Positions 1-64,000 of a DNA stretch of 64,000 nucleotides are shown here, one piece after another. Position numbers and translations under genes: made by a program. The stretch comes from an uncultured Eubacteriales bacterium (GTDB taxonomy: Bacteria > Bacillota > Clostridia > Christensenellales > Aristaeellaceae): positions 6,924-70,923 of the forward strand of contig CADBCY010000032.1 in assembly GCA_902793325.1 (NCBI GenBank), given 5' to 3'. The notes beneath the pieces are model-generated. The model searched no databases. It was not told where the DNA came from and saw only the letters and a list, made by a program, of their open reading frames with translations. Numbering within the stretch: the stretch's first letter is position 1; the number at the start of each line of letters is the position of its first letter.

Positions 1-1119
1 CTTGCCCTCCACGTCGGAGAGCTTCGCCACGGGGCGCCCGTTCACGTATTGCAGCTTGATGACGATGTTCAGCGCCGTTTCGCAGGTGTCGTTGGACACG
101 AAGGTGCCGATGCCGAAGGAGACCTTGGCGCGGTCCTTGAAGTAGTCGTACAGCTTCTGTGCGCGGTCGAAGTTCAGGCCGTCGCTGAACAGCAGCATCT
201 TGGTCCGCGGGTCCACGCCGTACTTCCGGTAGTGCGCGATGATCTTCTCGCCCCACTCGTAGGGGTCGCCGCTGTCATGGCGCACGCCGTTGTAGTTGTT
301 CACCATGGCGTGGTTGAAGTCCAGCAGGAACAGGTCCGTGGTCAGCGTGTCGGACAGCGCCGTGCCGTTGTCGCCGCGGTATTCGTCGTACCAGTCCTCC
401 ATGGCGTAGTGGTTGGTGTAGGCCAGGGGAATCTGGTCGATGCCCTGGTACATCTGCACGAATTCATGGGCGTAGGTGCCGATGGGCTTCAGGCCGTACT
501 TCTTCGCCAGGTACACGTTGCTGGTGCCGGTCATGCTGTGGGTTTCCGTGGCCATGCGGCGCACGACCTCGTCCTCCCACTCGCGGCTCAGCCGGCGGCG
601 GCAGCCGAACTCCGCGAACCGGAAGGTGTAGGTGCCGTCGTTCAGCGCGGCGATCTTGCGGTCGAGCCGCTCCCGCGCGGAGAGCAGCAGCGTCTCGTAG
701 TCGAAGTGCATGCGGAAGTAGACCTCGTTGATGATCTCCAGCAGGTAGATCTCAAACTGCATGGCGGAGAACATGGGCCCGCGCACGATCACCGACAGGG
801 TGCCGTCCTCGTGCAGGTCCGTCTCCACGTACTCCCGGATGGGGTGCCACAGCCGCAGGAATTCCACGTAGTCGCTCTTGATGAAGCGGATGGAGCGCAG
901 GTAGTCCAGCTCGTCCTTGCGGAAGCGCAGCGTGCAGAGGTGGTCGATCTGCGCGTTGATCTCCTCCAGCATCTCGGGGGTGAACACCACGTCCTCGTTG
1001 CGGCACTTGAAGAAGTATACGCCGTTCAGGTCGGTGTGCTTGTGGAAGATGACCTGATCCATGTTGAATTTGTACAGGTCGGTGTCCAGCAGGGACATGA
1101 CGATGGGGTCCAGCTTCAC
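1..1119 (-). CDS. pncB: nicotinate phosphoribosyltransferase (3' end runs off the window start)
   Basis: Absent from the ORF track because it has no stop inside the window. My reverse-strand translation from GTG 1119 (GGAGG about 8 nt upstream; alternative ATG 1098) reads VKLDPIVMSLLDTDLYKFNMDQVIF...FGCRRRLS...GTSNVYLAKKYGLKPIGTYAHEFVQ...GVRHDSGDPYEWGEKII...IVIKLQYVNGRPVAKLSD. These match the conserved PncB blocks. Confidence 0.85.
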   Translation of the reverse strand, partial: MKLDPIVMSLLDTDLYKFNMDQVIFHKHTDLNGVYFFKCRNEDVVFTPEMLEEINAQIDHLCTLRFRKDELDYLRSIRFIKSDYVEFLRLWHPIREYVETDLHEDGTLSVIVRGPMFSAMQFEIYLLEIINEVYFRMHFDYETLLLSARERLDRKIAALNDGTYTFRFAEFGCRRRLSREWEDEVVRRMATETHSMTGTSNVYLAKKYGLKPIGTYAHEFVQMYQGIDQIPLAYTNHYAMEDWYDEYRGDNGTALSDTLTTDLFLLDFNHAMVNNYNGVRHDSGDPYEWGEKIIAHYRKYGVDPRTKMLLFSDGLNFDRAQKLYDYFKDRAKVSFGIGTFVSNDTCETALNIVIKLQYVNGRPVAKLSDVEGK

Positions 1120-1148
1120 GGGTATTCCTCCAAACTGAGCGTCGGCGC

Positions 1149-1703
1149 TCACACGCTGTCGGTGTCTTCGTTGTCCTGGGCCAGCAGCGTCAGCCGGCGC
1201 AGCTCCTCCCAGCGGTGCCAGTGCACCGGGTTCACGTATTCCCGCCATGCCTCGAAGTCGCCCGCGATCAGGTGGCCGCGCAGCTCGGAGGCGGAGATGT
1301 CGATGGTCTTGGGCACGTAGAGCTCCGCGATGGACAGCCCCTCCACGTGGTCGAACCAGTTCTTGCGGCGCTCCTCCTTGCCGGACACCAGCAGGTCCGG
1401 CAGCATGCCGAAGACCCGGCGCACGCTGTCCAGCACGTAGTCGCCCCAGGCGCCGTTGTTGCCCACGCCGATGTCCGGCAGCGGCGCGACCCGCAGCGTG
1501 CCGGGGAAGGCTTCCTCCAGCATGTCCCGCCTGAGGGCGTAGGGGAAGGGGTTCACCCGCGTGCCCGACTCCTGCGACGAGCCCACGAACAGCCCCACGC
1601 GGTCGCACAGCTCCAGGGCCTTGCGGATCATGTCCTCATGGCCGGTGTGCAGGGTCTGGAATCGCCCCACCAGGATGCCCAGGGCATAGGGCTTGTTCTC
1701 CAT
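1149..1703 (-). CDS. nicotinamide/nicotinate-nucleotide adenylyltransferase, NadM-like cytidylyltransferase family
   Basis: ORF 1149..1790, trimmed to ATG 1703 (GGGAGG upstream). The motif LGILVGRFQTLHTGHEDMI is the (H/T)xGH nucleotidyltransferase signature. The gene lies directly upstream of pncB, giving an NAD salvage pair. Confidence 0.7.
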   Translation of the reverse strand: MENKPYALGILVGRFQTLHTGHEDMIRKALELCDRVGLFVGSSQESGTRVNPFPYALRRDMLEEAFPGTLRVAPLPDIGVGNNGAWGDYVLDSVRRVFGMLPDLLVSGKEERRKNWFDHVEGLSIAELYVPKTIDISASELRGHLIAGDFEAWREYVNPVHWHRWEELRRLTLLAQDNEDTDSV

Positions 1704-1844
1704 AATGGCCTCCCGCGCCGCGGCTATGGCGCGGCATTCCATAAAAAGATAGCACAATTTCGGGGGACTGTCAAGGCCGGTTTTCCGCATCTACGACGGA
1801 AAAAACCCCGCGCTCGCGGGGAGCGCGGGGGATGGCGCGGGGCG

Positions 1845-3284
1845 TCACCGGCGGATGATGACGGTGGTGCCCTCGGGGCAGTTGTCGAAGATCCACTTGG
1901 CGGATTTCACGGTCAGGCGGATGCAGCCGTGGGACGCGCGGTGGCCCAGGGCGTGCACCGACGAGCGGGTGGGGCCCTTCTTGCTGGAGCTGTAGATGAC
2001 GGAGTGGAACATCACGCCGCCCACGATGCGGGTCGCCCACTTCACGTAGACGTTGGAATCCTGCATGTAGTACCATTCCTTGCCGTTGGCCTTGCCGTCG
2101 GCCTGGTAGTGGCCCAGCGGGGTGGGGGTGCCCACCTTGCCGGTGGAGCACTTGAACTTCTGCACCAGCTTGGAGTAGTCCTTGCCGGTCCACTTGGCCA
2201 CGTACACGCGCTGGTCAGAGATGTCCACCCAGATCTTGTAGGGGAACACGTACTCCTCGGCCTGCGGGGGATTGGCGCTGAACAGGGCGCGCTGGGTCTT
2301 TTCGTCGGCGATACCGGTCTGCTTGAGGCCGCACTTGCGCTGGAAGTACATGAGGGCGTACTTGGTCAGGTTGCCGTAGGCGCCGTCGGGCTTGTACAGG
2401 TAGTTCAGCGAGCGGAGCCTGCGCTGTACGCGCCAGACCTCGTCGCCGGTGTCGCCCTTCTGCACGGTGTAGCGGTAGATGGCAAAGGGCTTCTCGCCGT
2501 TGATGTAGCGCATCAGCGCCTCGTCGATGTCGCCGTCGATGTCGCCGGTCACGCCGTCGTCCAGCGTCAGCAGCTCATCCTCCACCACGGGCATGCCCAT
2601 CACGTCCTCCGGCTCGGGGGTGACGGTGGGCTGGGCCGCGGCCGCCGCGGCGGACAGGCCGTAGGAGGGGTCGATGGCGGAGATGTAATTCTTGAACGCC
2701 CGCACGGCGCGCGCGGTGCTGTCGCCGTAGGTACCGTCCACGGCGCTCTCCAGGAAGCCCCACTGGGCCAGCATGCTCTGCACGCGGGTGGTGTCGCTGC
2801 CGAACATAGAGGCGCTCTGCGAAGCGCGCACCAGCGTGGAGTCGTCCTGGTAGATGCGGTTCTGGGTGGCGGAGTCGGCGATGCCGGTGGCGGGTAGGCC
2901 GTTGTTCTTCTGGAACTGCTTGACGGCGATCTCGGTGTTGGCGCCATAGGTGCCGTCGGCGGTGTCGCGCAGGTAGCCCAGCTCGATCAGCCGGTTCTGC
3001 AGGAACACGATGTAGGACATGCCGTCGTCGGCGTCGCTGTCGCCCAGCGAGAGCATCGGGTACTGGGTGCCGGTCTCCAGGCCCAGGTCCGCGGTGGTAT
3101 AGGAGGTCTGCGCCGGGGTGGCGACGCCGTCGGTGGAGCCGTAGATGGCGTTGTTGTCCACGAACTCGGTCTGGGCGTCGTTCCCGAAGAGCATATCCTC
3201 GGCGGTGGTGGCCAGCGCGGGCTGACCCAGCGCGGCGACCAGCAGCGAAGTCATCAGCAGCAGGCAGAGCATGCGACGTTTCAA
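1845..3284 (-). CDS. secreted L,D-transpeptidase (YkuD domain) with three peptidoglycan-binding (PG_binding_1-like) repeats
   Basis: 479 aa. Signal peptide MKRRMLCLLLMTSLLVAALG (TTG start, GGAGG 9 nt upstream). Three LxxLGYL...DGxYGxxTxxAVxxFQ repeats. C-terminal catalytic block HSVIYSS...ALGHRASHGCIRL. Confidence 0.9.
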   Translation of the reverse strand: MKRRMLCLLLMTSLLVAALGQPALATTAEDMLFGNDAQTEFVDNNAIYGSTDGVATPAQTSYTTADLGLETGTQYPMLSLGDSDADDGMSYIVFLQNRLIELGYLRDTADGTYGANTEIAVKQFQKNNGLPATGIADSATQNRIYQDDSTLVRASQSASMFGSDTTRVQSMLAQWGFLESAVDGTYGDSTARAVRAFKNYISAIDPSYGLSAAAAAAQPTVTPEPEDVMGMPVVEDELLTLDDGVTGDIDGDIDEALMRYINGEKPFAIYRYTVQKGDTGDEVWRVQRRLRSLNYLYKPDGAYGNLTKYALMYFQRKCGLKQTGIADEKTQRALFSANPPQAEEYVFPYKIWVDISDQRVYVAKWTGKDYSKLVQKFKCSTGKVGTPTPLGHYQADGKANGKEWYYMQDSNVYVKWATRIVGGVMFHSVIYSSSKKGPTRSSVHALGHRASHGCIRLTVKSAKWIFDNCPEGTTVIIRR

Positions 3285-3342
3285 CAGAATGCACCTCCAT
3301 CAATCCCCGAAGCAGCGGGGGTAAACACAGTTATACACATTT

Positions 3343-3351
3343 ATTATAACA
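3343..3351 (-). promoter_or_regulatory. extended -10 element TGTTATAAT upstream of the first L,D-transpeptidase gene
   Basis: The reverse complement of 3343-3351 reads TGTTATAAT, in an AT-rich intergenic patch about 60 nt upstream of the start. The -35 element is weak. Confidence 0.4.
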
Positions 3352-3420
3352 GCCCCGCCGTGGATTTTCATGGCTTTTTATTTTACTGTTTGTATCTTTT
3401 TTGTAACAGCTAAACGCGCG

Positions 3421-3457
3421 AAAAAGGGCCCGTGCCGGCGCACGCCGGCACGGACCC
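3421..3457 (-). terminator. rho-independent terminator of the second L,D-transpeptidase gene
   Basis: Minus strand reads GGGTCCGTGCCGGCG-tg-CGCCGGCACGGGCCC followed by TTTTT. It lies just downstream of the stop at 3474. Confidence 0.7.
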
Positions 3458-3473
3458 CCGAACGTATCCTTCG

Positions 3474-4895
3474 TCAGTAAACCTCGATCTTCTGCCCCGA
3501 GCGACAGTGCGTGCAGATCCACTTCGCGTCCTCCACCCGCAGGCGCACGCAGCCGTGGGAGGCGCGGTGGCCCAGGTTGTACACCGAGGATTCGCGCAGC
3601 GTGGACTCGCGGTTGTCGGAGTACAGCACCGAGTGGAACAGTATGTTCCCCGTGATCACGAAGGCGTACTGCGCCCAGCACTTGTGCTCCACGAAGTAGT
3701 GCCAGCGGCCGTCCCTGCGGCCGGTGGAGGTGAACACGCCCTTGGGGGTGTCGTGGCCGTAGGCGCCGGTGGAGCAGATCATGGTGCGCACGAGGTAGTC
3801 GTATTCGCCGTCCACCAGGCGGTACACGTACACGCGCTGGTCGTCGATGGACACCTTCAGGTAGAAGGGCATGCCCACCGGTTCGCCGCTGTCGATGGAC
3901 ACCGCCGCGTCGCTGTAGAGCAGCGCCTGGGTCTCCTCGTCGGCGATGCCGGTCTGCTGCAGGTTGTTGCGGCGCTGGAACACCTTGAGCGCCGTCTCGG
4001 TCATGCGGCCGAAGTGGCCGTCCAGCACGTCGTAGTAGTACTCCAGCGTGGAGAGGCGGTTTTGCAGCCGCTGCACCTCGATGCCCTCGTCCCCGGCCTG
4101 CACCGTCTGGTGGTAGGCGGGGAAGCGGCCGGACACCAGGTAGTTGTAGAAGTTGGCGCTCACCGTGCCGTCCACCGGATAGCTGGGGCGCAGGGTGGGC
4201 TCGGGCGTGGGCGCGATCATGGCGTACTCCAGCGGCTCGTCGATCACGATGTCGCCCGCCGCCAGGATTTCCTCGGGGATGGGCGTGGTCACGGGCAGCA
4301 GGTCGGGCTCGTCCTCCAGGCCCGGGTCGTCGAACTCGGTGCCGTAGCGCTCCACGGCGTACTCCTGGATGGCCATGACGGCTTCGCTGGTGGCTTCGTC
4401 GTAGGTGCCGCTGACCTCCTGCACGCTGAAGCCGTAGGTGCGCAGCAGCCGCTGGACGTTCTCCACCTCGGTGCCGAAGGAACCGGAGTTCAGCACCGTG
4501 AGGCCGTCCTCGCCGGTCCCCTCGCCGGGGTTGGGATCGTTGTTCTGGGAGTAGAGCGCGATCTCGGTGTCCAGCGTCAGCTTGCCGCTGGGATCGAGGC
4601 CCTTCGCCCGCTGGAAGGCGGCCAGGGCGCGCGCGGTGCCGCTGCCGAAGATGCCGTCCGGCTCGTCCTCGAGGTAGCCCAGCTGCATGAGCCGCGCCTG
4701 CATGCCGTACACCGCGCGCTCGTCGCCCTCGTCCCGGCTGCCCGGCCCGAGGATCGAACCCTCCGCCAGCGCGGCGGGGAGCCTGCCGATCCGCACGGAA
4801 TCGCTCTCGATGATCGCATAGCGGCAGCCGCTGAACAGCGCGACCACCATCGCCAGCACCAGAACCAAGCAAACGCGTCTCATGAAACAGCGCAC
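3474..4895 (-). CDS. L,D-transpeptidase lipoprotein (YkuD domain) with three peptidoglycan-binding repeats; paralog of 1845..3284
   Basis: 473 aa. Lipobox LFSGC. Three PG-binding repeats (MQARLMQLGYL..., VQRLLRTYGF..., LQNRLSTLEYY...). Catalytic block HSVLYSD...NLGHRASHGCVRL. Confidence 0.9.
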   Translation of the reverse strand: MRCFMRRVCLVLVLAMVVALFSGCRYAIIESDSVRIGRLPAALAEGSILGPGSRDEGDERAVYGMQARLMQLGYLEDEPDGIFGSGTARALAAFQRAKGLDPSGKLTLDTEIALYSQNNDPNPGEGTGEDGLTVLNSGSFGTEVENVQRLLRTYGFSVQEVSGTYDEATSEAVMAIQEYAVERYGTEFDDPGLEDEPDLLPVTTPIPEEILAAGDIVIDEPLEYAMIAPTPEPTLRPSYPVDGTVSANFYNYLVSGRFPAYHQTVQAGDEGIEVQRLQNRLSTLEYYYDVLDGHFGRMTETALKVFQRRNNLQQTGIADEETQALLYSDAAVSIDSGEPVGMPFYLKVSIDDQRVYVYRLVDGEYDYLVRTMICSTGAYGHDTPKGVFTSTGRRDGRWHYFVEHKCWAQYAFVITGNILFHSVLYSDNRESTLRESSVYNLGHRASHGCVRLRVEDAKWICTHCRSGQKIEVY

Positions 4896-4916
4896 CTCAT
4901 ATCAAAACTAACGATT

Positions 4917-4945
4917 ATTGTATCGCGCGCATGTAAAAATGGCAA
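4917..4945 (-). promoter_or_regulatory. sigma-70-type promoter TTGCCA-17-TACAAT
   Basis: Minus strand reads TTGCCAtttttacatgcgcgcgaTACAAT, about 20 nt upstream of the 4895 start region. Confidence 0.55.
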
Positions 4946-4990
4946 GATTTCCCGTGGAAAGATGGGAAAAGTTATGCGTTTTTAATAATC

Positions 4991-5036
4991 AAAAACCAAA
5001 CGCAGCGCGCCGGGGAGAACCTGGTCTCCCCGGCGC
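4991..5036 (-). terminator. rho-independent terminator downstream of the isomerase-family gene
   Basis: Minus strand reads GCGCCGGGGAGA-ccaggt-TCTCCCCGGCGC followed by a GCTGCGTTTGGTTTTTG tail. Confidence 0.7.
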
Positions 5037-5062
5037 GGGTCGGGACGGGAGAATATTCGCGA

Positions 5063-6524
5063 TTACGCGAAGGGATTCTCGCTCTTGTAGTAGCAGCCCT
5101 TGGGCTGGTTGAAGCTGATCTTGCCGATGCCCAGGTACTTGAACACCTCGTACAGGGCCTTGCCGGCATGGCCGAAGGCCACGGCGCCGTGATGCGGATA
5201 GCCGTCCTCGATCAGCACGTGGCGATAGAAGCGGTTCATCTCCGGGATGGCGAACACGCCGATGCCGCCGAAGGACTGCGTGGCCACGGGCAGGATCTCG
5301 CCCTGGGCGATGTAGGACTGCAGCACGCTGTCCGCGTTGCCCTGCAGGCGGTAGAAGGTGATCTCGCCGGGCGCGATGTCGCCTTCCAGGGTGCCGCGGG
5401 TGATGTCGGGCTCGCCGTCGGGCTCCAGGCCGCGCTTCATGATGAGCTGGTACTTCATGGTGCCCTTGGTCAGCCGGCACATGGGGGTGTTGCCGCAGTG
5501 GAAGCCCATGAAGGTCTCGTTGTGGCGATAGTCGAACTTGCCCTTGATGCTCTCGTTGTACATGTCGGCGGGCACGCTGTTGTTGATGTCCAGCAGGGTC
5601 ACGGACGCGCCGGTCACGCAGGTGCCGATGTACTCGGACAGCGCGCCGTAGATGTCCACCTCGCAGGCCACCGGGATGCCCATGGCGGTCAGGCGGGAGT
5701 TGACTCTGGAAGGCCGGCCAGCACTTGTTGGCCATGGCCACGTACTTGGCCGCGCCCTTGTTGGCCTCGATCCAGTCCAGCAGCGTCAGCTCATACTGCG
5801 CGAGGCGCGGCAGGATGCCGGGCATCTTGTTGCCCTCGCCGAGCTCCTCCTCCATCTCCTTGATCTTGGCGGGGATGCGGGGATCGTTGGCGTGCTCCTT
5901 GTAGGCCTTCAGCAGGTCCAGCTCGGAGTTCTCCTGCACGTTGACGCCCAGCTTAAAGATGGGGGCGACGGGCGCGTTGCAGGCCAGGAAGTCAAAGGGA
6001 CGGGGGCCGAAGGTGATGATCTTCAGGTCCTTCAGGCCCAGGATCGCGCGGGCGATGGGCTCGAAGTCGATGATCTCGTTGGCGCAGTACTCGGCGTCGC
6101 CCACGGGATACTCGGGGATGTAGGCCTTGATGCCGCTGAGCTTCAGGTTATAGGAAGCGTTCAGCATGCCGCAGTAGGCGTCGCCGCGATCGCTGGACAG
6201 CACGCCGATGTCCTCCTCGGCGGCGGCAATGTACATCACGGGGCCGTCGAACATCTTGGCGATGGCGGTCTCGGGGCCCTCGGGGCCGAAGTTGCCCAGG
6301 AACACGACCAGGGCGTTGATGCCGGACTTCTTGATCTCCTCATAGGCTTCCATCACGTTGGCGTCGATGCCGCCCTCGATGATGGTCTGACACTCGTAAA
6401 TCTCGAAGTTCTTCTCCTTCAGCTTGGCGACGATGGCCTTGCGGCGCTTCTCGGAGAGGGTGATGGGGAAGCAATCGCGGCTGACGGCCAGGATGCCCAT
6501 TTTGACCTGGGGAATGTTGTTCAT
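5063..6524 (-). pseudogene. L-fucose/L-arabinose isomerase family gene split by a frame break near 5705
   Basis: The N-terminal part (ORF 4989..6524) reads sensibly up to ...ANKCWPAFQ and then becomes Arg/Gly/Pro junk. The C-terminal part continues in another frame (ORF 5063..5683) as VNSRLTAMGIPVACEVDIYGALSEY...YKSENPFA. The two frames meet at TTCCAG-A-GTCAAC (about 5699-5711). Confidence 0.75.
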
Positions 6525-6596
6525 TTGAATCTCCTCCTGACAAAAAGTATTCGATGGAAGTTAGTCATTGTTAACGCCCGTTTAACCTACACATCT

Positions 6597-6625
6597 ATAG
6601 TAACAGGAAAACCGCGCCGCGTCAA
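6597..6625 (-). promoter_or_regulatory. sigma-70-type promoter TTGACG-17-TACTAT for the isomerase-family gene
   Basis: Minus strand reads TTGACGcggcgcggttttcctgtTACTAT, about 70 nt upstream of ATG 6524. Confidence 0.5.
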
Positions 6626-6676
6626 TAGGCAAGTCGCGAGGATTTGCGATAAGACAAATTCTGCATAGCGAATGAA

Positions 6677-6703
6677 CAAAAATGGGGCGGCCGAAGCCGC
6701 CCC
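6677..6703 (-). terminator. rho-independent terminator of asnS
   Basis: Minus strand reads GGGGCGGC-ttcg-GCCGCCCC followed by ATTTTTG, about 30 nt after the asnS stop. Confidence 0.75.
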
Positions 6704-6735
6704 GAAGTCGCGCTGCAATGTCCCGCCCGATGCGA

Positions 6736-8133
6736 TCAGAAGTCCGCGCTGCCGGTGGTGCGGGGGAAGGGCAGCACGTCGCGGATGTTGGCGATGCCGG
6801 TCAGGTACATGATCATGCGCTCGAAGCCCATGCCGAAGCCGGCGTGCTTGGCGGTGCCGTACTTGCGCAGCTCCAGGTACCACCAGTAGTCCTCGGGCTT
6901 CATGCCCAGCTCCTCGATGCGCGCCTTGAGCACGTCGTAGCGCTCCTCGCGCTGGCTGCCGCCGCACAGCTCGCCCACGGCGGGCACCAGCAGGTCGGCC
7001 GCGGCCACGGTCTTGCCGTCCTCGTTCATGCGCATGTAGAAGGCTTTGATCTCCTTGGGCCAGTCGGTGACGAACACGGGCTTTCCGAAGTGCTTCTCGG
7101 TCAGGTAGCGCTCGTGCTCGGTCTGCAGGTCGCTGCCCCACTCGATGGGGTATTCGAACTGCTCGCCGGAGTTCTTCAGGATGTCGATGGCTTCGGTGTA
7201 GCTGCAGCGCACGAACTCGGCGTCGCGCACGAACGACAGCCGCTCGATCAGGCCCTTGTCCACGAAGCTGTTCAGGAAGGCCATCTCCTCCGGGCACTCC
7301 TCGAGCACCGCGGCGATGATGTACTTCACCATCTCCTCCTGCAGGTCCATGTCCACGGCCAGGTCCGCGAAGGCGATTTCCGGCTCGATCATCCAGAACT
7401 CCGCGGCGTGGCGGGGCGTGTAGGATTCCTCGGCGCGGAAGGTAGGGCCGAAGGTATAGACGTTGCGGAAGGCCATGGCGAAGATCTCCGCGTTCAACTG
7501 GCCGGACACGGTCAGCGACACGGGCTTGCCGAAGAAGTCCTTGGAGTAGTCGGTCCGGCCCTCCTCGGTGAGCGGCCGCAGGTCGGGGTCGATGGTGGTG
7601 ACGCGGAACATCTCGCCCGCGCCCTCGCAGTCGCTGCCGGTGATCAGCGGCGTGTGCACGTACACATAGCCCTTGTCGTGGAAGAAGCGGTGGATGGCCT
7701 GGGCCGCCACGCTGCGCACGCGGAAGGCGCACTGGAACAGGTTCGCCCGCGGGCGGAGGTGCTGGATGGTCCTGAGGTACTCCAGCGTATGGCGCTTCTT
7801 CTGCAGCGGGTAGTCCGAGGGGCTCTCGCCCACCACGGTGATCTTTTCCGCCTTCAGCTCGAAGGGCTGCTTGTTCTCGGGCGTCAGCACCAGCGTGCCC
7901 TCGGCCTCGATGGCCGCGCCGGTGGCGATGCGTTTGACCGCATCCGCGTAATCCGGCAGCTTGTCCGCCTCCAGGATGATCTGGAGGTTCCTGAAGTAGG
8001 TGCCGTCGTTCAGCTCCACGAAGGCGAAGGCCTTCGATTCGCGGATGGTGCGCACCCAGCCGCTGACCCGGACGCCCTCGACGTCCGCCGCGGGCTTTTT
8101 CGTATACAGGTCCCTGATGAAATACTCTGCCAT
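6736..8133 (-). CDS. asnS: asparagine--tRNA ligase
   Basis: 465 aa. The N-terminal OB-fold [22 protein letters not shown], then [41 protein letters not shown] and the C-terminal [15 protein letters not shown] are typical of class IIb AsnRS. Confidence 0.93.
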
Positions 8134-8173
8134 GGTTCTCCCTCGCTTCCGGCGATAGTCGGTGAATGCGTCT

Positions 8174-8201
8174 ATTATAACCGATCATTGTTAAGTGTAA
8201 A
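8174..8201 (-). promoter_or_regulatory. sigma-70-type promoter TTTACA-16-TATAAT for asnS
   Basis: Minus strand reads TTTACActtaacaatgatcggtTATAAT, about 40 nt upstream of ATG 8133. Confidence 0.5.
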
Positions 8202-8224
8202 GCGCGGGAGGGGACGAATTCTGC

Positions 8225-9097
8225 TCATTCCCCGAGCAACCGCCTCTGGAAGGCGTCGTCCGCGACGCCGGTGGGCTCCAGGCCGAGCGCCTCCTGCGCG
8301 GCCTTCACGGCGGCCTCGGTCATCCTGCCGAAATCGCCGTCGACGCCGCCGGAGAGCCAGCCGCCCTCGATCAGCGCGCGCTGGAGCCTTGCCACGTCGT
8401 CGCCCCTGTCGCCCCGTTGGAGCGCGCGGCGGGTCGCTTCCGGCGCGGCTTCGGAGAGGTTCAGGACGATCGCCGGGCGCACGCCCACGGACGCCGTGTC
8501 CACGAGGTAGCCGGTTTCGTCGATGTAGCCGGAGTATCCGACGAACGCGGCGGTATTCCTGTGCCATCCGGGCGAGCGCAGCCACCACTGGCAGCGATCC
8601 TGCACATCGCCCGCGGCGGCGGTGCGTTCGGTCGGCGCCAGGACGCGCGCTTCGTTCGCGTCGAAGTACCGATCGGCCTCCGTCGCGCTCAGCAGGAACA
8701 CCCGATCCTGCGTATCGGCGCCGGGGTCGGTATCCCATTCGGGGTTGGGATCGGCCGTGACCGCCGCGGTTTCCAGCCTCGCCCGCTCCTCCTCCGTGAA
8801 CGCCGCGTTCAGGAAATCTTCATTCAGCCACCGCCGCAGCGAGCTGCTCTCCCAGGTGACCGGCGTTTGTTCGGCGTTGTACGGCCGGATGTCCAGCGCG
8901 TACCGGCTGATCAGCGTGGCCGTCCCGCCGTCGCCGTCCAGCACGATCCATTCGATGGGCTCCGCGCCGTCGGACGCGTCGCCGTCCTGCTCGAAGTGTC
9001 CGAAGGCCACGATGTTCCCGGTCGACGCCTCCTCCGCCGTCGCGCAAAGGCACGCCGCGACGATCAGGGCCATGAGGACCGATGCCAGCTTCTTCAT
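8225..9097 (-). CDS. secreted DUF6273-like protein with a C-terminal peptidoglycan-binding domain
   Basis: ORF trimmed to MKKLASVLMALIVAACLC (ATG 9097). WWLRSPG...VRPAI is the motif I associate with DUF6273. The C-terminal VARLQRALIEGGWL...DGDFGRMTEAAVKAAQ is PG_binding_1-like. Confidence 0.7.
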   Translation of the reverse strand: MKKLASVLMALIVAACLCATAEEASTGNIVAFGHFEQDGDASDGAEPIEWIVLDGDGGTATLISRYALDIRPYNAEQTPVTWESSSLRRWLNEDFLNAAFTEEERARLETAAVTADPNPEWDTDPGADTQDRVFLLSATEADRYFDANEARVLAPTERTAAAGDVQDRCQWWLRSPGWHRNTAAFVGYSGYIDETGYLVDTASVGVRPAIVLNLSEAAPEATRRALQRGDRGDDVARLQRALIEGGWLSGGVDGDFGRMTEAAVKAAQEALGLEPTGVADDAFQRRLLGE

Positions 9098-9224
9098 ACG
9101 ATACCACCCTTCGATTGCAGCGTTTGCGTTCGCCGCGCACCGATGACAGCACATCCATGGCGCGCGACCGGGGGATGCGAAGGGACGCCCTTGGCGAATG
9201 CAAAGGCGTCCCGTGGGAGATGGC

Positions 9225-9818
9225 TTACAGGCCGGAGACGTCCAGCGTGGGCGTGGGCTCGGGCGTGAGCTCGGGCTCGGGCGTGGGCTCGTCGCCGCGC
9301 TTCTTGAAGTTGCCGCCGGGCTTGCCGCTGGGCGCGGGTTCCGGCACGGGCTCGGGGTCCGGCTCGGTGACCGCGCTCACGTCGGCGGGCGCGTAGCCCA
9401 GCCCCTGGTCGGCCATGAACATCATCTCGCCGTCGTAGTCCGGGAAGAAGTAGCTGGTATCGGTCAACCGGGTCACCTTCGCGCCGGGCAGGAGCGTGCT
9501 GTGCCGGATCACCAGGCAGTCGTAGCCGTCGATCTCCCTGCGGTCCAGGTCGTCCACGAAGCCCGCCAGCGCGTCGCTCCAGTCGTTCAGGAAGCCCTCG
9601 GGGTCGTCGGGGATGGGCAGGAAGTACACGTCGTAGTTCCTGCCTTCGTAATAGTAGTCCTTCTGGAACAGCTCGGGCGTTTCGCCCAGCAGCTCCTCGG
9701 GGCCGACGAAACGGGGCTCGGGTGTGGGGGTGGGTCGATGGGGCAGCTCCGACGCCAGCGCGGCGGGAACGGCCAGCAGCAGCGCCAGGGTCAGCATCGC
9801 GGCAAGCAGCTTTTTCAT
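9225..9818 (-). CDS. hypothetical secreted protein with a Pro/Glu/Thr-rich C-terminal tail
   Basis: 197 aa. Clear signal peptide MKKLLAAMLTLALLLAVPAALA and native codon bias. I recognise no domain. Confidence 0.6.
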   Translation of the reverse strand: MKKLLAAMLTLALLLAVPAALASELPHRPTPTPEPRFVGPEELLGETPELFQKDYYYEGRNYDVYFLPIPDDPEGFLNDWSDALAGFVDDLDRREIDGYDCLVIRHSTLLPGAKVTRLTDTSYFFPDYDGEMMFMADQGLGYAPADVSAVTEPDPEPVPEPAPSGKPGGNFKKRGDEPTPEPELTPEPTPTLDVSGL

Positions 9819-10076
9819 GGGGGTACCTCCTCAAAGTCGGCATTGGAACGGGTTTGCGGGTCCTGGTCGTCGCCGCGCGCATCGCGCGGCCCGGCGACCC
9901 GGCCGACGGGCCGGTTGCCCCATCATTATAACACAAACCGGCGCGAATGTGGTAGTGTTTTTTGCATCATCGACGGTTTCCGGCGCATATTTTCCCTCGA
10001 TATAATGCGCAGTACCTTTTCAAACGGCGAAAAACATGCTATGATGCTGACAACGAATGGATGGAGGTCGACCTGC

Positions 10077-11099
10077 TTGAAGCTGATTACCTTTACCGTG
10101 CCCTGCTACAATTCCGCCGCCTACATGGAGCACTGCGTGCACACGCTGCTGCGCGCGGGCGAGGAGGCGGAGATCATCCTGGTGAACGACGGCAGCGCCG
10201 ACGAGACCGGGGCCATCGCCGACCGCTTCGCCGCGCAGTACCCCACGATCGTGCGGGCGATCCACCAGGAGAACGGCGGCCACGGCGAGGGCGTGAACCA
10301 GGGCCTGCGCAACGCCACGGGCATGTACTTCAAGGTGGTGGACTCCGACGACTGGCTGGACACCGACGCGCTGGACCGGCTGATGGAGCAGCTCCGGCTG
10401 TCCGCCGCGTCCGACGCGCCCATCGACATGTTCGTGTGCAACTACGTGTACGAGCACGTGACCGACGACACGAGGCACGTGGTCCACTACCGCAACGCCC
10501 TGCCGGTGAACCGCCCCTTCACCTGGGATGAGATCGGCCGCTTCCGCCCCTCCCAGTTCATGATTATGCACGCGGTCATCTACCGCACGGCGGTGCTGCG
10601 CGAGGCGGGGCTGACGCTGCCCAAGCACACCTTCTACGTGGACAACGTGTTCGTGTACACGCCCCTGCCGCGGGTGAAGCGCCTCTATTACCTGGACGTG
10701 GACCTGTACCGCTACTTCATCGGCCGCGCGGACCAGTCCGTGAACGAGGAGAACATGATCCGCCGCGTGGACCAGCAGCTTCGGGTGACGCGCATCATCC
10801 TGGAGGCGCACGACCTGCAGGCGGTGGAGCAGACCAGCAAGCGGCTGGCGGGGTACATGTACCACTTCCTGTCCATCATGCTGATGATCTCCAACATCTA
10901 CCTGATGATGTCCGGCACCGACGAGAACCTCGCCAAGCAGCGCGCCCTCTGGCAGGACATGAAGGAGCAGGCCCCCGGCCTCTACCGCCGCATGCGCTAC
11001 CGCAGCGCGAACGTCTGCTTCCTGCTGCCCGGCAAAGTGGGCAGGGACATCGACATCTTCTTCTATAAGATGGCGAAGAAGATCTACAAGTTCAGCTAG
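10077..11099 (+). CDS. family 2 glycosyltransferase
   Basis: In frame with ORF 9198..11099. The likely start is TTG 10077 (GGAGG 9 nt upstream; alternative ATG 10041). Sequence reads KLITFTVPCYNSAAYMEHC...ILVNDGSADETG...VVDSDDW (DxD). Confidence 0.85.
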   Translation: MKLITFTVPCYNSAAYMEHCVHTLLRAGEEAEIILVNDGSADETGAIADRFAAQYPTIVRAIHQENGGHGEGVNQGLRNATGMYFKVVDSDDWLDTDALDRLMEQLRLSAASDAPIDMFVCNYVYEHVTDDTRHVVHYRNALPVNRPFTWDEIGRFRPSQFMIMHAVIYRTAVLREAGLTLPKHTFYVDNVFVYTPLPRVKRLYYLDVDLYRYFIGRADQSVNEENMIRRVDQQLRVTRIILEAHDLQAVEQTSKRLAGYMYHFLSIMLMISNIYLMMSGTDENLAKQRALWQDMKEQAPGLYRRMRYRSANVCFLLPGKVGRDIDIFFYKMAKKIYKFS

Positions 11100-11113
11100 G
11101 AACGATAGGATTG

Positions 11114-11152
11114 AAGGCGGCCGGCGCATGTTGTGCGCCGGCCGCCTTTTGT
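11114..11152. terminator. bidirectional hairpin terminator between convergent genes
   Basis: AAGGCGGCCGGCGCA-tgttg-TGCGCCGGCCGCCTT followed by TTG. Perfect 15 bp stem. Confidence 0.7.
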
Positions 11153-11166
11153 CCCTCCGCCGGGGA

Positions 11167-14100
11167 TCAGGCGCGGCCCGCCGGCAGTTGCCGGTGGATC
11201 AGCGCGCCCTGGTGCTCGTTGTCGATGGCCAGCACCGCGTCGAAGCACCGCATCGCCCGCTGCACGTCGCCCAGGCCGTAGCTGCCCAGCGCGATCAGGT
11301 ACTCGCAGTGGGCGCGGTTGGATACGGTCAGATCCGACTCGAACAGCTGCAGGTCCGGCAGGGACACGGCGAAGTAGTCGATCTTCACCCGGTCGTAGTA
11401 GTGCTTCTCGCCGTAGGAGATCAGCTTGTAGAAGCGCGCCCGCGCATGGTCCTCGTCGCCCAGCGCCCGGCTGGCCAGTCCCTCGTACAGGATCAGCTCC
11501 GCCGGCTGGTCGTTGTAGTACATGGCGCTGGCGGGCTCCTCGTTGCCCGCGGCGGCGCGGGACAGCTCCGCCACGGCGGCCGCCTCGTTGCCCAGTGCGC
11601 GCTCGGCCAGGCCCAGGTAATAGTGGATGTCGTTGTCCTTCGCGCCCTCCAGCTTGCCCTCGCCCAGGTTGTGGGGGAAGGTCAGCGCGCGCTCGAGCAG
11701 CTCCTTTGCCTTCGCGGCGTCGCCGTCCGCCAGGGCGCGCTTCGCCAACTGCTTCAGCGCGACGGCGTACTGGGTGGTCACCTTGCCTTCGCCACCCTCC
11801 CACGGGTGGAAGTGATGGGCCATGATGAGCTCCAGCGCCTTCTCGTGCTCGCCCCTGTGGTTGAGCATGGCGCAGTACTCCACGTACAGGTCGTCCCGGC
11901 GGAAGGCCACGTCGCGGTGGGCGTCCAGGAAGGCGAAGCGCTGCTCCAGCGGCACGTTCAGCTTGTGGTAGAGCTGGTCCAGCTCCAGCAGCACGCGGGC
12001 GTCGTCCTCGTTCAGCGCGTAGGCCTTCTCCAGCGCCGCGCGGGCCTTTTCGGGCGCCTTCTGCTTGTTGAAGTACGCCAGCGCCAGGTTGCGCCACACC
12101 GTGGGGAACGCCGGGTCGAGCGCCGCGCTGCGCTCCCACAGCTCAATGGCCTCCCCGAAGCGCCTGCGGTCGTAGCACAGGCAGCCCAGGTAGTAGGGCG
12201 CCTTGCTGTCGGCGGGATTGTTCGCGATGGCGTATTCCAGCGCCAGGATGTCCTCCAGCTTGTTGGGGAAGCAGTACAGGCTGTCGGCCGCGGCGGCGTC
12301 CGCCAGGGACTGGCGCGCTTCGTCCGCGTCCAGCTTCGCGGCGTACAGCGCCCTGTGGTAGAACACCATGGGGCCGGGGTTCGGGCAGCGGTCGAGGATG
12401 TCCACGGCGTCGGCGTAGTAGCCCGCCTCGGCGTAGTCGATGGCCGCCTCGATGAAGCTCGACGCGCGGCCGTTCATCAGCCGGAGCGCGCCGTCCACGT
12501 CGCCGGACTCGATGCGCGACACGTAGTCGAAGGCGTCCAGCGCCAGGTTCGCGGCATACCAGGCCTCGGCCTCGCCGTCGCGGCCCAGGCTGTCCAGGAT
12601 CATGCCCTTCAGCGCGCGGGCCTTGAGGTTGTGGTAGTTCTTCACCAGGCTGCGCTCGATGTGCTCCAGCGCCAGGGCGTAGTCCCCGCGGCGGCAGTCG
12701 ATGGCCGCGATGAAGTAGTAGCCGGTCTCCTGCTCCGCCGCCGTCCAGGTGGCCTTGTAGAAGGCGTCGTAGGCTTCGTCGTCGCGGCCCTGGTACATCA
12801 GCGCAAGGCCCAGGTTCATGTAGGGCTCGCCGGAGTAGGGGTTGGGGTTGCGCCCGGTCATGCGGGCGATGGCGGCGCGGAAGCGGGCCTCGGCGTCGGC
12901 GAACTGCCCGCGGCGCAGCAGCAGCATGCCGTAGGCGTTGTTCGCGCGGATGTCGCCCGGGTCGCGGCGCAGCGCTTCTTCATAGTAGTCGTCGGGCAGG
13001 TAGGTGGCGTGGCGGTACTGCTCGAGGTGCAGGCCGGTCAGGTACAGCTCCTCCACGGTCATGATGTCCTTCGGGTCCTTGGCGGCGGCGGCGGGGTCGG
13101 GGATCTCCTCGATCTTCGCCTCCGCGGCGCGGTAGGACAGCAGCTTCCGCCCGGACGCATCGTACACGCTCAGCTCCAGCGCGGTGTCGGGAGCGTCCAC
13201 GGCGACCTCGTCCCGAAGCACGTCCACGGGGCTGATCGTCGCCACCCGGTCGTAGATCACCCGGCCGTCGTTCGTCAGCACGACGCGGGCGTCCCTGTAG
13301 ACGCCGGTGGCGTAGACGGTGACGACCGCCTTGCCGTCGCCGTTTTCCAGGTTCAGCACCACCTCGGTGCTGGCGTTCTTCACGTAGCCCGCCGCCTTGT
13401 AGGGCATGAAGTACTGGGTGAAGGTCTTTTCCTCGAAGGGCTTGAGCCACGCGAAGTCCGGCTGGTTGTCGCAGTACATGCCGGTCATCAGCTCGATGTA
13501 GGGGCCGTTGGCGTCGGTGAGGTTGCGGTCCCAGGCCTGGCCGAAGTCGCCGTTGCCCCAGGTCCACTGCTTCTTGCCGGGGGAGACGTGGTGGTCGGCG
13601 ATGTGCAGTATGCCCGCCTCCACGCCGTAGTCGTAGCCGCCCACGAAGTTGAAGTCGGAGTGCGCGCACATGTAGCTGGTGGGCACGGGGATGTTCCGGT
13701 AGCGGGAGATGTCCACGCCCGCGCCGTAGTCGTGCTTGTAATACTCGCCCGTGGCGATGGGGAACGTCGAAACGGCGCGCTTGCCGTGGTCGAACACGGC
13801 GTTCACGTCCGGCGGGAACACGGACTGGGTGTTGTCGTTCACCGCCACGGCGGGGTTCGCCCACCACAGGAAGGTCTGCGGGAGGTTCGTGCGGTTGTAG
13901 AGCTGGCCCCTGATCTCGATGTACGCCTTCCCGGGGTAGACGGTGAAGGTCATCTTGCCCTTGGTGCCGTACATCTGGTCCACCTCGCTGAGCTCCACCG
14001 AGGCGCTGCCGTCCGCGTGGTCGACGATGCGCCAGTCCACCGGCGCGAAGGTGGTGGGGCGGTGGTGCTGGGGCCAGTTGAACTCGATGCCGCCGCTGAT

Positions 14101-14442
14101 CCACGGGCCGAGCAGGCCCACCAGCGCGGGCTTGACGACCTCGTTGTAGTACACGAAGTCGTAGCCGTTGGTCTTGTCCTGGGCGCGCTGGATGCGGCCG
14201 CCCAGCTCGGGCAGCACCAGCACGCGGAGGTATTCGTTCTCCAGCCACACGGCGGTGTAGTCCTTGTCCCGCTTTTCGTCCAGGATCTTGTCCACCACGG
14301 GCAGGGGGTACACCTTGCCGCTGGAGCCCTGGTACACGCGCTTCTCCAGGAACATGGGGTTGCGGTCCGGCTTGCCGATGCCGTAGGTGGGCAGGGTGAT
14401 CTTCTCCACCCGCACTTCCGCTCTGTTGACGAACTGATCCAT
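11167..14442 (-). CDS. DUF5107-type N-terminal domain fused to a long TPR-repeat region (1091 aa)
   Basis: The N-terminus PTYGIGKPDRNPMFLEKRVYQGSSGKVYP...GGIEFNWPQHHRP matches my memory of DUF5107 proteins. The C-terminal two-thirds is made of repeated A/L/Y-rich TPR-like units. Confidence 0.7.
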   Translation of the reverse strand: MDQFVNRAEVRVEKITLPTYGIGKPDRNPMFLEKRVYQGSSGKVYPLPVVDKILDEKRDKDYTAVWLENEYLRVLVLPELGGRIQRAQDKTNGYDFVYYNEVVKPALVGLLGPWISGGIEFNWPQHHRPTTFAPVDWRIVDHADGSASVELSEVDQMYGTKGKMTFTVYPGKAYIEIRGQLYNRTNLPQTFLWWANPAVAVNDNTQSVFPPDVNAVFDHGKRAVSTFPIATGEYYKHDYGAGVDISRYRNIPVPTSYMCAHSDFNFVGGYDYGVEAGILHIADHHVSPGKKQWTWGNGDFGQAWDRNLTDANGPYIELMTGMYCDNQPDFAWLKPFEEKTFTQYFMPYKAAGYVKNASTEVVLNLENGDGKAVVTVYATGVYRDARVVLTNDGRVIYDRVATISPVDVLRDEVAVDAPDTALELSVYDASGRKLLSYRAAEAKIEEIPDPAAAAKDPKDIMTVEELYLTGLHLEQYRHATYLPDDYYEEALRRDPGDIRANNAYGMLLLRRGQFADAEARFRAAIARMTGRNPNPYSGEPYMNLGLALMYQGRDDEAYDAFYKATWTAAEQETGYYFIAAIDCRRGDYALALEHIERSLVKNYHNLKARALKGMILDSLGRDGEAEAWYAANLALDAFDYVSRIESGDVDGALRLMNGRASSFIEAAIDYAEAGYYADAVDILDRCPNPGPMVFYHRALYAAKLDADEARQSLADAAAADSLYCFPNKLEDILALEYAIANNPADSKAPYYLGCLCYDRRRFGEAIELWERSAALDPAFPTVWRNLALAYFNKQKAPEKARAALEKAYALNEDDARVLLELDQLYHKLNVPLEQRFAFLDAHRDVAFRRDDLYVEYCAMLNHRGEHEKALELIMAHHFHPWEGGEGKVTTQYAVALKQLAKRALADGDAAKAKELLERALTFPHNLGEGKLEGAKDNDIHYYLGLAERALGNEAAAVAELSRAAAGNEEPASAMYYNDQPAELILYEGLASRALGDEDHARARFYKLISYGEKHYYDRVKIDYFAVSLPDLQLFESDLTVSNRAHCEYLIALGSYGLGDVQRAMRCFDAVLAIDNEHQGALIHRQLPAGRA

Positions 14443-14482
14443 GGTTTTCTCCTCCCAGGCAAATTTTGGTCGCGCCAGTGAC

Positions 14483-14511
14483 TTGACTTTGTTACATGTA
14501 TGTAATACAAT
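14483..14511 (+). promoter_or_regulatory. sigma-70-type promoter TTGACT-17-TACAAT, with an inverted repeat TTACAT-gt-ATGTAA in the spacer
   Basis: Read directly from the sequence. The inverted repeat occupies 14492-14505. The element lies upstream of the AraC-family gene and is divergent from the DUF5107 gene. Confidence 0.55.
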
Positions 14512-14650
14512 GATAGGGTTAATGTACCCCGGCGCTGGTTGCGCCCGTCACGCTGCGCAAAGCGAAGGCGGAGGGTTTCCGCCATCCTTCGCTTCGCGCA
14601 GGATGGCCGGCGCGCACGAAGCGTCGTGATCCCCTGATGGAGGTGGACGG

Positions 14651-15499
14651 ATGCGTCCCTTTGGCCGCGGCATACTGCCGGAATCACAAATCTATCTCTA
14701 CGATCCCGCCGAAACCGACCGGCAGATCTTCCTGTACGCCCTGTGCACCGGGCACTACCGCTGCAGCGGCGAGTACGCGGTGAGCCGCCAGAGCTACAAC
14801 AGCTTCCTGCTGCTGTACATGGCTTCCGGCGAGGGCTGGGTGATGAAGGACGGCCGGCGCGTGGCGCTGCCGGAGCGCGGCTTCGCGCTGCTGGACTGCT
14901 ACCGTCCCCACGCCTACGGCTCGGACGCGGGCTGCGAGCTGTACTGGGTGCACTTCGACGGCCCCGAGGCCCGGCGCTACTACGAGCTGATCTCCGCCCG
15001 GCCGGGCATGCAGCCCGCCCACTTCGACCGCGCGCGGCGGGCCGTCACCGAGCTGAGCGCCCGCACGGAGCAGGACGGCCAGTTGATCGAGGCCCCGGAG
15101 GTGCACCGGCTGCTGACGAACCTGCTGACGGAATTCATGGTGGACGGCGGGCGGCGCGGCGCGGACGGGCAGGACATCATCGAGGACATCCGCAGCTACA
15201 TCCTGGAGAACGCCAGCCGCGATCTGACCCTGGACGCCCTGGCGGACCTGGCGCGGATGAGCCCGTTCCACTTCTCGCGCCAGTTCAAGCGCTACGTGGG
15301 CGTGTCGCCCCACACCTACCTGGTGGCGACGCGCATCAACACCGCGCGGTTCTACCTGGCCTCCTCGGACCTGACGGTCAAGGAGATCGCGTACAACTGC
15401 GGCTTCTCCAGCGTGAGCAGCTTCTGCACCAGCTTCAAGAAGAACGTGGGCTCGACCCCCATGGACTACCGCGCGGCGCACGTCTCCGCGCCGGAATGA
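14651..15499 (+). CDS. AraC-family transcriptional regulator (cupin-like N-terminus, HTH_18 C-terminus)
   Basis: 282 aa. The C-terminal LTLDALADLARMSPFHFSRQFKRYVGVSPHTYLVATRINTARFYL...TVKEIAYNCGFSSVSSFCTSFKK is a typical AraC double HTH. Confidence 0.9.
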   Translation: MRPFGRGILPESQIYLYDPAETDRQIFLYALCTGHYRCSGEYAVSRQSYNSFLLLYMASGEGWVMKDGRRVALPERGFALLDCYRPHAYGSDAGCELYWVHFDGPEARRYYELISARPGMQPAHFDRARRAVTELSARTEQDGQLIEAPEVHRLLTNLLTEFMVDGGRRGADGQDIIEDIRSYILENASRDLTLDALADLARMSPFHFSRQFKRYVGVSPHTYLVATRINTARFYLASSDLTVKEIAYNCGFSSVSSFCTSFKKNVGSTPMDYRAAHVSAPE

Positions 15500-15526
15500 C
15501 GAGGGCTTCCGCGCGCCCTATCGCGC

Positions 15527-15581
15527 CCGAATGACGCCTGAATGACGCCCGAATGACGCCCAAATCCGCCCCAAACGGCCC
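15527..15581 (+). repeat. short tandem array of an 11-nt unit (CCGAATGACGC x3, plus two degenerate units)
   Basis: ccgaatgacgc ctgaatgacgc ccgaatgacgc ccaaatccgcc ccaaacggccc. A further GAATGACG overlaps the AraC stop at 15497-15499. Confidence 0.6.
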
Positions 15582-15598
15582 GTTTTGGGTAAACACTG

Positions 15599-15638
15599 CC
15601 CCCGGTTCGGCCTTCCGAGCCGGGGGCGGGGTGTTTTA
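15599..15638. terminator. hairpin terminator between the convergent AraC and ABC binding-protein genes
   Basis: CCCCCGGTTCGG-cctt-CCGAGCCGGGGG (one G-U pair), then GGGGTGTTTTA. Confidence 0.6.
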
Positions 15639-15665
15639 TGGGACGATGACTTCGCTCGGAAGCGA

Positions 15666-16649
15666 TCAGCCCAGGATGTCGTGATAGTTCTCGGGCGTGG
15701 TGATCTCGGCGGGCACGGCGGTCTCCATGGAAACCTCGTTGCCGTCGATGACGTCGAACAGGGTGTTCACGGAATAGGTGCCGATGGCGACGTCGGAGAA
15801 GTACGGGGCCGCGCGCAGGCAGGAGCCCTTCTCATACTCTTCGGCGGCCATGTAGGCGCCCATGCCCACGCAGGCGGACTCGGCGTCCACGCCGGCGGTC
15901 TCCAGCGCGCGGACCACGCCGATGATGCCTTCCTCGTTGGCGCCCATGACCATCCACTTGGTGATCTGGGGGTTGCCGGTGATGATGGCGGCGGAGTTCA
16001 CGTTGCCCTTCTCGGTGGTGCCGTCATAGTCGGCGTAGAACAGGCGGCCGTTGGCGTTGTCGGCGAACTCGGGGAAGCGGGAGATCAGCACGTCGTACTC
16101 GCCGTCGGTGCGCGGCACGCAGCTGGACACGGTGGACATGGTCATGATCAGCACGCCGCAGGTCTCGTCCTCGACCAAGTTGTTCTCGGCCATGTAGTCG
16201 CACAGCCACTCGGCGCAGGAGGAGCCGATGTCATAGCCGGCGATGCCGACCCAGGGCGCGATCTTCTCGCCGTTCATTTCCAGCGCGTCGTCGCAGGCCA
16301 CGACCGCGATGCCGTACTCGTTGCACTTGTCGACGATGTTCTGAGACATGGTCTGGTCGGGGGTGCAGGTCACGATGCCGTCGGCGCCGTTGGAATAGGC
16401 GCGGTCGATGGCGTCCAGCATCTTCTGGCCGTCCAGGGCGACGTCTTCGTAAACATACTCGCCGCCGGCCTCTTCGACGGTCTTGCGGGCCGCAGCGCCT
16501 TCGTTCAGGAACCACTCCTGATCGCCGGACTTATAGATGCCGTAGACGACCAGCTTGCCGTCGCCGTTCTTGTCGTGCAGCACCTCCGCGAACGCGCAGC
16601 TGCCGATGGCCAGCATTGCAACCAGAACCAGAGCCAGGATCTTCTTCAT
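15666..16649 (-). CDS. sugar ABC transporter substrate-binding lipoprotein (ribose/xylose-type periplasmic binding protein family)
   Basis: 327 aa. Signal and lipobox MKKILALVLVAMLAIGSC. Last gene of an ATPase-permease-binding-protein operon. Confidence 0.85.
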   Translation of the reverse strand: MKKILALVLVAMLAIGSCAFAEVLHDKNGDGKLVVYGIYKSGDQEWFLNEGAAARKTVEEAGGEYVYEDVALDGQKMLDAIDRAYSNGADGIVTCTPDQTMSQNIVDKCNEYGIAVVACDDALEMNGEKIAPWVGIAGYDIGSSCAEWLCDYMAENNLVEDETCGVLIMTMSTVSSCVPRTDGEYDVLISRFPEFADNANGRLFYADYDGTTEKGNVNSAAIITGNPQITKWMVMGANEEGIIGVVRALETAGVDAESACVGMGAYMAAEEYEKGSCLRAAPYFSDVAIGTYSVNTLFDVIDGNEVSMETAVPAEITTPENYHDILG

Positions 16650-16723
16650 GATACTTACCTCCTAGAAATGTTGTTATGTTCAAGGCGCAGTCGCCTTAAC
16701 ATCCTGCCTGTGGGGGAAGGGAG

Positions 16724-17707
16724 TTACCGGTTTTTCTTGCTCTCCGCCAGCAGCCGCTTCTCGTTGTTGACCTTGCGGATGTAGTCGGCGGTCAGGGCGA
16801 TGAGCAGCAGCGCGCCCTTGCCGACGTACTGCCAGAAGTTGGCGTTGGGGATGCCCACCATGTTGAGGCCCGTGTTGAAGCTCTGGATCAGCAGCACGCC
16901 GATCACCGTGCCCAGCATGTTGCCCACGCCGCCGGAGAAGGACACGCCGCCCAGTATGACGGCCGTGATGGCGTCGAACTCCAGGTTGATGTTGGCCGCG
17001 GGCTGGCCGGACTGGAGCCTGGCCACGTACACGATGCCGCCCACCGAGCACAGAAGGCCCATCGTGACGAAGGAGATGGTGACGATGCGCTTGGGGTTCA
17101 TGCCCGCCAGGCGCGCCGCCTGGGCGTTGCCGCCGATGGCGTACACGCTGCGGCCGAAGCGCGTCTTTGCCAGGATGACGCCGCCGATGATGAAGGCGAT
17201 GATCATCAGCCACACGCTGAAGGGCAGCCCCAGCAGCCTCGCCTTGCCGACCCAGATGAAGGTCTGGTCGGTGATGCCGATGGACTTGCCGTCGCAGATG
17301 ATGTAGGCGAAGCCGCGCATGATGGACTGCGTGACCAGGGTGGCGATGAAGGCCTCCAGCTTCAGCTGGTTGACCATGAAGGCGTTGCACAGGCCCACGA
17401 TGGCGCCCACCACCATGGTGACCAGCAGCGTGGGGGCGAAGCCCACGCCCCGGGACACCAGCAGCGCGCTGAGCACGCCCAGGAAGGCGACCAGAGAGCC
17501 GGGGGACAGGTCGTTCTGGCCCTCGATGATGAGGTAGGTGTGGCCGATGGCCACCAGGCCCACCAGCGACGCCGCGATCAGTATGTTCACCATGTTGATG
17601 GTGGTGAAGTAGTTGCGGTTCAGCAGCGAGAACACCGCGATGACCACGACGAGGGCAATGACCAGCACGATCAGGTTGCCGTTGATTCTCAGTCCCTTTT
17701 TCTTCAT
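16724..17707 (-). CDS. sugar ABC transporter permease (RbsC/BPD_transp_2 type)
   Basis: 327 aa polytopic protein with ...GGNAQAARLAGMNPKRI..., typical of CUT2 permeases. Its start overlaps the ATPase stop (17704-17707). Confidence 0.88.
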   Translation of the reverse strand: MKKKGLRINGNLIVLVIALVVVIAVFSLLNRNYFTTINMVNILIAASLVGLVAIGHTYLIIEGQNDLSPGSLVAFLGVLSALLVSRGVGFAPTLLVTMVVGAIVGLCNAFMVNQLKLEAFIATLVTQSIMRGFAYIICDGKSIGITDQTFIWVGKARLLGLPFSVWLMIIAFIIGGVILAKTRFGRSVYAIGGNAQAARLAGMNPKRIVTISFVTMGLLCSVGGIVYVARLQSGQPAANINLEFDAITAVILGGVSFSGGVGNMLGTVIGVLLIQSFNTGLNMVGIPNANFWQYVGKGALLLIALTADYIRKVNNEKRLLAESKKNR

Positions 17708-19206
17708 TTTGCGCTCCCCTCCATCATGCCAAGGCTCAACAGCCTGGGTTCCGTCGCGTCCTCCCGCATCACTTCACCGCTGACCTTGCGCCCGCGCATG
17801 ACGATGATCCGGTCGGACAGGCCGATGATCTCCGGAAGCTCCGAGGAGATCAGTATGACGCCCAGCCCCTGCTTGGCGAAGCTGCAAATCATGTGGTAGA
17901 ATTCCGACTTCGCGCCCACGTCGATGCCCTTGGTGGGCTCGTCCAGGATCAGCACCTTCGGGGCGGTGCCCATCCAGCGGGCCACGATGCACTTCTGCTG
18001 GTTGCCGCCGGACAGCTCCACGATCTTCTTGTCCGGCGAGGGCGTCTTGATGTTGAACGCCCGGATGCCCTCGTCGGCGGCCTCCGCCTCCATGCGGGCG
18101 CTGACGAAGCCGAGCTTGTTGGAGTGCTGGCGAAGCTGGGAGATGTTGATGTTGCCGGACACGGAGAGGTTGGCCAGGATGCCCTGGTCCTTGCGGTCCT
18201 CCGGCACCAGCACGATGCCCAGCGCCTGCGCCTCGGCGGGGGACTTGCAGGCGATCTTCTTCCCCTCCAGGAAGACCTCGCCCTTCGTCATGCGGTCCGC
18301 GCCGATGATGGCGCGCATGACCTCCGTGCGCCCCGCGCCGACCAGACCCGAGAAGCCGAGCACCTCGCCGCGGTGGAGCTGGAAGGACACGCCGTCCACG
18401 TAGTCGGACTCCAGGTCCCGGACCTCCAGCAGCACGTCGCCGATCTGCTTGTCGCGGTCCAGGGAATCGTAGATGTCGCCCAGGTCGCGGCCCACCATCA
18501 GGCGGATCATCTCCGGCTCGCTGGCGGTGCGGGCGTCCAGCGTGGTGACGTAGCGCCCGTCCTTGAAGATGGCCACCTTGTCCGCGATCTGCTTGATCTC
18601 GTTCATGCGGTGGGAGACATAGATGATGATCTTGCCCTCGTTGCGGAGCTTGTTGATGATCCTGAACAGGCACTCGATCTCCGCGTCGGACAGCGAGGCC
18701 GTCGGCTCGTCGAAGCAGATGACCTTCAGGTTGTCGCGGCTGTAGGACTTCATGATCTCCACCATCTGCTGGTAGGCGATGGAGAGCTCGTGCACCTTCG
18801 CGGTGGGCGAGATGGGCAGCTCGAAGTCGTCGATGATCTTCTGCGCCATGGCGTTGACGCGCCGCATGTCGATGAAGCCCATCTTCGTGGGCATGCGGCC
18901 GAGGTAGATGTTCTCCGCCACGGACAGCGCCGGGAGGATCTGCCGCTCCTGGTAGATGACGCTGATGCCGGCCTCGATGGCCTCCTGCGGGTTCTTGAAG
19001 TGGGCCTCCGCGCCGTCGATCAGGTACTGGCCCTCGTCCGGCTGGTAGTCGCCGTTGAGCGTCTTGAGCAGTGTGCTCTTGCCCGCACCGTTCTCGCCGA
19101 GGAATGCCAGCACCTCGCCGCCGTTGGCCTCAAAGCTGACGTCGTCCAGCGCCTTTACGCCGGGAAAGTACTTGGTGATGTGCCGGAATTCCAGCTTTTC
19201 CGCCAT
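17704..19206 (-). CDS. sugar ABC transporter ATP-binding protein with duplicated ATPase domains (RbsA/MglA type)
   Basis: ORF 17704..19749 trimmed to MAEKLEFRHITKYFPGVKAL (ATG 19206). Walker A motifs GENGAGKST and GLVGAGRTE, signature LSGGNQQK. The upstream part of the track ORF is GC-artefact sequence. Confidence 0.9.
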   Translation of the reverse strand: MAEKLEFRHITKYFPGVKALDDVSFEANGGEVLAFLGENGAGKSTLLKTLNGDYQPDEGQYLIDGAEAHFKNPQEAIEAGISVIYQERQILPALSVAENIYLGRMPTKMGFIDMRRVNAMAQKIIDDFELPISPTAKVHELSIAYQQMVEIMKSYSRDNLKVICFDEPTASLSDAEIECLFRIINKLRNEGKIIIYVSHRMNEIKQIADKVAIFKDGRYVTTLDARTASEPEMIRLMVGRDLGDIYDSLDRDKQIGDVLLEVRDLESDYVDGVSFQLHRGEVLGFSGLVGAGRTEVMRAIIGADRMTKGEVFLEGKKIACKSPAEAQALGIVLVPEDRKDQGILANLSVSGNINISQLRQHSNKLGFVSARMEAEAADEGIRAFNIKTPSPDKKIVELSGGNQQKCIVARWMGTAPKVLILDEPTKGIDVGAKSEFYHMICSFAKQGLGVILISSELPEIIGLSDRIIVMRGRKVSGEVMREDATEPRLLSLGMMEGSAK

Positions 19207-19374
19207 GCTTCGATTCCCCCCTTGTGTTCCGGGGATGGGACGCCCCATCCGCGCCGCGCTTACTCTGATATTAATGATACACGAAAACGTTCCCGTTTGC
19301 ATTAGCAAAACGTGCGCTTTTATTTTGAAAACTTGCTGTATCCGCCGAAGATCGCCGCGAGTCCTCGTGCAGTT

Positions 19375-19383
19375 TGGTATAAT
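19375..19383 (+). promoter_or_regulatory. extended -10 element TGGTATAAT upstream of the aldose epimerase gene
   Basis: Read directly from the sequence, about 30 nt upstream of ATG 19415. The -35 element is poor. Confidence 0.4.
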
Positions 19384-19414
19384 TGTTGGCACGATGAGAA
19401 GGAGGTAGGACGCC

Positions 19415-20401
19415 ATGGAATTGTTGACGCTGCGCTCGTCGCTGCTTTGCTGCGCGCTCTCCCCGGTGGGGGCGGCGCTGGCGGACGTGACCGTGAACGT
19501 CGGCGGCGCGCCCCGGCACGCGGCGCTGTCGCCCCTTGCGCACCGCACCGGCGGGGAGAACACCGCCCGGGCCGGGTGCACCGTAGGGCCCTGCTGCGGG
19601 CGGGTGCGCGGCGCGGAGATCGAGCTGGAGGGCCGGGCGCTCCGCCTGGACGCCAACGAGGGCGAAAACCACCTGCACGGCGGGTTCCGCGGCGTCGCGG
19701 GCCGCGCGTGGGACGTGGCCGAGGCGGACGGGGCGCACGCGACGTTCACCCTGACCCTTCCGGACGGCGAGGGCGGCTACCCCGGCAACCGTCGGCTGGA
19801 GGCGCGCTACGAGCTGGAGGGGGACGCGCTGACCGTTCGCTACGCCGCCACCAGCGACGCGACCACCTGGCTGTGCCTGACCAACCACGTCTACTGGGAT
19901 CTCACCGGGCGCTTCGACGGCTCGGCCATGGCGCAGGCGCTGGAGATCCCCGCGGGCCGGGCGGTGTTCAACGACGACCGCCACCTGCCCGTGGAGATCC
20001 GGCCCGTGGCGGGCACGCCCTTCGACTTCCGCGCGCCCGTTTCTCCCGCCGCGATGATGGCGCGCTATCCCGACCATCCGCAGTTGGCCATCGCGCGGGG
20101 GTTCAACAACGCGCTGCTGCTGGACGGGGACGCGCCCTTCGCCGCGCGGCTGACCGCCCCGGACGGCAGCCTCTCGATGACCCTACAGACGGACCAGCCC
20201 GCGGTGGTGTTCTACTCCGGGGGCTTCCTCGGCGCGAACACCCCGCTGGCGGGCGGCCCCGCGGTGCCCGGCGCTGCGCTGGCGCTGGAGGCACAGACCC
20301 TGCCCGATCCCTTCCACCTGCCCGGCGCGGAACCGGAGCTGCTGCGGCCGGGCGCGACGTGGCGGCGGTACATCCGCTGGCGGTTTGAGGCGAGAACGTG
20401 A
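19415..20401 (+). CDS. aldose 1-epimerase family protein (mutarotase)
   Basis: 328 aa. NHLHGG..., TLPDGEGGYPGN...L and LCLTNHVYWDLTG are typical of galactose mutarotase-like proteins. Confidence 0.8.
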   Translation: MELLTLRSSLLCCALSPVGAALADVTVNVGGAPRHAALSPLAHRTGGENTARAGCTVGPCCGRVRGAEIELEGRALRLDANEGENHLHGGFRGVAGRAWDVAEADGAHATFTLTLPDGEGGYPGNRRLEARYELEGDALTVRYAATSDATTWLCLTNHVYWDLTGRFDGSAMAQALEIPAGRAVFNDDRHLPVEIRPVAGTPFDFRAPVSPAAMMARYPDHPQLAIARGFNNALLLDGDAPFAARLTAPDGSLSMTLQTDQPAVVFYSGGFLGANTPLAGGPAVPGAALALEAQTLPDPFHLPGAEPELLRPGATWRRYIRWRFEART

Positions 20402-20406
20402 AAATG

Positions 20407-20431
20407 CCGGGGCGGCCATTGGCCGCCCCGG
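20407..20431. terminator. bidirectional hairpin CCGGGGCGGCC-attg-GCCGCCCCGG between convergent genes
   Basis: Perfect stem. The same 21-nt core recurs at 44875-44895. Confidence 0.6.
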
Positions 20432-20451
20432 CGATCGTATTGCGGGCAGGT

Positions 20452-21714
20452 TCAGCAGGAGCCCTTTTCGGCGAGCAGGCACTTCTCGGCCTCGGCGCTC
20501 CACAGGCCGTTGTTGCGCTCGGTGATCTCCGCGAGCTTCGCAAACAGCGGGTCCGTCTCGCCGAGCTTGGCAAAGTCGGCGATGGCGGTCAGCGGCATCT
20601 CGATCTGGGTGTAGATCAGCTTCTTGCCGCCCTTGATGTTGGGCAGGTTCAGCGTGGTGTCCACCACGGCGTTCAGGCCGCCGATGTGGGTGACCATGGC
20701 GGCGGGGTTGATCTTGCCCGAGGTCATCATCTCGATGGCCTCCTTCATGTCGCTGGTGTTGCCGCCGGAGGTGCCCACCAGGTGGGTGTAGAGGTAGTGG
20801 ACGTTGTAGAAGTTGAACTCCGCCTTGAACTGGGTGTTCGTCGGGCCGGCGAAGAAGTTCAGGCAGCCGTCGAAGCCCAGGATGGCGTCGGCCTGCTCCA
20901 CCACGGGCTTGACGGGCGCGAAGCAGATCACGTCGTTGAAGCCGGTGCCGCCGGTGAGGCTGCGCAGGTAGGCGGTGTCGTTGCCGGGCTTGGCGGTGTT
21001 CACGTAGTGCAGCTCGATGCCCAGGCTCTTCGCATGCTCCACGGTGTAGATGCTCTCGGCGCGGGCCAGGCGCTCGTCGTCGATGTCGGTCACGACGATC
21101 AGCCCCGGCCTGCGGTCGCAGTGCAGCGCGTAGTCGATCGCGCCCAGGCCCATGGGGCCGACAGAGGCCAGCAGCGCCAGCTTGCCGCCCTCCACGATGC
21201 CCATGTCGTGCTCGTAGCTGCCGGGCTTGGTGTGGTACATGGCGTGGTAGGTGCCGATGATGCAGCTCATGGGCTCGGACAGCGAGCCGTAGAAGTAGGT
21301 GTCGGAGTCGTAGGGCAGCAGGTTGTCGGTGAGCAGCGTCTCGATGGGCACCAGGCCGTACTGGGCGTCGCCGCCGCAATACTGGTAGGAATAGCCGGGG
21401 GCGAGCTGGCTGCCCTTGTAGAAGTGCGCCGGCTGGATGGAGAAGCCCTGGCCGACCCTGTACTTGTGCTTCCAGTTTTCGCCCACGGCGTCGATCACGC
21501 CGCAGAACTCATGGCCGACGATGGTGGGGTGGTCCGCCACGTCGTCGGGCACGCGCTTGTGCTCGGGGCCCTCCACGGCGGCCTTGTAGGTGCTCATGCA
21601 GATGGAGTCAGAAATGATCTTGATTCGAACGTCGTCCGGGCCGACCTCCGGGAGCTCGATCTCCTCGAGGCGCAGGTCCATCTTGCCGTGAATGCGTACT
21701 GCCTTTGTCTTCAT
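20452..21714 (-). CDS. zinc-dependent medium-chain dehydrogenase, L-sorbose-1-phosphate reductase (SorE)-like
   Basis: ORF trimmed to MKTKAVRIHGKMDLRLEEIELPEV (ATG 21714, AAAGGAGA upstream). Contains DSICMSTYKA...GHEFCG and a GPMGLG Rossmann motif. Confidence 0.8.
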   Translation of the reverse strand: MKTKAVRIHGKMDLRLEEIELPEVGPDDVRIKIISDSICMSTYKAAVEGPEHKRVPDDVADHPTIVGHEFCGVIDAVGENWKHKYRVGQGFSIQPAHFYKGSQLAPGYSYQYCGGDAQYGLVPIETLLTDNLLPYDSDTYFYGSLSEPMSCIIGTYHAMYHTKPGSYEHDMGIVEGGKLALLASVGPMGLGAIDYALHCDRRPGLIVVTDIDDERLARAESIYTVEHAKSLGIELHYVNTAKPGNDTAYLRSLTGGTGFNDVICFAPVKPVVEQADAILGFDGCLNFFAGPTNTQFKAEFNFYNVHYLYTHLVGTSGGNTSDMKEAIEMMTSGKINPAAMVTHIGGLNAVVDTTLNLPNIKGGKKLIYTQIEMPLTAIADFAKLGETDPLFAKLAEITERNNGLWSAEAEKCLLAEKGSC

Positions 21715-21979
21715 CGCAATATCTCCTTTGCTGATCGCTGTCGTCCTAACGGTGCGGTTACACCCATTATAACATGCGGAACCGGGCAATGCAAGCGATG
21801 CGGGCAAACTTTGCCGGGGGGGCGGATTTGCGCCGCAAAAGAGGTCGATCGGCGGCAATTCAGGGTTGCCTATAAGATGAAGATATGGTAAAATACAGGC
21901 AGAGCGCGCGGCCCGCGCGGCGGAGTCCCTTCCCGCGGAGGGGGGCGCGGCGCATCGAATACGGAAGGGAGCGACGATC

Positions 21980-23089
21980 ATGACGAAGAAGCTGTTGGCG
22001 GCGCTGCTGGTGCTGGCGCTGCTGGCGGGGGCGTGCTCCGCGGCCATGGCGTCCGGGGACAGCATGCTGCTCGAATGGAACGGGTTTTCCGTGGAGTGGC
22101 TGCGCACCAGCCCCACGACCTACGCGAACGGCGACGTGGACATCACGTTCTACTGCCGATTCATCAACGGGACCCGCCACACGATGTGGCTGAAGGTGTC
22201 GGACGTCACGGTGGATGGCGTTCCCGTGGACGGCGTGGGCAAGACGAACATCGCCCCCGGCACGGACAGCGGCGCGGATTCGAGCGACTACATCTTCATC
22301 AAGCCCCTGGCGGACAGCCGGAGCGCCGGCGTGAACGCGCTGTGCAACGCGCGGAGCGTGGCCATGACGCTGACGCTGAAGGACAACGACACCTACGAGG
22401 AGTATTGCAGCCAGCGGGTCACGCTGTCGCTGACGAATGTGCCGAGCTTCACGCCCCGGGCGGGCGGCACGACGCCCCGGCCCACCTACGGCGGCACTTC
22501 CTACAGGGCGCTGGTGAAGGGCGACAGCGGCGAGGCCGTGCGCCGGATGCAGCAGCGCCTGATCGACCTGGGCTACCTGTACGACTCGGCGGACGGCAAG
22601 TTCGGTTCAAAGACCGCCGAGGCGGTGCGGGAGTTCTCCGGCGCGAACGGCCTGGGCGCCAGCGAGATCGCCACGCCGGAGATGCAGGAGAAGCTGTTCA
22701 GCAGCAGCGCCAAGGCCGTGCAGGAGCCCTGGGTGCCGCTGACGATCCGCGACGGCGCGAACGGCACCTGGATGAAGCTGAAGGGCGACAAGATCAAGTT
22801 CCGCGTGCAGGTGACCAACGTCTCCCGGAACCGGACGGTCAAGGCGTTCGAGATCTACATGTACGCGGTGGACGTGTGGGGCGACCGCATCTACGGCTCC
22901 GATACGGTCTACTACGGCACCACCACCAAGAAGGTGGCGCCGGGCAAGACGGTGTACTGCGATTACTTCGTCATGCCGAACCGCAGCCAGATCAACAAGG
23001 TCTACGTGGGCGTCAAGAAGGTGGTGTTCACGGACGGCACGATCCGCGAGAACAGCTCGGTGGACTACACGAGCTGGACGCTCAGCTGA
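21980..23089 (+). CDS. secreted hypothetical protein with a central peptidoglycan-binding domain
   Basis: 369 aa. Signal peptide MTKKLLAALLVLALLAGACSA. The central VRRMQQRLIDLGYLYDSADGKFGSKTAEAVREF is PG_binding_1-like. I do not recognise the flanking beta-rich regions. Confidence 0.65.
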   Translation: MTKKLLAALLVLALLAGACSAAMASGDSMLLEWNGFSVEWLRTSPTTYANGDVDITFYCRFINGTRHTMWLKVSDVTVDGVPVDGVGKTNIAPGTDSGADSSDYIFIKPLADSRSAGVNALCNARSVAMTLTLKDNDTYEEYCSQRVTLSLTNVPSFTPRAGGTTPRPTYGGTSYRALVKGDSGEAVRRMQQRLIDLGYLYDSADGKFGSKTAEAVREFSGANGLGASEIATPEMQEKLFSSSAKAVQEPWVPLTIRDGANGTWMKLKGDKIKFRVQVTNVSRNRTVKAFEIYMYAVDVWGDRIYGSDTVYYGTTTKKVAPGKTVYCDYFVMPNRSQINKVYVGVKKVVFTDGTIRENSSVDYTSWTLS

Positions 23090-23143
23090 CGCGGCGCGGC
23101 GGGGGAAGAATTCCCGGGGAAGCGGATTCGCGCGTTTTCCCGC

Positions 23144-23172
23144 TTGATTTTTCGGCGCATATCCGCTATCAT
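23144..23172 (+). promoter_or_regulatory. sigma-70-type promoter TTGATT-17-TATCAT for the plus-strand signalling operon
   Basis: TTGATTtttcggcgcatatccgcTATCAT, about 110 nt upstream of ATG 23286. Confidence 0.5.
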
Positions 23173-23285
23173 GTACACAGAGGGGCGAAGGGCCCGTTTC
23201 GGAACGGGCGGCTTTCGCATGGTTTCACGCCCCGGGGCCGCGGCGCGCAGGTCCGGCAGCCGGGCGACAGGAGGAATCTGACGCG

Positions 23286-24767
23286 ATGTTGAACCGGGCG
23301 ATCTACGCAATGATCTATCTAGGCAGTGCTCTGATGGTCTACAACATCTATGACTTTGTCCGCTACACCCAGTACATCCAGGCCAGGAAGGACTGGGGCC
23401 GGGAGCGCGCCGTGCTCTACGTGCCCCTGGCACTGCTGGTCATGTTCCTGTTGGGTTACCTGGCCGTGAGCATCTTCGGCAAGCCGGACCTGATCGTGTC
23501 GGGCATCCTCTTCGGCGGGAGCATCTTCGTGTTCATCATCTTCAAGCTCCTGTGGCGCATCACCCACCACATTCAGGAGAACGAGCAGACGGAAGCGAAG
23601 CTGATGGCGGCGGAGGCCAGCAACAGGGCCAAGTCCAGCTTCCTGTCCAACATGAGCCACGAGATGCGCACCCCGATGAACGCCATCATCGGCCTGGACA
23701 ACATCGCGCTGCAGGACGAGACCCTGACGCCGCAGACGCGGGACCGGCTGCAGAAAATCGGCGTCAGCGCCCAGCACCTGATGGACCTGATCAACGACGT
23801 GCTGGACATGAACCTCATCGAATCGGGGCAGATGACGCTGAAGCACGAGCCGTTCTCCATGCGCGAGGCGCTTGGCCTGGTGGACCTGCTGCTCCAGTCC
23901 AGGTGCGACGAGAAGGGCCTGGAATACAAGAAAGAAGTGCTCGACGGGGTCGAGGAGGTGTACGTGGGCGACGCCCTCCGCCTCAGGCAGGTGCTGCTGA
24001 GCATCCTGGGGAACGCCGTGAAGTACACGCCCGCCCCCGGCACCGTGACCTTCACGACGGAGCAGGTCTCGGCCGCGGAGGACCGGCGCGAGCTGTGCTT
24101 CACCATCCGCGACACCGGCATCGGCATGGAGGAGGACTTCATCCCGCGGCTGTTCGATTCCTTCACCAAGGAGGACGCCGGCACCACCGACCGCTTCGGC
24201 GGGAGCGGGCTGGGGCTGGCGATCACGAAGCGGCTGGTGGACCAGATGGGCGGAACCATCGAGGTCCTAAGCCGCAAGGACGAGGGCAGCACGTTCGTCG
24301 TCACCCTCCCGCTCGGCGCGGCGAAGCCGCCGGAGGGATCCGCGGAGGAGCCTGCGCCGGAGTGCCTGCCCGACCTCGAGGGGCGGCGCGTGCTCATCGT
24401 CGAGGACATCGACCTGAACGCGGAGATCCTGGCGGACCTGCTGGAGATCGAGGGCGCCGAAACCGAGCGGGCGGAGAACGGGCAGATCGCCGTGGAGCAG
24501 TTTTCCAGCCATCCCGTGAACTACTACGACGCGATCCTGATGGATCTTCGAATGCCCGTGATGGACGGCATGGACGCCACCCGTGCGATCCGCGCGCTGG
24601 ACCGCCCGGACGCAAAGACGATCCCCATCGTCGCCCAGACCGCGAATGCCTACGAGGAAGACCTGCAGCATTCGCTGGAAGCCGGTATGAACGAACACCT
24701 GTCTAAGCCGCTGGACGCGGAACGGTTGTACGATACGCTGCGAAGGCTGATCGGAAAGCTGCGATGA
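23286..24767 (+). CDS. hybrid sensor histidine kinase (3 TM helices, HisKA, HATPase_c, receiver)
   Basis: 493 aa. H-box FLSNMSHEMRTPMNAIIG, N-box LGNAVKYT, G-boxes RDTGIGM and GGSGLGLAI. C-terminal receiver VLIVEDIDLN...ILMDLRMPVMDG...HLSKP. Confidence 0.92.
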   Translation: MLNRAIYAMIYLGSALMVYNIYDFVRYTQYIQARKDWGRERAVLYVPLALLVMFLLGYLAVSIFGKPDLIVSGILFGGSIFVFIIFKLLWRITHHIQENEQTEAKLMAAEASNRAKSSFLSNMSHEMRTPMNAIIGLDNIALQDETLTPQTRDRLQKIGVSAQHLMDLINDVLDMNLIESGQMTLKHEPFSMREALGLVDLLLQSRCDEKGLEYKKEVLDGVEEVYVGDALRLRQVLLSILGNAVKYTPAPGTVTFTTEQVSAAEDRRELCFTIRDTGIGMEEDFIPRLFDSFTKEDAGTTDRFGGSGLGLAITKRLVDQMGGTIEVLSRKDEGSTFVVTLPLGAAKPPEGSAEEPAPECLPDLEGRRVLIVEDIDLNAEILADLLEIEGAETERAENGQIAVEQFSSHPVNYYDAILMDLRMPVMDGMDATRAIRALDRPDAKTIPIVAQTANAYEEDLQHSLEAGMNEHLSKPLDAERLYDTLRRLIGKLR

Positions 24768-24819
24768 AGGACAGATATGGCGAGGAAGCGCGCCCGGATG
24801 AGGACAGGAGGAACGCGAA

Positions 24820-26517
24820 ATGATTATTTCCAATCAGCTGAGGAGACCGCGCCTGGTGCTGATTGTGGACGATCAGGAGATCAACCGCGACGTGCTGGGC
24901 ATGATCCTGGAAGATGATTACGAGATCATCTACGCCACCAACGGCAGGGAGGCCCTCGAGATGATCGAGGAGAACCTGGACCGCCTGTCGGTGGTGCTGC
25001 TGGATTTGATCATGCCGGAGATGGACGGCTTCAAGGTGCTCGACATCGTGCGCAACGACGAGTTCCTCAAGCGCATCCCGATCATCGTGCTGACGGCGGA
25101 GAAGAACGCCGAGCTTCGCGCGCTGCAGATGGGCGCGGCGGACTTCATCACCAAGCCCTTCGAGATGCACGAGGTCATCCTCGCGCGCGTGGGCAGGATC
25201 ATCGAGCTGAGCGAGGGCAGGCAGCTCATCTCCGCGGCGGAGCACGACCGGCTGACCATGCTCTACAGCAAGAGCTTCTTCTTCGAGTACGCCAACCGGA
25301 TCCACCAGTACCACCCCGAGTGGCACATGGACGCCGTGGTGATGGACATTAACCAGTTCCACACCATCAACGAGCTGAACGGCCGCGAGTTCGGCGACAA
25401 CGTGCTGCGCATCCTGGGCAACGAGATCCGCGCCTTCCTGGGCGAGACGGAGGGCATCGCCAGCCGCTTCGAGGCGGACCGCTTCGACCTGTACTGCATG
25501 CACCAGGCCGATTACCAGCAGTTGCTCGACCGCTTCCAGGAGAAGGTGAACACCCTCTCGCGCAACGCCAGCATCCGGCTGCGCATGGGCGTGAACCCCT
25601 GGCAGGAGGGCGTTGACCCGCTGCTGCTGTTCGACCGCGCCCGCGCGGCGTGCAACATGGTGCGGGGCGACTATAAGACGAACCTCATGGTGTACGACGA
25701 GGACATGCGCAACCACGAGCTTTTGAACCAGCGGCTGCTGAACGACTTGCAGCGCGCGGTGGACGAGCGCGAGTTCTGCGTGTTCTACCAGCCCAAGTTC
25801 AACGTCCAGTGCGACCCGCCGAAGCTGTCCAGCGCGGAGGCGCTGATCCGCTGGAAGCACCCGGAGCTGGGCATGATCTCCCCCGGCTGCTTCATCCCGC
25901 TGTTCGAGAGCAACGGCCAGATCGGCACCGTGGACAACTTCGTGTGGAACGAGGCGGCGCGGCAGATCGCCGACTGGCGCGATCGGCTGGGCGTGGTCGT
26001 GCCGGTGTCGGTGAACCTGTCCCGGGTGGACGTGTTCGACCCGGCGCTGGAGGACACGCTGACCGGCATCGTCGAACGAAACGGGCTGGACTACAAGAGC
26101 ATGAAGCTGGAGGTCACGGAGTCCGCCTACACCGACAACGCCGGGCAGATCATCGGGCTCATCAACCGCCTGCGCAGCATGGGCTTTGAAATCGAGATGG
26201 ACGACTTCGGCTCGGGCTATTCCTCGCTGAACATGCTCTCCTCCATGCCCATCGACGTGCTGAAGATGGACATGGAGTTCGTGCGGAACATCGAGCACAG
26301 CGAGAAGGACTTCCGCCTGGTGGAGGTCGTGCTGGACATCGCCAGGTACCTGAAGGTGCCGGTGGTGGCCGAGGGCGTGGAGACGCAGCGGCAGATGGAG
26401 CTGCTGCGCGATGCCGGCTGCCAGCTCGTGCAGGGCTATTACTTCTCCCGCCCGCTGCCGCCGGCGGACTTTGAAAAGCTGATACTCAGAGAAAAGGAGA
26501 TTGTGAGGGAGAACTGA
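24820..26517 (+). CDS. response regulator with receiver, degenerate GGDEF and EAL domains (predicted c-di-GMP phosphodiesterase)
   Basis: 565 aa. Receiver LVLIVDDQEINRD...LLDLIMPEMDGF...TKP. The GGDEF-position motif reads RFEADRF, so it is degenerate. EAL-domain blocks: YQPK, EALIRW, EVTES, DDFGSGYSSL, LKMD, EGVET, QGYYFSRP. Confidence 0.9.
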   Translation: MIISNQLRRPRLVLIVDDQEINRDVLGMILEDDYEIIYATNGREALEMIEENLDRLSVVLLDLIMPEMDGFKVLDIVRNDEFLKRIPIIVLTAEKNAELRALQMGAADFITKPFEMHEVILARVGRIIELSEGRQLISAAEHDRLTMLYSKSFFFEYANRIHQYHPEWHMDAVVMDINQFHTINELNGREFGDNVLRILGNEIRAFLGETEGIASRFEADRFDLYCMHQADYQQLLDRFQEKVNTLSRNASIRLRMGVNPWQEGVDPLLLFDRARAACNMVRGDYKTNLMVYDEDMRNHELLNQRLLNDLQRAVDEREFCVFYQPKFNVQCDPPKLSSAEALIRWKHPELGMISPGCFIPLFESNGQIGTVDNFVWNEAARQIADWRDRLGVVVPVSVNLSRVDVFDPALEDTLTGIVERNGLDYKSMKLEVTESAYTDNAGQIIGLINRLRSMGFEIEMDDFGSGYSSLNMLSSMPIDVLKMDMEFVRNIEHSEKDFRLVEVVLDIARYLKVPVVAEGVETQRQMELLRDAGCQLVQGYYFSRPLPPADFEKLILREKEIVREN

Positions 26518-26518
26518 C

Positions 26519-26887
26519 ATGACGATTCAGGAGCTGTATGCCAAGATCGGGGGCAACTACGATCAGGCCGTTCGGATCATGAAGTCGGAGCGGCTCATCG
26601 ACAAGTACGTGCGCAAGCTGAAGAGCAGCGGCGTGGGCGAAAAGCTGGCGGAGGCCGGCGAGTCGATGGACGCGGGCAAGCTGTTTGAGAGCGCGCACGC
26701 CATGAAGGGCGTCTGCTCCAACCTGGGGCTGGACGGCCTGGCCGGCGCCGCGGACGAGATCACCGAGGAATTCCGCCCCGGCAACCCGCGCAAGCTTTCG
26801 GACGAGGCGGTAAAGGAGAAGCTCCGGGACATCGACGAGCGCTATCGCGCCGCGGTGGAGGGCATCCGCCAGTACGAGGAAGGATAA
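26519..26887 (+). CDS. stand-alone Hpt (histidine phosphotransfer) protein
   Basis: 122 aa. SAHAMKGVCSNLGL fits the HxxKG phosphotransfer motif. ATG 26519 lies 1 nt after the stop of the preceding gene. Confidence 0.8.
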   Translation: MTIQELYAKIGGNYDQAVRIMKSERLIDKYVRKLKSSGVGEKLAEAGESMDAGKLFESAHAMKGVCSNLGLDGLAGAADEITEEFRPGNPRKLSDEAVKEKLRDIDERYRAAVEGIRQYEEG

Positions 26888-27024
26888 CAAACCCTATCTG
26901 AAAACAGTATATCCCCGGCTTTGAAAAGTTCGACGGAGCGCGTTCCCGATGGCGGGAAGGCGCGGTTCAGCATGGCGAGCGCGCGTCGCCGGGGCGTCGG
27001 CGCTCGGGAACGGGAAGGGATTTT

Positions 27025-30000
27025 ATGACGATGCGGACGGCGAAACAGGGGAACGAGGGCCTGTCGCGCTACCTGTCGCCCCTCGGCGCCTGGGCGCTTG
27101 CGTTTGGCTGCAGCGTGGGCTGGGGCGCCTTTGTCATGCCCGGCACCACGTTCCTGCCGGTCGCGGGGCCGATGGGCACGGTGCTGGGCATCGCCATCGG
27201 CGCGGTGATCATGCTGGTCATCGGCATGAACTTCCACTTCCTGATGAACCGCTACCCCGACGCCGGCGGCACCTACGCCTACGCCAAGTGCAACTTCGGC
27301 TACGACCACGGCTACCTCAACGCCTGGTTCCTGCTGCTGACCTACGTGGCCATCATCTGGGCGAACGCCACGGCGCTGCCGCTGATCGCGCGGCACCTGT
27401 TCGGCTCGCTGTTCCAGGTTGGCTGGCACTACGAGATCGCGGGCTACCAGATCTACATGGGCGAGGCGTTCCTGGCCATCGCCGCGCTGCTGGCCACCGG
27501 GCTTATCTGCCTGCGGGGCAAGGTGGCCGCCCGGGTGCAGATCCTGATGGCGCTGGTGCTGCTGGGCGGCATCGCGGTGTGCATCGTCGCGGCGGCGACG
27601 CACTCCCGGGGCGGGATGAACGCCGTCTCCCCGCCCTATGCGCCCGAGGGCGCACCGCTGGAGGGCGTGTTCACGATCGTCGCCCTCGCGCCGTGGGCGT
27701 ATGTGGGCTTTGAGTCCATCTCCCACTCCGCCGGCGAGCTCGACTTCTCCCTCAAGCGGAGCTTCCGCATCATGGCCGTCGCGGTCGTCACGGCCGCCGT
27801 GGCCTACGGCGCGCTGGCGCTGCTGGCCGTGACCGTGCTGCCGGAGGACTGCGCGAGCTGGACGGACTACATCTTCAACCTGGGCCGCTACGAGGGCATC
27901 CGGGGCCTGCCCACCTTCTTCTCCGCGGAGTCGCTGATGGGCACCGCGGGCGCCGTGGTGCTGGGGCTGACCACGCTGGGCGCGATCTTCACGGGCCTGG
28001 TGGGCAACACCGTGGCCTCCAGCCGCCTGCTCTACGCGCTGGCGCAGGACGACATGCTTCCCGCGTGGTTCGGGAAACTGAACCGGAATCGCGTGCCCTT
28101 CCACGCCGTGCTGTTCGTGACGGGCATTTCGGTGGTGCTGCCCTTCTTCGGCCGCACGGCCATCAGCTGGATCGTGGACGTGACCACCGTGGGCGCGACC
28201 ATCGCCTATGCCTACGCCTCCGCCGCGGCGCTGAAGGCCGCGCGCCGGGAGGGCGACCGGCTGGTGACGGCCACGGGCCTGGCGGGGCTGGTGATCTCCC
28301 TCGTCTTCGTGCTGTACTTCCTGATCCCCAACCTCATGGCGGTGAAGACGCTCTCCACCGAGTCGTACCTGATCCTGGCCGCGTGGGGCATCCTGGGCTT
28401 CCTGTTCTTCCTGTACCTGTTCCGCAGGGACGGCGAGCGCCGGCTGGGGCGGTCCCCGGTGGTGTGGGTGGTGCTGCTGGCGCTGATTATATTCACCTCC
28501 ACCATCTGGATGCGCCAGGCCACCGAGACCGCCACGGAGGAGGCCGTGACGCCCATCCATACGTTCTACAGGGAGCGCCTGGAGGAGGAGGGCGTGGACA
28601 TCGTGTCCATGGCCACCAAGCCCGCGGACAGCTACCTGCGCGAGGTGCTGGACGACGTGGGGGACCAGTTGACCCGCAACAGCCTGATCCAGACCGCGCT
28701 GATCGTGGTGGCGCTGGCGATACTGTTCTACATCTACTACCTGATGCAGAAGCGGGAGAAGCAGATCGAGGTAGAGAAGGCGCTGGCCGAGGAGAGCAGC
28801 CGCGCCAAGACCAGCTTCCTGTCCAACATGAGCCATGAGATCCGCACGCCGATGAACGCCATCATCGGCCTGGACAACATCGCGCTGAAGGACCCGGACC
28901 TGTCGCCGCACACGCGCGAGCAGCTGGAGAAGATCGGCTCCAGCGCCAGGCACCTGCTGGGGCTCATCAACGACATCCTGGACATGAGCCGCATCGAGTC
29001 CGGGCGCATGGTGCTCAAGAGCGAGGAGTTCAGCTTCCGCGATTTCCTGGACCAGATCAACGTGATGATCAACGGCCAGTGCGCGGACAAGGGGCTCGAT
29101 TTCGATTGCCACATCATCGGCCGGGTGAACGACTATTACATCGGCGACGACATGAAGCTCAAGCAGGTGATGATCAACATTCTGGGCAACGCCGTCAAGT
29201 TCACCCCGGTGCCCGGCACGATCACCTTCACGGTGGAGCAGATCGCGGAGTTCGAGGAGTACTGCACGCTGCGGTTCATCATGAAGGACACCGGCATCGG
29301 CATGAGCAAGGAGTACATCCCGAAGATCTTCGAGGCATTCTCCCAGGAGAACAACGGCGCCGCGAACCGGTACGGCAGCACGGGCCTGGGCATGGCCATC
29401 ACGAAGAACATCGTGGAGATGATGAACGGCGAGATCGCGGTGGAGAGCGAGAAGGGCGTGGGCACCGCGTTCACCGTCACCGTGACGCTGAAGGCCTCCG
29501 CGCGCAGCGTGCACATGGAGCACGGGCACGTGCTGCCCAAGGGCCTGCGCGTGCTGGTGGTGGACGACGACGAGATCGCCTGCGAGCACGCCAGGCTGGT
29601 CGCGGGCAACATCGGCATCGAGGCGGAGGCCGTGCAGAGCGGCAGGGAAGCGCTCGAGCGCATCGCGTCGGTGCGCAACCAGGGCTGCCCCTTCGACTTC
29701 GTGCTGACCGACTACAAAATGCCCGGCATGGACGGCATTGAGCTGACGCGGGCCATTCGCGCCTTCGACGGCGGCGAGACGGCCGTCATCGTGCTGACCG
29801 GCTATAGCTGGGACGACATGCAGGCCGAGGCCCGGGAGGCGGGCGTGGACGGCATCATGTCCAAGCCGCTGTTCACGGAAAGCCTGCTCCGCGAAATCCG
29901 CGGCATACTGGAGCGGCGCGAGTCCGTCGCCAACCCCGACCTGGTGACGGAGAAGCTTCCGGAGCCTCCGGCGAACGCGCTGGCGGGCCTTCGCATGCTG

Positions 30001-30411
30001 ATCGCGGAGGACATGGAGATCAACGCGGACATCCTGATGGACCTGCTGGAGATGGAGGGCATGGTCACCGAGCACGCGGAGAACGGGCAGGTCGCGGTGG
30101 AGATGTTCGCGGCCAACCCCGCGGGCTACTACGACGCGGTGCTGATGGACGTGCGCATGCCGGTGATGGACGGCCTCGAGGCCACCCGCGCCATCCGCGG
30201 GCTGGACCGGCCGGACGCCGGGACGGTGCCCATCATCGCCATGACGGCCAACGCCTTCGACGAGGACGTTCAGCGCTCCCTGCAGGCGGGCATGTCGGCG
30301 CACCTGACGAAGCCCGTGGAGCCGGAGCGGCTCTACGATACCCTGAGGAGACTGGTTTGCACCGCCGGGGAAACCGATCCGGCGGGGAAGGAGGAAGGCG
30401 CGGCGCCGTGA
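27025..30411 (+). CDS. APC-family amino-acid-permease-like domain fused to a hybrid histidine kinase with two receiver domains
   Basis: 1128 aa. About the first 480 aa form a polytopic transporter fold (AFGCSVGWGAFVMPG..., YPDAGGTYAYA, about 12 hydrophobic spans). Then H-box FLSNMSHEIRTPMNAIIG, N-box LGNAVKFT, and KDTGIGM/GSTGLGMAI. Receiver 1 is VLVVDDDEI...LTDYKMPGMDG...SKP. Receiver 2 is MLIAEDMEIN...LMDVRMPVMDG...HLTKP. Confidence 0.88.
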   Translation: MTMRTAKQGNEGLSRYLSPLGAWALAFGCSVGWGAFVMPGTTFLPVAGPMGTVLGIAIGAVIMLVIGMNFHFLMNRYPDAGGTYAYAKCNFGYDHGYLNAWFLLLTYVAIIWANATALPLIARHLFGSLFQVGWHYEIAGYQIYMGEAFLAIAALLATGLICLRGKVAARVQILMALVLLGGIAVCIVAAATHSRGGMNAVSPPYAPEGAPLEGVFTIVALAPWAYVGFESISHSAGELDFSLKRSFRIMAVAVVTAAVAYGALALLAVTVLPEDCASWTDYIFNLGRYEGIRGLPTFFSAESLMGTAGAVVLGLTTLGAIFTGLVGNTVASSRLLYALAQDDMLPAWFGKLNRNRVPFHAVLFVTGISVVLPFFGRTAISWIVDVTTVGATIAYAYASAAALKAARREGDRLVTATGLAGLVISLVFVLYFLIPNLMAVKTLSTESYLILAAWGILGFLFFLYLFRRDGERRLGRSPVVWVVLLALIIFTSTIWMRQATETATEEAVTPIHTFYRERLEEEGVDIVSMATKPADSYLREVLDDVGDQLTRNSLIQTALIVVALAILFYIYYLMQKREKQIEVEKALAEESSRAKTSFLSNMSHEIRTPMNAIIGLDNIALKDPDLSPHTREQLEKIGSSARHLLGLINDILDMSRIESGRMVLKSEEFSFRDFLDQINVMINGQCADKGLDFDCHIIGRVNDYYIGDDMKLKQVMINILGNAVKFTPVPGTITFTVEQIAEFEEYCTLRFIMKDTGIGMSKEYIPKIFEAFSQENNGAANRYGSTGLGMAITKNIVEMMNGEIAVESEKGVGTAFTVTVTLKASARSVHMEHGHVLPKGLRVLVVDDDEIACEHARLVAGNIGIEAEAVQSGREALERIASVRNQGCPFDFVLTDYKMPGMDGIELTRAIRAFDGGETAVIVLTGYSWDDMQAEAREAGVDGIMSKPLFTESLLREIRGILERRESVANPDLVTEKLPEPPANALAGLRMLIAEDMEINADILMDLLEMEGMVTEHAENGQVAVEMFAANPAGYYDAVLMDVRMPVMDGLEATRAIRGLDRPDAGTVPIIAMTANAFDEDVQRSLQAGMSAHLTKPVEPERLYDTLRRLVCTAGETDPAGKEEGAAP

Positions 30412-30450
30412 GCGCGCGCGTGCGATAAACGAGAAGTGGAGGGCGGCACC

Positions 30451-31317
30451 ATGACAGAGACGACGATCGCGCGAAACCTGGGCATCATGTACGCGGAGGA
30501 GAGCGGCAGCGGGCTGCTGCATCCGTTCTTCGCCCTGATCCTGAACGCATTCAAGAGCGAGGCCGAGGCCCATGGCTACGACATCACGTTCATCAACGGG
30601 ACCGGCGAGTGGGAAGCCGGGAGCTATGCCGAGCACTGTCGGCAGCGCGGCGTGGACGGCCTGTGCATCGTCTGCGCGGACTACGCGGACCCGCGGATCA
30701 AGGCGCTGGCCACCTGCGGCATGCCCTGCGTCACCGTGGATCACATCTTCAAGGGCGTGCCCGCGGTGCTGTCGGACAACGAGACGGGCATGCAGAAGCT
30801 GGTGGAGTTCGCCATCTCGAAGGGCCACCGCCGCATCGCGTTCGTGCACGGGCACAACAACTCCATCGTCACGCGCACGCGCATCGGCCAGTTCAAGAAC
30901 ACCATGGCGTACCACGAGCTGCCCGTGACCCCGGACGACGTGGTCGACGGGCTGTACCACGACATCGCGCTCACGCGCAAGCTCGTCGGCGAGCTGCTGC
31001 GCCGGCCCGACCGGCCCACCTGCATCATACTGCCGGACGACATGTGCTTCCTCGGCGCGCAGGAAGCGGCGCGCGTGCTGGGGCTGCGCATTCCCGAGGA
31101 CATCTCCTTCGGCGGCTACGACGGCATCCCCATGACGCAGGCGCTCTCGCCCAGGCTGACCACCATTCGCCAGAGCTGCGTGGACATGGGCAAGGTGGCC
31201 GCACAGCGGCTGATCGACCGGATCGAGCGCCCCGAAACCGCCTCCAACAAGCCCAACATCTTCCCGGTGGAGCTGCTCGAGGGCGGCACGATCGCCCCGC
31301 CGGGAGGCGCATCCTAA
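30451..31317 (+). CDS. LacI/PBP-type sugar-binding domain protein lacking the N-terminal HTH
   Basis: 288 aa from ATG 30451 (GGAGGG 7 nt upstream; the track uses GTG 30436). Typical LacI core blocks are present (GHRRIAFV..., ...GYDGIPMTQALSPRLTTIRQ). Only 40 nt separate it from the upstream stop, which leaves no room for a DNA-binding domain. Confidence 0.75.
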   Translation: MTETTIARNLGIMYAEESGSGLLHPFFALILNAFKSEAEAHGYDITFINGTGEWEAGSYAEHCRQRGVDGLCIVCADYADPRIKALATCGMPCVTVDHIFKGVPAVLSDNETGMQKLVEFAISKGHRRIAFVHGHNNSIVTRTRIGQFKNTMAYHELPVTPDDVVDGLYHDIALTRKLVGELLRRPDRPTCIILPDDMCFLGAQEAARVLGLRIPEDISFGGYDGIPMTQALSPRLTTIRQSCVDMGKVAAQRLIDRIERPETASNKPNIFPVELLEGGTIAPPGGAS

Positions 31318-31335
31318 CATATGTCAGCATAATAC

Positions 31336-31369
31336 AAGACCACCGGCTGGACCGGTGGTCTTATGTTTT
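31336..31369. terminator. hairpin terminator shared by the two convergent signalling operons
   Basis: AAGACCACCGG-ctgga-CCGGTGGTCTT followed by ATGTTTTG. Confidence 0.7.
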
Positions 31370-31403
31370 GCTACGCCCGCGCGGGGCCGAGGGGTTGGCT
31401 TTC

Positions 31404-33155
31404 TCATGCCCGGGGGCCGCTTTGGAGCTGCCGCGCGAGCTCCCCTTCCAGCGTTTCGCCCCGGACGGGCTTGGACAGGTAGCCGTCGAAGCCCTCCTGC
31501 AGGCACAGCCTTTCCATCTCCGCGCCGACGTTCGCGGTCAGGCAGACGACCCTGCTGTCCCGGCACAGGCCGCCCGCCTGCGCCCGGATCCGGTGCAGGC
31601 ACTCGACGCCGTCCATCTCCGGCATCTGGTGGTCCATCAGGATCACGTCGTAGCGCGTTTCCAGCGTCTTTTGCAGCGCTTCGGCGCCGCTGGCGGCGGT
31701 GTCGACGGCCACCTTCGTGTCCCGGAGCAGCTTCTTCACCACCATCAGGTTCATCGGCGTGTCGTCCACCGCCAGCACGCGCGCGTCCTGCGCGACGAAC
31801 GCGCTGTCGCGGCTGGCCTCCGGCGTCCGCGCGCGCCTGCCCAGATCGACCGCGCCGACCGGCCGCGCGTCCGCGACGCCCTGCGGGATCTCGATGTGGA
31901 AGACCGTGCCCTTCCCGTACACGCTCTCGACGCGCACGCTGCCGCCCATCATGTCCAGCAGCTGCTTCACGATCGACAGTCCCAGGCCCGTGCCCTCGAT
32001 GTGGTGCGTCTTCTGCGCGTCTGCGCGGTGAAAGGCGGTGAACAGGTGGGGGATGTCCTCCTCGCGGATGCCGATGCCCGTGTCGGCGACGTCGTACAGC
32101 GCGGTGAAGCCGCCGTCGGCGTCCGTGCGCCCGGCGATGGACAGCGTGACCGAGCCCTCCCGCGTGTACTTCACCGCGTTGGTGATCACGTTGAGCAGGA
32201 TCTGCTTGACGTGCATTTCGTCCCCGCGCAGCGCGGTGGGGAGCGCGAGATCGACCTCGACGCGGAATTCGAGCCCCTTCTCCTGCGCGCGCAGCCAGAC
32301 CATGCTCACGATGTCGGACAGTATCGCGGTGGTGGCGTAGTCGGCGGACACGATCTCCATGCTGCCCGTCTCCAGCCGGGACAGGTCCAGGATCTCGTTG
32401 ATGGTGTGCAGCAGCGTCTTGCCGGCCACCTCGATGTTGCGCGCGTTCTCCAGCACCTCGTCGGGGAGCGGTTCGCGCAGCGTCATCTCATTCAGGCCGA
32501 TGATGGCGTTCACGGGCGTGCGGATCTCGTGGCTCATGCTGGAGAAGAAGCGCTTCTGCGCGCCGTTCAGCTCCTCGATCTCCTTCTTCTGCTTTTGCAC
32601 GATGCGGTTTTCGGTGCGGTACACCCCGGTGACGAACGCGAACAGCGTGCACAGCAGCAGCGCGACCAGCAGGATCGACAGGAACGATTCGACCTGCTCG
32701 GCCTGCGCCGTGTGCCGGACCAGCAGCCCCGGGCGCAGGTACGACAGCGCGTAGCACGCGCCGGTGAACGCGACGCACAGCGCCATCGTCGCCGCGCGCG
32801 CCCAGCCCTCCGTCGCCAGGAACACGTAGACCAGCGCGAAGGCGAACACCACCGGCGCGCCGCCGTACATCCCGCCGGAGGAGAAGAACGTCAGCGGGTA
32901 CATCAGGAAGTAGAGCAGCCCCGAAACCGCCGAGCCCGCGCGCATCCTTCCGCTCCTGAACGTGAGCGCCACCGTCGCGGCGAAGGCCACGGTGCCCGCC
33001 AGCATCAGCGCGATGTGGCCCGCGCTGCCGCCGAAGAGGATCGTGTAGGCGGAGACCAGCACGAATTCCGCCAGCGCGATCGTCGACAGCAGTTGGAACA
33101 GCCGCGCCCGCAGGCTGACCTCCGGGTCCAGCATGCGTTTCATCCTGTGCTTCAT
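31404..33155 (-). CDS. hybrid sensor histidine kinase (multi-TM N-terminus, HisKA, HATPase_c, receiver)
   Basis: ORF 31404..33521 trimmed to MKHRMKRML (ATG 33155). About 6 hydrophobic spans. H-box FFSSMSHEIRTPVNAIIG, N-box ITNAVKYT, ADTGIGI, GTGLGLSI. Receiver VLAVDDTPMN...LMDHQMPEMDG...YLSKP. Confidence 0.9.
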   Translation of the reverse strand: MKHRMKRMLDPEVSLRARLFQLLSTIALAEFVLVSAYTILFGGSAGHIALMLAGTVAFAATVALTFRSGRMRAGSAVSGLLYFLMYPLTFFSSGGMYGGAPVVFAFALVYVFLATEGWARAATMALCVAFTGACYALSYLRPGLLVRHTAQAEQVESFLSILLVALLLCTLFAFVTGVYRTENRIVQKQKKEIEELNGAQKRFFSSMSHEIRTPVNAIIGLNEMTLREPLPDEVLENARNIEVAGKTLLHTINEILDLSRLETGSMEIVSADYATTAILSDIVSMVWLRAQEKGLEFRVEVDLALPTALRGDEMHVKQILLNVITNAVKYTREGSVTLSIAGRTDADGGFTALYDVADTGIGIREEDIPHLFTAFHRADAQKTHHIEGTGLGLSIVKQLLDMMGGSVRVESVYGKGTVFHIEIPQGVADARPVGAVDLGRRARTPEASRDSAFVAQDARVLAVDDTPMNLMVVKKLLRDTKVAVDTAASGAEALQKTLETRYDVILMDHQMPEMDGVECLHRIRAQAGGLCRDSRVVCLTANVGAEMERLCLQEGFDGYLSKPVRGETLEGELARQLQSGPRA

Positions 33156-33169
33156 GCGCGCGCCCCCCG

Positions 33170-33529
33170 TCAGTCCAGCGCGGCGCGCACCGCGCCGACC
33201 AGCGCCCCCAGGTCCGCCAGGAAGGCGCCGTGGGCGGCGAGCACGGCGTCCGCGTCGCCGGCCTTCGCGGCGTCTTCCAGCGCCTTCGCGCGCTGCGACA
33301 GCGCCGTCGCGCCGATCGTGCGCGAGGTGCTCTTGAGGGAATGCGCGCGGATGCGATAGTTGTCCCAGTCCCGCGCCGCGCAGAACCGCTCCAGCTCCCC
33401 GAGCTTCGCCGCGGCGTCGCGCACGAATTCGCCGAGCATCTCCGCGTAGAATTCCCCATCCTCCGCGCAGCAGGCCATGCCCGCCCCGGTGTCGATGCCG
33501 CAGGCCCGCAGCCGATCCCAATTCAGCAC
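33170..33529 (-). CDS. stand-alone Hpt (histidine phosphotransfer) protein
   Basis: In frame with ORF 33170..33793. GTG 33529 is preceded by GGAGG and overlaps the upstream stop (GTGCTGA). RAHSLKSTSRTIGA fits the HxxKG motif. Confidence 0.75.
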   Translation of the reverse strand: MLNWDRLRACGIDTGAGMACCAEDGEFYAEMLGEFVRDAAAKLGELERFCAARDWDNYRIRAHSLKSTSRTIGATALSQRAKALEDAAKAGDADAVLAAHGAFLADLGALVGAVRAALD

Positions 33530-34539
33530 GTTCCGTCCTCCCTCATTCGGTAGTCCCCGTCCTCGTCGATCATCTTCAGCATGATGGCGGCAAAGCGGGG
33601 GTCGAGCTGGCTGCCCGCGCAGCGCTCGATCTCCGCGCGGACGTGCGCCTGCGGCAGCGCCTGGCGGTAGCTGCGGTTGCTCGTCATGGCGTCGTAGGTG
33701 TCCGCGACGGCGATGATCCGCGCGACCTCCGGGATGTCCTCCCCGGCGAGACCGTCGGGGTAGCCGCGCCCGTCGTAGCGCTCGTGGTGCCACCGCGCCC
33801 CGATCACAAGCTCCGGGAAATCGGTGATGTTCTTCAGGATGTCCGACCCGACGGCGGGGTGCGTCTTGATCTGCGCGTACTCCTCGTCGGTCAGGCGGCC
33901 GTTTTTGTTGATGATGGCGTCCTGCACGCCGATCTTGCCCACGTCGTGCAAGAGGCCCATCATGTAGACCCGCTCCTGCCCGGCGTCGCTGAAGCCCGCG
34001 CGCCGGGCGATTTCCCGGGCGTAGACCGCGACGCGCGCGGAATGGCCGTGGGTGTACTTGTCCTTGGCGTCCACGGAGGCCGCCAGCGCCTGCACGATCT
34101 GCAGCCAGGCGCGCGACAGCTTCTCCGTCTTTGCGCGGATCTCGCGGGCCATGTCGACGTGCAGGCGGTTGAGCTCGATGATGTTGCCCACGCGCTTGAG
34201 CAGCACCTCCGCCGCGAACGGCTTGCGGATGAAGTCCGACGCCCCCGCCTGCAGGCCCTCGCTCTCGGTTCGCACGTCCTCGTCGCCCGTCAGGAAGGCG
34301 ACGGGCACGTTCCGGAAGCGCGCGTCCGTGCGCAGCCGCTTCAGCAGGTCGATGCCGTTGGCGTCCGGCATGTGCACGTCCAGCAGGATCAGGTCGGGGG
34401 GATCGGCCCCGTCCGGGCGCGCGAACAGCTCCCCGCCGGAGGTGCAGTATTCGCCCTCGATCCCGGCCCGGTCAAACACCCGCCTGGCGATGCGCAGGCT
34501 CATGGCGTCGTCATCGACGACGATGATTCTGGTCTTCAC
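33523..34539 (-). CDS. response regulator with receiver and HD-GYP domains (predicted c-di-GMP phosphodiesterase, RpfG-like)
   Basis: Receiver IIVVDDDAMS...LLDVHMPDANG...RKP. HD-GYP blocks HGHSARVAVYA, LLHDVGKIGV and HHERYDGRGYPDGL. I prefer GTG 34539 (GGGAG upstream) over the track ATG 34569, which has no RBS. Confidence 0.9.
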   Translation of the reverse strand: MKTRIIVVDDDAMSLRIARRVFDRAGIEGEYCTSGGELFARPDGADPPDLILLDVHMPDANGIDLLKRLRTDARFRNVPVAFLTGDEDVRTESEGLQAGASDFIRKPFAAEVLLKRVGNIIELNRLHVDMAREIRAKTEKLSRAWLQIVQALAASVDAKDKYTHGHSARVAVYAREIARRAGFSDAGQERVYMMGLLHDVGKIGVQDAIINKNGRLTDEEYAQIKTHPAVGSDILKNITDFPELVIGARWHHERYDGRGYPDGLAGEDIPEVARIIAVADTYDAMTSNRSYRQALPQAHVRAEIERCAGSQLDPRFAAIMLKMIDEDGDYRMREDGTC

Positions 34540-34589
34540 GTTCGCTCCCAGCCTTTCCGGTTGCCGCATGCGCGGGGTCGCAGGGGATG

Positions 34590-34844
34590 TCAGTACAGCT
34601 CCTTCAGCACCAGCACCGTGATGCCGGGGTTGTCGCCGGGCAGGATGCGCAGCACCTTCGGGTGCCAGCGGTATTCGTCCCGGATCATCGCGCGCAGGCT
34701 GGTGCCGCGGTGGTAGCCGTGGATCAGTTGCAATTGATAGGTCATCGGCCCGGCGCCGGCGAGGGCGCGGTCGATCACCCGGATGGCCTCCTCCTGCCGG
34801 AGGCCGTGCAGGTCGACCTTCACAAACGGTTCATTCATGCGCAT
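34590..34844 (-). CDS. Smr (small MutS-related) domain protein
   Basis: 84 aa, MRMNEPFVKVDLHGLRQEEAIRVIDRAL...LQLIHGYHRG. This is the C-terminal segment of the otherwise junk ORF 34590..35705. Confidence 0.7.
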   Translation of the reverse strand: MRMNEPFVKVDLHGLRQEEAIRVIDRALAGAGPMTYQLQLIHGYHRGTSLRAMIRDEYRWHPKVLRILPGDNPGITVLVLKELY

Positions 34845-34852
34845 CGCCCCCG

Positions 34853-35713
34853 TCAGCAGTTTCCGGTGTACACGTATTTCAGGCTCTCCCGCGCGACGTC
34901 GGCGAGGCGGTAGACGCGGCGCACGTCCGTCGCCGGGCGGTCGGTCATGTGAAAGCGCGGGAAGAAGCGCGAGATGTGCAGCGGGATGTCCCCGCCGATG
35001 CGCCGGCCGTCCGTATCCTCCAGCCCCGCGACCCAGTCCGCCAGCGCGCGCATTTCGTCCTCGGAATCGTTCTCGCCGGGCACGACCAGCGTGGTCAGCT
35101 CCACGTGGCAGCGCTGCGCGGCCCGGGCGACGAACGCCTTCACCATGCCGAGGCTGCCGCCCAGCACGCGCGCATAGTAGCGGTCGGTGAAGCCCTTGAG
35201 GTCGATGTTCATGGCGTCGATGTACGGCGCGAGGGCCTCCAGCACGTGAAGCTCCGCCGTGCCGTTGGTGACCAGCGCGTTCACAAGCCCCGCTTCCCGG
35301 GCCAGCTTCGCCGCGTCGCGCACGTATTCCCAGCCGACCAGCGGCTCGTTGTAGGTGAACGCCAGCCCGATGTTGCCGCGGGGCTTCAGGCGGACCGCCG
35401 CCCGCACCAGCGCTTCCGGGGAGACGCTCTCGGCGCGCCCGGCGAGGCGCATGGCCTCCGGCGACCAGGAGATTTCGTGGTTCTGGCAGAAGGGGCAGCG
35501 CAGGTTGCAGCCGTAGCTGCCCGCCGAGAGGATCATGCTCCCGGGGTGGAAGCGCCGCAGCGGCTTCTTCTCGACGGGGTCCAGCGCCAGCGCGGTGATC
35601 CGGCCGTAATTCTCCGCGACCACCCTGCCGTCCGCGCACGCGCGCGCGCCGCAGAAGCCCCGGCGGCCTTCGGGGATGTCGCAGTGGTGGAAGCAAACGT
35701 CGCAACGGGCCAT
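34853..35713 (-). CDS. amrS: AmmeMemoRadiSam system radical SAM enzyme
   Basis: 286 aa. N-terminal Cys-rich MARCDVCFHHCDIPEGRRGFCGAR and radical SAM CxxxCxxC motif GCNLRCPFCQNHEIS. PFL-activase-like fold. Adjacent to an AMMECR1-domain gene. Confidence 0.85.
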   Translation of the reverse strand: MARCDVCFHHCDIPEGRRGFCGARACADGRVVAENYGRITALALDPVEKKPLRRFHPGSMILSAGSYGCNLRCPFCQNHEISWSPEAMRLAGRAESVSPEALVRAAVRLKPRGNIGLAFTYNEPLVGWEYVRDAAKLAREAGLVNALVTNGTAELHVLEALAPYIDAMNIDLKGFTDRYYARVLGGSLGMVKAFVARAAQRCHVELTTLVVPGENDSEDEMRALADWVAGLEDTDGRRIGGDIPLHISRFFPRFHMTDRPATDVRRVYRLADVARESLKYVYTGNC

Positions 35714-35756
35714 ATCGCGTCCTCCGCAGGGTCGGGACGGGGTGGGAAAGGGTCGG

Positions 35757-37151
35757 TCAAGTGTGTCGGACGACCTCGAAGCGCTGCAATTCGACCTTCT
35801 CGTGCGGGCCGATGCCGGCCTTGCGGCGGGCGATGTCCACCTGCTGCGCCACGGTATCCACGCCGTCCAGGTCCGGCAGCAGCAGTCCCCGGCGGTGGCC
35901 CCGGGTCACGATCACGCCGTAGCGCTTCACGTCGAGCTGGGCCTCGGAGGCGATGGGCTCCGGTTCCCCCAGCACGTCCACGTGGATCTCCAGCCACTTG
36001 AGCTCGTCGGGGCGGATGGGGTCGAAGCGCGGGTCGCGAGAGGCGGCGCTGACGGCGTTGCAGACGATCTCCTCCGCCAGGCTGTCCTGCGTGGGCGAGA
36101 TGGTGCCGATGCAGCCGCGCAGCCGGCCCTGCTTGTGGATGGACACGAACGCGCCCGCCCGCTGCGCGCGCAGCGCCTCTGGCAGGTCGTCGGGGACGCG
36201 CGCCCGTTCGTGGCGGAGCACCCAGGATTCCACCGACTGCCACGCCAGCCGCACCCACGGGTCGCAGCGGCCGCGCGCCTCGGCGAGCTGCGTTTCCTGC
36301 GCCCGGAGGCGTTGGTCCAGGAAGCGGCGGCGGTCGTCGCGCGCGCCGGGGCGGAAGGCGCAGACGCCGTAGCCCACGCCGGTGACGTCCTCGTGGGAGA
36401 ACGCCTCCGCCGCCACGGCCGTGCCGTCCAGCGCGCCGGCCATCATCACGAAGGACCGGTGGCCGCACTCCGCCGCGCGCTCGCAGAAGGCCTCGTCGAA
36501 GTCGAACAGCTCCCCGAACGCCGCGCGGCCGCAGACGTCCATGATCCGCGCGTCGTACTGCGGGCCCTCCGGCGCGAAGCCGTAGGGGCCGTAGTCCCGC
36601 AGCTTGTGGGAGAGGTCGCCGCTGGCCACGAACACCGCCCGGTGCCCGGTCTCCTCAACCGCCCGCCGGACGAGCTGCCCCAGCCGGTAGTGATCCTCCA
36701 GCGGCAGCCCGGACAGCCCGATCCGCACCAGGCGGAACGCGGAATATGCCTGCCGGATGAAGTACAGCGGCACCATCGTGCCGTGATCCAGCGCGGGGTC
36801 GCGCGCTCCGCGGGTGCCCGCGGGCAGGTTTTCGGCGATCGCCAGGCGCTCGACGGCCGCGACCAGCTCCGCGTCGTAGGACTCCCGGAAGCGCACCTGC
36901 GGCGCCCGGAAGCGCTCGAAGGAGCCCTCCGCGCCGCGGCCGGGGGAGATGTGGAAGTAGTCCGCGTACATCGTGGCGTGCGGGCTGGAGAGGATGACCG
37001 TCTCCGGCGCCAGCGCCGCGATCTCGCGCGCCACGCGGGCGTAGGCCGCGCGCGTGGCCTCGATCTGCGCCTCGCCGCCGCGGCCCACCTCGGGCACGAT
37101 CATCGGCGGGTGGGGCACCATGTAAGCAGCCAGTATGGGCATGGCGATCAC
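35757..37151 (-). CDS. fusion of a class III extradiol dioxygenase/Memo-like domain with an AMMECR1 domain (AmmeMemoRadiSam system protein A type)
   Basis: 464 aa. The N-terminal half (AAYMVPHPPMIVPEVG...) is LigB/Memo-superfamily-like. The C-terminal half GAFVSIHKQGRLRGCIGT...RDPRF...YGVIVTRGHRRGLLLPDL is the AMMECR1 signature. Confidence 0.85.
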   Translation of the reverse strand: MIAMPILAAYMVPHPPMIVPEVGRGGEAQIEATRAAYARVAREIAALAPETVILSSPHATMYADYFHISPGRGAEGSFERFRAPQVRFRESYDAELVAAVERLAIAENLPAGTRGARDPALDHGTMVPLYFIRQAYSAFRLVRIGLSGLPLEDHYRLGQLVRRAVEETGHRAVFVASGDLSHKLRDYGPYGFAPEGPQYDARIMDVCGRAAFGELFDFDEAFCERAAECGHRSFVMMAGALDGTAVAAEAFSHEDVTGVGYGVCAFRPGARDDRRRFLDQRLRAQETQLAEARGRCDPWVRLAWQSVESWVLRHERARVPDDLPEALRAQRAGAFVSIHKQGRLRGCIGTISPTQDSLAEEIVCNAVSAASRDPRFDPIRPDELKWLEIHVDVLGEPEPIASEAQLDVKRYGVIVTRGHRRGLLLPDLDGVDTVAQQVDIARRKAGIGPHEKVELQRFEVVRHT

Positions 37152-37436
37152 CTCTCCTTTGCGCGCATGCGCCGCGCTTTCCCGCAGAAGGCACGACAGC
37201 GTGTCCGCGATAATTATACCACAGACGCGCGGCGGACGCCAGATGTTTTCCGACGAACGTCGGCTTTTTGTCCGACCGGGTGTCGATCCGGTCGATTTCG
37301 CGCGCGATTCCCGGATAAACCGCGAATGAGTCCTTGCGGCGCGGGCGCAAATATGCTACTACGTAGGAAAAGGACTGTCATCGCACGATCCGCGACCCAC
37401 TGAAGAAGAAACGCCGCCGTCCAGAGGCGCCTTGCC

Positions 37437-39064
37437 GTGAATGAGATAATCCTGGAGCTGGGAGCGCTGCTGCTCACACTGTTTTGCCTGATATACAGCG
37501 TCACCGCGCGCAGAGAGCTGGTCTTCCCGCTGCCTGCGGGCGTGCTCGGCAAGCTGAAAAACCAGCACGTCATGTTCCTGGCGATGCTCGGCTCGGTCGT
37601 CATCTCCGCCGCCGCGTCGGTGGGGGTGGCGCTGGGGCAGGGCAACGGCCTCTCGTCCGGCGCGCTGGTGCTCCTGAACATGGCCTATTTCTTCTTCCAC
37701 AACCTGCTCCCCTTCTCTTTCGCGCTCTACGTGCTGAACCTGTGCGGTCCCGCGCCTGTGCTTATACGTCGACGAGGCGCTGGCCTACCACCGCGGCACG
37801 GGGCTGTGGATGCTGTACGCCGTAGCCGCGCTGTACGCCGTGGCCGGCCTGCTGTACTTCATCCGCTTCGGCGGGGAGCTCTCCCTGACCGACCGCACGT
37901 CCACGCTGATCCTGATTGCCGTCGTCATGGCCGGCGTGGCGGTGCAGGCGATCCGGGCCGTGCCGGTGGAGCTGTTCTTCGAGGCCGTGTCCTTCTACGG
38001 CTTCATGGCGATGCTGGAGCACGACGAGGACGCCTCCGAGCACAGCATGAGCCGCCGCTTCCGGGGCAGCGCCATCATCGCGATCACGCTGGTGTTCCTG
38101 CCGGTGATCGTGATGAACGTCTCCCTGATCCTGCGCCTGACCGGCGAACAGTCCGACGAGATCGGCAACATCCGGCTGGACGTCATCCGCAGCGACCTGC
38201 AGAATACCATCACCGAGGCGGAGACGAACGTACTGCGCGTGGCGATGAACGTCGAGGCGTTCCTCGACGCCGATCCCTCCCGCGAGGAGGTGGCGCGGTA
38301 CTTCGACGCCCGGCGCGAGAGCTTCCTCGCCGACGGCAGCTTCATGAACCTGTACGTCGCCGGCAGCGACTGGCACGTGGTGCCCGGCTTCGACGCGCCG
38401 CCGGATTTCCACGCGGCGGAGCGCATATGGTACATCGGCGCGAAGGAGCATCCCGGCGAGGTCTACATTACCGAGCCTTACGTCGACGCGAATACCGGTA
38501 CGATGTGCTTTACGGTGTCCACGATGCTCGACGACGAGGACACCGTCGTGGCCATGGACCTGAGCTTCTCAAAGGCGCAGGAGGCGATCCTGCGCATGAC
38601 CGACGGCAAGGACCGCACCGCCATGATCGTCACCTCCGGCGGCCTGATCGCGGGCTACACGGACATGTCGCTGGTGTGCGAGCGCGCGGACGAGAAGCTG
38701 CCGGAATACGCCGACGTGCTGCGGCGCGTCGCCTCGTCCCACGAGCACGGCAGCTTCCAGGTGAAGCTGGACGGCCGCCCCTGCATGATCTTCTCCTCCG
38801 AGACCAGCAACAACTGGTACCTTCGTCGGCGACGACCTGAAGCTCAAGCAGGTGCTCATCAACATCCTCGGAAACGCCGTGAAGTTCACCGACGCCCCGG
38901 GCACCGTCACCTTCGCCGTGGAGCAGACCGCGGCCGCCGAGAGCCTGTGCGCGCTGCGCTTCACGATCCGGGACACCGGCATCGGCATGGACGCGCACCT
39001 CTCCAAGCCCGTGGAGATCGAGCTGCTGAAGGAAACGCTGAACCGCCTGCTCAGCGCGCGCTGA
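37437..39064 (+). pseudogene. relic of a membrane/Cache-type hybrid sensor histidine kinase with one frame break and two internal deletions
   Basis: Three pieces remain: 37437-~37760 (TM region), 37738-38820 (TM plus extracytoplasmic Cache-like region ending ...SETSNNWY) and ~38820-39064. The third piece starts mid-HATPase at FVGDDLKLKQVLINILGNAVKFT and jumps from RDTGIGM straight to the receiver tail DAHLSKPVEIELL. The H-box/HisKA domain and most of the receiver are missing. Confidence 0.8.
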
Positions 39065-39102
39065 TCCGCCGAACATCCGGCGCACAAATCAGCGGCTTTT
39101 TT
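39059..39102 (+). terminator. probable terminator after the kinase relic
   Basis: CGCTGAT...ATCAGCG stem with a 22-nt loop, followed by GCTTTTTT. Confidence 0.45.
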
Positions 39103-39177
39103 CACAGCCCCCGCAAAGGTATGAATTGAAATTTGAAGCTTTGCGCCGACCCTTCTCTGCCCTCTGCAGCATGCTGA

Positions 39178-39207
39178 CAAAGCGGCGGCCCGAAGGCCGC
39201 TGCTTTG
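39178..39207. terminator. hairpin downstream of the minus-strand CUT1 permease genes
   Basis: CAAAGCGGCGGCC-cgaa-GGCCGCTGCTTTG (one mismatch). Confidence 0.5.
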
Positions 39208-39242
39208 CTTTGCGTCGATGTCGCCGGGGAGGGTTCCTCGCG

Positions 39243-40076
39243 TCAACCCTTGACCGCGCCGGCCACCATGCCCGCGACGATGCGCTTGTTGAAGAACAGG
39301 AACAGTATCAGCATCGGCACCGTGATGATGATGATGTCGGCGAAAAGCAGGTTATAGCTGTTGCCGAGCTGGCCCTTGTAGTTGTACAGCGTGAGCTGCA
39401 CGGTGGTGTTGGCCGCGCCGGGCAGGAAGTACAGCGGGTTGGTGAAGTCGTTGAATGTCTGCACGCCCACCAGTATGATGATCGTCGCCTGGATGGGCTT
39501 GAGCAGCGGGAAGATGACCTTTGTGAAGATCTGCCAGCGGTTGCAGCCGTCGATGGACGCCGCCTCCTCCAGGTCCACGGGGATGGAGGCCATGAAGCCG
39601 CGGTACAGCATGGTGGTGAACGGGGTCTGCAGCGCAATTTCGATCATGACCATCGAGAACATGGTCTTGTAGATGTGCATGCCCTGCAGCATGTGGATGG
39701 TCGGCAGGATCGAGGCGGGGATCATCAGCCCCAGCATGATGGTGGACTGGACGGCCGTCATCAGCCTGCCCTTGCGGCGCTGGATGACGTAGCCCGCCAT
39801 GGCGCCGGTCACCAGCAGGCCCAGCACCGTGAACAGCGTGAGGATCGCGGAGTTCTTGAACGCCGTGACGAGCTGGTAGTTGCCGTGCTTGATGACCTCG
39901 AGGTAGTTCTCGAAGTGAAGCTCCTTGGGCCAGGCGATCGACAGCCGGTTGGCTTCCTTCTTCGACTTGATCGACTGCACGAACATGAAGTAGAAGGGGA
40001 TCAGGAAGATCACGACGGTGAGCACGACGCCGACGATGTCCCCGATGAGCCGGGTTCTCTTCTTTCTGCTCTCCAT
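39243..40076 (-). CDS. carbohydrate ABC transporter permease (CUT1, MalG-like)
   Basis: 277 aa. Six TM spans. EAA-type loop AASIDGCNRWQIFTKVIFPLLKP. Confidence 0.88.
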   Translation of the reverse strand: MESRKKRTRLIGDIVGVVLTVVIFLIPFYFMFVQSIKSKKEANRLSIAWPKELHFENYLEVIKHGNYQLVTAFKNSAILTLFTVLGLLVTGAMAGYVIQRRKGRLMTAVQSTIMLGLMIPASILPTIHMLQGMHIYKTMFSMVMIEIALQTPFTTMLYRGFMASIPVDLEEAASIDGCNRWQIFTKVIFPLLKPIQATIIILVGVQTFNDFTNPLYFLPGAANTTVQLTLYNYKGQLGNSYNLLFADIIIITVPMLILFLFFNKRIVAGMVAGAVKG

Positions 40077-40888
40077 CAGCGAAGCGCCTCCTCTCGTTTG
40101 TCCAGGAAGTGCTGCAGCGGGAAGGCGATGACGGAAATCAGAATCAGCATCACCACGTTGCCCGCGGTGGACAGGCCGTAGAAGCCCGCGGCGTACTGCT
40201 TGTAGATCACCGAGGCCAGCACGTCCGTGGCGAAGCCGGGGCCGCCGCCGGTCATGGCCCAGATCAGGTCAAAGGTGCGCAGGCCGCCGATCAGCGACAG
40301 GATGATGATGGAGTTCTGCGCCGGGGCCACCAGCGGCAGCGTGACGTTGGTGATCTGCTGCCACCAGTTCGCGCCGTCGATGGAGGCGGCCTCGTAGTAG
40401 CTCTGATCGATGGACTGTATGCCCGCGATGTAGATGACCACCGAGATCGACAGGCCCTTCCACACGTCGGTCAGTATGATGCTCCACAGCGCGATCTTCG
40501 GGTCGCCCAGGAAGTCCACCGCCTTGCCGCCCAGGCTCTGGATCACCACGTTCAGAAGGCCCTTCGTGGGGTGCATCATGTAGGCGAAGGCCAGGCCCAC
40601 GGCCATGGTGGACACCAGGTTCGGGAAGAACACCGCCGAGCGGATGAAGCTCTTGGTCCGGATGGAGCCGGTCAGGAAGATGGCGATGAAGAACGCCAGC
40701 ACCACCTTCAGTCCGGAGGTGGCGAAGGCATACAGCAGCGTGTGGGGCACCGAGGTGCTCATGGCCGGGTCGGTAAAGAACAGCTTGTAATTCTCCAGTC
40801 CGTTGAAGGCCGCCGTCTCAAAGTTCCAGACCGTCATGCTGTAGTACAGCGACGATATGACGGGCCACAGGAAAAAGATGGGTTCTTC
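40076..40888 (-). pseudogene. carbohydrate ABC transporter permease (CUT1, MalF-like) lacking its native 5' end
   Basis: Native-looking coding sequence runs upstream of the track ATG 40837 (...EEPIFFLWPVISSLYYSMTVWNF) and then merges into atypical sequence. There is no in-frame start codon before a TAG at 40958-40960. About 20-30 N-terminal residues and the RBS appear to be lost. The EAA loop AASIDGANWWQQITNVTLPLVAP is present. Confidence 0.65.
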
Positions 40889-40998
40889 ACGGAAAGTTGC
40901 GGGATTGACAGAAACGAGGTAGACAAAAGGAGCAAGGAAGACTTCTAATTGTAGCTGCTACACACACAAGAAGGAAGTCAAGCCATGCTCCGAGAAGA
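40889..40998. other. compositionally atypical, purine-rich ~110 bp filler joining two truncated genes
   Basis: About 46% G+C by hand count, against much more GC-rich flanks. It replaces the 3' end of the binding-protein gene and the 5' end of the permease gene. It contains a 7 bp inverted repeat, CTCCGAG...CTCGGAG, at its right edge. Confidence 0.6.
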
Positions 40999-41997
40999 GG
41001 CGTCCTCGGAGAAGTAGAACTCCAGGAAGGCCTTGACGGCGTCGATGTTCTGGCTGTCCTTCCAGACGTAGAAGCTCATGGGCTCCCACACGGTCAGGCC
41101 GTGGTTCTCGGGGTCGTCGCCGGGCACGCCGAACACGCCGATCTGGCTCTGGTCCTCGGCCTACGCGATGATCAGCGGCAGCTGCTGGGTCAGGATGAAC
41201 CAGTGGGTGGCGTCGCCCACGCCGATGGCGAAGTTGCCGTCGGCCACGGTGGCGGCGGACTTGTCGTCGTTCAGGTAGTCCACCAGGTCCTCATACTTGG
41301 TCCAGGAGCGGGTCGCCACCGGGATGTCGGCGTACTTGGCCTTGCCCTCGGTGTACTCCTGCGCGAAGGCCGGGTACTCGGCGTTGATGTTGTAGTAGTC
41401 GCCCAGGAACAGCACCTGCGTGGTCCAGGTATCGCCCGCGGTGAGCTCGATGGGGGTCTTGCCGGCTTCCTTCAGCTTGGCGCAGTTGTCCACGAACTCG
41501 GCCCAGGTGTGGGGCACTTCCAGGCCCAGCTCCTCGTAGTCGGGCTTGTAGTAGATGATCGCGCCGGCCTGGGTGGAGGACTGGGGCAGGCCGTACACCG
41601 CGCCGTCGATGGTGACGGAACTCAGGAAGGCGTCGTCCACCCGGCTGACCAGATCCCAGTCCTTGATGTCCAGGAAGCAGCGGGAGGGATTCAGGTCGTA
41701 CAGCTTGGAGCCGGAATTGTACACCATCATGTCGGGCAGGTCGTTGGAGGCGATGCGGGTCTTGAGGATGTTGTCGCCCTCGGATCCGCCGGGATTGATC
41801 TCGGTTTCCACGTGCAGGCCCAGCGCTTCCTCGGCCTTTTCGATGACCGCCAGCGTGCCGGGATTGAGCTCGGCCTGGCCGCCCCAGAAGGTGATGGTCA
41901 CGCCCTCGAAGGGCTTGCCCTCCGCCATCGCGGAGAACGCCGTCATGCTGACCGCCAGCGCGATCGCCAGCACCAGAGACATGAGTTTCCTGTTCAT
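40978..41997 (-). pseudogene. CUT1 carbohydrate ABC substrate-binding lipoprotein gene with an in-frame TAG and a truncated 3' end
   Basis: Starts at MNRKLMSLVLAIALAVSM (ATG 41997, AGGAGG upstream). The reading frame hits TAG at 41161-41163. It then continues in the same frame with plausible binding-protein sequence (AEDQSQIGVFGVPGDDPENHGLTVWEPMSFYVWKDSQNIDAVKAFLEFYFSEDA) before ending in the filler. The total of about 339 codons is roughly 100 short of typical CUT1 binding proteins. Confidence 0.7.
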
Positions 41998-42203
41998 ACT
42001 TCCTCCTTGTTTTCGCCTGTGGCGTAATCGGAGCATTGCGTGCCGCGAATGCCTATGTTAACATCTATTTAACATAAAAGCAATGACGGGTATATCAAAA
42101 TCTTGATTTCTATATCGTTTTTATGATAAAATGCACGGGAAGGGCAGTGCCGTCGCCCGGGTATGCCGGGCCGTGCGCCCGCGCGCCAAAGGGAGGGAAG
42201 GAC

Positions 42204-43424
42204 ATGGAGGAGATCCGGTGGATCATGGAGCGCCTGGGCAACGTCAGCAGGGTCATACTCACGCTGCTGGACGGGGAGGGCGACATCCTTTCGACGTGGC
42301 CCGCGAACAAGGAGATCTACAACAACCGCGCCGCGAACCGGTCCGTGATCGACGTCTTCCGGCAGCGGGGGCGGGACGCGCGGCATCCGATGATCCTCTA
42401 CATCGAGCCGGGCTTCCTGCAGGGCGTCGCGGCGCTCGAGCCCGAATACTACGCGATCATCGGCCTGGTGAATCCCTATCCGCAACCCCGCAGCGAGCTG
42501 CTGAAGCTCATCGGCGAGGCCATTTCCCCGGACCTGCGCAGCTCGTTCTGCGATTTTCTGCTGCAACAGCCGCTGATGTCGCTGGACCAGTTGAAGGACA
42601 TGCTCTGCCTGCTGACGGCGCTGTGCGGGGAGGCGGTGCGGGCGGAGGACATCCTGCTCGTGGACGATGCCTTCTCCGCCCGGCGGGACGGCGTCGCGCT
42701 GGAGGAGGGGATGTTCGCCCAGCGGGAGGAAGCGGAGCCGCACGTGCCCGTGGACTTCGAGACCGCGATCTGCTCGGCCATTGAAGCGGGCAACCGCGCC
42801 ATGCTGGAAAAGACGCTGTTCGCGCCGCAGCACGGGCGGATCGGCTGCATGTCCGCCGACGGGCTGCGCCAGTTGAAGTACGCCTTCATCTGCCTGGTCA
42901 CGCTCGTCTCCCGCGCGGCGATCCGCGGCGGCATGCCCGCGGAGACGGCGTTCAGCCTGAGCGACCTGTACTGCCAGCGCATGGACGTGATGGCGGAGAT
43001 CGCGCCGATCCGGAGCCTGACGGTCGCGATGCTGATGGACTACTGCGACAAGGTGGGCCGGATCCGGCGGCAGCCCGCGACCTCGCCCGTGGTCAGTGCC
43101 TGCCTGTCCTACATCTCCGTGCACCTGCACGAGCGGATCACGCTCGAGCTGCTCTCGCGGCACGCGGGGCTGTGCTCGCGCAGCCTTTCGATGAAATTCA
43201 GGGCGGAGCTGGGCATGGGCATCCCCGAATACATCCACCGGGAGAAGCTGCGGGAGGCGGAATACCTGTTGCTGTACACGGACTATTCGCTGTCGGAGAT
43301 CACCGCCTACCTCAACTATCCCTCGCAGAGCTACTTCACCCACATCTTCGGGAAGTACAAATCGATCACGCCGCAGCAGTTCCGGGACGGGCAGCGACAG
43401 GCGGCGCCGCGAGAATTCCTTTGA
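42204..43424 (+). CDS. AraC-family transcriptional regulator
   Basis: ORF trimmed to MEEIRWIMERLG (ATG 42204, GGGAGGGAAGG upstream). C-terminal HTH_18: ITLELLSRHAGLCSRSLSMKFRAELGMGIPEYIHREKLREAEYLL...SLSEITAYLNYPSQSYFTHIFGK. Confidence 0.85.
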   Translation: MEEIRWIMERLGNVSRVILTLLDGEGDILSTWPANKEIYNNRAANRSVIDVFRQRGRDARHPMILYIEPGFLQGVAALEPEYYAIIGLVNPYPQPRSELLKLIGEAISPDLRSSFCDFLLQQPLMSLDQLKDMLCLLTALCGEAVRAEDILLVDDAFSARRDGVALEEGMFAQREEAEPHVPVDFETAICSAIEAGNRAMLEKTLFAPQHGRIGCMSADGLRQLKYAFICLVTLVSRAAIRGGMPAETAFSLSDLYCQRMDVMAEIAPIRSLTVAMLMDYCDKVGRIRRQPATSPVVSACLSYISVHLHERITLELLSRHAGLCSRSLSMKFRAELGMGIPEYIHREKLREAEYLLLYTDYSLSEITAYLNYPSQSYFTHIFGKYKSITPQQFRDGQRQAAPREFL

Positions 43425-43496
43425 CAGCGCGGGAGCGGAGGGTGTATGATACAGGTATCCGGAAGCCGGACCGACAGACGACAGGAGGTTGATACT

Positions 43497-44801
43497 GTGA
43501 AGCGCATATTTGCCGTCGTACTCTGTCTCTCGCTGCTGGCGCTGCCCCTCGCGGCGCTGGGGGAGGGGGACAGCCTTTGGGGCAGGAAGGTGAAGGCCGA
43601 GCTGGTCACGCCGCCGAGGGCGGCCTTCAACAAGGCGCTGGAGCTGCCCCGCGTTATGGGCATCTCCGCGGACGGGGAGAAGCTGCTCATCGTCGGCTTT
43701 GGCGGCGCGCCGTACCTCTGGGACCGCGGCAGCGGGGAAAAGCTGTACCTGACGCCGGGGAGCGAATTCGTCGACGGGGAGCTGACGCTCATCTGCGACG
43801 CCGCGCTGGCCAGGCAGCCCGAGGGAACCCGGGAAACGCTGGAGGCCATGTACAAGGGCGCGCCGGGGGATGCCCGGCTGGCTATGCTGATGGATCGGGC
43901 CCTGAACCTGGCCCGGGGCTTTTTCGCGCGGAACGCCAGCGGCGACTATATGCCGGTGTCCAACCTGAATATGCCCCTCGACGGCCTGGTGGATTGCCGG
44001 GACGGCAAGTGGTACTGCCCGGAGCACGGCACGCCCTCGCTGCCGGTGATCGACGGCAGGTGCGTGACGTATGACAGCAGCAAGGCGCAGCTCTGGGAGA
44101 TCGTGAGCGGGGCGACGACGGAGATCGACTTCGGCCTGCCGGGCTGGGCGGTGCTTTGTGCCCGCTACCTGCCCGACGGGAGCATCTGCGGGGTGCTGCA
44201 GGACCGGACGGCGATCGACAGGGAGAAGGGCCAGCAGAACGCCATGGTGATCCTGGCGCCGGACGGGGGCCGGGAGGAGTACCCGCTGGGGAAGATGGTG
44301 TTCCCCAAGGGCCCCGATCTGCTCATGGCCGGCGGGGACGGCCGCCGGGTGGTCGCCTTCAGCGCGACGACCGTGCAGCGGGACCGGCCCTACCTGTTCG
44401 ACCGCGACGCGGGAACGGTCTCGCTGCTGACGCACCGACCGGAGCAGATGCGGGCCATCCCGCTGGAGGACTGTCTGGACGCGGACGGCGCGGCGGCCCT
44501 GAGCGAGGAGGACGCCTCGTGCGTCTGGTACCCGCTGACCGAGATGCGGGACGGCACGCTGATGGCGATTGACATGTCCCTGGGCGAGCTGCTGCTGATC
44601 GACCTCCGGACGCTGGACACTTACGTGCTGCTGGACGAGGAAGCGCTCATCGACCTCGCGGAGTACCGCATGGCGCTGCTGTCCACGCCGCTGCCGCTGA
44701 GCGGCAACGGGCTGGACTGCTTCGCGATGCGGGCGGAGGACAAGTACCTGCACCTGAACGAGGGCAGCGGGCTTTCGCTCGGCTGGCTGTTCGGGAAATA
44801 G
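43497..44801 (+). CDS. hypothetical secreted protein
   Basis: GTG 43497 (AGGAGG 8 nt upstream). Signal peptide KRIFAVVLCLSLLALPLAALG and native codon bias. I recognise no domain. Confidence 0.6.
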   Translation: MKRIFAVVLCLSLLALPLAALGEGDSLWGRKVKAELVTPPRAAFNKALELPRVMGISADGEKLLIVGFGGAPYLWDRGSGEKLYLTPGSEFVDGELTLICDAALARQPEGTRETLEAMYKGAPGDARLAMLMDRALNLARGFFARNASGDYMPVSNLNMPLDGLVDCRDGKWYCPEHGTPSLPVIDGRCVTYDSSKAQLWEIVSGATTEIDFGLPGWAVLCARYLPDGSICGVLQDRTAIDREKGQQNAMVILAPDGGREEYPLGKMVFPKGPDLLMAGGDGRRVVAFSATTVQRDRPYLFDRDAGTVSLLTHRPEQMRAIPLEDCLDADGAAALSEEDASCVWYPLTEMRDGTLMAIDMSLGELLLIDLRTLDTYVLLDEEALIDLAEYRMALLSTPLPLSGNGLDCFAMRAEDKYLHLNEGSGLSLGWLFGK

Positions 44802-44871
44802 AAGGAAGCCTCGCCCGCGCGTTGCGGCGCTTGGGTGGGCGATGTATAGATGTATAGAAGAGGATATGAAT

Positions 44872-44898
44872 GACGGGGCGGCCATTGGCCGCCCCGTC
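44872..44898. terminator. bidirectional hairpin GACGGGGCGGCC-attg-GCCGCCCCGTC
   Basis: Lies between convergent genes. Its 21-nt core is identical to the one at 20409-20429. Confidence 0.6.
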
Positions 44899-44916
44899 CT
44901 CCTTATATGGCCCGCG

Positions 44917-46434
44917 CTATACGATGGCGAACCGCTCCACGCCGGTGAACGTCGCGCAGCCGCCCTCCGCGAAGAAGCGGATGCCCGTCGCGCGCTCCGG
45001 ATCGGGGTAGACGTTGCCCGTCATGGTGTGGCGGCCGCCGTCGATGAAGGCCTCCAGCGAGCTGACGTCCAGGAACAGGTCGAATTCGATGCGGTCCCGC
45101 GGGCCGAGCGCGCAGACCCGGCGGTTGACGTCCACCTCCCGCCCGGTCAGCGCCGCGCCGGCGTTCTGCCGGTCGAATACCAGCAGCCCCTCGCGGCGGT
45201 CGTAGTAGAGCAGCGTCTCGTGTTCCCCGTCGCAGAACAGCCGGACCCCCGCCCGGTCCGCCGCGCCCGGCGCGAGCGCAAAGCGCAGCTCGATGGTGTT
45301 GCCCGACACGCCCGGCAGGCTGACCTCGCCGCCGTCCACCGCGACTTCGTCGACGCGCACCGGGTCGCGGCGGCAGGCTTCGATCTCCCGCACCGGCTTC
45401 TGGATCAGCCGGTCGCCCTCCACCGTCAGCTCCCGCGGCAGCGTGTAGGTGCCCGCCCATTCCTCCTCTTTGGCGGACGGGAAGCTCCTGTCCCACATCT
45501 CCTTCCAGGCGATCATGACGGTGCGGCCGTCCGGCGTGCGCAGGGTCTGCGCGGCGTAGAAGTCGAAGCCGCTGTCCACCTCGCCGATTGTCTGCACCTG
45601 GAAGCGCCCGGTCTCAAAGTCCAGGTGCCCCAGCATGTAGAGCCCGGAGTGGATGTTCTGGTACAGGTTTCCCGACCGGGGCAGGTTCTGCGGGCTGGAG
45701 AGCAGCACCTCCGCGCCGGTATCGGTCACGAAGTAGTCCGGGCACTCGTACACGCCGTCCAGCCGGTAGAAGTCCTCGCTGAATCCCGGCTGCGGGTAGA
45801 GCAGGTGCCCGACATACTTCCAGCGGAACAGGTCGTCGCTCTTCAGCAGGCACAGGTTTCCCCAGCCCTCCTTTTTGTGCGACGGGTCGGGCTGGCGGGG
45901 GTTGGTGATCTCGCGCTGGCGGGTCGGCGCCGGCTCTGCGCGGCGGCCGCCCTCCAGGTAGCGCACGCCCGCGATCAGGTAGAAGGCGTCGCCGTGGCGG
46001 AAGATGCGCGGGTCCCGGAAGTCCTCCTCGTAGATCTCGGGCGACAGCATCTCCGCCGTCAGGATGGGGTTGTCCGCGCACTTCACGAAGCGGTCGCCGT
46101 CCTCCGAGACCGCCAGGCACTGGCGCTGCATCATGGGCTGGGCCGCCGTGTACATCAGGTAGAGCCTGCCGTCCTTCTCCACCGCGGAGCCGGAGCAGCA
46201 GCCGCAGACCAGCTCGTAGGGCTGATCCGGCCAGAGCGCCACGGGCCGCTGCTCCCAGTGGATGAAATCTTCCGTGGTCACGTGGTTCCAGTGCATGGGG
46301 CCCCACTCCGGCCTGTGCGGGTAGTGCTGGTAGAACAGGTGCGCCTTTCCGCGGTAGTAGACCGTGCCGTTCGGGTCGTTGGCCCAGCCGAAGGGCACGG
46401 ACACGTGGTAGTGCGGGCGATAGCTTGCAGACAT
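44917..46434 (-). CDS. glycoside hydrolase family 32 (beta-fructofuranosidase / sucrose-6-phosphate hydrolase type)
   Basis: 505 aa. GWANDPNG (the WMNDPNG block), FRDPRIF (RDP) and YECPDYF (EC) are the three GH32 catalytic motifs. Confidence 0.92.
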   Translation of the reverse strand: MSASYRPHYHVSVPFGWANDPNGTVYYRGKAHLFYQHYPHRPEWGPMHWNHVTTEDFIHWEQRPVALWPDQPYELVCGCCSGSAVEKDGRLYLMYTAAQPMMQRQCLAVSEDGDRFVKCADNPILTAEMLSPEIYEEDFRDPRIFRHGDAFYLIAGVRYLEGGRRAEPAPTRQREITNPRQPDPSHKKEGWGNLCLLKSDDLFRWKYVGHLLYPQPGFSEDFYRLDGVYECPDYFVTDTGAEVLLSSPQNLPRSGNLYQNIHSGLYMLGHLDFETGRFQVQTIGEVDSGFDFYAAQTLRTPDGRTVMIAWKEMWDRSFPSAKEEEWAGTYTLPRELTVEGDRLIQKPVREIEACRRDPVRVDEVAVDGGEVSLPGVSGNTIELRFALAPGAADRAGVRLFCDGEHETLLYYDRREGLLVFDRQNAGAALTGREVDVNRRVCALGPRDRIEFDLFLDVSSLEAFIDGGRHTMTGNVYPDPERATGIRFFAEGGCATFTGVERFAIV

Positions 46435-46478
46435 GGTGATTCTCCTCTTCTGGCGGGCGTTTGCGGGTCCATGTCCCT

Positions 46479-46487
46479 ATTATAGCA
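46479..46487 (-). promoter_or_regulatory. extended -10 element TGCTATAAT upstream of the GH32 gene
   Basis: The reverse complement of 46479-46487 reads TGCTATAAT. The -35 element is weak (TGGCAA at 17 nt). Confidence 0.45.
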
Positions 46488-46665
46488 TACGGCGCGGCGT
46501 CTTGCCAGCCTTTTCCTTCGGCTTTCCGCAAGCGCGGGGCATTGCGCCCTTGCAGATCGGCGCCGGCGGCGCGGTGGGCTTCATTGAAATTCAACTTGCT
46601 TTTTCGTGCGCTTTGGTATACCATAATAGCATGATAAAACGATAACAGCAAAGAGATGCCGTCCA

Positions 46666-47454
46666 ATGAACAGCAAGAAAACCAAGCGGATCAACGCGAA
46701 CCGACTCCTGTCGCTGACATGCTTCTGCCTGATCGTACTGGTGTGGTGCCTGGCCTCCTACAGCGGCGGCGTGAGCGAGATCTTCCTGCCGACGCCGACC
46801 GCCGTGGCGGAAAAGATCGCCGCGATGGCGCGGGATGGCACGCTGTGGGCGAACTGCTGGGAATCCATCTCCCGCGTCATGATCGGGTGGCTGTGGTCGG
46901 TGATCGTGGCGCTGCCCATGGGCATGCTGATGGCCAACTCGAAGCGGTTCTCCGCGTTCGTGCAACCGATCATCGAGTTCGCGCGCTACCTGCCCGTGGT
47001 GGCGCTGGTGCCGCTGACGCTTTTGTACCTGGGCATCGGCGAGAACCAGAAGTACACCATCATCTTCCTGGGCACCTTCTTCCAGCTCGTGCTGATGGTG
47101 TGCGACACGGTGTCCGGCGTCGACCGGAACATGATCAATGCCGCGCGCACGCTGGGCGCGTCGAAGTTTCAGGTGTACCGCGCGGTCATCCTCCCGGCGT
47201 CCCTCCCGGGGCTGATGGACGACCTGCGGCTGACCATCGGCTGGGCCTGGACCTACCTGGTGGTGGCGGAAATGGTGGCCGCCAACAACGGCCTGGGATA
47301 CATGATCCTGAAATCGCAACGCTACCTGGCGACGGACACGATCTTCGCCGGGCTCATACTGATCGGGCTGATTGGCCTGGTTACGGACTGGCTGTTCAGG
47401 ATCATGACCCGCATCGTGGCGCCGTGGTATGAGCGGCTGTCCGACGGGAAGTGA
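46666..47454 (+). CDS. ABC transporter permease, NitT/TauT (nitrate/sulfonate/bicarbonate) family
   Basis: 262 aa. EAA-like [25 protein letters not shown]. In an operon with a TauB/SsuB-like ATPase. Confidence 0.85.
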
Positions 47455-48254
47455 GGCGAAGGGCGATGGAAGGGAACGTAAAGCTGCGCGTGGAGCACCT
47501 GAGCAAGGTGTTCAGCAACGGAAATCGGGAGATCGAGGCGATCTCCGACGTCAGCCTGGAGATCCGGCAATCGGAATTCGTGATGATCGTCGGCCCGTCC
47601 GGCTGCGGCAAGACGACGCTCATCAACATCATCGGCGGCCTGGAGAGCGCCACCTCCGGCAGCGTGCTGCTGGACGGCAGGCAGGTTTCCGGGCCGGGGG
47701 CCGACCGGGGCATGGTGTTCCAGGGCTACAGCCTGTTTCCGTGGCTGACGGTCCAGAAGAACGTGGAGTTCGGCCTGAAGATGAAGAAGCTGCCGGCGGG
47801 ACAGCGCGCGGAGATCGCGGCGCGGTACATCGACCTGGTCGGCCTGAAGGGCTTTGAAAACGCCCTGCCCAAGCAGCTCTCCGGCGGCATGAAGCAGCGC
47901 GTGGCCATCGCGCGCACGCTGGCCAACGAGCCGGAGATCCTGTTGATGGACGAGCCCTTCGGCGCGCTGGACGCCCAGACGCGCGTGGTGATGCAGGAGC
48001 TGCTGGCGGGCATCAGCCGCCGCACCGGCACCACCATACTGTTCATCACCCACGACATCGACGAGGCCGTGCTGCTGGGCGACCGCATCTACGTGATGAG
48101 CCGCCGCCCCGGCCGCATCCGCGACACGCTGACGGTGGAGCTGCCGGAGCCGCGCAACCACCATTGCCTGGTGATGGCCGAGTTCCAGCAGATCAAATCC
48201 CACATCATGGAGATGCTCTGGAAGGAGAGCAACGACGCGGCGATGGACAAGTGA
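47451..48254 (+). CDS. ABC transporter ATP-binding protein, NitT/TauT family
   Basis: Walker [10 protein letters not shown], signature [13 protein letters not shown], Walker [15 protein letters not shown] 47451 overlaps the upstream stop (GTGA). An alternative start is ATG 47466. Confidence 0.9.
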
Positions 48255-48303
48255 CGTCAATCTGCGGCGGACGCCGCTGACAATAAGGAAAGGACATGAT
48301 ACC

Positions 48304-49272
48304 ATGAAGAACGCACTGAGGATACTGCTGGTGCTGGCCCTGGCGGCCATGCTGCTGATGACGACCGCTTCCGCGGAGGCGCTGACGGACGTGACCATGG
48401 CGTTTTGCACGTGGACGGGGTACGCGCCGATGTTCATCGCGCAGGGCAACGGCTACTTTGAAGAGGCCGGGCTGAACATGGATATACAGGTCATCGAGGA
48501 CGAATCCACCTACGCGGCGCTGATCACCACCGGCAACATCGACTTCCTCGCCACGGCGCAGGACCCCAACATCAAGATGTTCGCCAACGGCGCGGCGAGC
48601 CGCTACGTGCTGGCCATGGACGCCTCCCGCGGCGCGGACGGCCTGGTGGCCACGGCCGACATCGCCACGCTGGACGACCTGGCGGGCAGGACGCTGGCGC
48701 TGGACAAGTCCGCCTCGTCCTACTACTTCTTCCTGACGGCGCTGGAGAACGGCAGCAGCCTCACGGAGGCGGACATCAACGTGGTGGACATGGGCGACAC
48801 CACCGAGGCGGGCCTTGCGTTCATGAGCGGTTCCGTGGACGCGGCCATCATGTGGGAGCCGGAGCTGTCCGAGGCGCTTGAGATCGAAGGCGCGCACGCC
48901 CTCGTGACCAGCGCGGACTACCCGGAGACCATCATGGATTCCCTGGTGGTGAACAGCAAGCTCGCCGAGGCGCACCCCGAGATCGTCGACGCCGTGGCCG
49001 AGTGCTGGTACAAAGCCGTGGACTTCATGAACGAGCATCCCGAGGAGGCCTACGCGCTGATGGCCTCCGGCTTCGAGGAGGTCACCGCGGAGGACGTCGC
49101 CGCCGACAAGGAGGGCCTCGAGTTCTTCGGACGCGCGGAAAACGCCGTGCTGAACGACCCCGCGACCGAGCGCAACATCTTCGCCATCAGCCAGGATATG
49201 GCGGACTTCTGGATGGAGAAGGGCGAGTGCGACACCAACGAGATCGACGATTTCTTCGCCCTCGTCAAGTGA
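48304..49272 (+). CDS. ABC transporter substrate-binding protein, NMT1/THI5-like (sulfonate/taurine-type) family
   Basis: 322 aa. Signal peptide MKNALRILLVLALAAMLLMTTASA. The third gene of the NitT/TauT operon. Confidence 0.75.
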   Translation: MKNALRILLVLALAAMLLMTTASAEALTDVTMAFCTWTGYAPMFIAQGNGYFEEAGLNMDIQVIEDESTYAALITTGNIDFLATAQDPNIKMFANGAASRYVLAMDASRGADGLVATADIATLDDLAGRTLALDKSASSYYFFLTALENGSSLTEADINVVDMGDTTEAGLAFMSGSVDAAIMWEPELSEALEIEGAHALVTSADYPETIMDSLVVNSKLAEAHPEIVDAVAECWYKAVDFMNEHPEEAYALMASGFEEVTAEDVAADKEGLEFFGRAENAVLNDPATERNIFAISQDMADFWMEKGECDTNEIDDFFALVK

Positions 49273-49292
49273 CGCCGCGGCGCACAGGTTAT

Positions 49293-49328
49293 GCAGAACA
49301 GCCACCGGCAGGCCGGTGGCTGTTCTGC
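49293..49328. terminator. bidirectional terminator with a perfect 17 bp stem
   Basis: GCAGAACAGCCACCGGC-ag-GCCGGTGGCTGTTCTGC, between convergent genes. Confidence 0.7.
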
Positions 49329-49356
49329 GTTGCGGGATATGCGATGCGCTGCGGCG

Positions 49357-50406
49357 TCAGGCGTTCGCGGCCTGGCAGGCGTCCAGGAAGGCCAGTATGC
49401 TCTCCTCCGGGGTGTTCACGTCCATGCCGACGCACGAAATGGAGATCTTTCCCTCGGAGGCCCTGCCCTCGCGGAGCATGCGCGCGACGTTTTCGTGGAT
49501 CTGCTCCGGCGTCTCCTTCTGGATGTTGACGGCGCTGTAGCGCAGGTTCAGCCAGGTGTTCGGCAGGTGCTCCCGCACATAGGGGATATTCGACCCGGCG
49601 CCGACCTCGGCGAAGGCCAGGTTCTTCACCTTGGCGTAGCCCGCGCAGACGTGCTCCATGCTCTTGCCGCAGTGGTGGATGCCGAAGCAGGGGAACTCGG
49701 CCGCCAGCCGCAGGTCGTGGGGGAGCAGGAACTGCTCGTAGCAGTCGTTGGAGACCATCTCCACCGAGCAGTTGGACGTGAGGTAGTTCTCCGGGATCAC
49801 CTGCCGCACGATGGCCGTGACGCCGCCGGAGATGTCGGAGCTGAGGGCGTAGAAGCGCCGGCCGATTTCAATGGAGAGGTCGGTGATCTTGCGCAGCAGC
49901 TCGGTGACCTCGTCGGGATCGGAGTAATAGGCCACGTACAGCTCCTGCCCCATGAGGTCGAGCGCGATGTTCTGGATGCCCTGGAGGTTGATGTACGTCT
50001 CCACCCGGCCGTAATCCCGGAGCAGGCCGTCGATCTGGCGCTGGGTCCTGGCCCAGACGGGGCTCTTGTCCAGGTCCGGCACCCGGACCTCGTCCAGGTC
50101 CTCGGCCTCGAGGTTCCGGCACTTCACCTGGGGCGAGTTGTCCGGCTGGTAGACGATGTCGCAGCCCATGAGCTCGGAGTAGAGGTACCCGGCGGCCAGC
50201 AGGTCCGTGCCGATCAAAGGCCGGGGCAGGGGATCCTTCTCGCCGATGCCGTAGGCGCCGAAGTGGTCGTACAGTGCCCGGCGCATGCGCACGTCGCAGT
50301 CCATGCGGTATTTGTAGTCGTCGAAGAACGGCTGGGAAAAGTCGATGCCGGCGTTTTTGTGCCACCACGAGGGGTGGAAGGTGATGTCAAAGGGGATCTT
50401 CTTCAT
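49357..50406 (-). CDS. uroporphyrinogen decarboxylase (URO-D) family protein of unknown function
   Basis: ORF trimmed to MKKIPFDITFHPSWWHKNAGIDF (ATG 50406, GGAGGA upstream). The N-terminal block matches my memory of non-HemE URO-D/MtaA-like family members. Confidence 0.6.
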   Translation of the reverse strand: MKKIPFDITFHPSWWHKNAGIDFSQPFFDDYKYRMDCDVRMRRALYDHFGAYGIGEKDPLPRPLIGTDLLAAGYLYSELMGCDIVYQPDNSPQVKCRNLEAEDLDEVRVPDLDKSPVWARTQRQIDGLLRDYGRVETYINLQGIQNIALDLMGQELYVAYYSDPDEVTELLRKITDLSIEIGRRFYALSSDISGGVTAIVRQVIPENYLTSNCSVEMVSNDCYEQFLLPHDLRLAAEFPCFGIHHCGKSMEHVCAGYAKVKNLAFAEVGAGSNIPYVREHLPNTWLNLRYSAVNIQKETPEQIHENVARMLREGRASEGKISISCVGMDVNTPEESILAFLDACQAANA

Positions 50407-50512
50407 GGTCTTGTCCTCCGCGGTTTCGTGAGAGGGGCGGCGACGCGGCCGCGCCCGGGCGCCTGCGGGAGGCGCGTTTCGGCCTCCGTCCGCGGGCGTT
50501 TCCATTGCCTGT

Positions 50513-50541
50513 ATTATAGGAGATAAACGGGGAAAGGTAAA
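50513..50541 (-). promoter_or_regulatory. sigma-70-type promoter TTTACC-17-TATAAT
   Basis: Minus strand reads TTTACCtttccccgtttatctccTATAAT, about 100 nt upstream of ATG 50406. Confidence 0.5.
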
Positions 50542-50584
50542 GGGAGTTTATGAACTGTTAACAGATGCGCGCGGGGATTTTCTG

Positions 50585-50613
50585 TTGACAGTCGGCGGAA
50601 ACTACAGTAGAAT
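50585..50613 (+). promoter_or_regulatory. sigma-70-type promoter TTGACA-17-TAGAAT
   Basis: TTGACAgtcggcggaaactacagTAGAAT, about 115 nt upstream of ATG 50732. Confidence 0.6.
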
Positions 50614-50731
50614 TTTAACGGCTGAACCCGGACGGGAATGCAAGAATATTCACTACGGCCATCGCGCGCATGCGGCCGCGGCGCCGCGCGTTCACGGGCG
50701 CGCCGGAGCGTTTGAGGAGGAGACAGGAGCT

Positions 50732-51850
50732 ATGTTTGATACGTCGCTGCGGGATTCCCAGAGCACGTCGGTGGTCGGCGTTTCCCCGGAGTCCTTTGAC
50801 TTTGACCGATATGCGGAGTACGCCGCCCGGCAGGACGAGAAGGTCCGCAGGTTCATGGAGGCCGATTCGGGCGTGCTGGTCTACCGGCGGTTCCGCGTGG
50901 CGGAGGTCTACGGCTGGGAGTGCCGCGACCGGGAGCTGTCCCTCCGGCTCCAGCTCGGCGCGCTGAACGAGAGCATGCGCTATGCCGCCGACATGGCGAA
51001 TTACCTGGAGCCCTGGTACGGCATCGGCGTGGGCGCGTCGGCGTTCGGGTCGAAGTACATCTGGCTGGACGGCCAGGCCCCGGCGGTGTCGGACGAGTTC
51101 GAGGGCGTCGAGGATGCGCTGGCCTGCGATCCGAAGCCGATCCACACGACGGAAATCGGAAAAGAGCAGATGGATTACGTGGAGTACTTCCTGGAGAAGA
51201 CCCGCGGGAAGCTGCCGGTATCGTTCTGCGACATCCAGTCCCCGCTGAACATCATCAGCGAGATGATGCCGACCACCGCGCTCTTCGAGGACATGCTGGA
51301 GGACCCCGACGCCTACGGCGAGCTGGCTTACCGCGCCGGCGCGCTCATGCGGGAGTACCTGCTGCGGATGAAGGCGCTGATCGGGGACGCGCTGGCGATG
51401 CCCGGCCACGGCTTCGCGTCCTCCCGCCGGATGACGGGCATCGGCGCCTCCGACGACACCAGCATCATGATCAGCAACCCCATGTTCGACGCGCTGGAGG
51501 CCGGTCCGCTGGCGGAGATGTGCGAGCCCTTCGGGGGCGCCTTCTACCACAGCTGCGGCAACTGGGAGGCGAAGATCCCCTCCGTGCTGAAGGTGCGCAA
51601 CCTGCTCGGCGCCGACGGCGCGTTCTCCGCCGAGACGGATCCCTCCCCGAACGACCCCGCGGTCTTCGGCAAGGCGTTCGCCGGCACCGGCAAGATCTTG
51701 AACCTCCGCGCCGTGGGCGACGCCGACACCGTGGCGGACACCGTGAGGAAGGTCTGGCAGCCGGGGCTGCGGCTCATCGTCAACACCTACTGCAAGACCC
51801 CGGAGGAGCAGCAGGAGGCCTACGACCGGATCCGGGACATCTGCAAATAA
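50732..51850 (+). CDS. uroporphyrinogen decarboxylase (URO-D) family protein of unknown function
   Basis: ORF trimmed to MFDTSLRDSQ (ATG 50732, GAGGAGGAGA upstream). 372 aa with native codon bias. I recognise the family only weakly (TIM-barrel URO-D-like, ...FYHSCGNWE...). Confidence 0.5.
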   Translation: MFDTSLRDSQSTSVVGVSPESFDFDRYAEYAARQDEKVRRFMEADSGVLVYRRFRVAEVYGWECRDRELSLRLQLGALNESMRYAADMANYLEPWYGIGVGASAFGSKYIWLDGQAPAVSDEFEGVEDALACDPKPIHTTEIGKEQMDYVEYFLEKTRGKLPVSFCDIQSPLNIISEMMPTTALFEDMLEDPDAYGELAYRAGALMREYLLRMKALIGDALAMPGHGFASSRRMTGIGASDDTSIMISNPMFDALEAGPLAEMCEPFGGAFYHSCGNWEAKIPSVLKVRNLLGADGAFSAETDPSPNDPAVFGKAFAGTGKILNLRAVGDADTVADTVRKVWQPGLRLIVNTYCKTPEEQQEAYDRIRDICK

Positions 51851-51877
51851 CACGAGCGTCGATAAAGGCCGCAACCA

Positions 51878-52054
51878 CGGAGATTCCCTGAAAGACACCG
51901 CTGACGCGGAGGGAATCTCCGCTTGCTGCGTCAGGCCGTCCTGCGGATTTGGTCACTTACGTCAGGGTAAGCTCCCGCATCCGCAGGACGGCCTTCCTTG
52001 CCTTGCAGAGGTGGAAATCCCGAAGGGATTTCCAGTTTTCAGCGAAGCTGAAAA
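51878..52054. repeat. array of four consecutive stem-loops in a non-coding spacer
   Basis: CGGAGATTCCCT...AGGGAATCTCCG (51878-51921). AGGCCGTCCTGCGGAT...ATCCGCAGGACGGCCT (51933-51994). GGAAATCCC-gaa-GGGATTTCC (52012-52032). TTTTCAGC-gaa-GCTGAAAA (52036-52054). Confidence 0.6.
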
Positions 52055-52072
52055 CCGCAAAGGAACATGCTG

Positions 52073-52120
52073 AAAGACGGCCGGCAGGTCGGGAATCTCC
52101 CGAGCCTGCCGGCCGTCTTT
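52073..52120. terminator. long bidirectional hairpin downstream of the esterase gene
   Basis: AAAGACGGCCGGCAGG-TCGGGAatcTCCCGA-g-CCTGCCGGCCGTCTTT. Confidence 0.65.
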
Positions 52121-52133
52121 GCAGGGTCGCCGG

Positions 52134-52838
52134 TCAGCGCCGATCGAGGCGGGGCAGCATCTGTTCGATCCATTCGCCGCACGCCCGGACCCAGCCGGCC
52201 ACGTGGGCGTCCGGCAGGCGGCCTCTGTCGGCCTGCTCGACCTCCTCCGTGGCGAGCGAGAGCCCGTGCACGCCGAAGGGATAGACGTGCAGCTCGAAGG
52301 GCACGTCGGCCCGGCGCAGCGCCGACGCGAACAGCAGCGCGTTCTCCACCGGCACGTCCCGGTCCGCGGCGGTGTGCCAGAGGAAGGTCGGCGGGGTATC
52401 GCGCGTCACGTGCTTCTCCAGCGAGAAGAAGTCGCGTTGGTCTTCGCGGCACAGGTTCCGGATGCTCTCGTCGTTGCACAGCGGCCGGTCCGCCGTGATC
52501 ACCGGGTAGCCCAGTATGAGCGCGTCGGGCCTGTCCAGCCCCAGCGTTCTCCAGTGCACGCCGAGCGTCGCGGCGAGATGACCGCCGGCCGAGAAGCCGC
52601 AGGCGAACACCGGGGCGCCGCCGGAGGCCTCCCGGATTTGCGCCACCCTGTCGGAGAGCTGGCGGACCGGCTCGAGCCCGAGCGGTTCGGCGTCGCCCTC
52701 GCTTCGGATGTGGTAGCGCAGGATGCTCGTCGCGTACCCCATGGCCTCGAAGGCGCGGGCCACCGGTTCGCTCTCCCGCGGGGAGAGCCACCGGTAGGCG
52801 CCGCCGGGGCAGATGATGATGGTTGCCTTGTCGTGCAT
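52134..52838 (-). CDS. alpha/beta hydrolase (esterase) family protein
   Basis: 234 aa. Nucleophile elbow GFSAGGH and oxyanion-region ICPGGAY. Lies directly downstream of the TRAP genes on the same strand. Confidence 0.75.
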   Translation of the reverse strand: MHDKATIIICPGGAYRWLSPRESEPVARAFEAMGYATSILRYHIRSEGDAEPLGLEPVRQLSDRVAQIREASGGAPVFACGFSAGGHLAATLGVHWRTLGLDRPDALILGYPVITADRPLCNDESIRNLCREDQRDFFSLEKHVTRDTPPTFLWHTAADRDVPVENALLFASALRRADVPFELHVYPFGVHGLSLATEEVEQADRGRLPDAHVAGWVRACGEWIEQMLPRLDRR

Positions 52839-52890
52839 GGTTTGGGGCCCTCTGTGCCGAAGGTTTCGCTCGCGTCGCGCGACGGTTCGG

Positions 52891-54195
52891 TTAACGATAC
52901 AGCAGTCCCGGCAGCCACATGAAGCTCTGCGGGAAGTAGGTCAGTATCAGCAGCGCAATGGCCATCGTGATGTAGAACGGCAGCATCTTCTTGGCCAGAG
53001 TCTCGATCTTGATGTTCGAGATGGCCGAGCCGATGAACAGCGTGGAGCCGACGGGCGGCGTCAGCAGGCCGATGCCCAGGTTGAGCACCATCACGATGCC
53101 CAGGTGGATGGGGGAGAGGCCCATCTGGATCCAGATCGGCAGTATGACCGGCGTGAGCATCAGGATCAGGCAGGCCATCTCGATCAGGCAGCCCAGGATC
53201 AGCATGAGGATGTTCAGCAGCACCAGGATCAGGAACTTGTTGCTGGTCAGCGCGAACAGCCCCGTGGCCACCTTCGCCGGGATCTTCAGGTATGTCAGCA
53301 GGTAGGTGAACGCGCCGGAGACGCCCAGCAGGATCAGCACCTTGCCGAGGGTGGTGACGACGTTGATGAAGATGTTGGGGATGTCCCGGATGCGGAAGCC
53401 CTTGTAGATGAACAGCCCGACCACGAGCGACCACACCACGGCGCAGGCGGCGGATTCCGTGGTGGTGAATACGCCGGCGATGACGCCGACCACCACGATC
53501 AGCACGGCCAGCATGCCCCAGATGGCCTTGCCGAAGGCGCGCAGCGTGCCCATCGGGCTGAAGCGGCCGGTGGTGGGAATGTGCATCTTGCGGGCATAGT
53601 AGGCGGAGTAGATCATCAGCGCCAGCGACAGCACCGCGCCGGGCACGTAGCCGGCGACGAAGAGCTGGCCGATGGATACCGTCGTCGTACCGGCGGCGGC
53701 GAGGGTGTAGATGACCATGTTCTGGGAGGGGGGCACGAGAATGCCCTCCACGGAGGAAGCCATCGTCAGGCAGGTGGAGAAGGCGCGGTCGTAGCCCTGC
53801 TCCTCCATCATCTTGATTTCAATGGGGCCGAGCGAGGCGCAGTCCGCCGAGGAGGAACCGGAGATGCCGCCGAAGAAGAACGAAGCCACGACGTTGACCA
53901 TGGCCGCGCCGCCGGTGAACCAGCCGACGATCTCCTTGGAGAACTCGATCAGCGTCTCGGTGATGCCGCCGGCGCTCATCAATTCACCCATCAGTATGAA
54001 AAACGGCACGGCCAGCAGCGTGTAGGAATTCAGGTTGCTGACGAACTTCAGCGCCATCTGCATGGGATTGATGCCCAGGTAGAAGAAGTCGATCAGCGAG
54101 GCGATGCCGATGGAATACACGATCGGCACCCGCAGGAACACCAGGAGCAGGAACACGCCGATCAGCAGGATCGTCGCGATGGTCGCCGTGGTCAT
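52891..54195 (-). CDS. dctM: TRAP transporter large permease subunit
   Basis: 434 aa polytopic protein. Its start overlaps the small-subunit stop (54192-54195). Typical DctM length and composition. Confidence 0.88.
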   Translation of the reverse strand: MTTATIATILLIGVFLLLVFLRVPIVYSIGIASLIDFFYLGINPMQMALKFVSNLNSYTLLAVPFFILMGELMSAGGITETLIEFSKEIVGWFTGGAAMVNVVASFFFGGISGSSSADCASLGPIEIKMMEEQGYDRAFSTCLTMASSVEGILVPPSQNMVIYTLAAAGTTTVSIGQLFVAGYVPGAVLSLALMIYSAYYARKMHIPTTGRFSPMGTLRAFGKAIWGMLAVLIVVVGVIAGVFTTTESAACAVVWSLVVGLFIYKGFRIRDIPNIFINVVTTLGKVLILLGVSGAFTYLLTYLKIPAKVATGLFALTSNKFLILVLLNILMLILGCLIEMACLILMLTPVILPIWIQMGLSPIHLGIVMVLNLGIGLLTPPVGSTLFIGSAISNIKIETLAKKMLPFYITMAIALLILTYFPQSFMWLPGLLYR

Positions 54196-54695
54196 TCCTT
54201 CTCACCCCTTTCGAGCCATTCGCCGATGACGGCAAACAGATTCAGCACGCCGGTGACCGGCATGGAGATGTACATGACGGCATAGGACACGTTGATGCCC
54301 GCCATGTTGTTGCTGACGCCCTTTCCGGTCAGGCCGCCGCCGTACACGATGAGGAACAGCGAAAAGACGACGATGCAGAGCGTGCTGAGGATCTCCGTGA
54401 GGAATACGCCCTTCTTGCCGAACTTATCGTCCAGCATCGTGACCCGCAGGTGCTCATTCCTGCGCACCACCAGCGCCGACCCCAGGAGGCTCATCCACAC
54501 CAGGCACAGCAGCGAGAACGGCTCGCCCCAGATGGGGGATTTGTTTAAGACGTAGCGGCCGAAGAAGATGGAAAACACCACCGCCACCAATGCCGCCAGT
54601 ATCAGTACGCAGACATATTTGACAATGCCGAATACAAATGCGTCCACCTTTTTCCAGACAGCTCGAAAACTGGACAAGTTGTAGCTCCTTTCCAT
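54192..54695 (-). CDS. dctQ: TRAP transporter small permease subunit
   Basis: 167 aa with four hydrophobic spans, positioned between the dctP-like and dctM-like genes. Confidence 0.8.
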   Translation of the reverse strand: MERSYNLSSFRAVWKKVDAFVFGIVKYVCVLILAALVAVVFSIFFGRYVLNKSPIWGEPFSLLCLVWMSLLGSALVVRRNEHLRVTMLDDKFGKKGVFLTEILSTLCIVVFSLFLIVYGGGLTGKGVSNNMAGINVSYAVMYISMPVTGVLNLFAVIGEWLERGEKE

Positions 54696-54726
54696 CGTAC
54701 ACAGCTCAAGCGGAGCGTGCCACGGA

Positions 54727-54771
54727 TTGAAAAGGCTCTCCGCTCCCCCATCATGGGCAACGGAGAGCCTT
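54727..54771 (-). promoter_or_regulatory. intercistronic hairpin between the TRAP binding-protein and membrane-subunit genes
   Basis: Minus strand reads AAGGCTCTCCG-18 nt-CGGAGAGCCTT followed by TTTCAA. It may act as a partial terminator or stabiliser that raises binding-protein mRNA relative to the permease subunits. Confidence 0.45.
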
Positions 54772-54816
54772 GATCAACGGTTTATCAAGGGATTCGGAAG
54801 CGACCGCTCCGGCAGA

Positions 54817-55824
54817 TCAATAGTCGCCGCTCTGGATGCGGGCGATGATGTTCTGCACTTCCTCGCTCTGCTGGCCGTACAGCGGCGCGCAGGCTTCCTG
54901 CCACTTCTCGATGTCGGTGACCTCCAGGCGCTTGATGCCCTTCTCCTCGAAGGAATCGAAGCAGGCCTGCTCCTGGTTCTGGTTGTACTCGTAGCAGACC
55001 TCGCGGGCGGTCAGCGCGGCTTCCTTCATCCAGCCCTGCTCCTCTTCGCTGAGGGAGTTCCAGGTGTCGGAGGAGACCAGGATGACGCCGCAGCCGAAGG
55101 TGTGCGCGTCGGTGATGAAGTAGGGAGCGACCTCGTTGAAGGAGTTGTCCATGTAGGAGGTCACGCCGTTCTCAGCGCCGTCCACGACGCCGGACTGCAG
55201 GGAGGTGTAGAGCTCGGCGTAGGCGATGGGGGTCGCGGAGGCGTTCAGGGCCTTCATGGTGTTCACCATCAGGTCGGTCTCCGGCACGCGGATCTTCAGG
55301 CCGTTCATCATGTCGAAGCTGAAGCTCTCGGGGCTGCCGAGCTTCTCATACACGGAGGGGGTGATGAACAGGCTGCGGGGGCCCTCAACCAGCCAGCCCA
55401 GCGCGATGTAGCCGCAGTTGGCGTCGGCCACGCTCTGCAGCAGCTCGTCGCCCAGCGGGCTCACGGCCACGTCCTGGAACTGGGCCATGTCCTTGAAGAC
55501 ATAGGGCAGGCCGGTGGCGCCGATGACGGTCGCGCCGTAGTTCGGCAGGGAAGAGGCGTTGCCGCGGAAGATGTCCAGGGTGCCCATCTGGATGCCCTGC
55601 ATGGATTCAGACTCGGAACCGAGCGTGCCGTTGGTGTAGAGCTCGATCTTCAGCGCGCCGCCGGAGATCTCCTCCAGCTTCTCGGCAAAGGCGTGCGCGG
55701 CCACCGTGGCGCCGTAGGTCTCGCCGTTCACTTCGTTCCAGGTGAGCGTGCGCTCCGCCAGGGCGGGAATGCTCATCGCGAAAACCAGGGTCAGTACGAC
55801 GATCAGGGAAAGTGCCTTCTTCAT
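54817..55824 (-). CDS. dctP: TRAP transporter substrate-binding protein
   Basis: Trimmed to MKKALSLIVVLTLVFAMS (ATG 55824, GGAGG 8 nt upstream). DctP-family layout. First gene of the TRAP operon. Confidence 0.85.
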   Translation of the reverse strand: MKKALSLIVVLTLVFAMSIPALAERTLTWNEVNGETYGATVAAHAFAEKLEEISGGALKIELYTNGTLGSESESMQGIQMGTLDIFRGNASSLPNYGATVIGATGLPYVFKDMAQFQDVAVSPLGDELLQSVADANCGYIALGWLVEGPRSLFITPSVYEKLGSPESFSFDMMNGLKIRVPETDLMVNTMKALNASATPIAYAELYTSLQSGVVDGAENGVTSYMDNSFNEVAPYFITDAHTFGCGVILVSSDTWNSLSEEEQGWMKEAALTAREVCYEYNQNQEQACFDSFEEKGIKRLEVTDIEKWQEACAPLYGQQSEEVQNIIARIQSGDY

Positions 55825-55890
55825 GGTAAAATCCTCCATTCTTGTTGTTCCTGTTTACGTGGCACATTTCTAGCCATATTAAACAAACAA

Positions 55891-55919
55891 AGCATAGCAT
55901 ATGCAGCAATATTTGTCAA
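55891..55919 (-). promoter_or_regulatory. sigma-70-type promoter TTGACA-17-TATGCT for the TRAP operon
   Basis: Minus strand reads TTGACAaatattgctgcatatgcTATGCT, in an AT-rich patch. Confidence 0.55.
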
Positions 55920-56033
55920 GTTTTTGTTTTCTGAACGCATTCGTTGCCATTTGCCGTCAAAGCCCCGGGTCGACGAAAAACCCGCGCGCCGGCCAACCTG
56001 TCGGAACAAGTTCAGCATAAGCCTTGCCACGGT

Positions 56034-56062
56034 CCCGGCGCCGTGCTATAATTGAAGCAGTC
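56034..56062 (+). promoter_or_regulatory. sigma-70-type promoter TTGCCA-17-TATAAT, about 220 nt upstream of eda
   Basis: TTGCCAcggtcccggcgccgtgcTATAAT, read directly from the sequence. Confidence 0.55.
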
Positions 56063-56284
56063 GGCGCGAAGCGCGGCCGGCGAAGGACGGAGGGTTGCGA
56101 GGTTGGGCGACGCGGCCGCACGACGCGCGGACGTGCGAAAACCCGGGCCGGACACCGGCTTCGGCGCAATTCCCCCGACCGCCCGCGACGTTTGAAACGC
56201 GCGGTCCCTCTCCGCGCGGTACTTCGGGCTGTGAGGCGCAGCGCATCCATTACGCAAACCAAAGAATAAAAGGAGGATACTGTT

Positions 56285-56920
56285 ATGTTGACTATCGATC
56301 AGGTCGCCGCTTGCGGCGTGGTGCCGGTGGTGGTATTGGAGGACGCGGAGCAGGCCGTGCCCACGGCGAGGGCGCTGCTGAAGGGCGGCATCAACGCCAT
56401 GGAGATCACCTTCCGCACGGCCGCCGCGAAGGATTCGATCGCCAAAGTGGCGAAGGAAGTGCCGGAGATGATCGTCGGCGCCGGCACCGTCATCAATGTG
56501 GAGCAGTTGCACGACGCGATCGAGGCGGGCGCGAAATTCATCGTATCCCCCGGCTCCGACGCGGACGTGATCGCCGAGGCCATGAAGCTGGGCGTGCCCA
56601 TGACCCCCGGCGTGGTCACCCCGAGCGAGATCATGCTGGGCCTGAAGCTGGGCGTGAAGGTGTTCAAGTTCTTCCCGGCGGAGAGCTACGGCGGGCTCAA
56701 GACCATCAAGGCGCTGTGCGGCCCGTTCCCGCAGATCCGCATCATTCCCACCGGCGGCATCAGCCAGGCCAACGCCGCCGACTACTTCAAAAACCCCAAA
56801 ATCGTCGCCGTGGGCGGCAGCTGGATGTGCACCAAGGACCTGATCGCCGCAGGCGACTTCGAGGCGATCGCGGAGAAATCGAAGGCCGCCACCGACCTGT
56901 TCAAGTCGATCCGCGGCTGA
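56285..56920 (+). CDS. eda: 2-dehydro-3-deoxyphosphogluconate (KDPG) / 4-hydroxy-2-oxoglutarate aldolase
   Basis: 211 aa. VVPVVVLEDAEQAVP...GINAMEITFRT...GAGTV...KFFPAE...PTGGI is a typical Eda pattern. Confidence 0.9.
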   Translation: MLTIDQVAACGVVPVVVLEDAEQAVPTARALLKGGINAMEITFRTAAAKDSIAKVAKEVPEMIVGAGTVINVEQLHDAIEAGAKFIVSPGSDADVIAEAMKLGVPMTPGVVTPSEIMLGLKLGVKVFKFFPAESYGGLKTIKALCGPFPQIRIIPTGGISQANAADYFKNPKIVAVGGSWMCTKDLIAAGDFEAIAEKSKAATDLFKSIRG

Positions 56921-56961
56921 GCGAGTGCGAATGAGCCAGAGCGAAAAGGAGGAGTCTTTTC

Positions 56962-58461
56962 ATGGCGCAACTGAATTACGAAGTATTGAAAAAGTCGGGG
57001 TATGACGGGTATATCCTGGATAAGGCGCCGGAAAAGGTGATGCAGTTCGGCGAGGGGAATTTCCTGCGCGCGTTCGTGGATTACTTTTTCGACATCGCCA
57101 ACGAAAAGGCGGGGTTCAACGGCAAGGTGGCGCTGGTGCAGCCCATCGCGCAGGGCCTGACCGAGCTGATCAACCGGCAGGAGGGCCTGTACACGCTGTA
57201 CCTGCGCGGCAGCCAGAACGGCATGAAGGTGGACGACAAGCGGGTCATCTCCGCGGTCAGCCGCTGCATGAACCCCTACGGCGAGTGGGACAGGGTGCTG
57301 GAGCTGGCGCGCTCCGAGGACCTGGAGATCATCGTGTCGAACACCACCGAGGCGGGCATCGTGTACGACCCGGAGAGCGCGTTCGACCAGGTGCCGCCGA
57401 ACAGCTTCCCGGCGAAGCTGACCCGGGTGCTGTACGAGCGCTTCAAGGCGGGCCGGAAGGGCATCGTGATGCTGTCCTGCGAGCTGATCGACAACAACGG
57501 CAAGGAGCTTCAGAAGTGCGTCAACCGGCACATCGACGACTGGAAGCTGGGCGAGGACTTCAGGAAGTGGGTCAACGAGGAGAACGTGTTCTGCTCGACG
57601 CTGGTGGACCGCATCGTGCCCGGCCGCATCCGCGACGCCGCGGAGGTGAAGCGGCTGGAGGAGATCAACGGCTACGAGGACCCGCTGACCGACGTGGGCG
57701 AGGTGTTCGGCGTATGGGTGATCGAAGCGCCGGACGGCGAAGAGGGCGTGGCGCGCCTGGAGGACCGGCTGCCGTTCAGGAAGGCGGGCGTGAACGTGAT
57801 GGTGGTGCCGGACGTGACGCCGTACAAGAAGCGCAAGGTGCGCATCCTGAACGGCGCGCACACAGGCTTCGTGCTGGGCGCGTACCTGGCGGGGTACGAC
57901 ATCGTGCGCGACTGCATGCACGACGAGGTCATACTGGGCTACATGAACAGGATGCTCTATGAGGAAGTCATCCCGACGCTGCCGCTGGACAAGGAGGACT
58001 GCAAGCAGTTCGCCGCGGCGGTGCAGGACCGGTTCAACAACCCCTTCGTGAACCACGAGCTGATGAGCATTTCGCTGAATTCGACCTCGAAGTGGCGCGC
58101 GCGGAACATGCCGACGTTCCTGGATTACGTGGAGCAGAAGGGCGAGCTGCCGCCGTGCCTGACCACGAGCTTCGCAGCCTACGTGGCGTTCTACTCGAAC
58201 GACATCCAGGGCCTGACGGACAGGGGGCTGGTGTGCAAACGGCCGAAGGGCAACGAGTACGTCGTGTCCGACGACCGCTGGGTGCTGGAGTTCTACGCGG
58301 CGCACAGGGACGACTCCCCGGAGGACCTGGTGCACGCGGTGATGACCAACGCGGACATGTGGGGCCGGGATCTGACCCGGGTGCCCGGCTTCGAGGCCGA
58401 GGTCGTGCGCATCCTGAAGCTCATCCGGGAAAAGGGCGCGAAGGAAGCGTACAAGGGATAG
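56962..58461 (+). CDS. uxaB: tagaturonate reductase (altronate oxidoreductase)
   Basis: 499 aa. VMQFGEGNFLRAFVDYF..., long-chain mannitol dehydrogenase family. Sits next to uxaA. Confidence 0.85.
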   Translation: MAQLNYEVLKKSGYDGYILDKAPEKVMQFGEGNFLRAFVDYFFDIANEKAGFNGKVALVQPIAQGLTELINRQEGLYTLYLRGSQNGMKVDDKRVISAVSRCMNPYGEWDRVLELARSEDLEIIVSNTTEAGIVYDPESAFDQVPPNSFPAKLTRVLYERFKAGRKGIVMLSCELIDNNGKELQKCVNRHIDDWKLGEDFRKWVNEENVFCSTLVDRIVPGRIRDAAEVKRLEEINGYEDPLTDVGEVFGVWVIEAPDGEEGVARLEDRLPFRKAGVNVMVVPDVTPYKKRKVRILNGAHTGFVLGAYLAGYDIVRDCMHDEVILGYMNRMLYEEVIPTLPLDKEDCKQFAAAVQDRFNNPFVNHELMSISLNSTSKWRARNMPTFLDYVEQKGELPPCLTTSFAAYVAFYSNDIQGLTDRGLVCKRPKGNEYVVSDDRWVLEFYAAHRDDSPEDLVHAVMTNADMWGRDLTRVPGFEAEVVRILKLIREKGAKEAYKG

Positions 58462-58534
58462 GGAACAGGAGGCCGCGGGTCCCCGTATGTCAACCGACCC
58501 TGAGCCCCGGCGCTCCGACCAGACGGAGGACGAC

Positions 58535-60016
58535 ATGAACAGACTGGTACAGATTACACCGAAGGACATGGTGGCGGTGGCGCTGCAGCCGCTGCGCGCG
58601 GGGGAGAGCGTCGACTACGGCGCGGGCCGCGTGACGCCGCTCGCGGACATCCCCATGGGCCACAAGGTGGCGCTGCGGGACATCCGCAAGGGCGAGCCGG
58701 TGATCAAGTACGGCTTTCCCATCGGCGCGGCCACCGAGGACATCCCCGCGGGCGGGCACGTGCATACGCAGAACCTGCACACGCTGCTGTCCGGCGCGCT
58801 GGAGTACGAATACCGCCCCAGCCGCCCGGCGCAGGCGGAGAGGACGCCCGCGACCTTCCCCGGCTATCCGCGGAAGTACGGGCGCCCGGGCATCCGCAAC
58901 GAGCTGTGGATCATCCCCACGGTGGGCTGCGTGAACGACATCGCGCAGGCGCTGGCGAGGGACGCGCAGCGGTTCGTGGGCGGGAGCGTCGAGGGCGTGT
59001 ACGCCTTCCCGCACCCCTACGGCTGCTCGCAGATGGGCGGCGACCAGGACAACACGCGGCAGGTGCTGGCGAACCTGTGCACGCACCCCAACGCCGGCGG
59101 CGTGCTGCTCCTGGGCCTTGGCTGCGAGAACAGCGGCGTCGACCAGATCGTGCCCCGCATGGGCGAGTACGACGCATCCCGCTTCCGCACGCTGGTCACG
59201 CAGCAGGTGGAGGACGAGCACGAAGCGGCGATGGCGCTGATCGGCGAGCTGGCGGAGAACATGAAGCGCGACGCGCGCGTGCCCTGCTCGGCGAGCGAGC
59301 TGGTGGTGGGGCTGAAGTGCGGTGGCTCGGACGGGCTGTCCGGCATCACGGCGAACCCGACCATCGGCGTGTTCTCGGATCTTTTGACGGCGATGGGCGG
59401 CAGCACGATCCTCACCGAGGTGCCGGAGATGTTCGGCGCGGAGACGATCCTGATGGACCGGTGCGAGGACGAAGCGCTGTTTGATAAGACCGTGCACCTC
59501 ATCAACGACTTCAAGGAATACTTTGAATCCTATCATATGCCGGTGTACGAGAACCCCTCGCCGGGCAACAAGGCGGGCGGCATCACCACGCTGGAGGACA
59601 AGGCGCTGGGGTGCACGCAGAAGAGCGGCTCCGGGCCGGTGAAGGGCGTATTGAAGTACGCCGAGAAGGTCGAGCGGCGCGGGCTCAACCTGCTCAGCGC
59701 CCCCGGCAACGACCTGGTGGCGTCGACGGCGCTGGCGGCGTCGGGCGCGCAACTGGTGCTGTTTTCCACGGGCCGGGGCACGCCGTTCGGCTGCCCGGTG
59801 CCCACGGTGAAGATCGCGTCGAACACGCCCCTGGCGGAGAAGAAGCGGAACTGGATCGACTTCGACGCGGGGCGGCTGCTGAGCGGCAGGACGCTGGAAT
59901 CGCTGGGAGAGGAGCTGATGGAGTACGTGCTGGCCGTCGCGGGCGGCAGTCGCACGCGGAACGAGGAGAACGGCTTCCACGACCTGGCGATCTTCAAGCA
60001 GGGCGTCACGCTGTAA
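58535..60016 (+). CDS. uxaA: altronate dehydratase
   Basis: Trimmed to MNRLVQITPKDMVAVAL (ATG 58535, GGAGGA upstream). SAF N-terminal domain (IPMGHKVALRDIRKGEPVIKYGFPIG) followed by the UxaA/GarD C-terminal domain. Confidence 0.88.
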   Translation: MNRLVQITPKDMVAVALQPLRAGESVDYGAGRVTPLADIPMGHKVALRDIRKGEPVIKYGFPIGAATEDIPAGGHVHTQNLHTLLSGALEYEYRPSRPAQAERTPATFPGYPRKYGRPGIRNELWIIPTVGCVNDIAQALARDAQRFVGGSVEGVYAFPHPYGCSQMGGDQDNTRQVLANLCTHPNAGGVLLLGLGCENSGVDQIVPRMGEYDASRFRTLVTQQVEDEHEAAMALIGELAENMKRDARVPCSASELVVGLKCGGSDGLSGITANPTIGVFSDLLTAMGGSTILTEVPEMFGAETILMDRCEDEALFDKTVHLINDFKEYFESYHMPVYENPSPGNKAGGITTLEDKALGCTQKSGSGPVKGVLKYAEKVERRGLNLLSAPGNDLVASTALAASGAQLVLFSTGRGTPFGCPVPTVKIASNTPLAEKKRNWIDFDAGRLLSGRTLESLGEELMEYVLAVAGGSRTRNEENGFHDLAIFKQGVTL

Positions 60017-60042
60017 GCGAACAACAGAAAGGATGATAGACG

Positions 60043-61143
60043 ATGATGAATCTGAATTTGAAGCCCGCGGGCGCGTGCAGGTACGACGCGGTATCGCTGG
60101 GCGAGATCATGCTGCGCCTGGACCCCGGCGAGGGGCGCATCCGCACCGCGCGGTCGTTCAGGGCGTGGGAAGGCGGCGGCGAGTACAACGTGGTGCGCGG
60201 GCTGCACAAGTGCTTCGGGATGCGCACCGGCGTGCTGACGGCGTTCGCGGACAACGAGGTCGGCCGGCTGCTGAAGGATTTCATCGAGCAGGGCGGCGTG
60301 GACACGAGCCTGATCTACTGGAAGAAGACGGACGGCATCGGGCGGATCTGCCGCAACGGGCTGAACTTCACCGAGCGCGGCTTCGGCATCCGCGGCGCGG
60401 TGGGCTGCTCCGACCGCGCCAACACGGCCATCTCGCAGGCCACGCCGGAGGACTTTGACTTCGAGCACGTGTTCGGCGAGCTGGGGGTGCGGTGGCTGCA
60501 CACCGGCGGGATCTACGCGGCGCTGTCCGAGCAGAGCTGCCAGACGGTCATCGAGGCGTGCAAGGTCGCCAAGAAGCACGGCACGATCATCTCCTACGAC
60601 CTGAACTACCGGCCGTCCATGTGGTCGGCCATCGGCGGTCAGGAAAAGGCCCGGGAGGTCAACCGGGAGGTCGCGAAGTACGTGGACGTGATGATCGGCA
60701 ACGAGGAGGACTTCACGGCCTGCCTGGGCCTGAAGGTGGAGGGCAACGACGCGAACCTGAAGGCGCTGAACCTGGACGGCTACTACAAGATGATCGAGGA
60801 AGCGGCGCGGCAGTTCCCGAACTTCAAGGCCATCGCCACGACGCTGCGCACCGTAAAGACGGCGACGGTGAACGACTGGAAGGCCATCTGCTGGGCGGAC
60901 GGCGCGGTGCACATGTCGAAGGCCTACGACGGGCTGGAGATCATGGACCGCGTGGGCGGCGGCGACAGCTTCGCCTCGGGCCTGATCTACGGCCTCATGA
61001 CCACCGGCGACCCGGAGCTCGCCGTGAACTACGGCGCGGCCCACGGCGCGCTGGCGATGACCACCCCCGGCGACACCAGCATGGCCAGCGTCGAAGAGGT
61101 GGAATCCATCATGAAGGGCAGCGGCGCGAGGGTGAAGCGCTGA
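60043..61143 (+). CDS. kdgK: 2-dehydro-3-deoxygluconokinase (PfkB family sugar kinase)
   Basis: 366 aa. PfkB C-terminal motif DRVGGGDSFASGLIYG. Lies in the eda-uxaBA context. Confidence 0.8.
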   Translation: MMNLNLKPAGACRYDAVSLGEIMLRLDPGEGRIRTARSFRAWEGGGEYNVVRGLHKCFGMRTGVLTAFADNEVGRLLKDFIEQGGVDTSLIYWKKTDGIGRICRNGLNFTERGFGIRGAVGCSDRANTAISQATPEDFDFEHVFGELGVRWLHTGGIYAALSEQSCQTVIEACKVAKKHGTIISYDLNYRPSMWSAIGGQEKAREVNREVAKYVDVMIGNEEDFTACLGLKVEGNDANLKALNLDGYYKMIEEAARQFPNFKAIATTLRTVKTATVNDWKAICWADGAVHMSKAYDGLEIMDRVGGGDSFASGLIYGLMTTGDPELAVNYGAAHGALAMTTPGDTSMASVEEVESIMKGSGARVKR

Positions 61144-61165
61144 GCGCATGCCATACCCTCCGACC

Positions 61166-61204
61166 GGGAGGTCGCCCCAAAGCAGGGGCGGCCTCCCGCT
61201 TTTG
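61166..61204 (+). terminator. rho-independent terminator of the eda-uxaB-uxaA-kdgK operon
   Basis: GGGAGGTCGCCCC-aaagca-GGGGCGGCCTCCC followed by GCTTTTG. Confidence 0.75.
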
Positions 61205-61327
61205 CATTGAGATAGGTTTGACAGCATGGCGCTTTCGGGGAAGCGGAGGGCGTCTCGCGTCCCTTTGCCGCCCCTGCGCGCCCTTTCCCGGCGTCGACGG
61301 CCGCTCTGAGGGGGTCGGGCGCCCGGG

Positions 61328-61370
61328 AAACCGCCGTCGCCGGCGGCCGCTCCTGAGGGGCGGTTTTTTT
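61328..61370 (+). terminator. second, orphan terminator-like hairpin with a T7 tract
   Basis: AAACCGCC...GGCGGTTT, with an inner CCGCTCC-tga-GGGGCGG stem, followed by TTTTTTT. No annotated plus-strand gene ends here. Confidence 0.5.
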
Positions 61371-61380
61371 GTCCAGGGGG

Positions 61381-61409
61381 TGGAAAAAAATAGTAAAGTA
61401 TGTTATCAT
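61381..61409 (+). promoter_or_regulatory. promoter TGGAAA-17-TATCAT (with TGT extended -10) for the PAS-GGDEF-EAL gene
   Basis: Read directly from the sequence, in the only AT-rich patch upstream of ATG 61545. Confidence 0.45.
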
Positions 61410-61544
61410 ATTGTACGCTGATAAGCGCATTGATCTGTCGGCCGGTGCGGCGCGTCCAGCCGCCGGCGACGCATCGGCGGGAGAAACCCATCCAGGCGCA
61501 GCAGGCGCGAGCGGCTGAGGGGCGAACGCCCGGAGGTGGATGCC

Positions 61545-64000
61545 ATGAAACAGTCTTTCTTTGACCGCATTCCCATGAACCTGCCCGGCGGCTTCTTCGT
61601 GTACAGGGCGACGGGGGCGGAAGAGCTGTGCTTTGCGGACAGGAACGTCCTGACGCTGTACGGCTGCGATACGATCGAGGAATTCCGCGACCTGACGGGC
61701 AACAGCTTCCGGGGCATGGTCCATCCGGACGACCTCGAGCGGGTGGAGCGGGACATCTACGTGCAGACGTTCCACAGCGGGGAACGGCACGACTACGTCC
61801 ACTACCGCATCTGCACGAGGCAGGGCGAGATCAAATTCGTGGAGGACTTCGGCCACCTGGTCTACGACAGCGACGGGGACAGCTTCTTCTACGTGTTCAT
61901 CGTGAATGTCGAGGAGTCGGAATACCGGAAGATGAACCAGGGCGAGTGGGGAACGAAGGTCGGCTACCGCCGCACGGAGCGGCGGAACGCGCTGACCGGG
62001 CTGATCTACGAGGAGGCCTTCTTCACCGCGTGCGAGCGAAACCTCTCGAACTTCAAGATCAACTGGCTGCTCATCGCCATCGACCTGCAGAACTTCAAGC
62101 TGTTCAACGAATGGTACAGCCGCGAGGTCGGCGACCGCGTGCTCTCCGCGATCGGGCGCGAGCTCGGCGCGATCGCGGACGCGCACGGGGGCGTCGCCGG
62201 CTACTTCGGGGGAGACGACTTCGCGCTGCTGGTCCCGGCGGGCCACTTCGACGCGGACGAGCTGTTCGAGCGCATACACGGCATCGTGATCGGCTACGGG
62301 GCCTCCGTCGGTTTCCTGCCAGCCATCGGCGCCAGCTATTCGCACGGCAACATGTCCGCCTACACGCTCTACGACCAGGCGTCGCTGGCCAGCCAGGAGG
62401 CGAAGGGCGACCTGAAGGCGCGCGTGAAGTTCTTCTCCCAGGCCATGGTGAGCCGGGCGGAGGAGGATTACAAGGTCCTCTCCGAGTTCAAGGACGCGCT
62501 GGCGAACGGCGAGATCACGTTCTACCTCCAGCCCCAGTGCAGGTCGATGAACGGGCAGATCGTCGGCGCGGAGGCGCTGGCGCGGTGGATCAAGCCCGAC
62601 GGGAAGATGGTGCCGCCCGGGTCCTTCATCCCCACGCTGGAGCGATACGGCTTTGTGCCGGATCTGGACAAGTACATCTGGGAGGAAGTGTGCAAGTGGT
62701 GCCGGAAGGTGCTGGACGAGGGCAGGAAGCTCGTCCCCGTCTCCGTGAACATCAGCCCGGTGGACATCTTCACCATGGAGGTGCCGCGCCATTTTGAGAA
62801 GCTGATCCGCGAATACCGGCTCCCGCAGGATGCGGTCAAGATCGAGATCACGGAGTCGGCGTACAGCGAGGGCTCCGAGAAGGTCCGCTCCACCGTGCAG
62901 GAATTCCGCAACATGGGGTTCGTGGTCCTGATGGACGACTTCGGCAGCGGCTTCTCGTCGCTCAACATGCTGAGGGAGCTGAACGTGGACATCATCAAGC
63001 TGGACGCGTACTTCCTGAGGATGGAGAAGAACAACGAGCGCAAGGGCATGCACATCATCGAATCCGTCATCAACATGGCCAAGACCATGGCGATGCCCGT
63101 GATCGTCGAGGGCGTGGAGACGCAGGAACAGTGCGAGTACCTGGTGGACCTCGGCATACGCTACATCCAGGGCTACTATTTCTATAAGCCGATGTGCGCC
63201 GGGGACTTTGAAAAGCTGCTCTCGGAAGTGCAGAACGTGGACCCTAACGGCTTTGTGTTCAAGGCCAACGAGGAGTTCAGGATCCGCGAGTTCCTGAACG
63301 ACACGGTCTACAGCGATTCCATGCTGAACCACATCATCGGCCCGTCCGCCATCTATTCGCTGCACGGCGACGACATCGACATCATCCGCTTCAACCAGAT
63401 GTTCTACCAGGCGGTGAACGTGCCGGACTTCCACTCCAAGCTGCTGAGCATCCAGAAGCTCATGCCGGAGAACGAGGTCCCGGAGATGTACCTGACGCTG
63501 AAGAGGGCGTATGACGACCGGCTGAACGGCTCGAGCGGGATGTTCACGTTCAAGAAGATCGACGGCTCCGCGGCGCGCTTCCTGATTCACTTCTACTTCC
63601 TGAACGAGGACGGCGAACAGCGGCGCTTCTACGGCTCGGCCCGGGACGTGACGGAGATCACCAACCTCCACCGGCACATGGAGCTGCTCTCGCGATTCAC
63701 CTCCCGGACGGTGCTCTTCCTGCTGTACAGCCAGGGCGAATACTCCTTCGAGGTCACCGCGCACGGCCTGGAGAAGGACATGGGCCTGTCGGGCCGGCAA
63801 CTGGCGGAGGAGCTGAACAACGGCTTGTTCTATAAGCGGCTGGAGCCATTCAGCGAGACCATCCTGTGGAACATCGCGCAGCGGTGCGCGGAGAGCAGGG
63901 AGATGACCACGACGGAATTCAGCATGAAGGGCGCCGGCGGGGAGACGCTGGACGTGGTCGTCGACGCCGATTACGTGGACGACGAGCTGGGCGACGTGAA
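61545..64000 (+). CDS. PAS-GGDEF-EAL protein with additional C-terminal PAS-like region (3' end runs off the window)
   Basis: Not in the ORF track because it has no stop inside the window. My translation from ATG 61545 (GGAGG upstream) gives MKQSFFDRIPMNLPGGFFVYRA...(PAS)...LTGLIYEEAFF...GYFGGDDFALLV (GGDEF-type domain, motif GGDDF)...YLQPQ...EALARW...EITES...DDFGSGFSSLNML...EGVETQEQ...QGYYFYKP (EAL). It then continues for more than 250 aa of PAS-like sequence ending ...FYGSARDVTEITN... Confidence 0.88.
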   Translation, partial: MKQSFFDRIPMNLPGGFFVYRATGAEELCFADRNVLTLYGCDTIEEFRDLTGNSFRGMVHPDDLERVERDIYVQTFHSGERHDYVHYRICTRQGEIKFVEDFGHLVYDSDGDSFFYVFIVNVEESEYRKMNQGEWGTKVGYRRTERRNALTGLIYEEAFFTACERNLSNFKINWLLIAIDLQNFKLFNEWYSREVGDRVLSAIGRELGAIADAHGGVAGYFGGDDFALLVPAGHFDADELFERIHGIVIGYGASVGFLPAIGASYSHGNMSAYTLYDQASLASQEAKGDLKARVKFFSQAMVSRAEEDYKVLSEFKDALANGEITFYLQPQCRSMNGQIVGAEALARWIKPDGKMVPPGSFIPTLERYGFVPDLDKYIWEEVCKWCRKVLDEGRKLVPVSVNISPVDIFTMEVPRHFEKLIREYRLPQDAVKIEITESAYSEGSEKVRSTVQEFRNMGFVVLMDDFGSGFSSLNMLRELNVDIIKLDAYFLRMEKNNERKGMHIIESVINMAKTMAMPVIVEGVETQEQCEYLVDLGIRYIQGYYFYKPMCAGDFEKLLSEVQNVDPNGFVFKANEEFRIREFLNDTVYSDSMLNHIIGPSAIYSLHGDDIDIIRFNQMFYQAVNVPDFHSKLLSIQKLMPENEVPEMYLTLKRAYDDRLNGSSGMFTFKKIDGSAARFLIHFYFLNEDGEQRRFYGSARDVTEITNLHRHMELLSRFTSRTVLFLLYSQGEYSFEVTAHGLEKDMGLSGRQLAEELNNGLFYKRLEPFSETILWNIAQRCAESREMTTTEFSMKGAGGETLDVVVDADYVDDELGDV

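Follow-up and report, generated by a model that had tools for sequence, protein, structure and literature searches.

Do two convergent gene sets, each encoding a phosphorelay with a predicted cyclic-dinucleotide phosphodiesterase at its end, form one circuit? The preliminary description of this locus, which lies within a 64-kb stretch of DNA analysed as a whole (the window), had proposed that they do, with three kinases feeding both Hpt proteins and both phosphodiesterases in a cross-wired unit of 11 kb that arose by mirrored duplication. We consider it probable instead that two independent, separately inherited phosphorelay cassettes converge by chance on one terminator, each of them predicted to lower c-di-GMP. 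Relays that govern c-di-GMP phosphodiesterases are familiar, so the two-arm layout in itself brings little that is new. The most interesting element of the region is rather a plus-arm kinase fused to an amino-acid permease (APC-kinase), a variant of the CbrA-type transporter-kinase idea.

Components of the two arms

Pfam searches supported eight genes, five in the plus arm and three in the minus arm, and an independent gene prediction for the source contig agreed (Table 1). In these respects the preliminary description stood. HisKA, HATPase_c and REC domains were found in all three kinases, and all six receivers kept D12/D13, the conserved Asp (D57), T87 and K109 (CheY numbering). The Hpt calls and the catalytic EAL and HD-GYP residues were likewise supported, and the phospho-accepting His was invariant in 27 homologues of Hpt1 (within AHAMKGV) and eight of Hpt2 (within AHSLKSTS). 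HK3 starts at the ATG that had been claimed, the listed reading frame running on to a TTG at 33521 that is not the real start. The HD-GYP gene may begin at ATG 34569 or GTG 34539, either being possible, and its stop is overlapped by the GTG start of Hpt2. Besides, the hairpin between the operons, followed by a T-run on the plus strand, bears out a common terminator at their meeting point, and the relatives, rumen Clostridia and Christensenellaceae metagenome-assembled genomes (MAGs), fit the "Clostridia-like" label despite a G+C content of 65%.

Table 1. Features of the locus, in window coordinates.
Feature	Position	Strand	Support or remark
Terminator-like hairpin	23115-23142		candidate for the gene before HK1
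Promoter-like site	23144..23172	+	5' of HK1; consensus match only
HK1, small membrane-anchored hybrid histidine kinase	23286..24767	+	Pfam HisKA / HATPase_c / REC
RGE, REC / degenerate GGDEF / EAL protein	24820..26517	+	Pfam, EAL E = 4e-64
Hpt1, stand-alone histidine phosphotransfer protein	26519..26887	+	Pfam Hpt 30.5 bits, cut-off 24.6
APC-kinase, 1128 aa	27025..30411	+	Pfam AA_permease_2, HisKA / HATPase_c / two REC
PBP, LacI/PurR/RbsR-type ligand-binding domain	30451..31317	+	Pfam Peripla_BP_1/3
GC-rich hairpin between the convergent operons	31336..31362	.	11-bp stem, 5-nt loop
HK3, 6-TM hybrid histidine kinase	31404..33155	-	Pfam HisKA / HATPase_c / REC
Hpt2, stand-alone Hpt, 119 aa	33170..33529	-	Pfam Hpt 45 bits, E = 1e-11
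REC-HD-GYP response regulator	33523..34569	-	Pfam HD_5 at 112 bits
Small Smr-like ORF	34590-34844	-	tightly packed upstream of HD-GYP gene
Radical-SAM gene	34853-35713	-	tightly packed upstream of HD-GYP gene
LigB/Memo-AMMECR1 fusion	35757-37151	-	tightly packed upstream of HD-GYP gene

In the plus arm, HK1 has a membrane part of two to three TM helices without an extracytoplasmic domain, and most related operons keep its N-terminal part at 49-69% identity. Its kinase core shares 45% identity with that of the APC-kinase and its receiver 67% with the second receiver (REC2) of that protein, and the two kinases are close paralogues. The REC-GGDEF-EAL protein (RGE) has MorA (4rnh, E = 7.5e-65) as a solved relative, with RocR (3sy8) also among the solved relatives of its EAL domain. 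All EAL residues are present when compared with MorA (EAL, N, ExxE, DDFGxGYSS, K, EGVE, QG), and these motifs were invariant or conservatively substituted across 24 homologues. The GGDEF motif, on the other hand, reads EADRF and is E[AGS]DRF-like in most of the same homologues, GG(D/E)EF being restored in none of the 24 aligned; a diguanylate cyclase was therefore rejected. On reading the sequence, we also saw no RxxD I-site upstream of EADRF, and the guanine-contact positions were altered too. As the output of the plus arm, RGE is predicted to be a c-di-GMP phosphodiesterase controlled by phosphorylation.

The last gene of the plus arm, 39 bp from that of the APC-kinase, encodes a protein (PBP) that aligned only to residues ~71-323 of PurR/RbsR and lacks both an HTH and a signal peptide. 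With a ligand-binding domain and no HTH, it does not qualify as a LacI-family transcription factor. A truncated repressor pseudogene was rejected as well, as the HTH-less form is kept at 64-74% identity and in the same position in nine related loci. PBP is confined to the closest relatives and represents a putative cytoplasmic co-sensor.

As for the minus arm, the HD-GYP motifs are intact (LLHDVGK and HHERYDGRGYP align with those of V-cGAP3 and PmGH) and the domain is 76-83% identical among related cassettes. The protein is predicted to be a phosphorylation-controlled cyclic-dinucleotide phosphodiesterase and the output of this arm, so that the proposed pair of phosphodiesterase-type outputs from two superfamilies holds. 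Upwards of 100 homologues share 66-81% identity with HK3. In its AF2 model (pLDDT 80), TM6 runs on into the DHp helix, which carries the invariant His209 and is followed by CA and REC domains, and searches of Pfam, NCBIfam and Foldseek returned no family for the 6-TM sensor, all matches lying in the kinase core.

Either arm thus holds the full His-Asp-His-Asp set that had been claimed, and can credibly be read as a relay ending in a cyclic-dinucleotide phosphodiesterase. Partners and direction of phosphotransfer are assigned here from operon structure. In the plus arm, HK1 and the APC-kinase would autophosphorylate on their H-box His and hand the phosphoryl group on to a receiver in the same protein, in the APC-kinase probably REC2; from there it would travel via Hpt1 to the receiver of RGE and switch on c-di-GMP hydrolysis. 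On the sensor side, HK1 would contribute a minimal transmembrane anchor, while the permease domain may report binding or transport of a solute, presumably an amino-acid-like compound or an amine, with the HTH-less LacI-type protein as a possible added accessory in the closest relatives. In the minus arm, the membrane-embedded HK3 would act through Hpt2 on the REC-HD-GYP protein, following RpfC/RpfG logic with a separate Hpt. In both arms, we infer that phosphorylation activates the phosphodiesterase.

A permease as the proposed sensor of a hybrid kinase

The APC-kinase matches AA_permease_2 with 97 bits (cut-off 27) and consists of a 12-TM permease of the APC/LeuT fold, TM13, an outside helical hairpin of ~55 residues, TM14, DHp, CA and two receivers, with DHp His604, REC1 Asp896 and REC2 Asp1042 as phospho-sites. 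In the AF2 model (pLDDT 78), TM14 is continuous with the DHp helix, and the permease may thus be coupled via TM13, the hairpin and TM14 straight to the DHp. The permease part of this model resembles AdiC, BasC and GkApcT (Foldseek TM-scores of 0.78-0.83). More than 100 full-length homologues (62-79% identity) were found, and MAGs assigned to several phyla carry the fusion; His604 is invariant. The permease belongs to a large rumen clade whose members mostly have kinase, GGDEF or EAL outputs attached: of the best 150 cluster representatives, 64 carried a kinase core, 21 a GGDEF domain only and four an EAL domain.

Does the permease domain still handle a solute? It might be non-transporting, either a pure receptor like yeast Ssy1 or, further, a mere membrane anchor that senses no solute. 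The domain matched no named transporter subfamily in NCBIfam and fell far under every transporter cut-off there (best BcaP, 65 versus 690 bits), and most clade members are fused to signalling domains. However, many residues of TM1, TM3, TM6 and TM8 are invariant in 40 homologues, indicative of strong purifying selection, and the substrate-site motifs GWG in TM1 and PWAxVGFE in TM6 are identical, and equally well conserved, whether or not the member is fused. An anchor, moreover, could do without a conserved 12-TM LeuT fold. We consequently regard a non-transporting domain as unlikely, if worth keeping in mind, and prefer a permease that reports the binding or transport of its solute.

We found no description of an AA_permease-kinase or AA_permease-GGDEF fusion in a limited literature search, which returned only CbrA/CrbS (SLC5) and eukaryotic transceptors. 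It is therefore tempting, if somewhat short of probable, to regard the clade as hitherto undescribed, horizontally spread "transceptors" that wire a LeuT-fold amino-acid permease to second-messenger control, via a relay of hybrid kinase, Hpt and REC-EAL protein or by direct fusion to GGDEF or EAL domains. This would be an abundant and strongly conserved rumen family with an amino-acid-permease fold as the sensor of hybrid kinases or GGDEF/EAL enzymes. If true, nutrient uptake or binding in the rumen would set c-di-GMP levels, tying uptake directly to biofilm- or motility-type decisions in gut anaerobes.

Inheritance of the arms and substrate of the minus arm

Whether the arms belong together was addressed in two independent synteny surveys, one of genome contigs seeded with the APC-kinase and one of metagenome contigs seeded with HK3. 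The plus-arm core (HK1, RGE with its degenerate GGDEF, Hpt1, APC-kinase) is strongly conserved in rumen metagenomes: among 25 related loci, 21 had Hpt1 upstream of the APC-kinase, HK1, RGE and Hpt1 were all present at 14 of the 21 APC-kinase loci with enough upstream flank, and the trio of APC-kinase, RGE and Hpt survived a changed gene order in three loci (L038, L050, L073), while the genes flanking the core varied from locus to locus. The minus cassette was similarly stable, Hpt2 and the HD-GYP gene accompanying HK3 at 14/15 loci with enough upstream flank, in otherwise unrelated neighbourhoods. The two were never found together in relatives in the arrangement of the window: no HD-GYP cassette occurred at the 16 APC-kinase loci with enough downstream flank and no plus arm at the 12 HK3 loci with enough flank. 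Conservation of the 11-kb block as a unit was thus not borne out, and the convergent pairing is most plausibly a product of chance, in a genome that abounds in c-di-GMP genes. A third EAL gene within the window points to a high local density of such genes. An Rfam scan of the whole window, which covered c-di-GMP riboswitches, gave zero hits. The Smr-like, radical-SAM and LigB/Memo-AMMECR1 genes upstream of the HD-GYP gene were not found with related HD-GYP cassettes. The AmmeMemoRadiSam genes were rejected as functional partners together with the PG-binding-protein and hexuronate genes, as all of these travel with neither cassette.

Nor did the idea of a mirrored duplication hold. BLASTP between Hpt1 and Hpt2 gave nothing better than E = 9, and the HK3 core reaches no more than 33-34% identity with the cores of HK1 and the APC-kinase; the arms are unrelated, not paralogous.

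These results leave little room for a cross-wired circuit, which we judge improbable. The arms are physically adjacent, a terminator is common to both, and the same neighbourhood recurs on each of the three contigs with the window's APC-kinase. Related cassettes commonly group several kinases and several REC outputs, REC-containing GGDEF proteins among them, round one Hpt, which suggests that such Hpt proteins can serve several partners. In locus L096, the HD-GYP/Hpt2/HK3 cassette stands head-to-head with a module that comprises a hybrid kinase, a REC-GGDEF-EAL and an APC-GGDEF protein but lacks a dedicated Hpt, and some genomes may accordingly use one Hpt for EAL and HD-GYP outputs. However, each arm of the window already has a complete set of kinase, Hpt and REC, the arms are convergent rather than co-transcribed, the dissimilar Hpt proteins and the distant HK3 lineage form the pattern expected of insulated pathways, and the arms are not co-conserved, an outcome named beforehand as speaking against the circuit. 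The proposal of multiple inputs survives within the plus arm, where a single Hpt and a single REC-EAL protein are conserved alongside HK1 and the APC-kinase, and fails across the arms. A coupling of EAL and HD-GYP outputs via a common Hpt in some genomes (the window, L096) is a still weaker addition to the transceptor proposal. We therefore retain two separate cassettes, and caution that neighbouring signalling cassettes in genomes with many c-di-GMP genes should be taken for circuits only where co-conservation supports this. The four-gene plus-arm core, with two kinases, one Hpt and one REC-EAL protein, should form a compact subject for the study of multi-input phosphorelays in Firmicutes.

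The arms would control different messengers if the HD-GYP protein acted on 3'3'-cGAMP or on both cyclic dinucleotides. Its best solved relative, V-cGAP3 of Vibrio cholerae (5z7c, 4.7e-43), is a phosphodiesterase specific for 3'3'-cGAMP and comes well ahead of the c-di-GMP enzymes PmGH (4mcw, 1.9e-32) and PA4781 (4r8z, 4.3e-27), yet ranking against so few solved HD-GYP proteins says little about substrate. Nothing resembling a cGAMP synthase turned up in the window, and at two of the three related loci whose gene lists were examined, a sensor-GGDEF-REC-GGDEF protein immediately precedes the cassette. This context in relatives favours c-di-GMP, which we infer to be the substrate, and we judge the alternative improbable.

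Finally, an assembly chimera joined at the hairpin is hardly credible: the window stems from a metagenome scaffold, its pairing of arms was unique among the loci surveyed and the G+C content climbs from 0.64-0.66 to 0.68-0.70 between ~30 kb and 38 kb of the window, but this shift is modest and inside the range of other window genes, and of the three contigs with an identical APC-kinase the other two carry mostly the same neighbouring proteins.

Relation to known systems

In RpfC/RpfG of Xanthomonas, a hybrid kinase acts via an Hpt, fused to the RpfC kinase, on a REC-HD-GYP protein. With this system (the RpfC literature includes PMC5391125) the minus arm shares a multi-TM, membrane-embedded kinase that carries a receiver, passage through an Hpt and an output of the REC-HD-GYP type. 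It differs in its separate Hpt protein, in a 6-TM sensor that matches no sequence family, in its rumen Clostridia-type host and in having no DSF synthase gene nearby.

The plus arm resembles kinase-controlled REC-(GGDEF)-EAL regulators such as RocS1/RocR, VieS/VieA, PdeK/PdeR and RavS/RavR (PMC6707612), CfcA/CfcR (PMC6849547) and Anabaena CdgKA/CdgSHA (bioRxiv 10.64898/2026.09.11.750938). Receiver phosphorylation governs a c-di-GMP domain in these systems, some of which include hybrid kinases and an Hpt. Unlike them, the plus arm combines two paralogous hybrid kinases with a stand-alone Hpt, a GGDEF domain that is degenerate across the RGE family, and a transporter domain as the sensor of one kinase.

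The best structural match of the cytoplasmic parts of the APC-kinase and HK3 (Foldseek) was Caulobacter ShkA (6qrj), which has the same DHp-CA-REC1-REC2 order as the APC-kinase. In ShkA, REC1 is a pseudo-receiver that binds c-di-GMP, whereas REC1 of the APC-kinase keeps all phospho-acceptor residues, invariant in homologues; ShkA is also soluble, and the APC-kinase a membrane-embedded permease fusion. APC-family permeases serve as the sensing element of a pathway in LysP-CadC of E. coli and in Ssy1 or Gap1 of yeast, but there permease and signalling protein are separate, while in the APC-kinase they form one chain.

Fusions of transporters to kinases are at present described as rare in bacteria, a view resting on CbrA and CrbS, in which SLC5, STAC and kinase domains are joined (PMC13022988, PMC5715377, PMC11109136). 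With these the APC-kinase shares a LeuT-fold secondary transporter covalently fused to a histidine kinase, in CrbS also a hybrid one. It is, however, no SLC5-STAC transceptor: its transporter falls into the AA_permease families (an APC-family amino-acid permease, TC 2.A.3 type), and a Pfam scan detected neither STAC nor another linker domain, two extra TM helices and the outside hairpin leading into the DHp instead. The predicted output is c-di-GMP hydrolysis via an Hpt rather than an NtrC-type regulator, and within the same permease clade GGDEF and EAL domains are likewise joined directly to the permease. If this reading is true, the clade extends the transporter-kinase concept to the APC family.

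Gene content and active-site residues

Gene calls of our own in the window (G+C ~65%) agreed with independent calls on an identical rumen metagenome scaffold (ENA ERZ28614149, STEW19-1 scaffold_637) and bore out the gene coordinates of the preliminary description, while all domain calls in the eight proteins of the two arms exceeded the Pfam curated thresholds. The acceptor residues that the proposed relays called for are likewise in place: alignment with CheY shows the acidic pair, Asp57, Thr87 and Lys109 retained in each of the six receivers, and the phosphorylatable His lies in AHAMKGV in Hpt1 (invariant in 27 homologues) and in AHSLKSTS in Hpt2 (invariant in eight).

Table. Features of the two operons, of their surroundings and of related loci (window positions unless a locus is named)
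Feature	Position	Strand	Remarks
Promoter-like site	23144-23172	+	downstream of preceding gene's terminator, upstream of HK1
HK1, hybrid histidine kinase	23286-24767	+	
RGE, REC-GGDEF-EAL	24820-26517	+	
Hpt1	26519-26887	+	
APC-kinase, 1128 aa	27025-30411	+	amino-acid-permease domain, then HisKA, HATPase_c, two receivers
LacI-type ligand-binding protein, 288 aa	30451-31317	+	
Strong hairpin	31336-31362		ends five-gene plus operon; three minus-strand genes converge on it
HK3, 6-TM hybrid kinase	33155-31404	-	
Hpt2	33529-33170	-	GTG start overlaps stop of previous gene
REC-HD-GYP	34569-33523	-	
AmmeMemoRadiSam-type set and Smr-like ORF	34590-37151	-	
L,D-transpeptidases (YkuD), two	1845-4901	-	three PG_binding_1 repeats apiece
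PG_binding_1 protein	21980-23089	+	
439-aa protein	37810-39129	+	
Hexuronate-type sugar-acid cluster	52891-61143		TRAP transporter (DctM, DctP), KDPG aldolase, mannitol-dehydrogenase-family reductase, altronate/galactarate dehydratase, PfkB kinase
PAS-GGDEF-EAL	61434-63998	+	continues past window end
APC fusions to c-di-GMP enzymes	L015:13375-17403	+	
	L025:14617-16911		
	L063:6924-9176		
	L096:1943-4138	-	
Sensor-GGDEF-REC-GGDEF proteins in relatives	L080:607-3516		
	L083/L084:4310-6580		
	L085:3070-6168		

The EAL domain of RGE aligns with MorA (4rnh, E = 7.5e-65) and contains all of the catalytic motifs (EAL, N, ExxE, DDFGSGYSS, K, EGVE and QG), which are conserved in 24 homologues. Its GGDEF motif is indeed degenerate (EADRF), as had been noticed, and takes an E[AGS]DRF-like form across the family; the motif rules out a cyclase, and judging by sequence this is a conserved module without catalytic activity. 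The HD-GYP protein keeps the HD and HHE..DG.GYP motifs. Of the proteins with solved structures, V-cGAP3 (5z7c, 4.7e-43), a 3'3'-cGAMP phosphodiesterase, matches it best, and the c-di-GMP enzymes PmGH and PA4781 rank behind; we therefore speak of c-di-GMP as its presumed substrate. The LacI-type protein has no HTH; its alignment covers PurR/RbsR positions ~71-323 only.

Upstream of the HD-GYP gene lie a LigB/Memo-AMMECR1 fusion and a radical-SAM gene, together an AmmeMemoRadiSam-type set, and an 84-aa Smr-like ORF. The gaps in this block up to the HD-GYP gene measure 43, 8 and 20 bp, and co-transcription with that gene may occur in the window; these genes are absent beside the minus-arm cassette in relatives. 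Between 30000 and 38000, G+C reaches 0.68-0.70 (0.62-0.66 on either side), with GC1 and GC2 higher in the minus-strand block than in the plus-arm genes, and this segment may have been acquired separately. The PG_binding_1 gene directly upstream of HK1 is not conserved beside the plus-arm operon in relatives. Besides, the window encodes two L,D-transpeptidases, a sugar-acid cluster, and a 439-aa protein with a weak dCache_1 match only and no recognised output domain.

Two conserved cassettes and their adjacency

Each arm alone is a robust conserved cassette. Seeding a species-representative genome collection with the APC-kinase gave 78 loci, to which exact-protein look-ups added three contexts; in 25 loci the permease shares at least 50% identity with that of the window. 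Hpt1 lies directly upstream of the APC-kinase in 21 of these 25, and HK1, RGE and Hpt1 occur together in 14 of the 21 APC-kinase loci with enough upstream sequence. The genes flanking this core vary from locus to locus, the APC-kinase/RGE/Hpt trio is kept despite altered gene order (L038, L050, L073), and the LacI-type protein is confined to the closest relatives. From the HK3 side, a metagenome collection and three exact-protein look-ups yielded 24 loci whose HK3 sensor shares at least 60% identity; of the 15 in which the upstream sequence is long enough, 14 carry both Hpt2 and HD-GYP.

The preliminary description had seen in the two arms a mirrored duplication forming one cross-wired 11-kb circuit. 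The duplication was not borne out: no similarity was detected between Hpt1 and Hpt2, and the HK3 kinase core is only 33-34% identical to those of HK1 and the APC-kinase, which are 45% identical to each other (67% for the HK1 receiver and REC2 of the APC-kinase). On these alignments, the two arms are not paralogues. Besides, neither an HK3 nor an HD-GYP gene was found in any of 16 APC-kinase loci whose downstream flank is 4.5 kb or longer, nor the plus arm in any of 12 HK3 loci with enough downstream sequence; in these surveys the pair is not a conserved unit, the very outcome that the preliminary description had named as refuting its circuit. In four close relatives, an unrelated EAL-containing ORF converges on the LacI-type gene (EAL-PAS-GGDEF-PAS in L003, the only one of the four scanned), and the window holds a third EAL gene. 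This genome is thus rich in such genes, and it is plausible that the two arms adjoin by chance.

Cross-wiring is retained as a minority rival, since Hpt proteins of this kind probably serve several partners, even if the absence of the other arm from both surveys speaks against it. In its favour, one related locus (L096:1943-11737) has an HD-GYP/Hpt2/HK3 cassette and, head-to-head to it, genes for a REC-REC hybrid kinase, a REC-GGDEF-EAL-GGDEF protein and an APC-GGDEF protein; a profile search of that locus found no Hpt1-type gene, the single Hpt being of the Hpt2 type, and an Hpt common to EAL and HD-GYP outputs is possible there. Related cassettes also frequently include one more hybrid kinase together with a sensor-GGDEF-REC-GGDEF protein. 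Large proteins of the latter architecture, with SBP_bac_3 or PAS inputs, stand directly upstream of both cassette kinds in relatives, suggesting that one relay often drives cyclase as well as phosphodiesterase outputs; in the window, no such gene adjoins either arm. We favour two genuine relays with phosphodiesterase outputs, as first proposed, which are not duplicates of each other and are not conserved together as one circuit.

The permease domain of the APC-kinase

The APC-kinase has more than 100 full-length homologues (62-79% identity), nearly all of which lack a name or are annotated as 'amino acid permease'. The MAGs in which it occurs are placed in Clostridia, Christensenellaceae, Oscillospiraceae, Erysipelotrichaceae, Negativicutes, Chloroflexi (Flexilinea, Leptolinea) and Succinivibrionaceae; most of the MAGs listed come from ruminant guts. 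This suggests habitat-bound horizontal transfer of the APC-kinase. The operon was observed at 60-66% identity in Chloroflexi MAGs (L008, L010, L007, L086) and, with its genes in another order and 44% identity, in a gammaproteobacterial (Succinivibrionaceae) MAG (L038), occurrences that reflect either transfer between phyla in the rumen or MAG binning errors.

In an AlphaFold2 model (pLDDT 78), a 12-TM core is followed by TM13, an outside helical hairpin of ~55 residues and TM14, whose helix extends without a break into the DHp domain (His604). In Foldseek, the modelled core resembles AdiC, BasC and GkApcT, at TM-scores of 0.78-0.83, and the matches for the cytoplasmic part are ShkA, GacS and RetS. 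The APC domain fell far under the cut-off of every named transporter subfamily. An exhaustive search with residues 1-590 returned 422 clusters at E <= 1e-30; among the best 150 of the 422 representatives, 64 have a kinase core (46 also a receiver), 21 GGDEF only, four EAL, and 50 are of permease length. Pfam confirmed direct fusions of the types APC-GGDEF and APC-GGDEF-REC-GGDEF-EAL. The former, 730-765 aa long, were seen in several loci, and one protein of the latter type (1342 aa) in L015 immediately downstream of an APC-kinase. The TM1 (GWG) and TM6 (PWAxVGFE) motifs are conserved equally in fused and unfused clade members, and many permease residues are invariant across 40 homologues, pointing to a solute site under selection. 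We read the APC domain as a putative solute-sensing input module that possibly retains transport.

Proposed signalling and known systems

From domain logic and operon conservation we infer every phosphotransfer step, the ligands, and that phosphorylation switches the enzymes on. In the plus arm, the APC-kinase would respond to a solute and HK1, which has 2-3 TM helices and no outside domain, to a second membrane signal of its own; both would converge via paralogous receivers on Hpt1, which would pass phosphate to the RGE receiver and thereby promote c-di-GMP hydrolysis. REC1 of the APC-kinase is itself a genuine receiver and might act as a phosphate sink or regulator, and the LacI-type protein, where present, could add a cytoplasmic ligand input. 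In the minus arm, a membrane-embedded signal at the 6-TM domain of HK3 would reach the REC-HD-GYP enzyme through Hpt2.

Each relay adds a member to a known kind, the minus arm being comparable to RpfC/RpfG and the plus arm to RocR/PdeR/RavR. The best structural match of the cytoplasmic part, ShkA (6qrj), has the same DHp-CA-REC1-REC2 order as residues 590-1115 of the APC-kinase, whose REC1, unlike that of ShkA, retains the phospho-acceptor residues. The literature searched yielded no APC-kinase or APC-GGDEF fusion, only eukaryotic permease sensors and the SLC5-STAC kinases CbrA/CrbS, described as rare transceptors (PMC13022988, PMC5715377, PMC11109136). The APC-permease sensor, the part of this region that merits follow-up, is a variation on the known transporter-kinase theme.

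Follow-up and report, generated by a model that had tools for sequence, protein, structure and literature searches.

Bacterial sensors built on transporter folds have been called rare in recent papers (CbrA/CrbS, the Amt sensors, and an S-component/5TMR case). A gene from a rumen bacterium raises the question of whether the amino acid permease (APC) fold can act as such a sensor. The gene (27025..30411, plus strand), here called APC-HK, lies in a 64,000-nucleotide stretch of DNA (the window) and encodes 1128 aa, which an initial annotation had described as an APC-type permease fused to a hybrid histidine kinase with two receivers. Transporter-fold sensors are already known as a kind, and what is apparently new here is the APC-fold input. 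We characterized the gene and its product through its open reading frame, Pfam, relatives, an AF2 model, and Foldseek.

Gene integrity and domain architecture

The ORF check confirmed the annotated frame, with 1128 codons running without interruption to a single stop at the end. The sequence blocks on which the initial annotation relied were all found in the translation: AFGCSVGWGAFVMPG at aa 26-40, AGGTYAYA at aa 80-87, and SHEIRTP at aa 603-609. GC3 was 96% in this frame, the pattern expected of a real gene in a genome of 65% GC. It could be argued that the fusion is an artefact, wherein adjoining permease and kinase genes were merged by sequencing or assembly error. Split permease/kinase pairs do exist in the family, and a lost stop codon could mimic a fusion. 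However, an identical copy of the protein is recorded on three contigs, and more than 120 full-length relatives (62-79% identity, 1076-1137 aa) occur on independent contigs with a matching Pfam set, forming one continuous architecture across many samples and assemblers. The sequence of the junction (TM12, a 10-aa linker, and TM13) is also conserved among relatives. Because of the identical copies and the full-length relatives, we can effectively rule out a broken frame or a chimeric contig, albeit without raw reads among the evidence, and assign the artefact explanation almost no credence.

Pfam, PDB sequence matches, Foldseek, and conservation all placed a 12-TM APC/SLC7-type permease domain at aa 17-468 (27073..28428, plus strand). 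AA_permease_2 (PF13520) matched aa 17-437 (E 1.6e-27, 97 bits versus a cutoff of 27), AA_permease (PF00324) matched aa 28-465 (84.8 bits versus 24.6), and hydropathy gave 12 spans within aa 20-468. When compared to the PDB, a profile of the APC domain matched CAT1 (E 1.3e-28) and GkApcT (E 2.2e-24), with E. coli LysP (9eyd) as a distant match (E 3.6e-13). Foldseek with the AF2 model (mean pLDDT 74) returned BasC, AdiC, and GkApcT at target TM-scores of 0.78-0.82 and rmsd of 3.9-4.6 Å. Hence, HMM, profile-to-PDB, and predicted-structure comparisons agree with the earlier claim of a complete APC (LeuT-like) fold. Pfam searches of the protein returned neither an SSF/SLC5 symporter domain nor, at E ≤ 0.01, a Spore_permease match. 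We also compared the domain to characterized APC subfamilies with NCBIfam, including BcaP, ethanolamine permease, ArcD, AdiC, and GabP. All 17 matches to equivalog or subfamily models were far below their cutoffs (the best was BcaP, with 66 bits versus 690), and the substrate therefore cannot be transferred by homology.

The TM/linker annotated between permease and HisKA was resolved by hydropathy and the AF2 model into a connector (28453..28749, plus strand) composed of TM13 (aa ~477-497), an acidic, helical loop of ~55 aa predicted to lie outside (aa 498-552), and TM14 (aa ~553-575). The AF2 model has helices at aa 479-521 and 533-622, such that TM14 forms a single continuous helix into DHp helix 1, with low confidence in the DHp region (pLDDT < 50 at aa 591-662). 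At least two hydrophobic segments follow TM12 in 80 of 87 fused relatives. There was no Pfam or NCBIfam domain within aa 470-590, and thus no STAC, nor was a PAS domain detected.

Pfam bore out the HisKA, HATPase_c, and two receivers expected downstream. The kinase core (28804..29490, plus strand; Pfam, motifs, and Foldseek) consists of HisKA/DHp at aa 594-660 and HATPase_c at aa 707-822, with the acceptor H604 in SHEIRTP, N box NILGNAVKFT, G1 box DTGIGM, F box FEAF, and G2 box GSTGLGMAI. Across 28 relatives, H604 was invariant and the other kinase and receiver catalytic residues were invariant or nearly so. Both receivers were identified by Pfam Response_reg, motifs, and conservation. REC1 (aa 843-960; 29551..29904, plus strand) has canonical residues D847, D848, D896, T925, and K947, and is an extra receiver characteristic of a ~1100-aa subclade. 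REC2 (aa 990-1107; 29992..30345, plus strand) has canonical residues E995, D996, D1042, T1074, and K1096. Its identity is 43-49% to the lone REC found in distant relatives and 68% to the REC of an upstream paralogue, and it is judged from sequence to be the ancestral terminal receiver. NCBIfam matches to TorS, BarA, and LuxQ covered only the kinase/receiver core and fell far below cutoffs. The full set of catalytic residues qualifies APC-HK as a putative HisKA-class hybrid kinase, for which there are no autophosphorylation data.

For the cytoplasmic half, Foldseek returned ShkA, GacS, and HK853, of which the best was ShkA (6qrj, E 3e-21). ShkA of Caulobacter crescentus (DHp-CA-REC1-REC2) likewise has a kinase core followed by two receivers. 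In ShkA, which is a soluble protein, REC1 is a pseudo-receiver and binds c-di-GMP, whereas REC1 of APC-HK keeps all canonical phospho-acceptor residues.

Pocket and gate residues of the permease domain

The initial annotation left undecided whether substrate-site residues are retained, and the answer was mixed. The TM1/TM6 backbone motifs, W224, E230, and R334 are kept, while a Trp stands in for the Thr/Ser of TM1 and the Lys of TM5 is absent. The TM1 segment reads G28-C-S-V-G32-W33-G34 and the TM6 segment reads P223-W224-A-Y-V-G228-F229-E230. In the alignment, G32-W33-G34 corresponds to GkApcT G42-T43-G44, and W224-A-Y-V-G-F-E230 corresponds to F231-A-Y-I-G-F-D237. In the superfamily, these unwound stretches of TM1 and TM6 contact the alpha-carboxylate and alpha-amino groups of the ligand by way of backbone atoms. 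The conserved pocket residues map onto published ligand and gate residues of GkApcT, including the TM6 gate aromatic (W224), the TM6B acidic residue (E230, equivalent to Asp237, which is essential for transport in GkApcT), and the cytoplasmic gate in TM8 (R334, equivalent to Arg327). Comparing 87 fused to 34 unfused clade members, we found that G28, G32, G34, W224, G228, F229, E230, and R334 were equally conserved in both.

The middle residue of TM1 is a clade-specific Trp (W33) in place of Thr, Ser, or Ala. Its position is that of GkApcT Thr43 and AdiC Ser26, which is involved in extracellular occlusion and carboxylate contact. In TM5, members of the clade lack the equivalent of GkApcT Lys191 and have a hydrophobic residue instead; in GkApcT, the K191A substitution abolishes transport and keeps binding. 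At the position of GkApcT Glu115, the clade has Thr, Ala, or Ser, as in CATs. The Lys191 and Glu115 positions suggest that ApcT-type proton coupling is absent, but this is not decisive and transport itself is untested. Taken together, W33 and the missing TM5 Lys indicate that the permease domain may be a receptor instead of a transporter.

W33 has a parallel in the B subunits of spore germinant receptors. GerAB-type proteins also have a bacterial APC-superfamily fold, and GerAB senses an amino acid. GerAB was modelled on an APC-superfamily L-alanine transporter, and bulkier residues in its pocket were reported to mimic ligand binding (bioRxiv 10.1101/2021.10.28.466322). Unlike APC-HK, GerAB works without a kinase, in a GerA-B-C complex that triggers spore germination. 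We rejected the identification of APC-HK as a germinant receptor B subunit, as it lacks a Spore_permease match and its neighbours are two-component and c-di-GMP genes.

The conserved operon and a proposed relay

Consensus scans alone place the probable start of the transcription unit at 23115..23172 (plus strand), where a sigma-70-like promoter match (23144-23172) comes after a terminator-like hairpin (23115-23142), and its probable end at a terminator-like hairpin with an 11-bp stem and T-run (31336..31362, plus strand). All genes of this unit are on the plus strand and were identified by domain search. The first encodes a paralogous hybrid kinase, HK-REC (493 aa, 23286..24767), with about three N-terminal TM segments, HisKA, HATPase_c, and one REC; its kinase core is 53% identical to that of APC-HK. 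Directly upstream of APC-HK are the REC-EAL and Hpt genes that had been reported as adjacent. The former encodes a REC-GGDEF-EAL protein (565 aa, 24820..26517) with a degenerate GGDEF signature (RFEADRF) and intact EAL motifs (EAL, DDFGSGYSS, EGVE, and QGYYF), predicted to be the terminal response regulator and a c-di-GMP phosphodiesterase. The latter is a stand-alone Hpt (122 aa, 26519..26887, motif HAMKG) immediately 5' of the APC-HK gene, an arrangement kept in cassette relatives.

The cassette HK-REC / REC-(degenerate GGDEF)-EAL / Hpt / APC-HK is kept in four loci with otherwise different neighbours, the syntenic relatives being 63-76% identical to APC-HK. This synteny supports the proposed tie between APC-HK and the neighbouring Hpt and REC-EAL proteins, although there are no phosphotransfer data. 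The conserved cassette makes phosphorelay control of c-di-GMP hydrolysis the likely output, with partners assigned from gene order only. Downstream of APC-HK is a gene for a LacI-type ligand-binding domain protein (288 aa, Peripla_BP_1/3, 30451..31317) in which we found no signal peptide and no HTH. The gene is present at a second locus (P0009) and absent from two others (P0063 and P0090), and by this distribution is an accessory, non-conserved operon member. A TorS/LuxQ-type kinase with a secreted binding protein (TorT, LuxP) was rejected because this protein has no signal peptide and is not conserved. A further HK/Hpt/REC-HD relay is also encoded in the window, and cross-talk between it and the APC-HK relay is possible.

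We favor, with moderate confidence, the explanation that APC-HK is a membrane sensor kinase with an APC permease input, whose ligand-state signal passes through TM14-DHp and a REC2-Hpt-REC-EAL relay to c-di-GMP hydrolysis. Its binding, signalling, and phosphotransfer steps are inferred, without experimental evidence, whereas the fold, the intact catalytic residues of kinase and receivers, and the conservation of the operon were observed. A small solute would bind the conserved TM1/TM6 pocket, for which there are no binding data; without data on its identity, we presume an amino-acid-like or amine compound. The occupancy or conformational state of the APC domain would then be passed to the two extra helices, and TM14, continuing into the DHp helix with H604, would set autophosphorylation in the kinase dimer. 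From H604 the phosphoryl group would move to D1042 of REC2, with D896 of REC1 serving as an additional regulatory or sink receiver. From REC2, transfer via the neighbouring Hpt would reach the receiver of the REC-(degenerate GGDEF)-EAL protein and switch c-di-GMP hydrolysis, and the upstream HK-REC paralogue probably serves this Hpt as a second input. We lean toward the permease domain being mainly a receptor, with net transport possible and not required. This explanation is weakened by the lack of a dimer model and of any demonstration that rocking-bundle movement reaches TM13/14, and the extracellular loop (aa 498-552) could itself be the sensor.

A permease clade with many signalling outputs

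An exhaustive search for relatives yielded 412 representatives at E ≤ 1e-30, and architectures were judged on the best 150. About 95 of these best 150 exceed the length of a permease. Longer members of the clade carry kinase outputs (HisKA-HATPase(-REC)(-REC) and LytS-type His_kinase, PF06580), c-di-GMP-type outputs (GGDEF, PAS-GGDEF, GGDEF-EAL, REC-GGDEF-EAL, and HD-GYP-like HD_5), or a phosphatase output (SpoIIE, PP2C). An independent profile search recovered a large APC-GGDEF subclade with 55-59% identity in the APC domain. Stand-alone-sized members adjoined a kinase or GGDEF gene in four of the five cases examined. One (P0307), found in three samples, is an exact split of the APC-HK operon (REC-GGDEF-EAL / Hpt / APC / HK-REC), two (P0228 and P0244) are directly 3' of GGDEF genes, and another (P0226) and a neighbouring hybrid HK gene are divergently oriented. 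No adjoining signalling gene was present for the fifth (P0251). Since the clade carries many alternative outputs and occurs as split permease/kinase pairs, we interpret the permease fold as the input, which supports in kind the earlier inference that the permease domain could gate the kinase through substrate binding or flux of an amino acid or polyamine, gating by flux and this choice of ligand both being conjecture.

APC-HK might instead be a true transceptor in the sense of CbrA, wherein flux through an active APC transporter, rather than occupancy, gates the kinase and couples uptake to signalling. Its 12-TM core is whole and has not decayed relative to unfused clade members, the unwound TM1 G-x-G and TM6 G-F-E segments are retained along with W224, E230, and R334, and CbrA offers a precedent in combining histidine transport and signalling (PMC7096432, PMC13022988). 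The Trp at the Thr43/Ser26 position and the hydrophobic residue at the Lys191 position argue otherwise, as does the observation that almost all clade members examined are fused to, or encoded next to, a signalling protein and none is known as a plain transporter. None of these arguments is decisive, because AdiC-type exchangers likewise lack the TM5 Lys. We consider coupled transport and signalling possible but doubtful.

A further explanation places the sensor outside the permease domain, which would only transport, anchor, or be regulated by the kinase; the signal would enter through the TM13-TM14 loop, the downstream LacI-type protein, or the partner kinase. The TM13-loop-TM14-DHp arrangement resembles the sensor of a classical two-TM kinase, and among close relatives the loop is moderately conserved, with conserved patches. 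Yet the loop ranges from about 10 to 62 aa across relatives, and the split kinase has just 8 aa there. The binding-protein-like gene, found in the operon here and at the P0009 locus, encodes a protein without a signal peptide and is missing at both P0063 and P0090. Across the clade, outputs of at least seven unrelated types have only the APC domain in common, and we regard a sensor outside of it as improbable.

Several known systems resemble the favored arrangement of an APC permease as sensory input. CbrA and CrbS (also RpuS; Pseudomonas, Vibrio, and Sinorhizobium) similarly join a complete N-terminal LeuT-fold transporter to a histidine kinase in one polypeptide, and CrbS, like APC-HK, is of the hybrid type. 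CbrA has been termed a rare bacterial 'transceptor' (PMC7096432, PMC5715377, PMC9100948, PMC13022988). In contrast to these SSS/SLC5 proteins with 13 TM segments, APC-HK is of the APC/SLC7 type with 12+2, has no detected STAC or PAS, and runs from TM14 straight into DHp. Its likely output runs by phosphorelay through Hpt to an EAL protein rather than to an NtrC-type regulator, and its hosts are gut and rumen anaerobes rather than Proteobacteria. An SLC5/STAC sensor kinase was rejected for lack of both domains. Ks-Amt5 (Amt-histidine kinase) and Sd-Amt1 (Amt-HAMP-GGDEF) repurpose a transporter fold for ammonium sensing (PMC5764959, PMC11152129) and, like the APC clade, pair it with alternative outputs, but the trimeric Amt/Rh channel has an unrelated ligand and no sequence or structural relation to APC.

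The split permease-plus-kinase operons resemble the non-fused arrangement of LysP and CadC in E. coli, where an APC-family permease acts as a trigger transporter (co-sensor) that reports its substrate to a membrane signalling protein. However, LysP is a separate, working lysine transporter, and CadC is a ToxR-like one-component regulator rather than a kinase or c-di-GMP enzyme. In yeast, Gap1 and Ssy1 (APC superfamily, YAT family) are APC-fold amino acid permeases used in signalling, which Gap1 combines with transport and Ssy1 performs without transport. Unlike APC-HK, these eukaryotic proteins act on separate PKA or SPS pathways through protein-protein interaction, with no covalently fused signalling domain.

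The searchable literature contained no characterized APC-fused kinase, consistent with the initial annotation, and no paper describing an APC-fused signalling class. Databases name the clade members only "amino acid permease". Hence, a large family with the APC fold as sensor for many bacterial signalling outputs is apparently undescribed. We are inclined, if only slightly, to view the clade with the TM1-gate Trp and two extra helices as a dedicated, interchangeable input module wired by fusion or adjacency to kinases, cyclases, EAL or HD-GYP-like phosphodiesterases, and PP2C in rumen and gut anaerobes of at least six phyla, which would make it a second large class of transporter-fold receptors in prokaryotes.

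If true, the SLC7-type APC fold as modular input to kinases and c-di-GMP enzymes would constitute a new and abundant sensor class. It would also be a bacterial counterpart of the eukaryotic transceptors Gap1 and Ssy1 with a direct, assayable enzymatic read-out, by virtue of which the question of how the LeuT-fold conformational cycle becomes a signal is directly testable. Hundreds of rumen and gut proteins annotated as "amino acid permease" probably act in signalling and control c-di-GMP, and such control would bear on attachment and biofilm behaviour in fibre-degrading communities. The selectivity residue in TM8 is variable across the clade, which suggests a family of putative sensors that differ in the nutrient they detect and might be mined or engineered.

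Integrity and layout of the permease-kinase gene

The APC-HK gene, encoding an amino-acid-permease (APC) domain followed by a hybrid histidine kinase, occupies positions 27025-30411 of the forward strand as one uninterrupted frame of 1128 codons with a single stop at its end, just as the initial annotation had read it. The sequence blocks quoted in that reading (AFGCSVGWGAFVMPG, AGGTYAYA, and SHEIRTP) are all present in the protein, and Pfam recovered the same order of domains: AA_permease_2 (residues 17-437, E = 1.6e-27) and AA_permease (28-465), HisKA (594-660), HATPase_c (707-822), and two receivers, REC1 and REC2. Using a hydropathy scan, we resolved the anticipated dozen or so hydrophobic spans and membrane linker into 12 spans at residues 20-468 followed by two extra helices, TM13 (residues ~477-497) and TM14 (~553-575), separated by an acidic loop of ~55 residues. 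Both ends of the permease are cytoplasmic, and TM12 and TM14 are each followed by a strongly basic stretch; this loop is therefore predicted to lie outside, giving 14 TM helices in total.

The window has a GC content of 65% and the APC-HK frame a GC3 of 96%, which accounts for many long shadow ORFs. We considered whether a 1492-codon antisense ORF spanning the whole APC-HK gene (26842-31320, reverse strand) might be real. It has no Pfam match and lies opposite a sense frame with 96% GC3, and we rejected it as one of the shadow ORFs expected in coding sequence of high GC.

The worry that the fusion might be misassembled can be answered from its relatives. An identical protein occurs on three contigs, one of which is a 65.8-kb scaffold from a cattle-rumen metagenome. 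Searching 5.8 billion proteins returned more than 120 continuous full-length relatives from many samples (1076-1137 aa, 62-79% identity) that share its set of Pfam domains, named only 'amino acid permease' where named at all. An alignment of 28 relatives shows conservation of the junction from TM12 through the linker to TM13. It also shows no variation at H604, in the ATP-binding boxes, or, for each receiver, in the acidic pocket, the acceptor Asp, and the Lys (D847/D848/D896/K947 in REC1 and E995/D996/D1042/K1096 in REC2). Judged by these relatives and contigs, without recourse to reads, the permease-kinase fusion is not an assembly artefact.

Permease fold and ligand pocket

The nearest solved structures by sequence were CAT1/SLC7A1, plant CAT4, GkApcT, xCT, LAT2, BasC, LysP, and AdiC, and a profile of the APC domain scored E = 1.3e-28 against CAT1 and 2.2e-24 against GkApcT. 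An AlphaFold2 model of APC-HK had a mean pLDDT of 74, with the permease part mostly at 75-90, and superposed on BasC, AdiC, and GkApcT with target TM-scores of 0.78-0.82 and an rmsd of ~4 Å. The proposed APC (LeuT-like) fold thus passed by Pfam, by profile comparison to the PDB, and by model comparison, and the N-terminal part is a real APC fold. In the same model, a continuous helix (residues 533-622) runs from the outside through TM14 into helix 1 of the DHp domain, although the DHp part is of low confidence. The top Foldseek match of the cytoplasmic half was the full-length hybrid kinase ShkA. This match prompted us to consider ShkA-like c-di-GMP binding by REC1, which we set aside because REC1 is a canonical receiver.

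No characterised APC subfamily in NCBIfam came near its cutoff with the permease part (the best, BcaP, scored 66 bits versus 690), and hence the substrate cannot be inferred by homology. We turned to pocket residues, counted across 87 fused and 34 stand-alone-sized members of the permease clade. Chain numbering of GkApcT in our profile alignment agrees with its published numbering (PMC5803215). Whether substrate-site residues are retained, as the initial annotation had asked, received a divided answer. On the retained side are G32 and G34, at the positions of GkApcT G42 and G44, which bind the carboxylate through their backbone amides (PMC5803215), and G228 and F229, which are invariant. The E230 position is Glu or Asp in 83 of 87 fused members and matches GkApcT Asp237, an essential residue conserved in SLC7 (PMC5803215). 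Both gates also persist: W224, the extracellular gate aromatic (GkApcT Phe231, AdiC Trp202), in 81 of 87 fused members, and R334, at the cytoplasmic gate (GkApcT Arg327), in 70 of 87.

Other positions have changed. The TM1 glycines flank W33, a position occupied by Trp in 77 of 81 aligned fused members and 28 of 34 unfused ones; the equivalent residue is Thr43 in GkApcT, where it is part of the extracellular occlusion, and Ser26 in AdiC (PMC5803215). The position of GkApcT Lys191 is always hydrophobic in the clade, and the K191A mutation in GkApcT abolished transport but not binding (PMC5803215). The proton-coupling Glu115 position holds Thr, Ala, Val, or Ser, as in mammalian CATs. Residues at the selectivity position (GkApcT Met321, Ser in CATs, AdiC Trp293) varied by subclade, with Asn in 36 members, Phe in 24, Leu in 7, Tyr in 4, and Ser in 3; APC-HK has N328. 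By this alignment, selection maintains the backbone-binding pocket and gates, with clade-specific changes, and the variable selectivity position suggests that the subclades differ in their ligands.

The changes are compatible with a facilitator or exchanger, or with a receptor that does not transport. Given the Trp at the gate, the lack of the TM5 Lys, and the ties of almost all clade members to signalling, we lean slightly toward a receptor, but translocation is not decidable here. As for the ligand, the CAT-like small or polar pocket residues of TM3 and TM8, together with the conserved acidic E230, are only a weak hint of an amino acid or amine that is cationic or long-chain.

Fused and split relatives of the permease domain

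An exhaustive HMMER search of 1.84 billion cluster representatives with APC-HK residues 1-501 gave 2532 matches at E ≤ 1e-3, 1204 at E ≤ 1e-10, and 412 at E ≤ 1e-30. Among the best 150 matches, ~43 were of stand-alone size and ~95 were longer. Crude domain mapping and Pfam scans assigned HisKA-HATPase-REC as the commonest fusion (~950-1000 aa), alongside HisKA-HATPase-REC-REC, kinases without a receiver, GGDEF (~740 aa), PAS-GGDEF (homologue P0196), GGDEF-EAL, and REC-GGDEF-EAL. Other partners were an HD_5 (HD-GYP-like) domain (P0167), a SpoIIE/PP2C phosphatase (P0197 and P0245), and a LytS-type PF06580 kinase (P0213, with ~500 unassigned residues between APC and kinase); the architectures of these last four homologues are rare. 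A single membrane domain coupled to so many unrelated outputs is the classic hallmark of a module for sensory input. In 80 of the 87 fused members, TM12 is followed by two or more additional hydrophobic segments, with a loop of ~10-62 residues. A second, independent profile search revealed a large subclade of APC-GGDEF proteins that share 55-59% identity with APC-HK in the permease domain, whereas the permeases of single-receiver APC kinases are farther away at only 41-48%.

Gene context was inspected for five stand-alone-sized clade members. The 482-aa permease P0307 lies in the order REC-GGDEF-EAL / Hpt / permease / HisKA-HATPase-REC, an arrangement found in three independent samples. Its kinase gene starts 17 bp past the permease stop with a separate AGGAGG site before it, and the product has two TM helices at the N-terminus. 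This locus is the same cassette as that of APC-HK, but with permease and kinase as separate genes. P0228 begins within the last 17 nt of an upstream GGDEF gene, P0244 starts 8 bp after a GGDEF gene, and P0226 is divergently adjacent to a hybrid kinase; P0251 alone among the five had no obvious signalling partner in its gene context. That the same pair occurs both fused and split is strong comparative evidence that permease fold and signalling protein work together.

Named hosts, all metagenome-assembled genomes (MAGs), were Lachnospiraceae, Oscillospiraceae, Ruminococcus, Selenomonadaceae, Solobacterium, Anaerolineaceae/Flexilinea, Treponema, Eggerthellaceae, Victivallales, Kiritimatiellae, and Fretibacterium. 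Cluster look-ups for the clade returned only 'amino acid permease', 'APC family permease', or no name, and no cultured organism. A contig scan with H-box peptides as patterns, which is not a proper taxonomic survey, matched the kinase core only at 77 of 80 loci and yielded three distant full-length loci (L002, L003, and L014). Hybrid kinases of rumen MAGs that carry different N-termini (L004-L013) share 55-61% identity with the HisKA-HATPase-REC core of APC-HK, and these kinase-only matches come from MAGs assigned to very different phyla (Lachnospiraceae, Ruminococcus, Selenomonadaceae, Fibrobacter, and Desulfovibrio). Such identities suggest that one kinase module has spread within the rumen community, either horizontally or by domain shuffling.

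APC-HK belongs to a large and coherent family of APC-fold proteins with an inferred sensory role. Its presumed mode of action is like that of two known groups, the SLC5/STAC kinases CbrA and CrbS and the Amt-fold sensors Ks-Amt5 and Sd-Amt1, but it is a member of neither, as Pfam and NCBIfam detected none of the SLC5, STAC, or Amt domains. The split versions are reminiscent of LysP-CadC, a co-sensor pair. APC-fold sensing without a fused enzyme has precedents in GerAB, Gap1, and Ssy1. Transceptors were called rare by a 2024 survey of prokaryotic transceptors and by a 2026 paper on the CbrA structure, and the APC-fused class is absent from both. Searches of open-access full texts turned up no account of a kinase or cyclase fused to an APC or AA_permease domain, in line with the initial annotation, which knew of no characterised example; mention elsewhere, such as in domain censuses, TCDB, or InterPro architecture lists, is possible. 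The family appears undescribed, and APC-HK is best classed among known transporter-fold sensors as an APC-type variant.

Operon context and a putative phosphorelay

Upstream of APC-HK are genes for a 493-aa hybrid kinase (HK-REC) with only small TM segments, a REC-GGDEF-EAL protein with a degenerate GGDEF signature (RFEADRF) and intact EAL motifs, and a 122-aa Hpt protein with the motif HAMKG. The same gene order is seen in relatives that are 76%, 65%, and 63% identical and otherwise have different neighbouring genes. Terminator-like hairpins (23115-23142 and 31336-31362) and a promoter-like site (23144-23172) probably bracket a five-gene unit, completed by a 288-aa LacI-type ligand-binding protein (Peripla_BP_1/3; 30451-31317, forward strand). 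The latter has neither a signal peptide nor a DNA-binding HTH, and its gene is also in the P0009 locus of one relative but missing from those of two others. Given the lack of a signal peptide and of conservation, we rejected a role as a LuxP/TorT-like periplasmic partner; it may assist the kinases by binding a small molecule in the cytoplasm.

The kinase cores of APC-HK and the 493-aa paralogue are 53% identical. REC2, the ancestral terminal receiver, is 68% identical to the paralogue's receiver and 43-49% to the single receiver of distant relatives. REC1, an extra receiver of the ~1100-aa subclade, is only ~32% identical to those receivers. At its N-terminus (23286-23600, forward strand), the paralogue has about three TM segments set close together and lacks an extracytoplasmic domain; this kinase may sense within the membrane or via contact with APC-HK.

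The initial annotation had envisaged a permease-gated kinase feeding the adjacent Hpt and REC-EAL proteins. Split pairs and synteny support this scheme in kind, and phosphotransfer itself is inferred. Its grounds are the fold, intact catalytic residues, conserved pocket, and conserved synteny, all observed, and the TM14-DHp helix, which is modelled. We propose that ligand occupancy or conformational state of the permease domain would act through TM13/14 on the DHp of the kinase dimer. Phosphate would move from H604 onto D1042, then to Hpt and the REC of the EAL protein, changing c-di-GMP hydrolysis; D896 in REC1 would modulate the relay or act as a sink. The 493-aa paralogue would converge on the same Hpt.

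At locus L014, in a Clostridia MAG, a distant relative of APC-HK is likewise flanked by a PAS hybrid kinase (PAS-HK-REC-REC) and a REC-GGDEF protein. The same locus encodes a 511-aa protein (1048-2583, forward strand) with an unusual pairing of a MotA_ExbB proton-channel domain and an EAL domain. A second phosphorelay module (31404-34569, reverse strand) adjoins the operon convergently, comprising a 576-aa HisKA-HATPase-REC hybrid kinase (31404-33134), a 119-aa Hpt (33170-33529), and a 348-aa REC-HDOD/HD_5 (HD-GYP-like) protein (33523-34569). With two Hpt relays to c-di-GMP-type phosphodiesterases side by side, cross-talk is possible. Farther along, at 34853-37142 on the reverse strand, a 286-aa Radical_SAM protein is adjacent to a 461-aa LigB-AMMECR1 fusion, a pairing we take to be reminiscent of the AmmeMemoRadiSam system.
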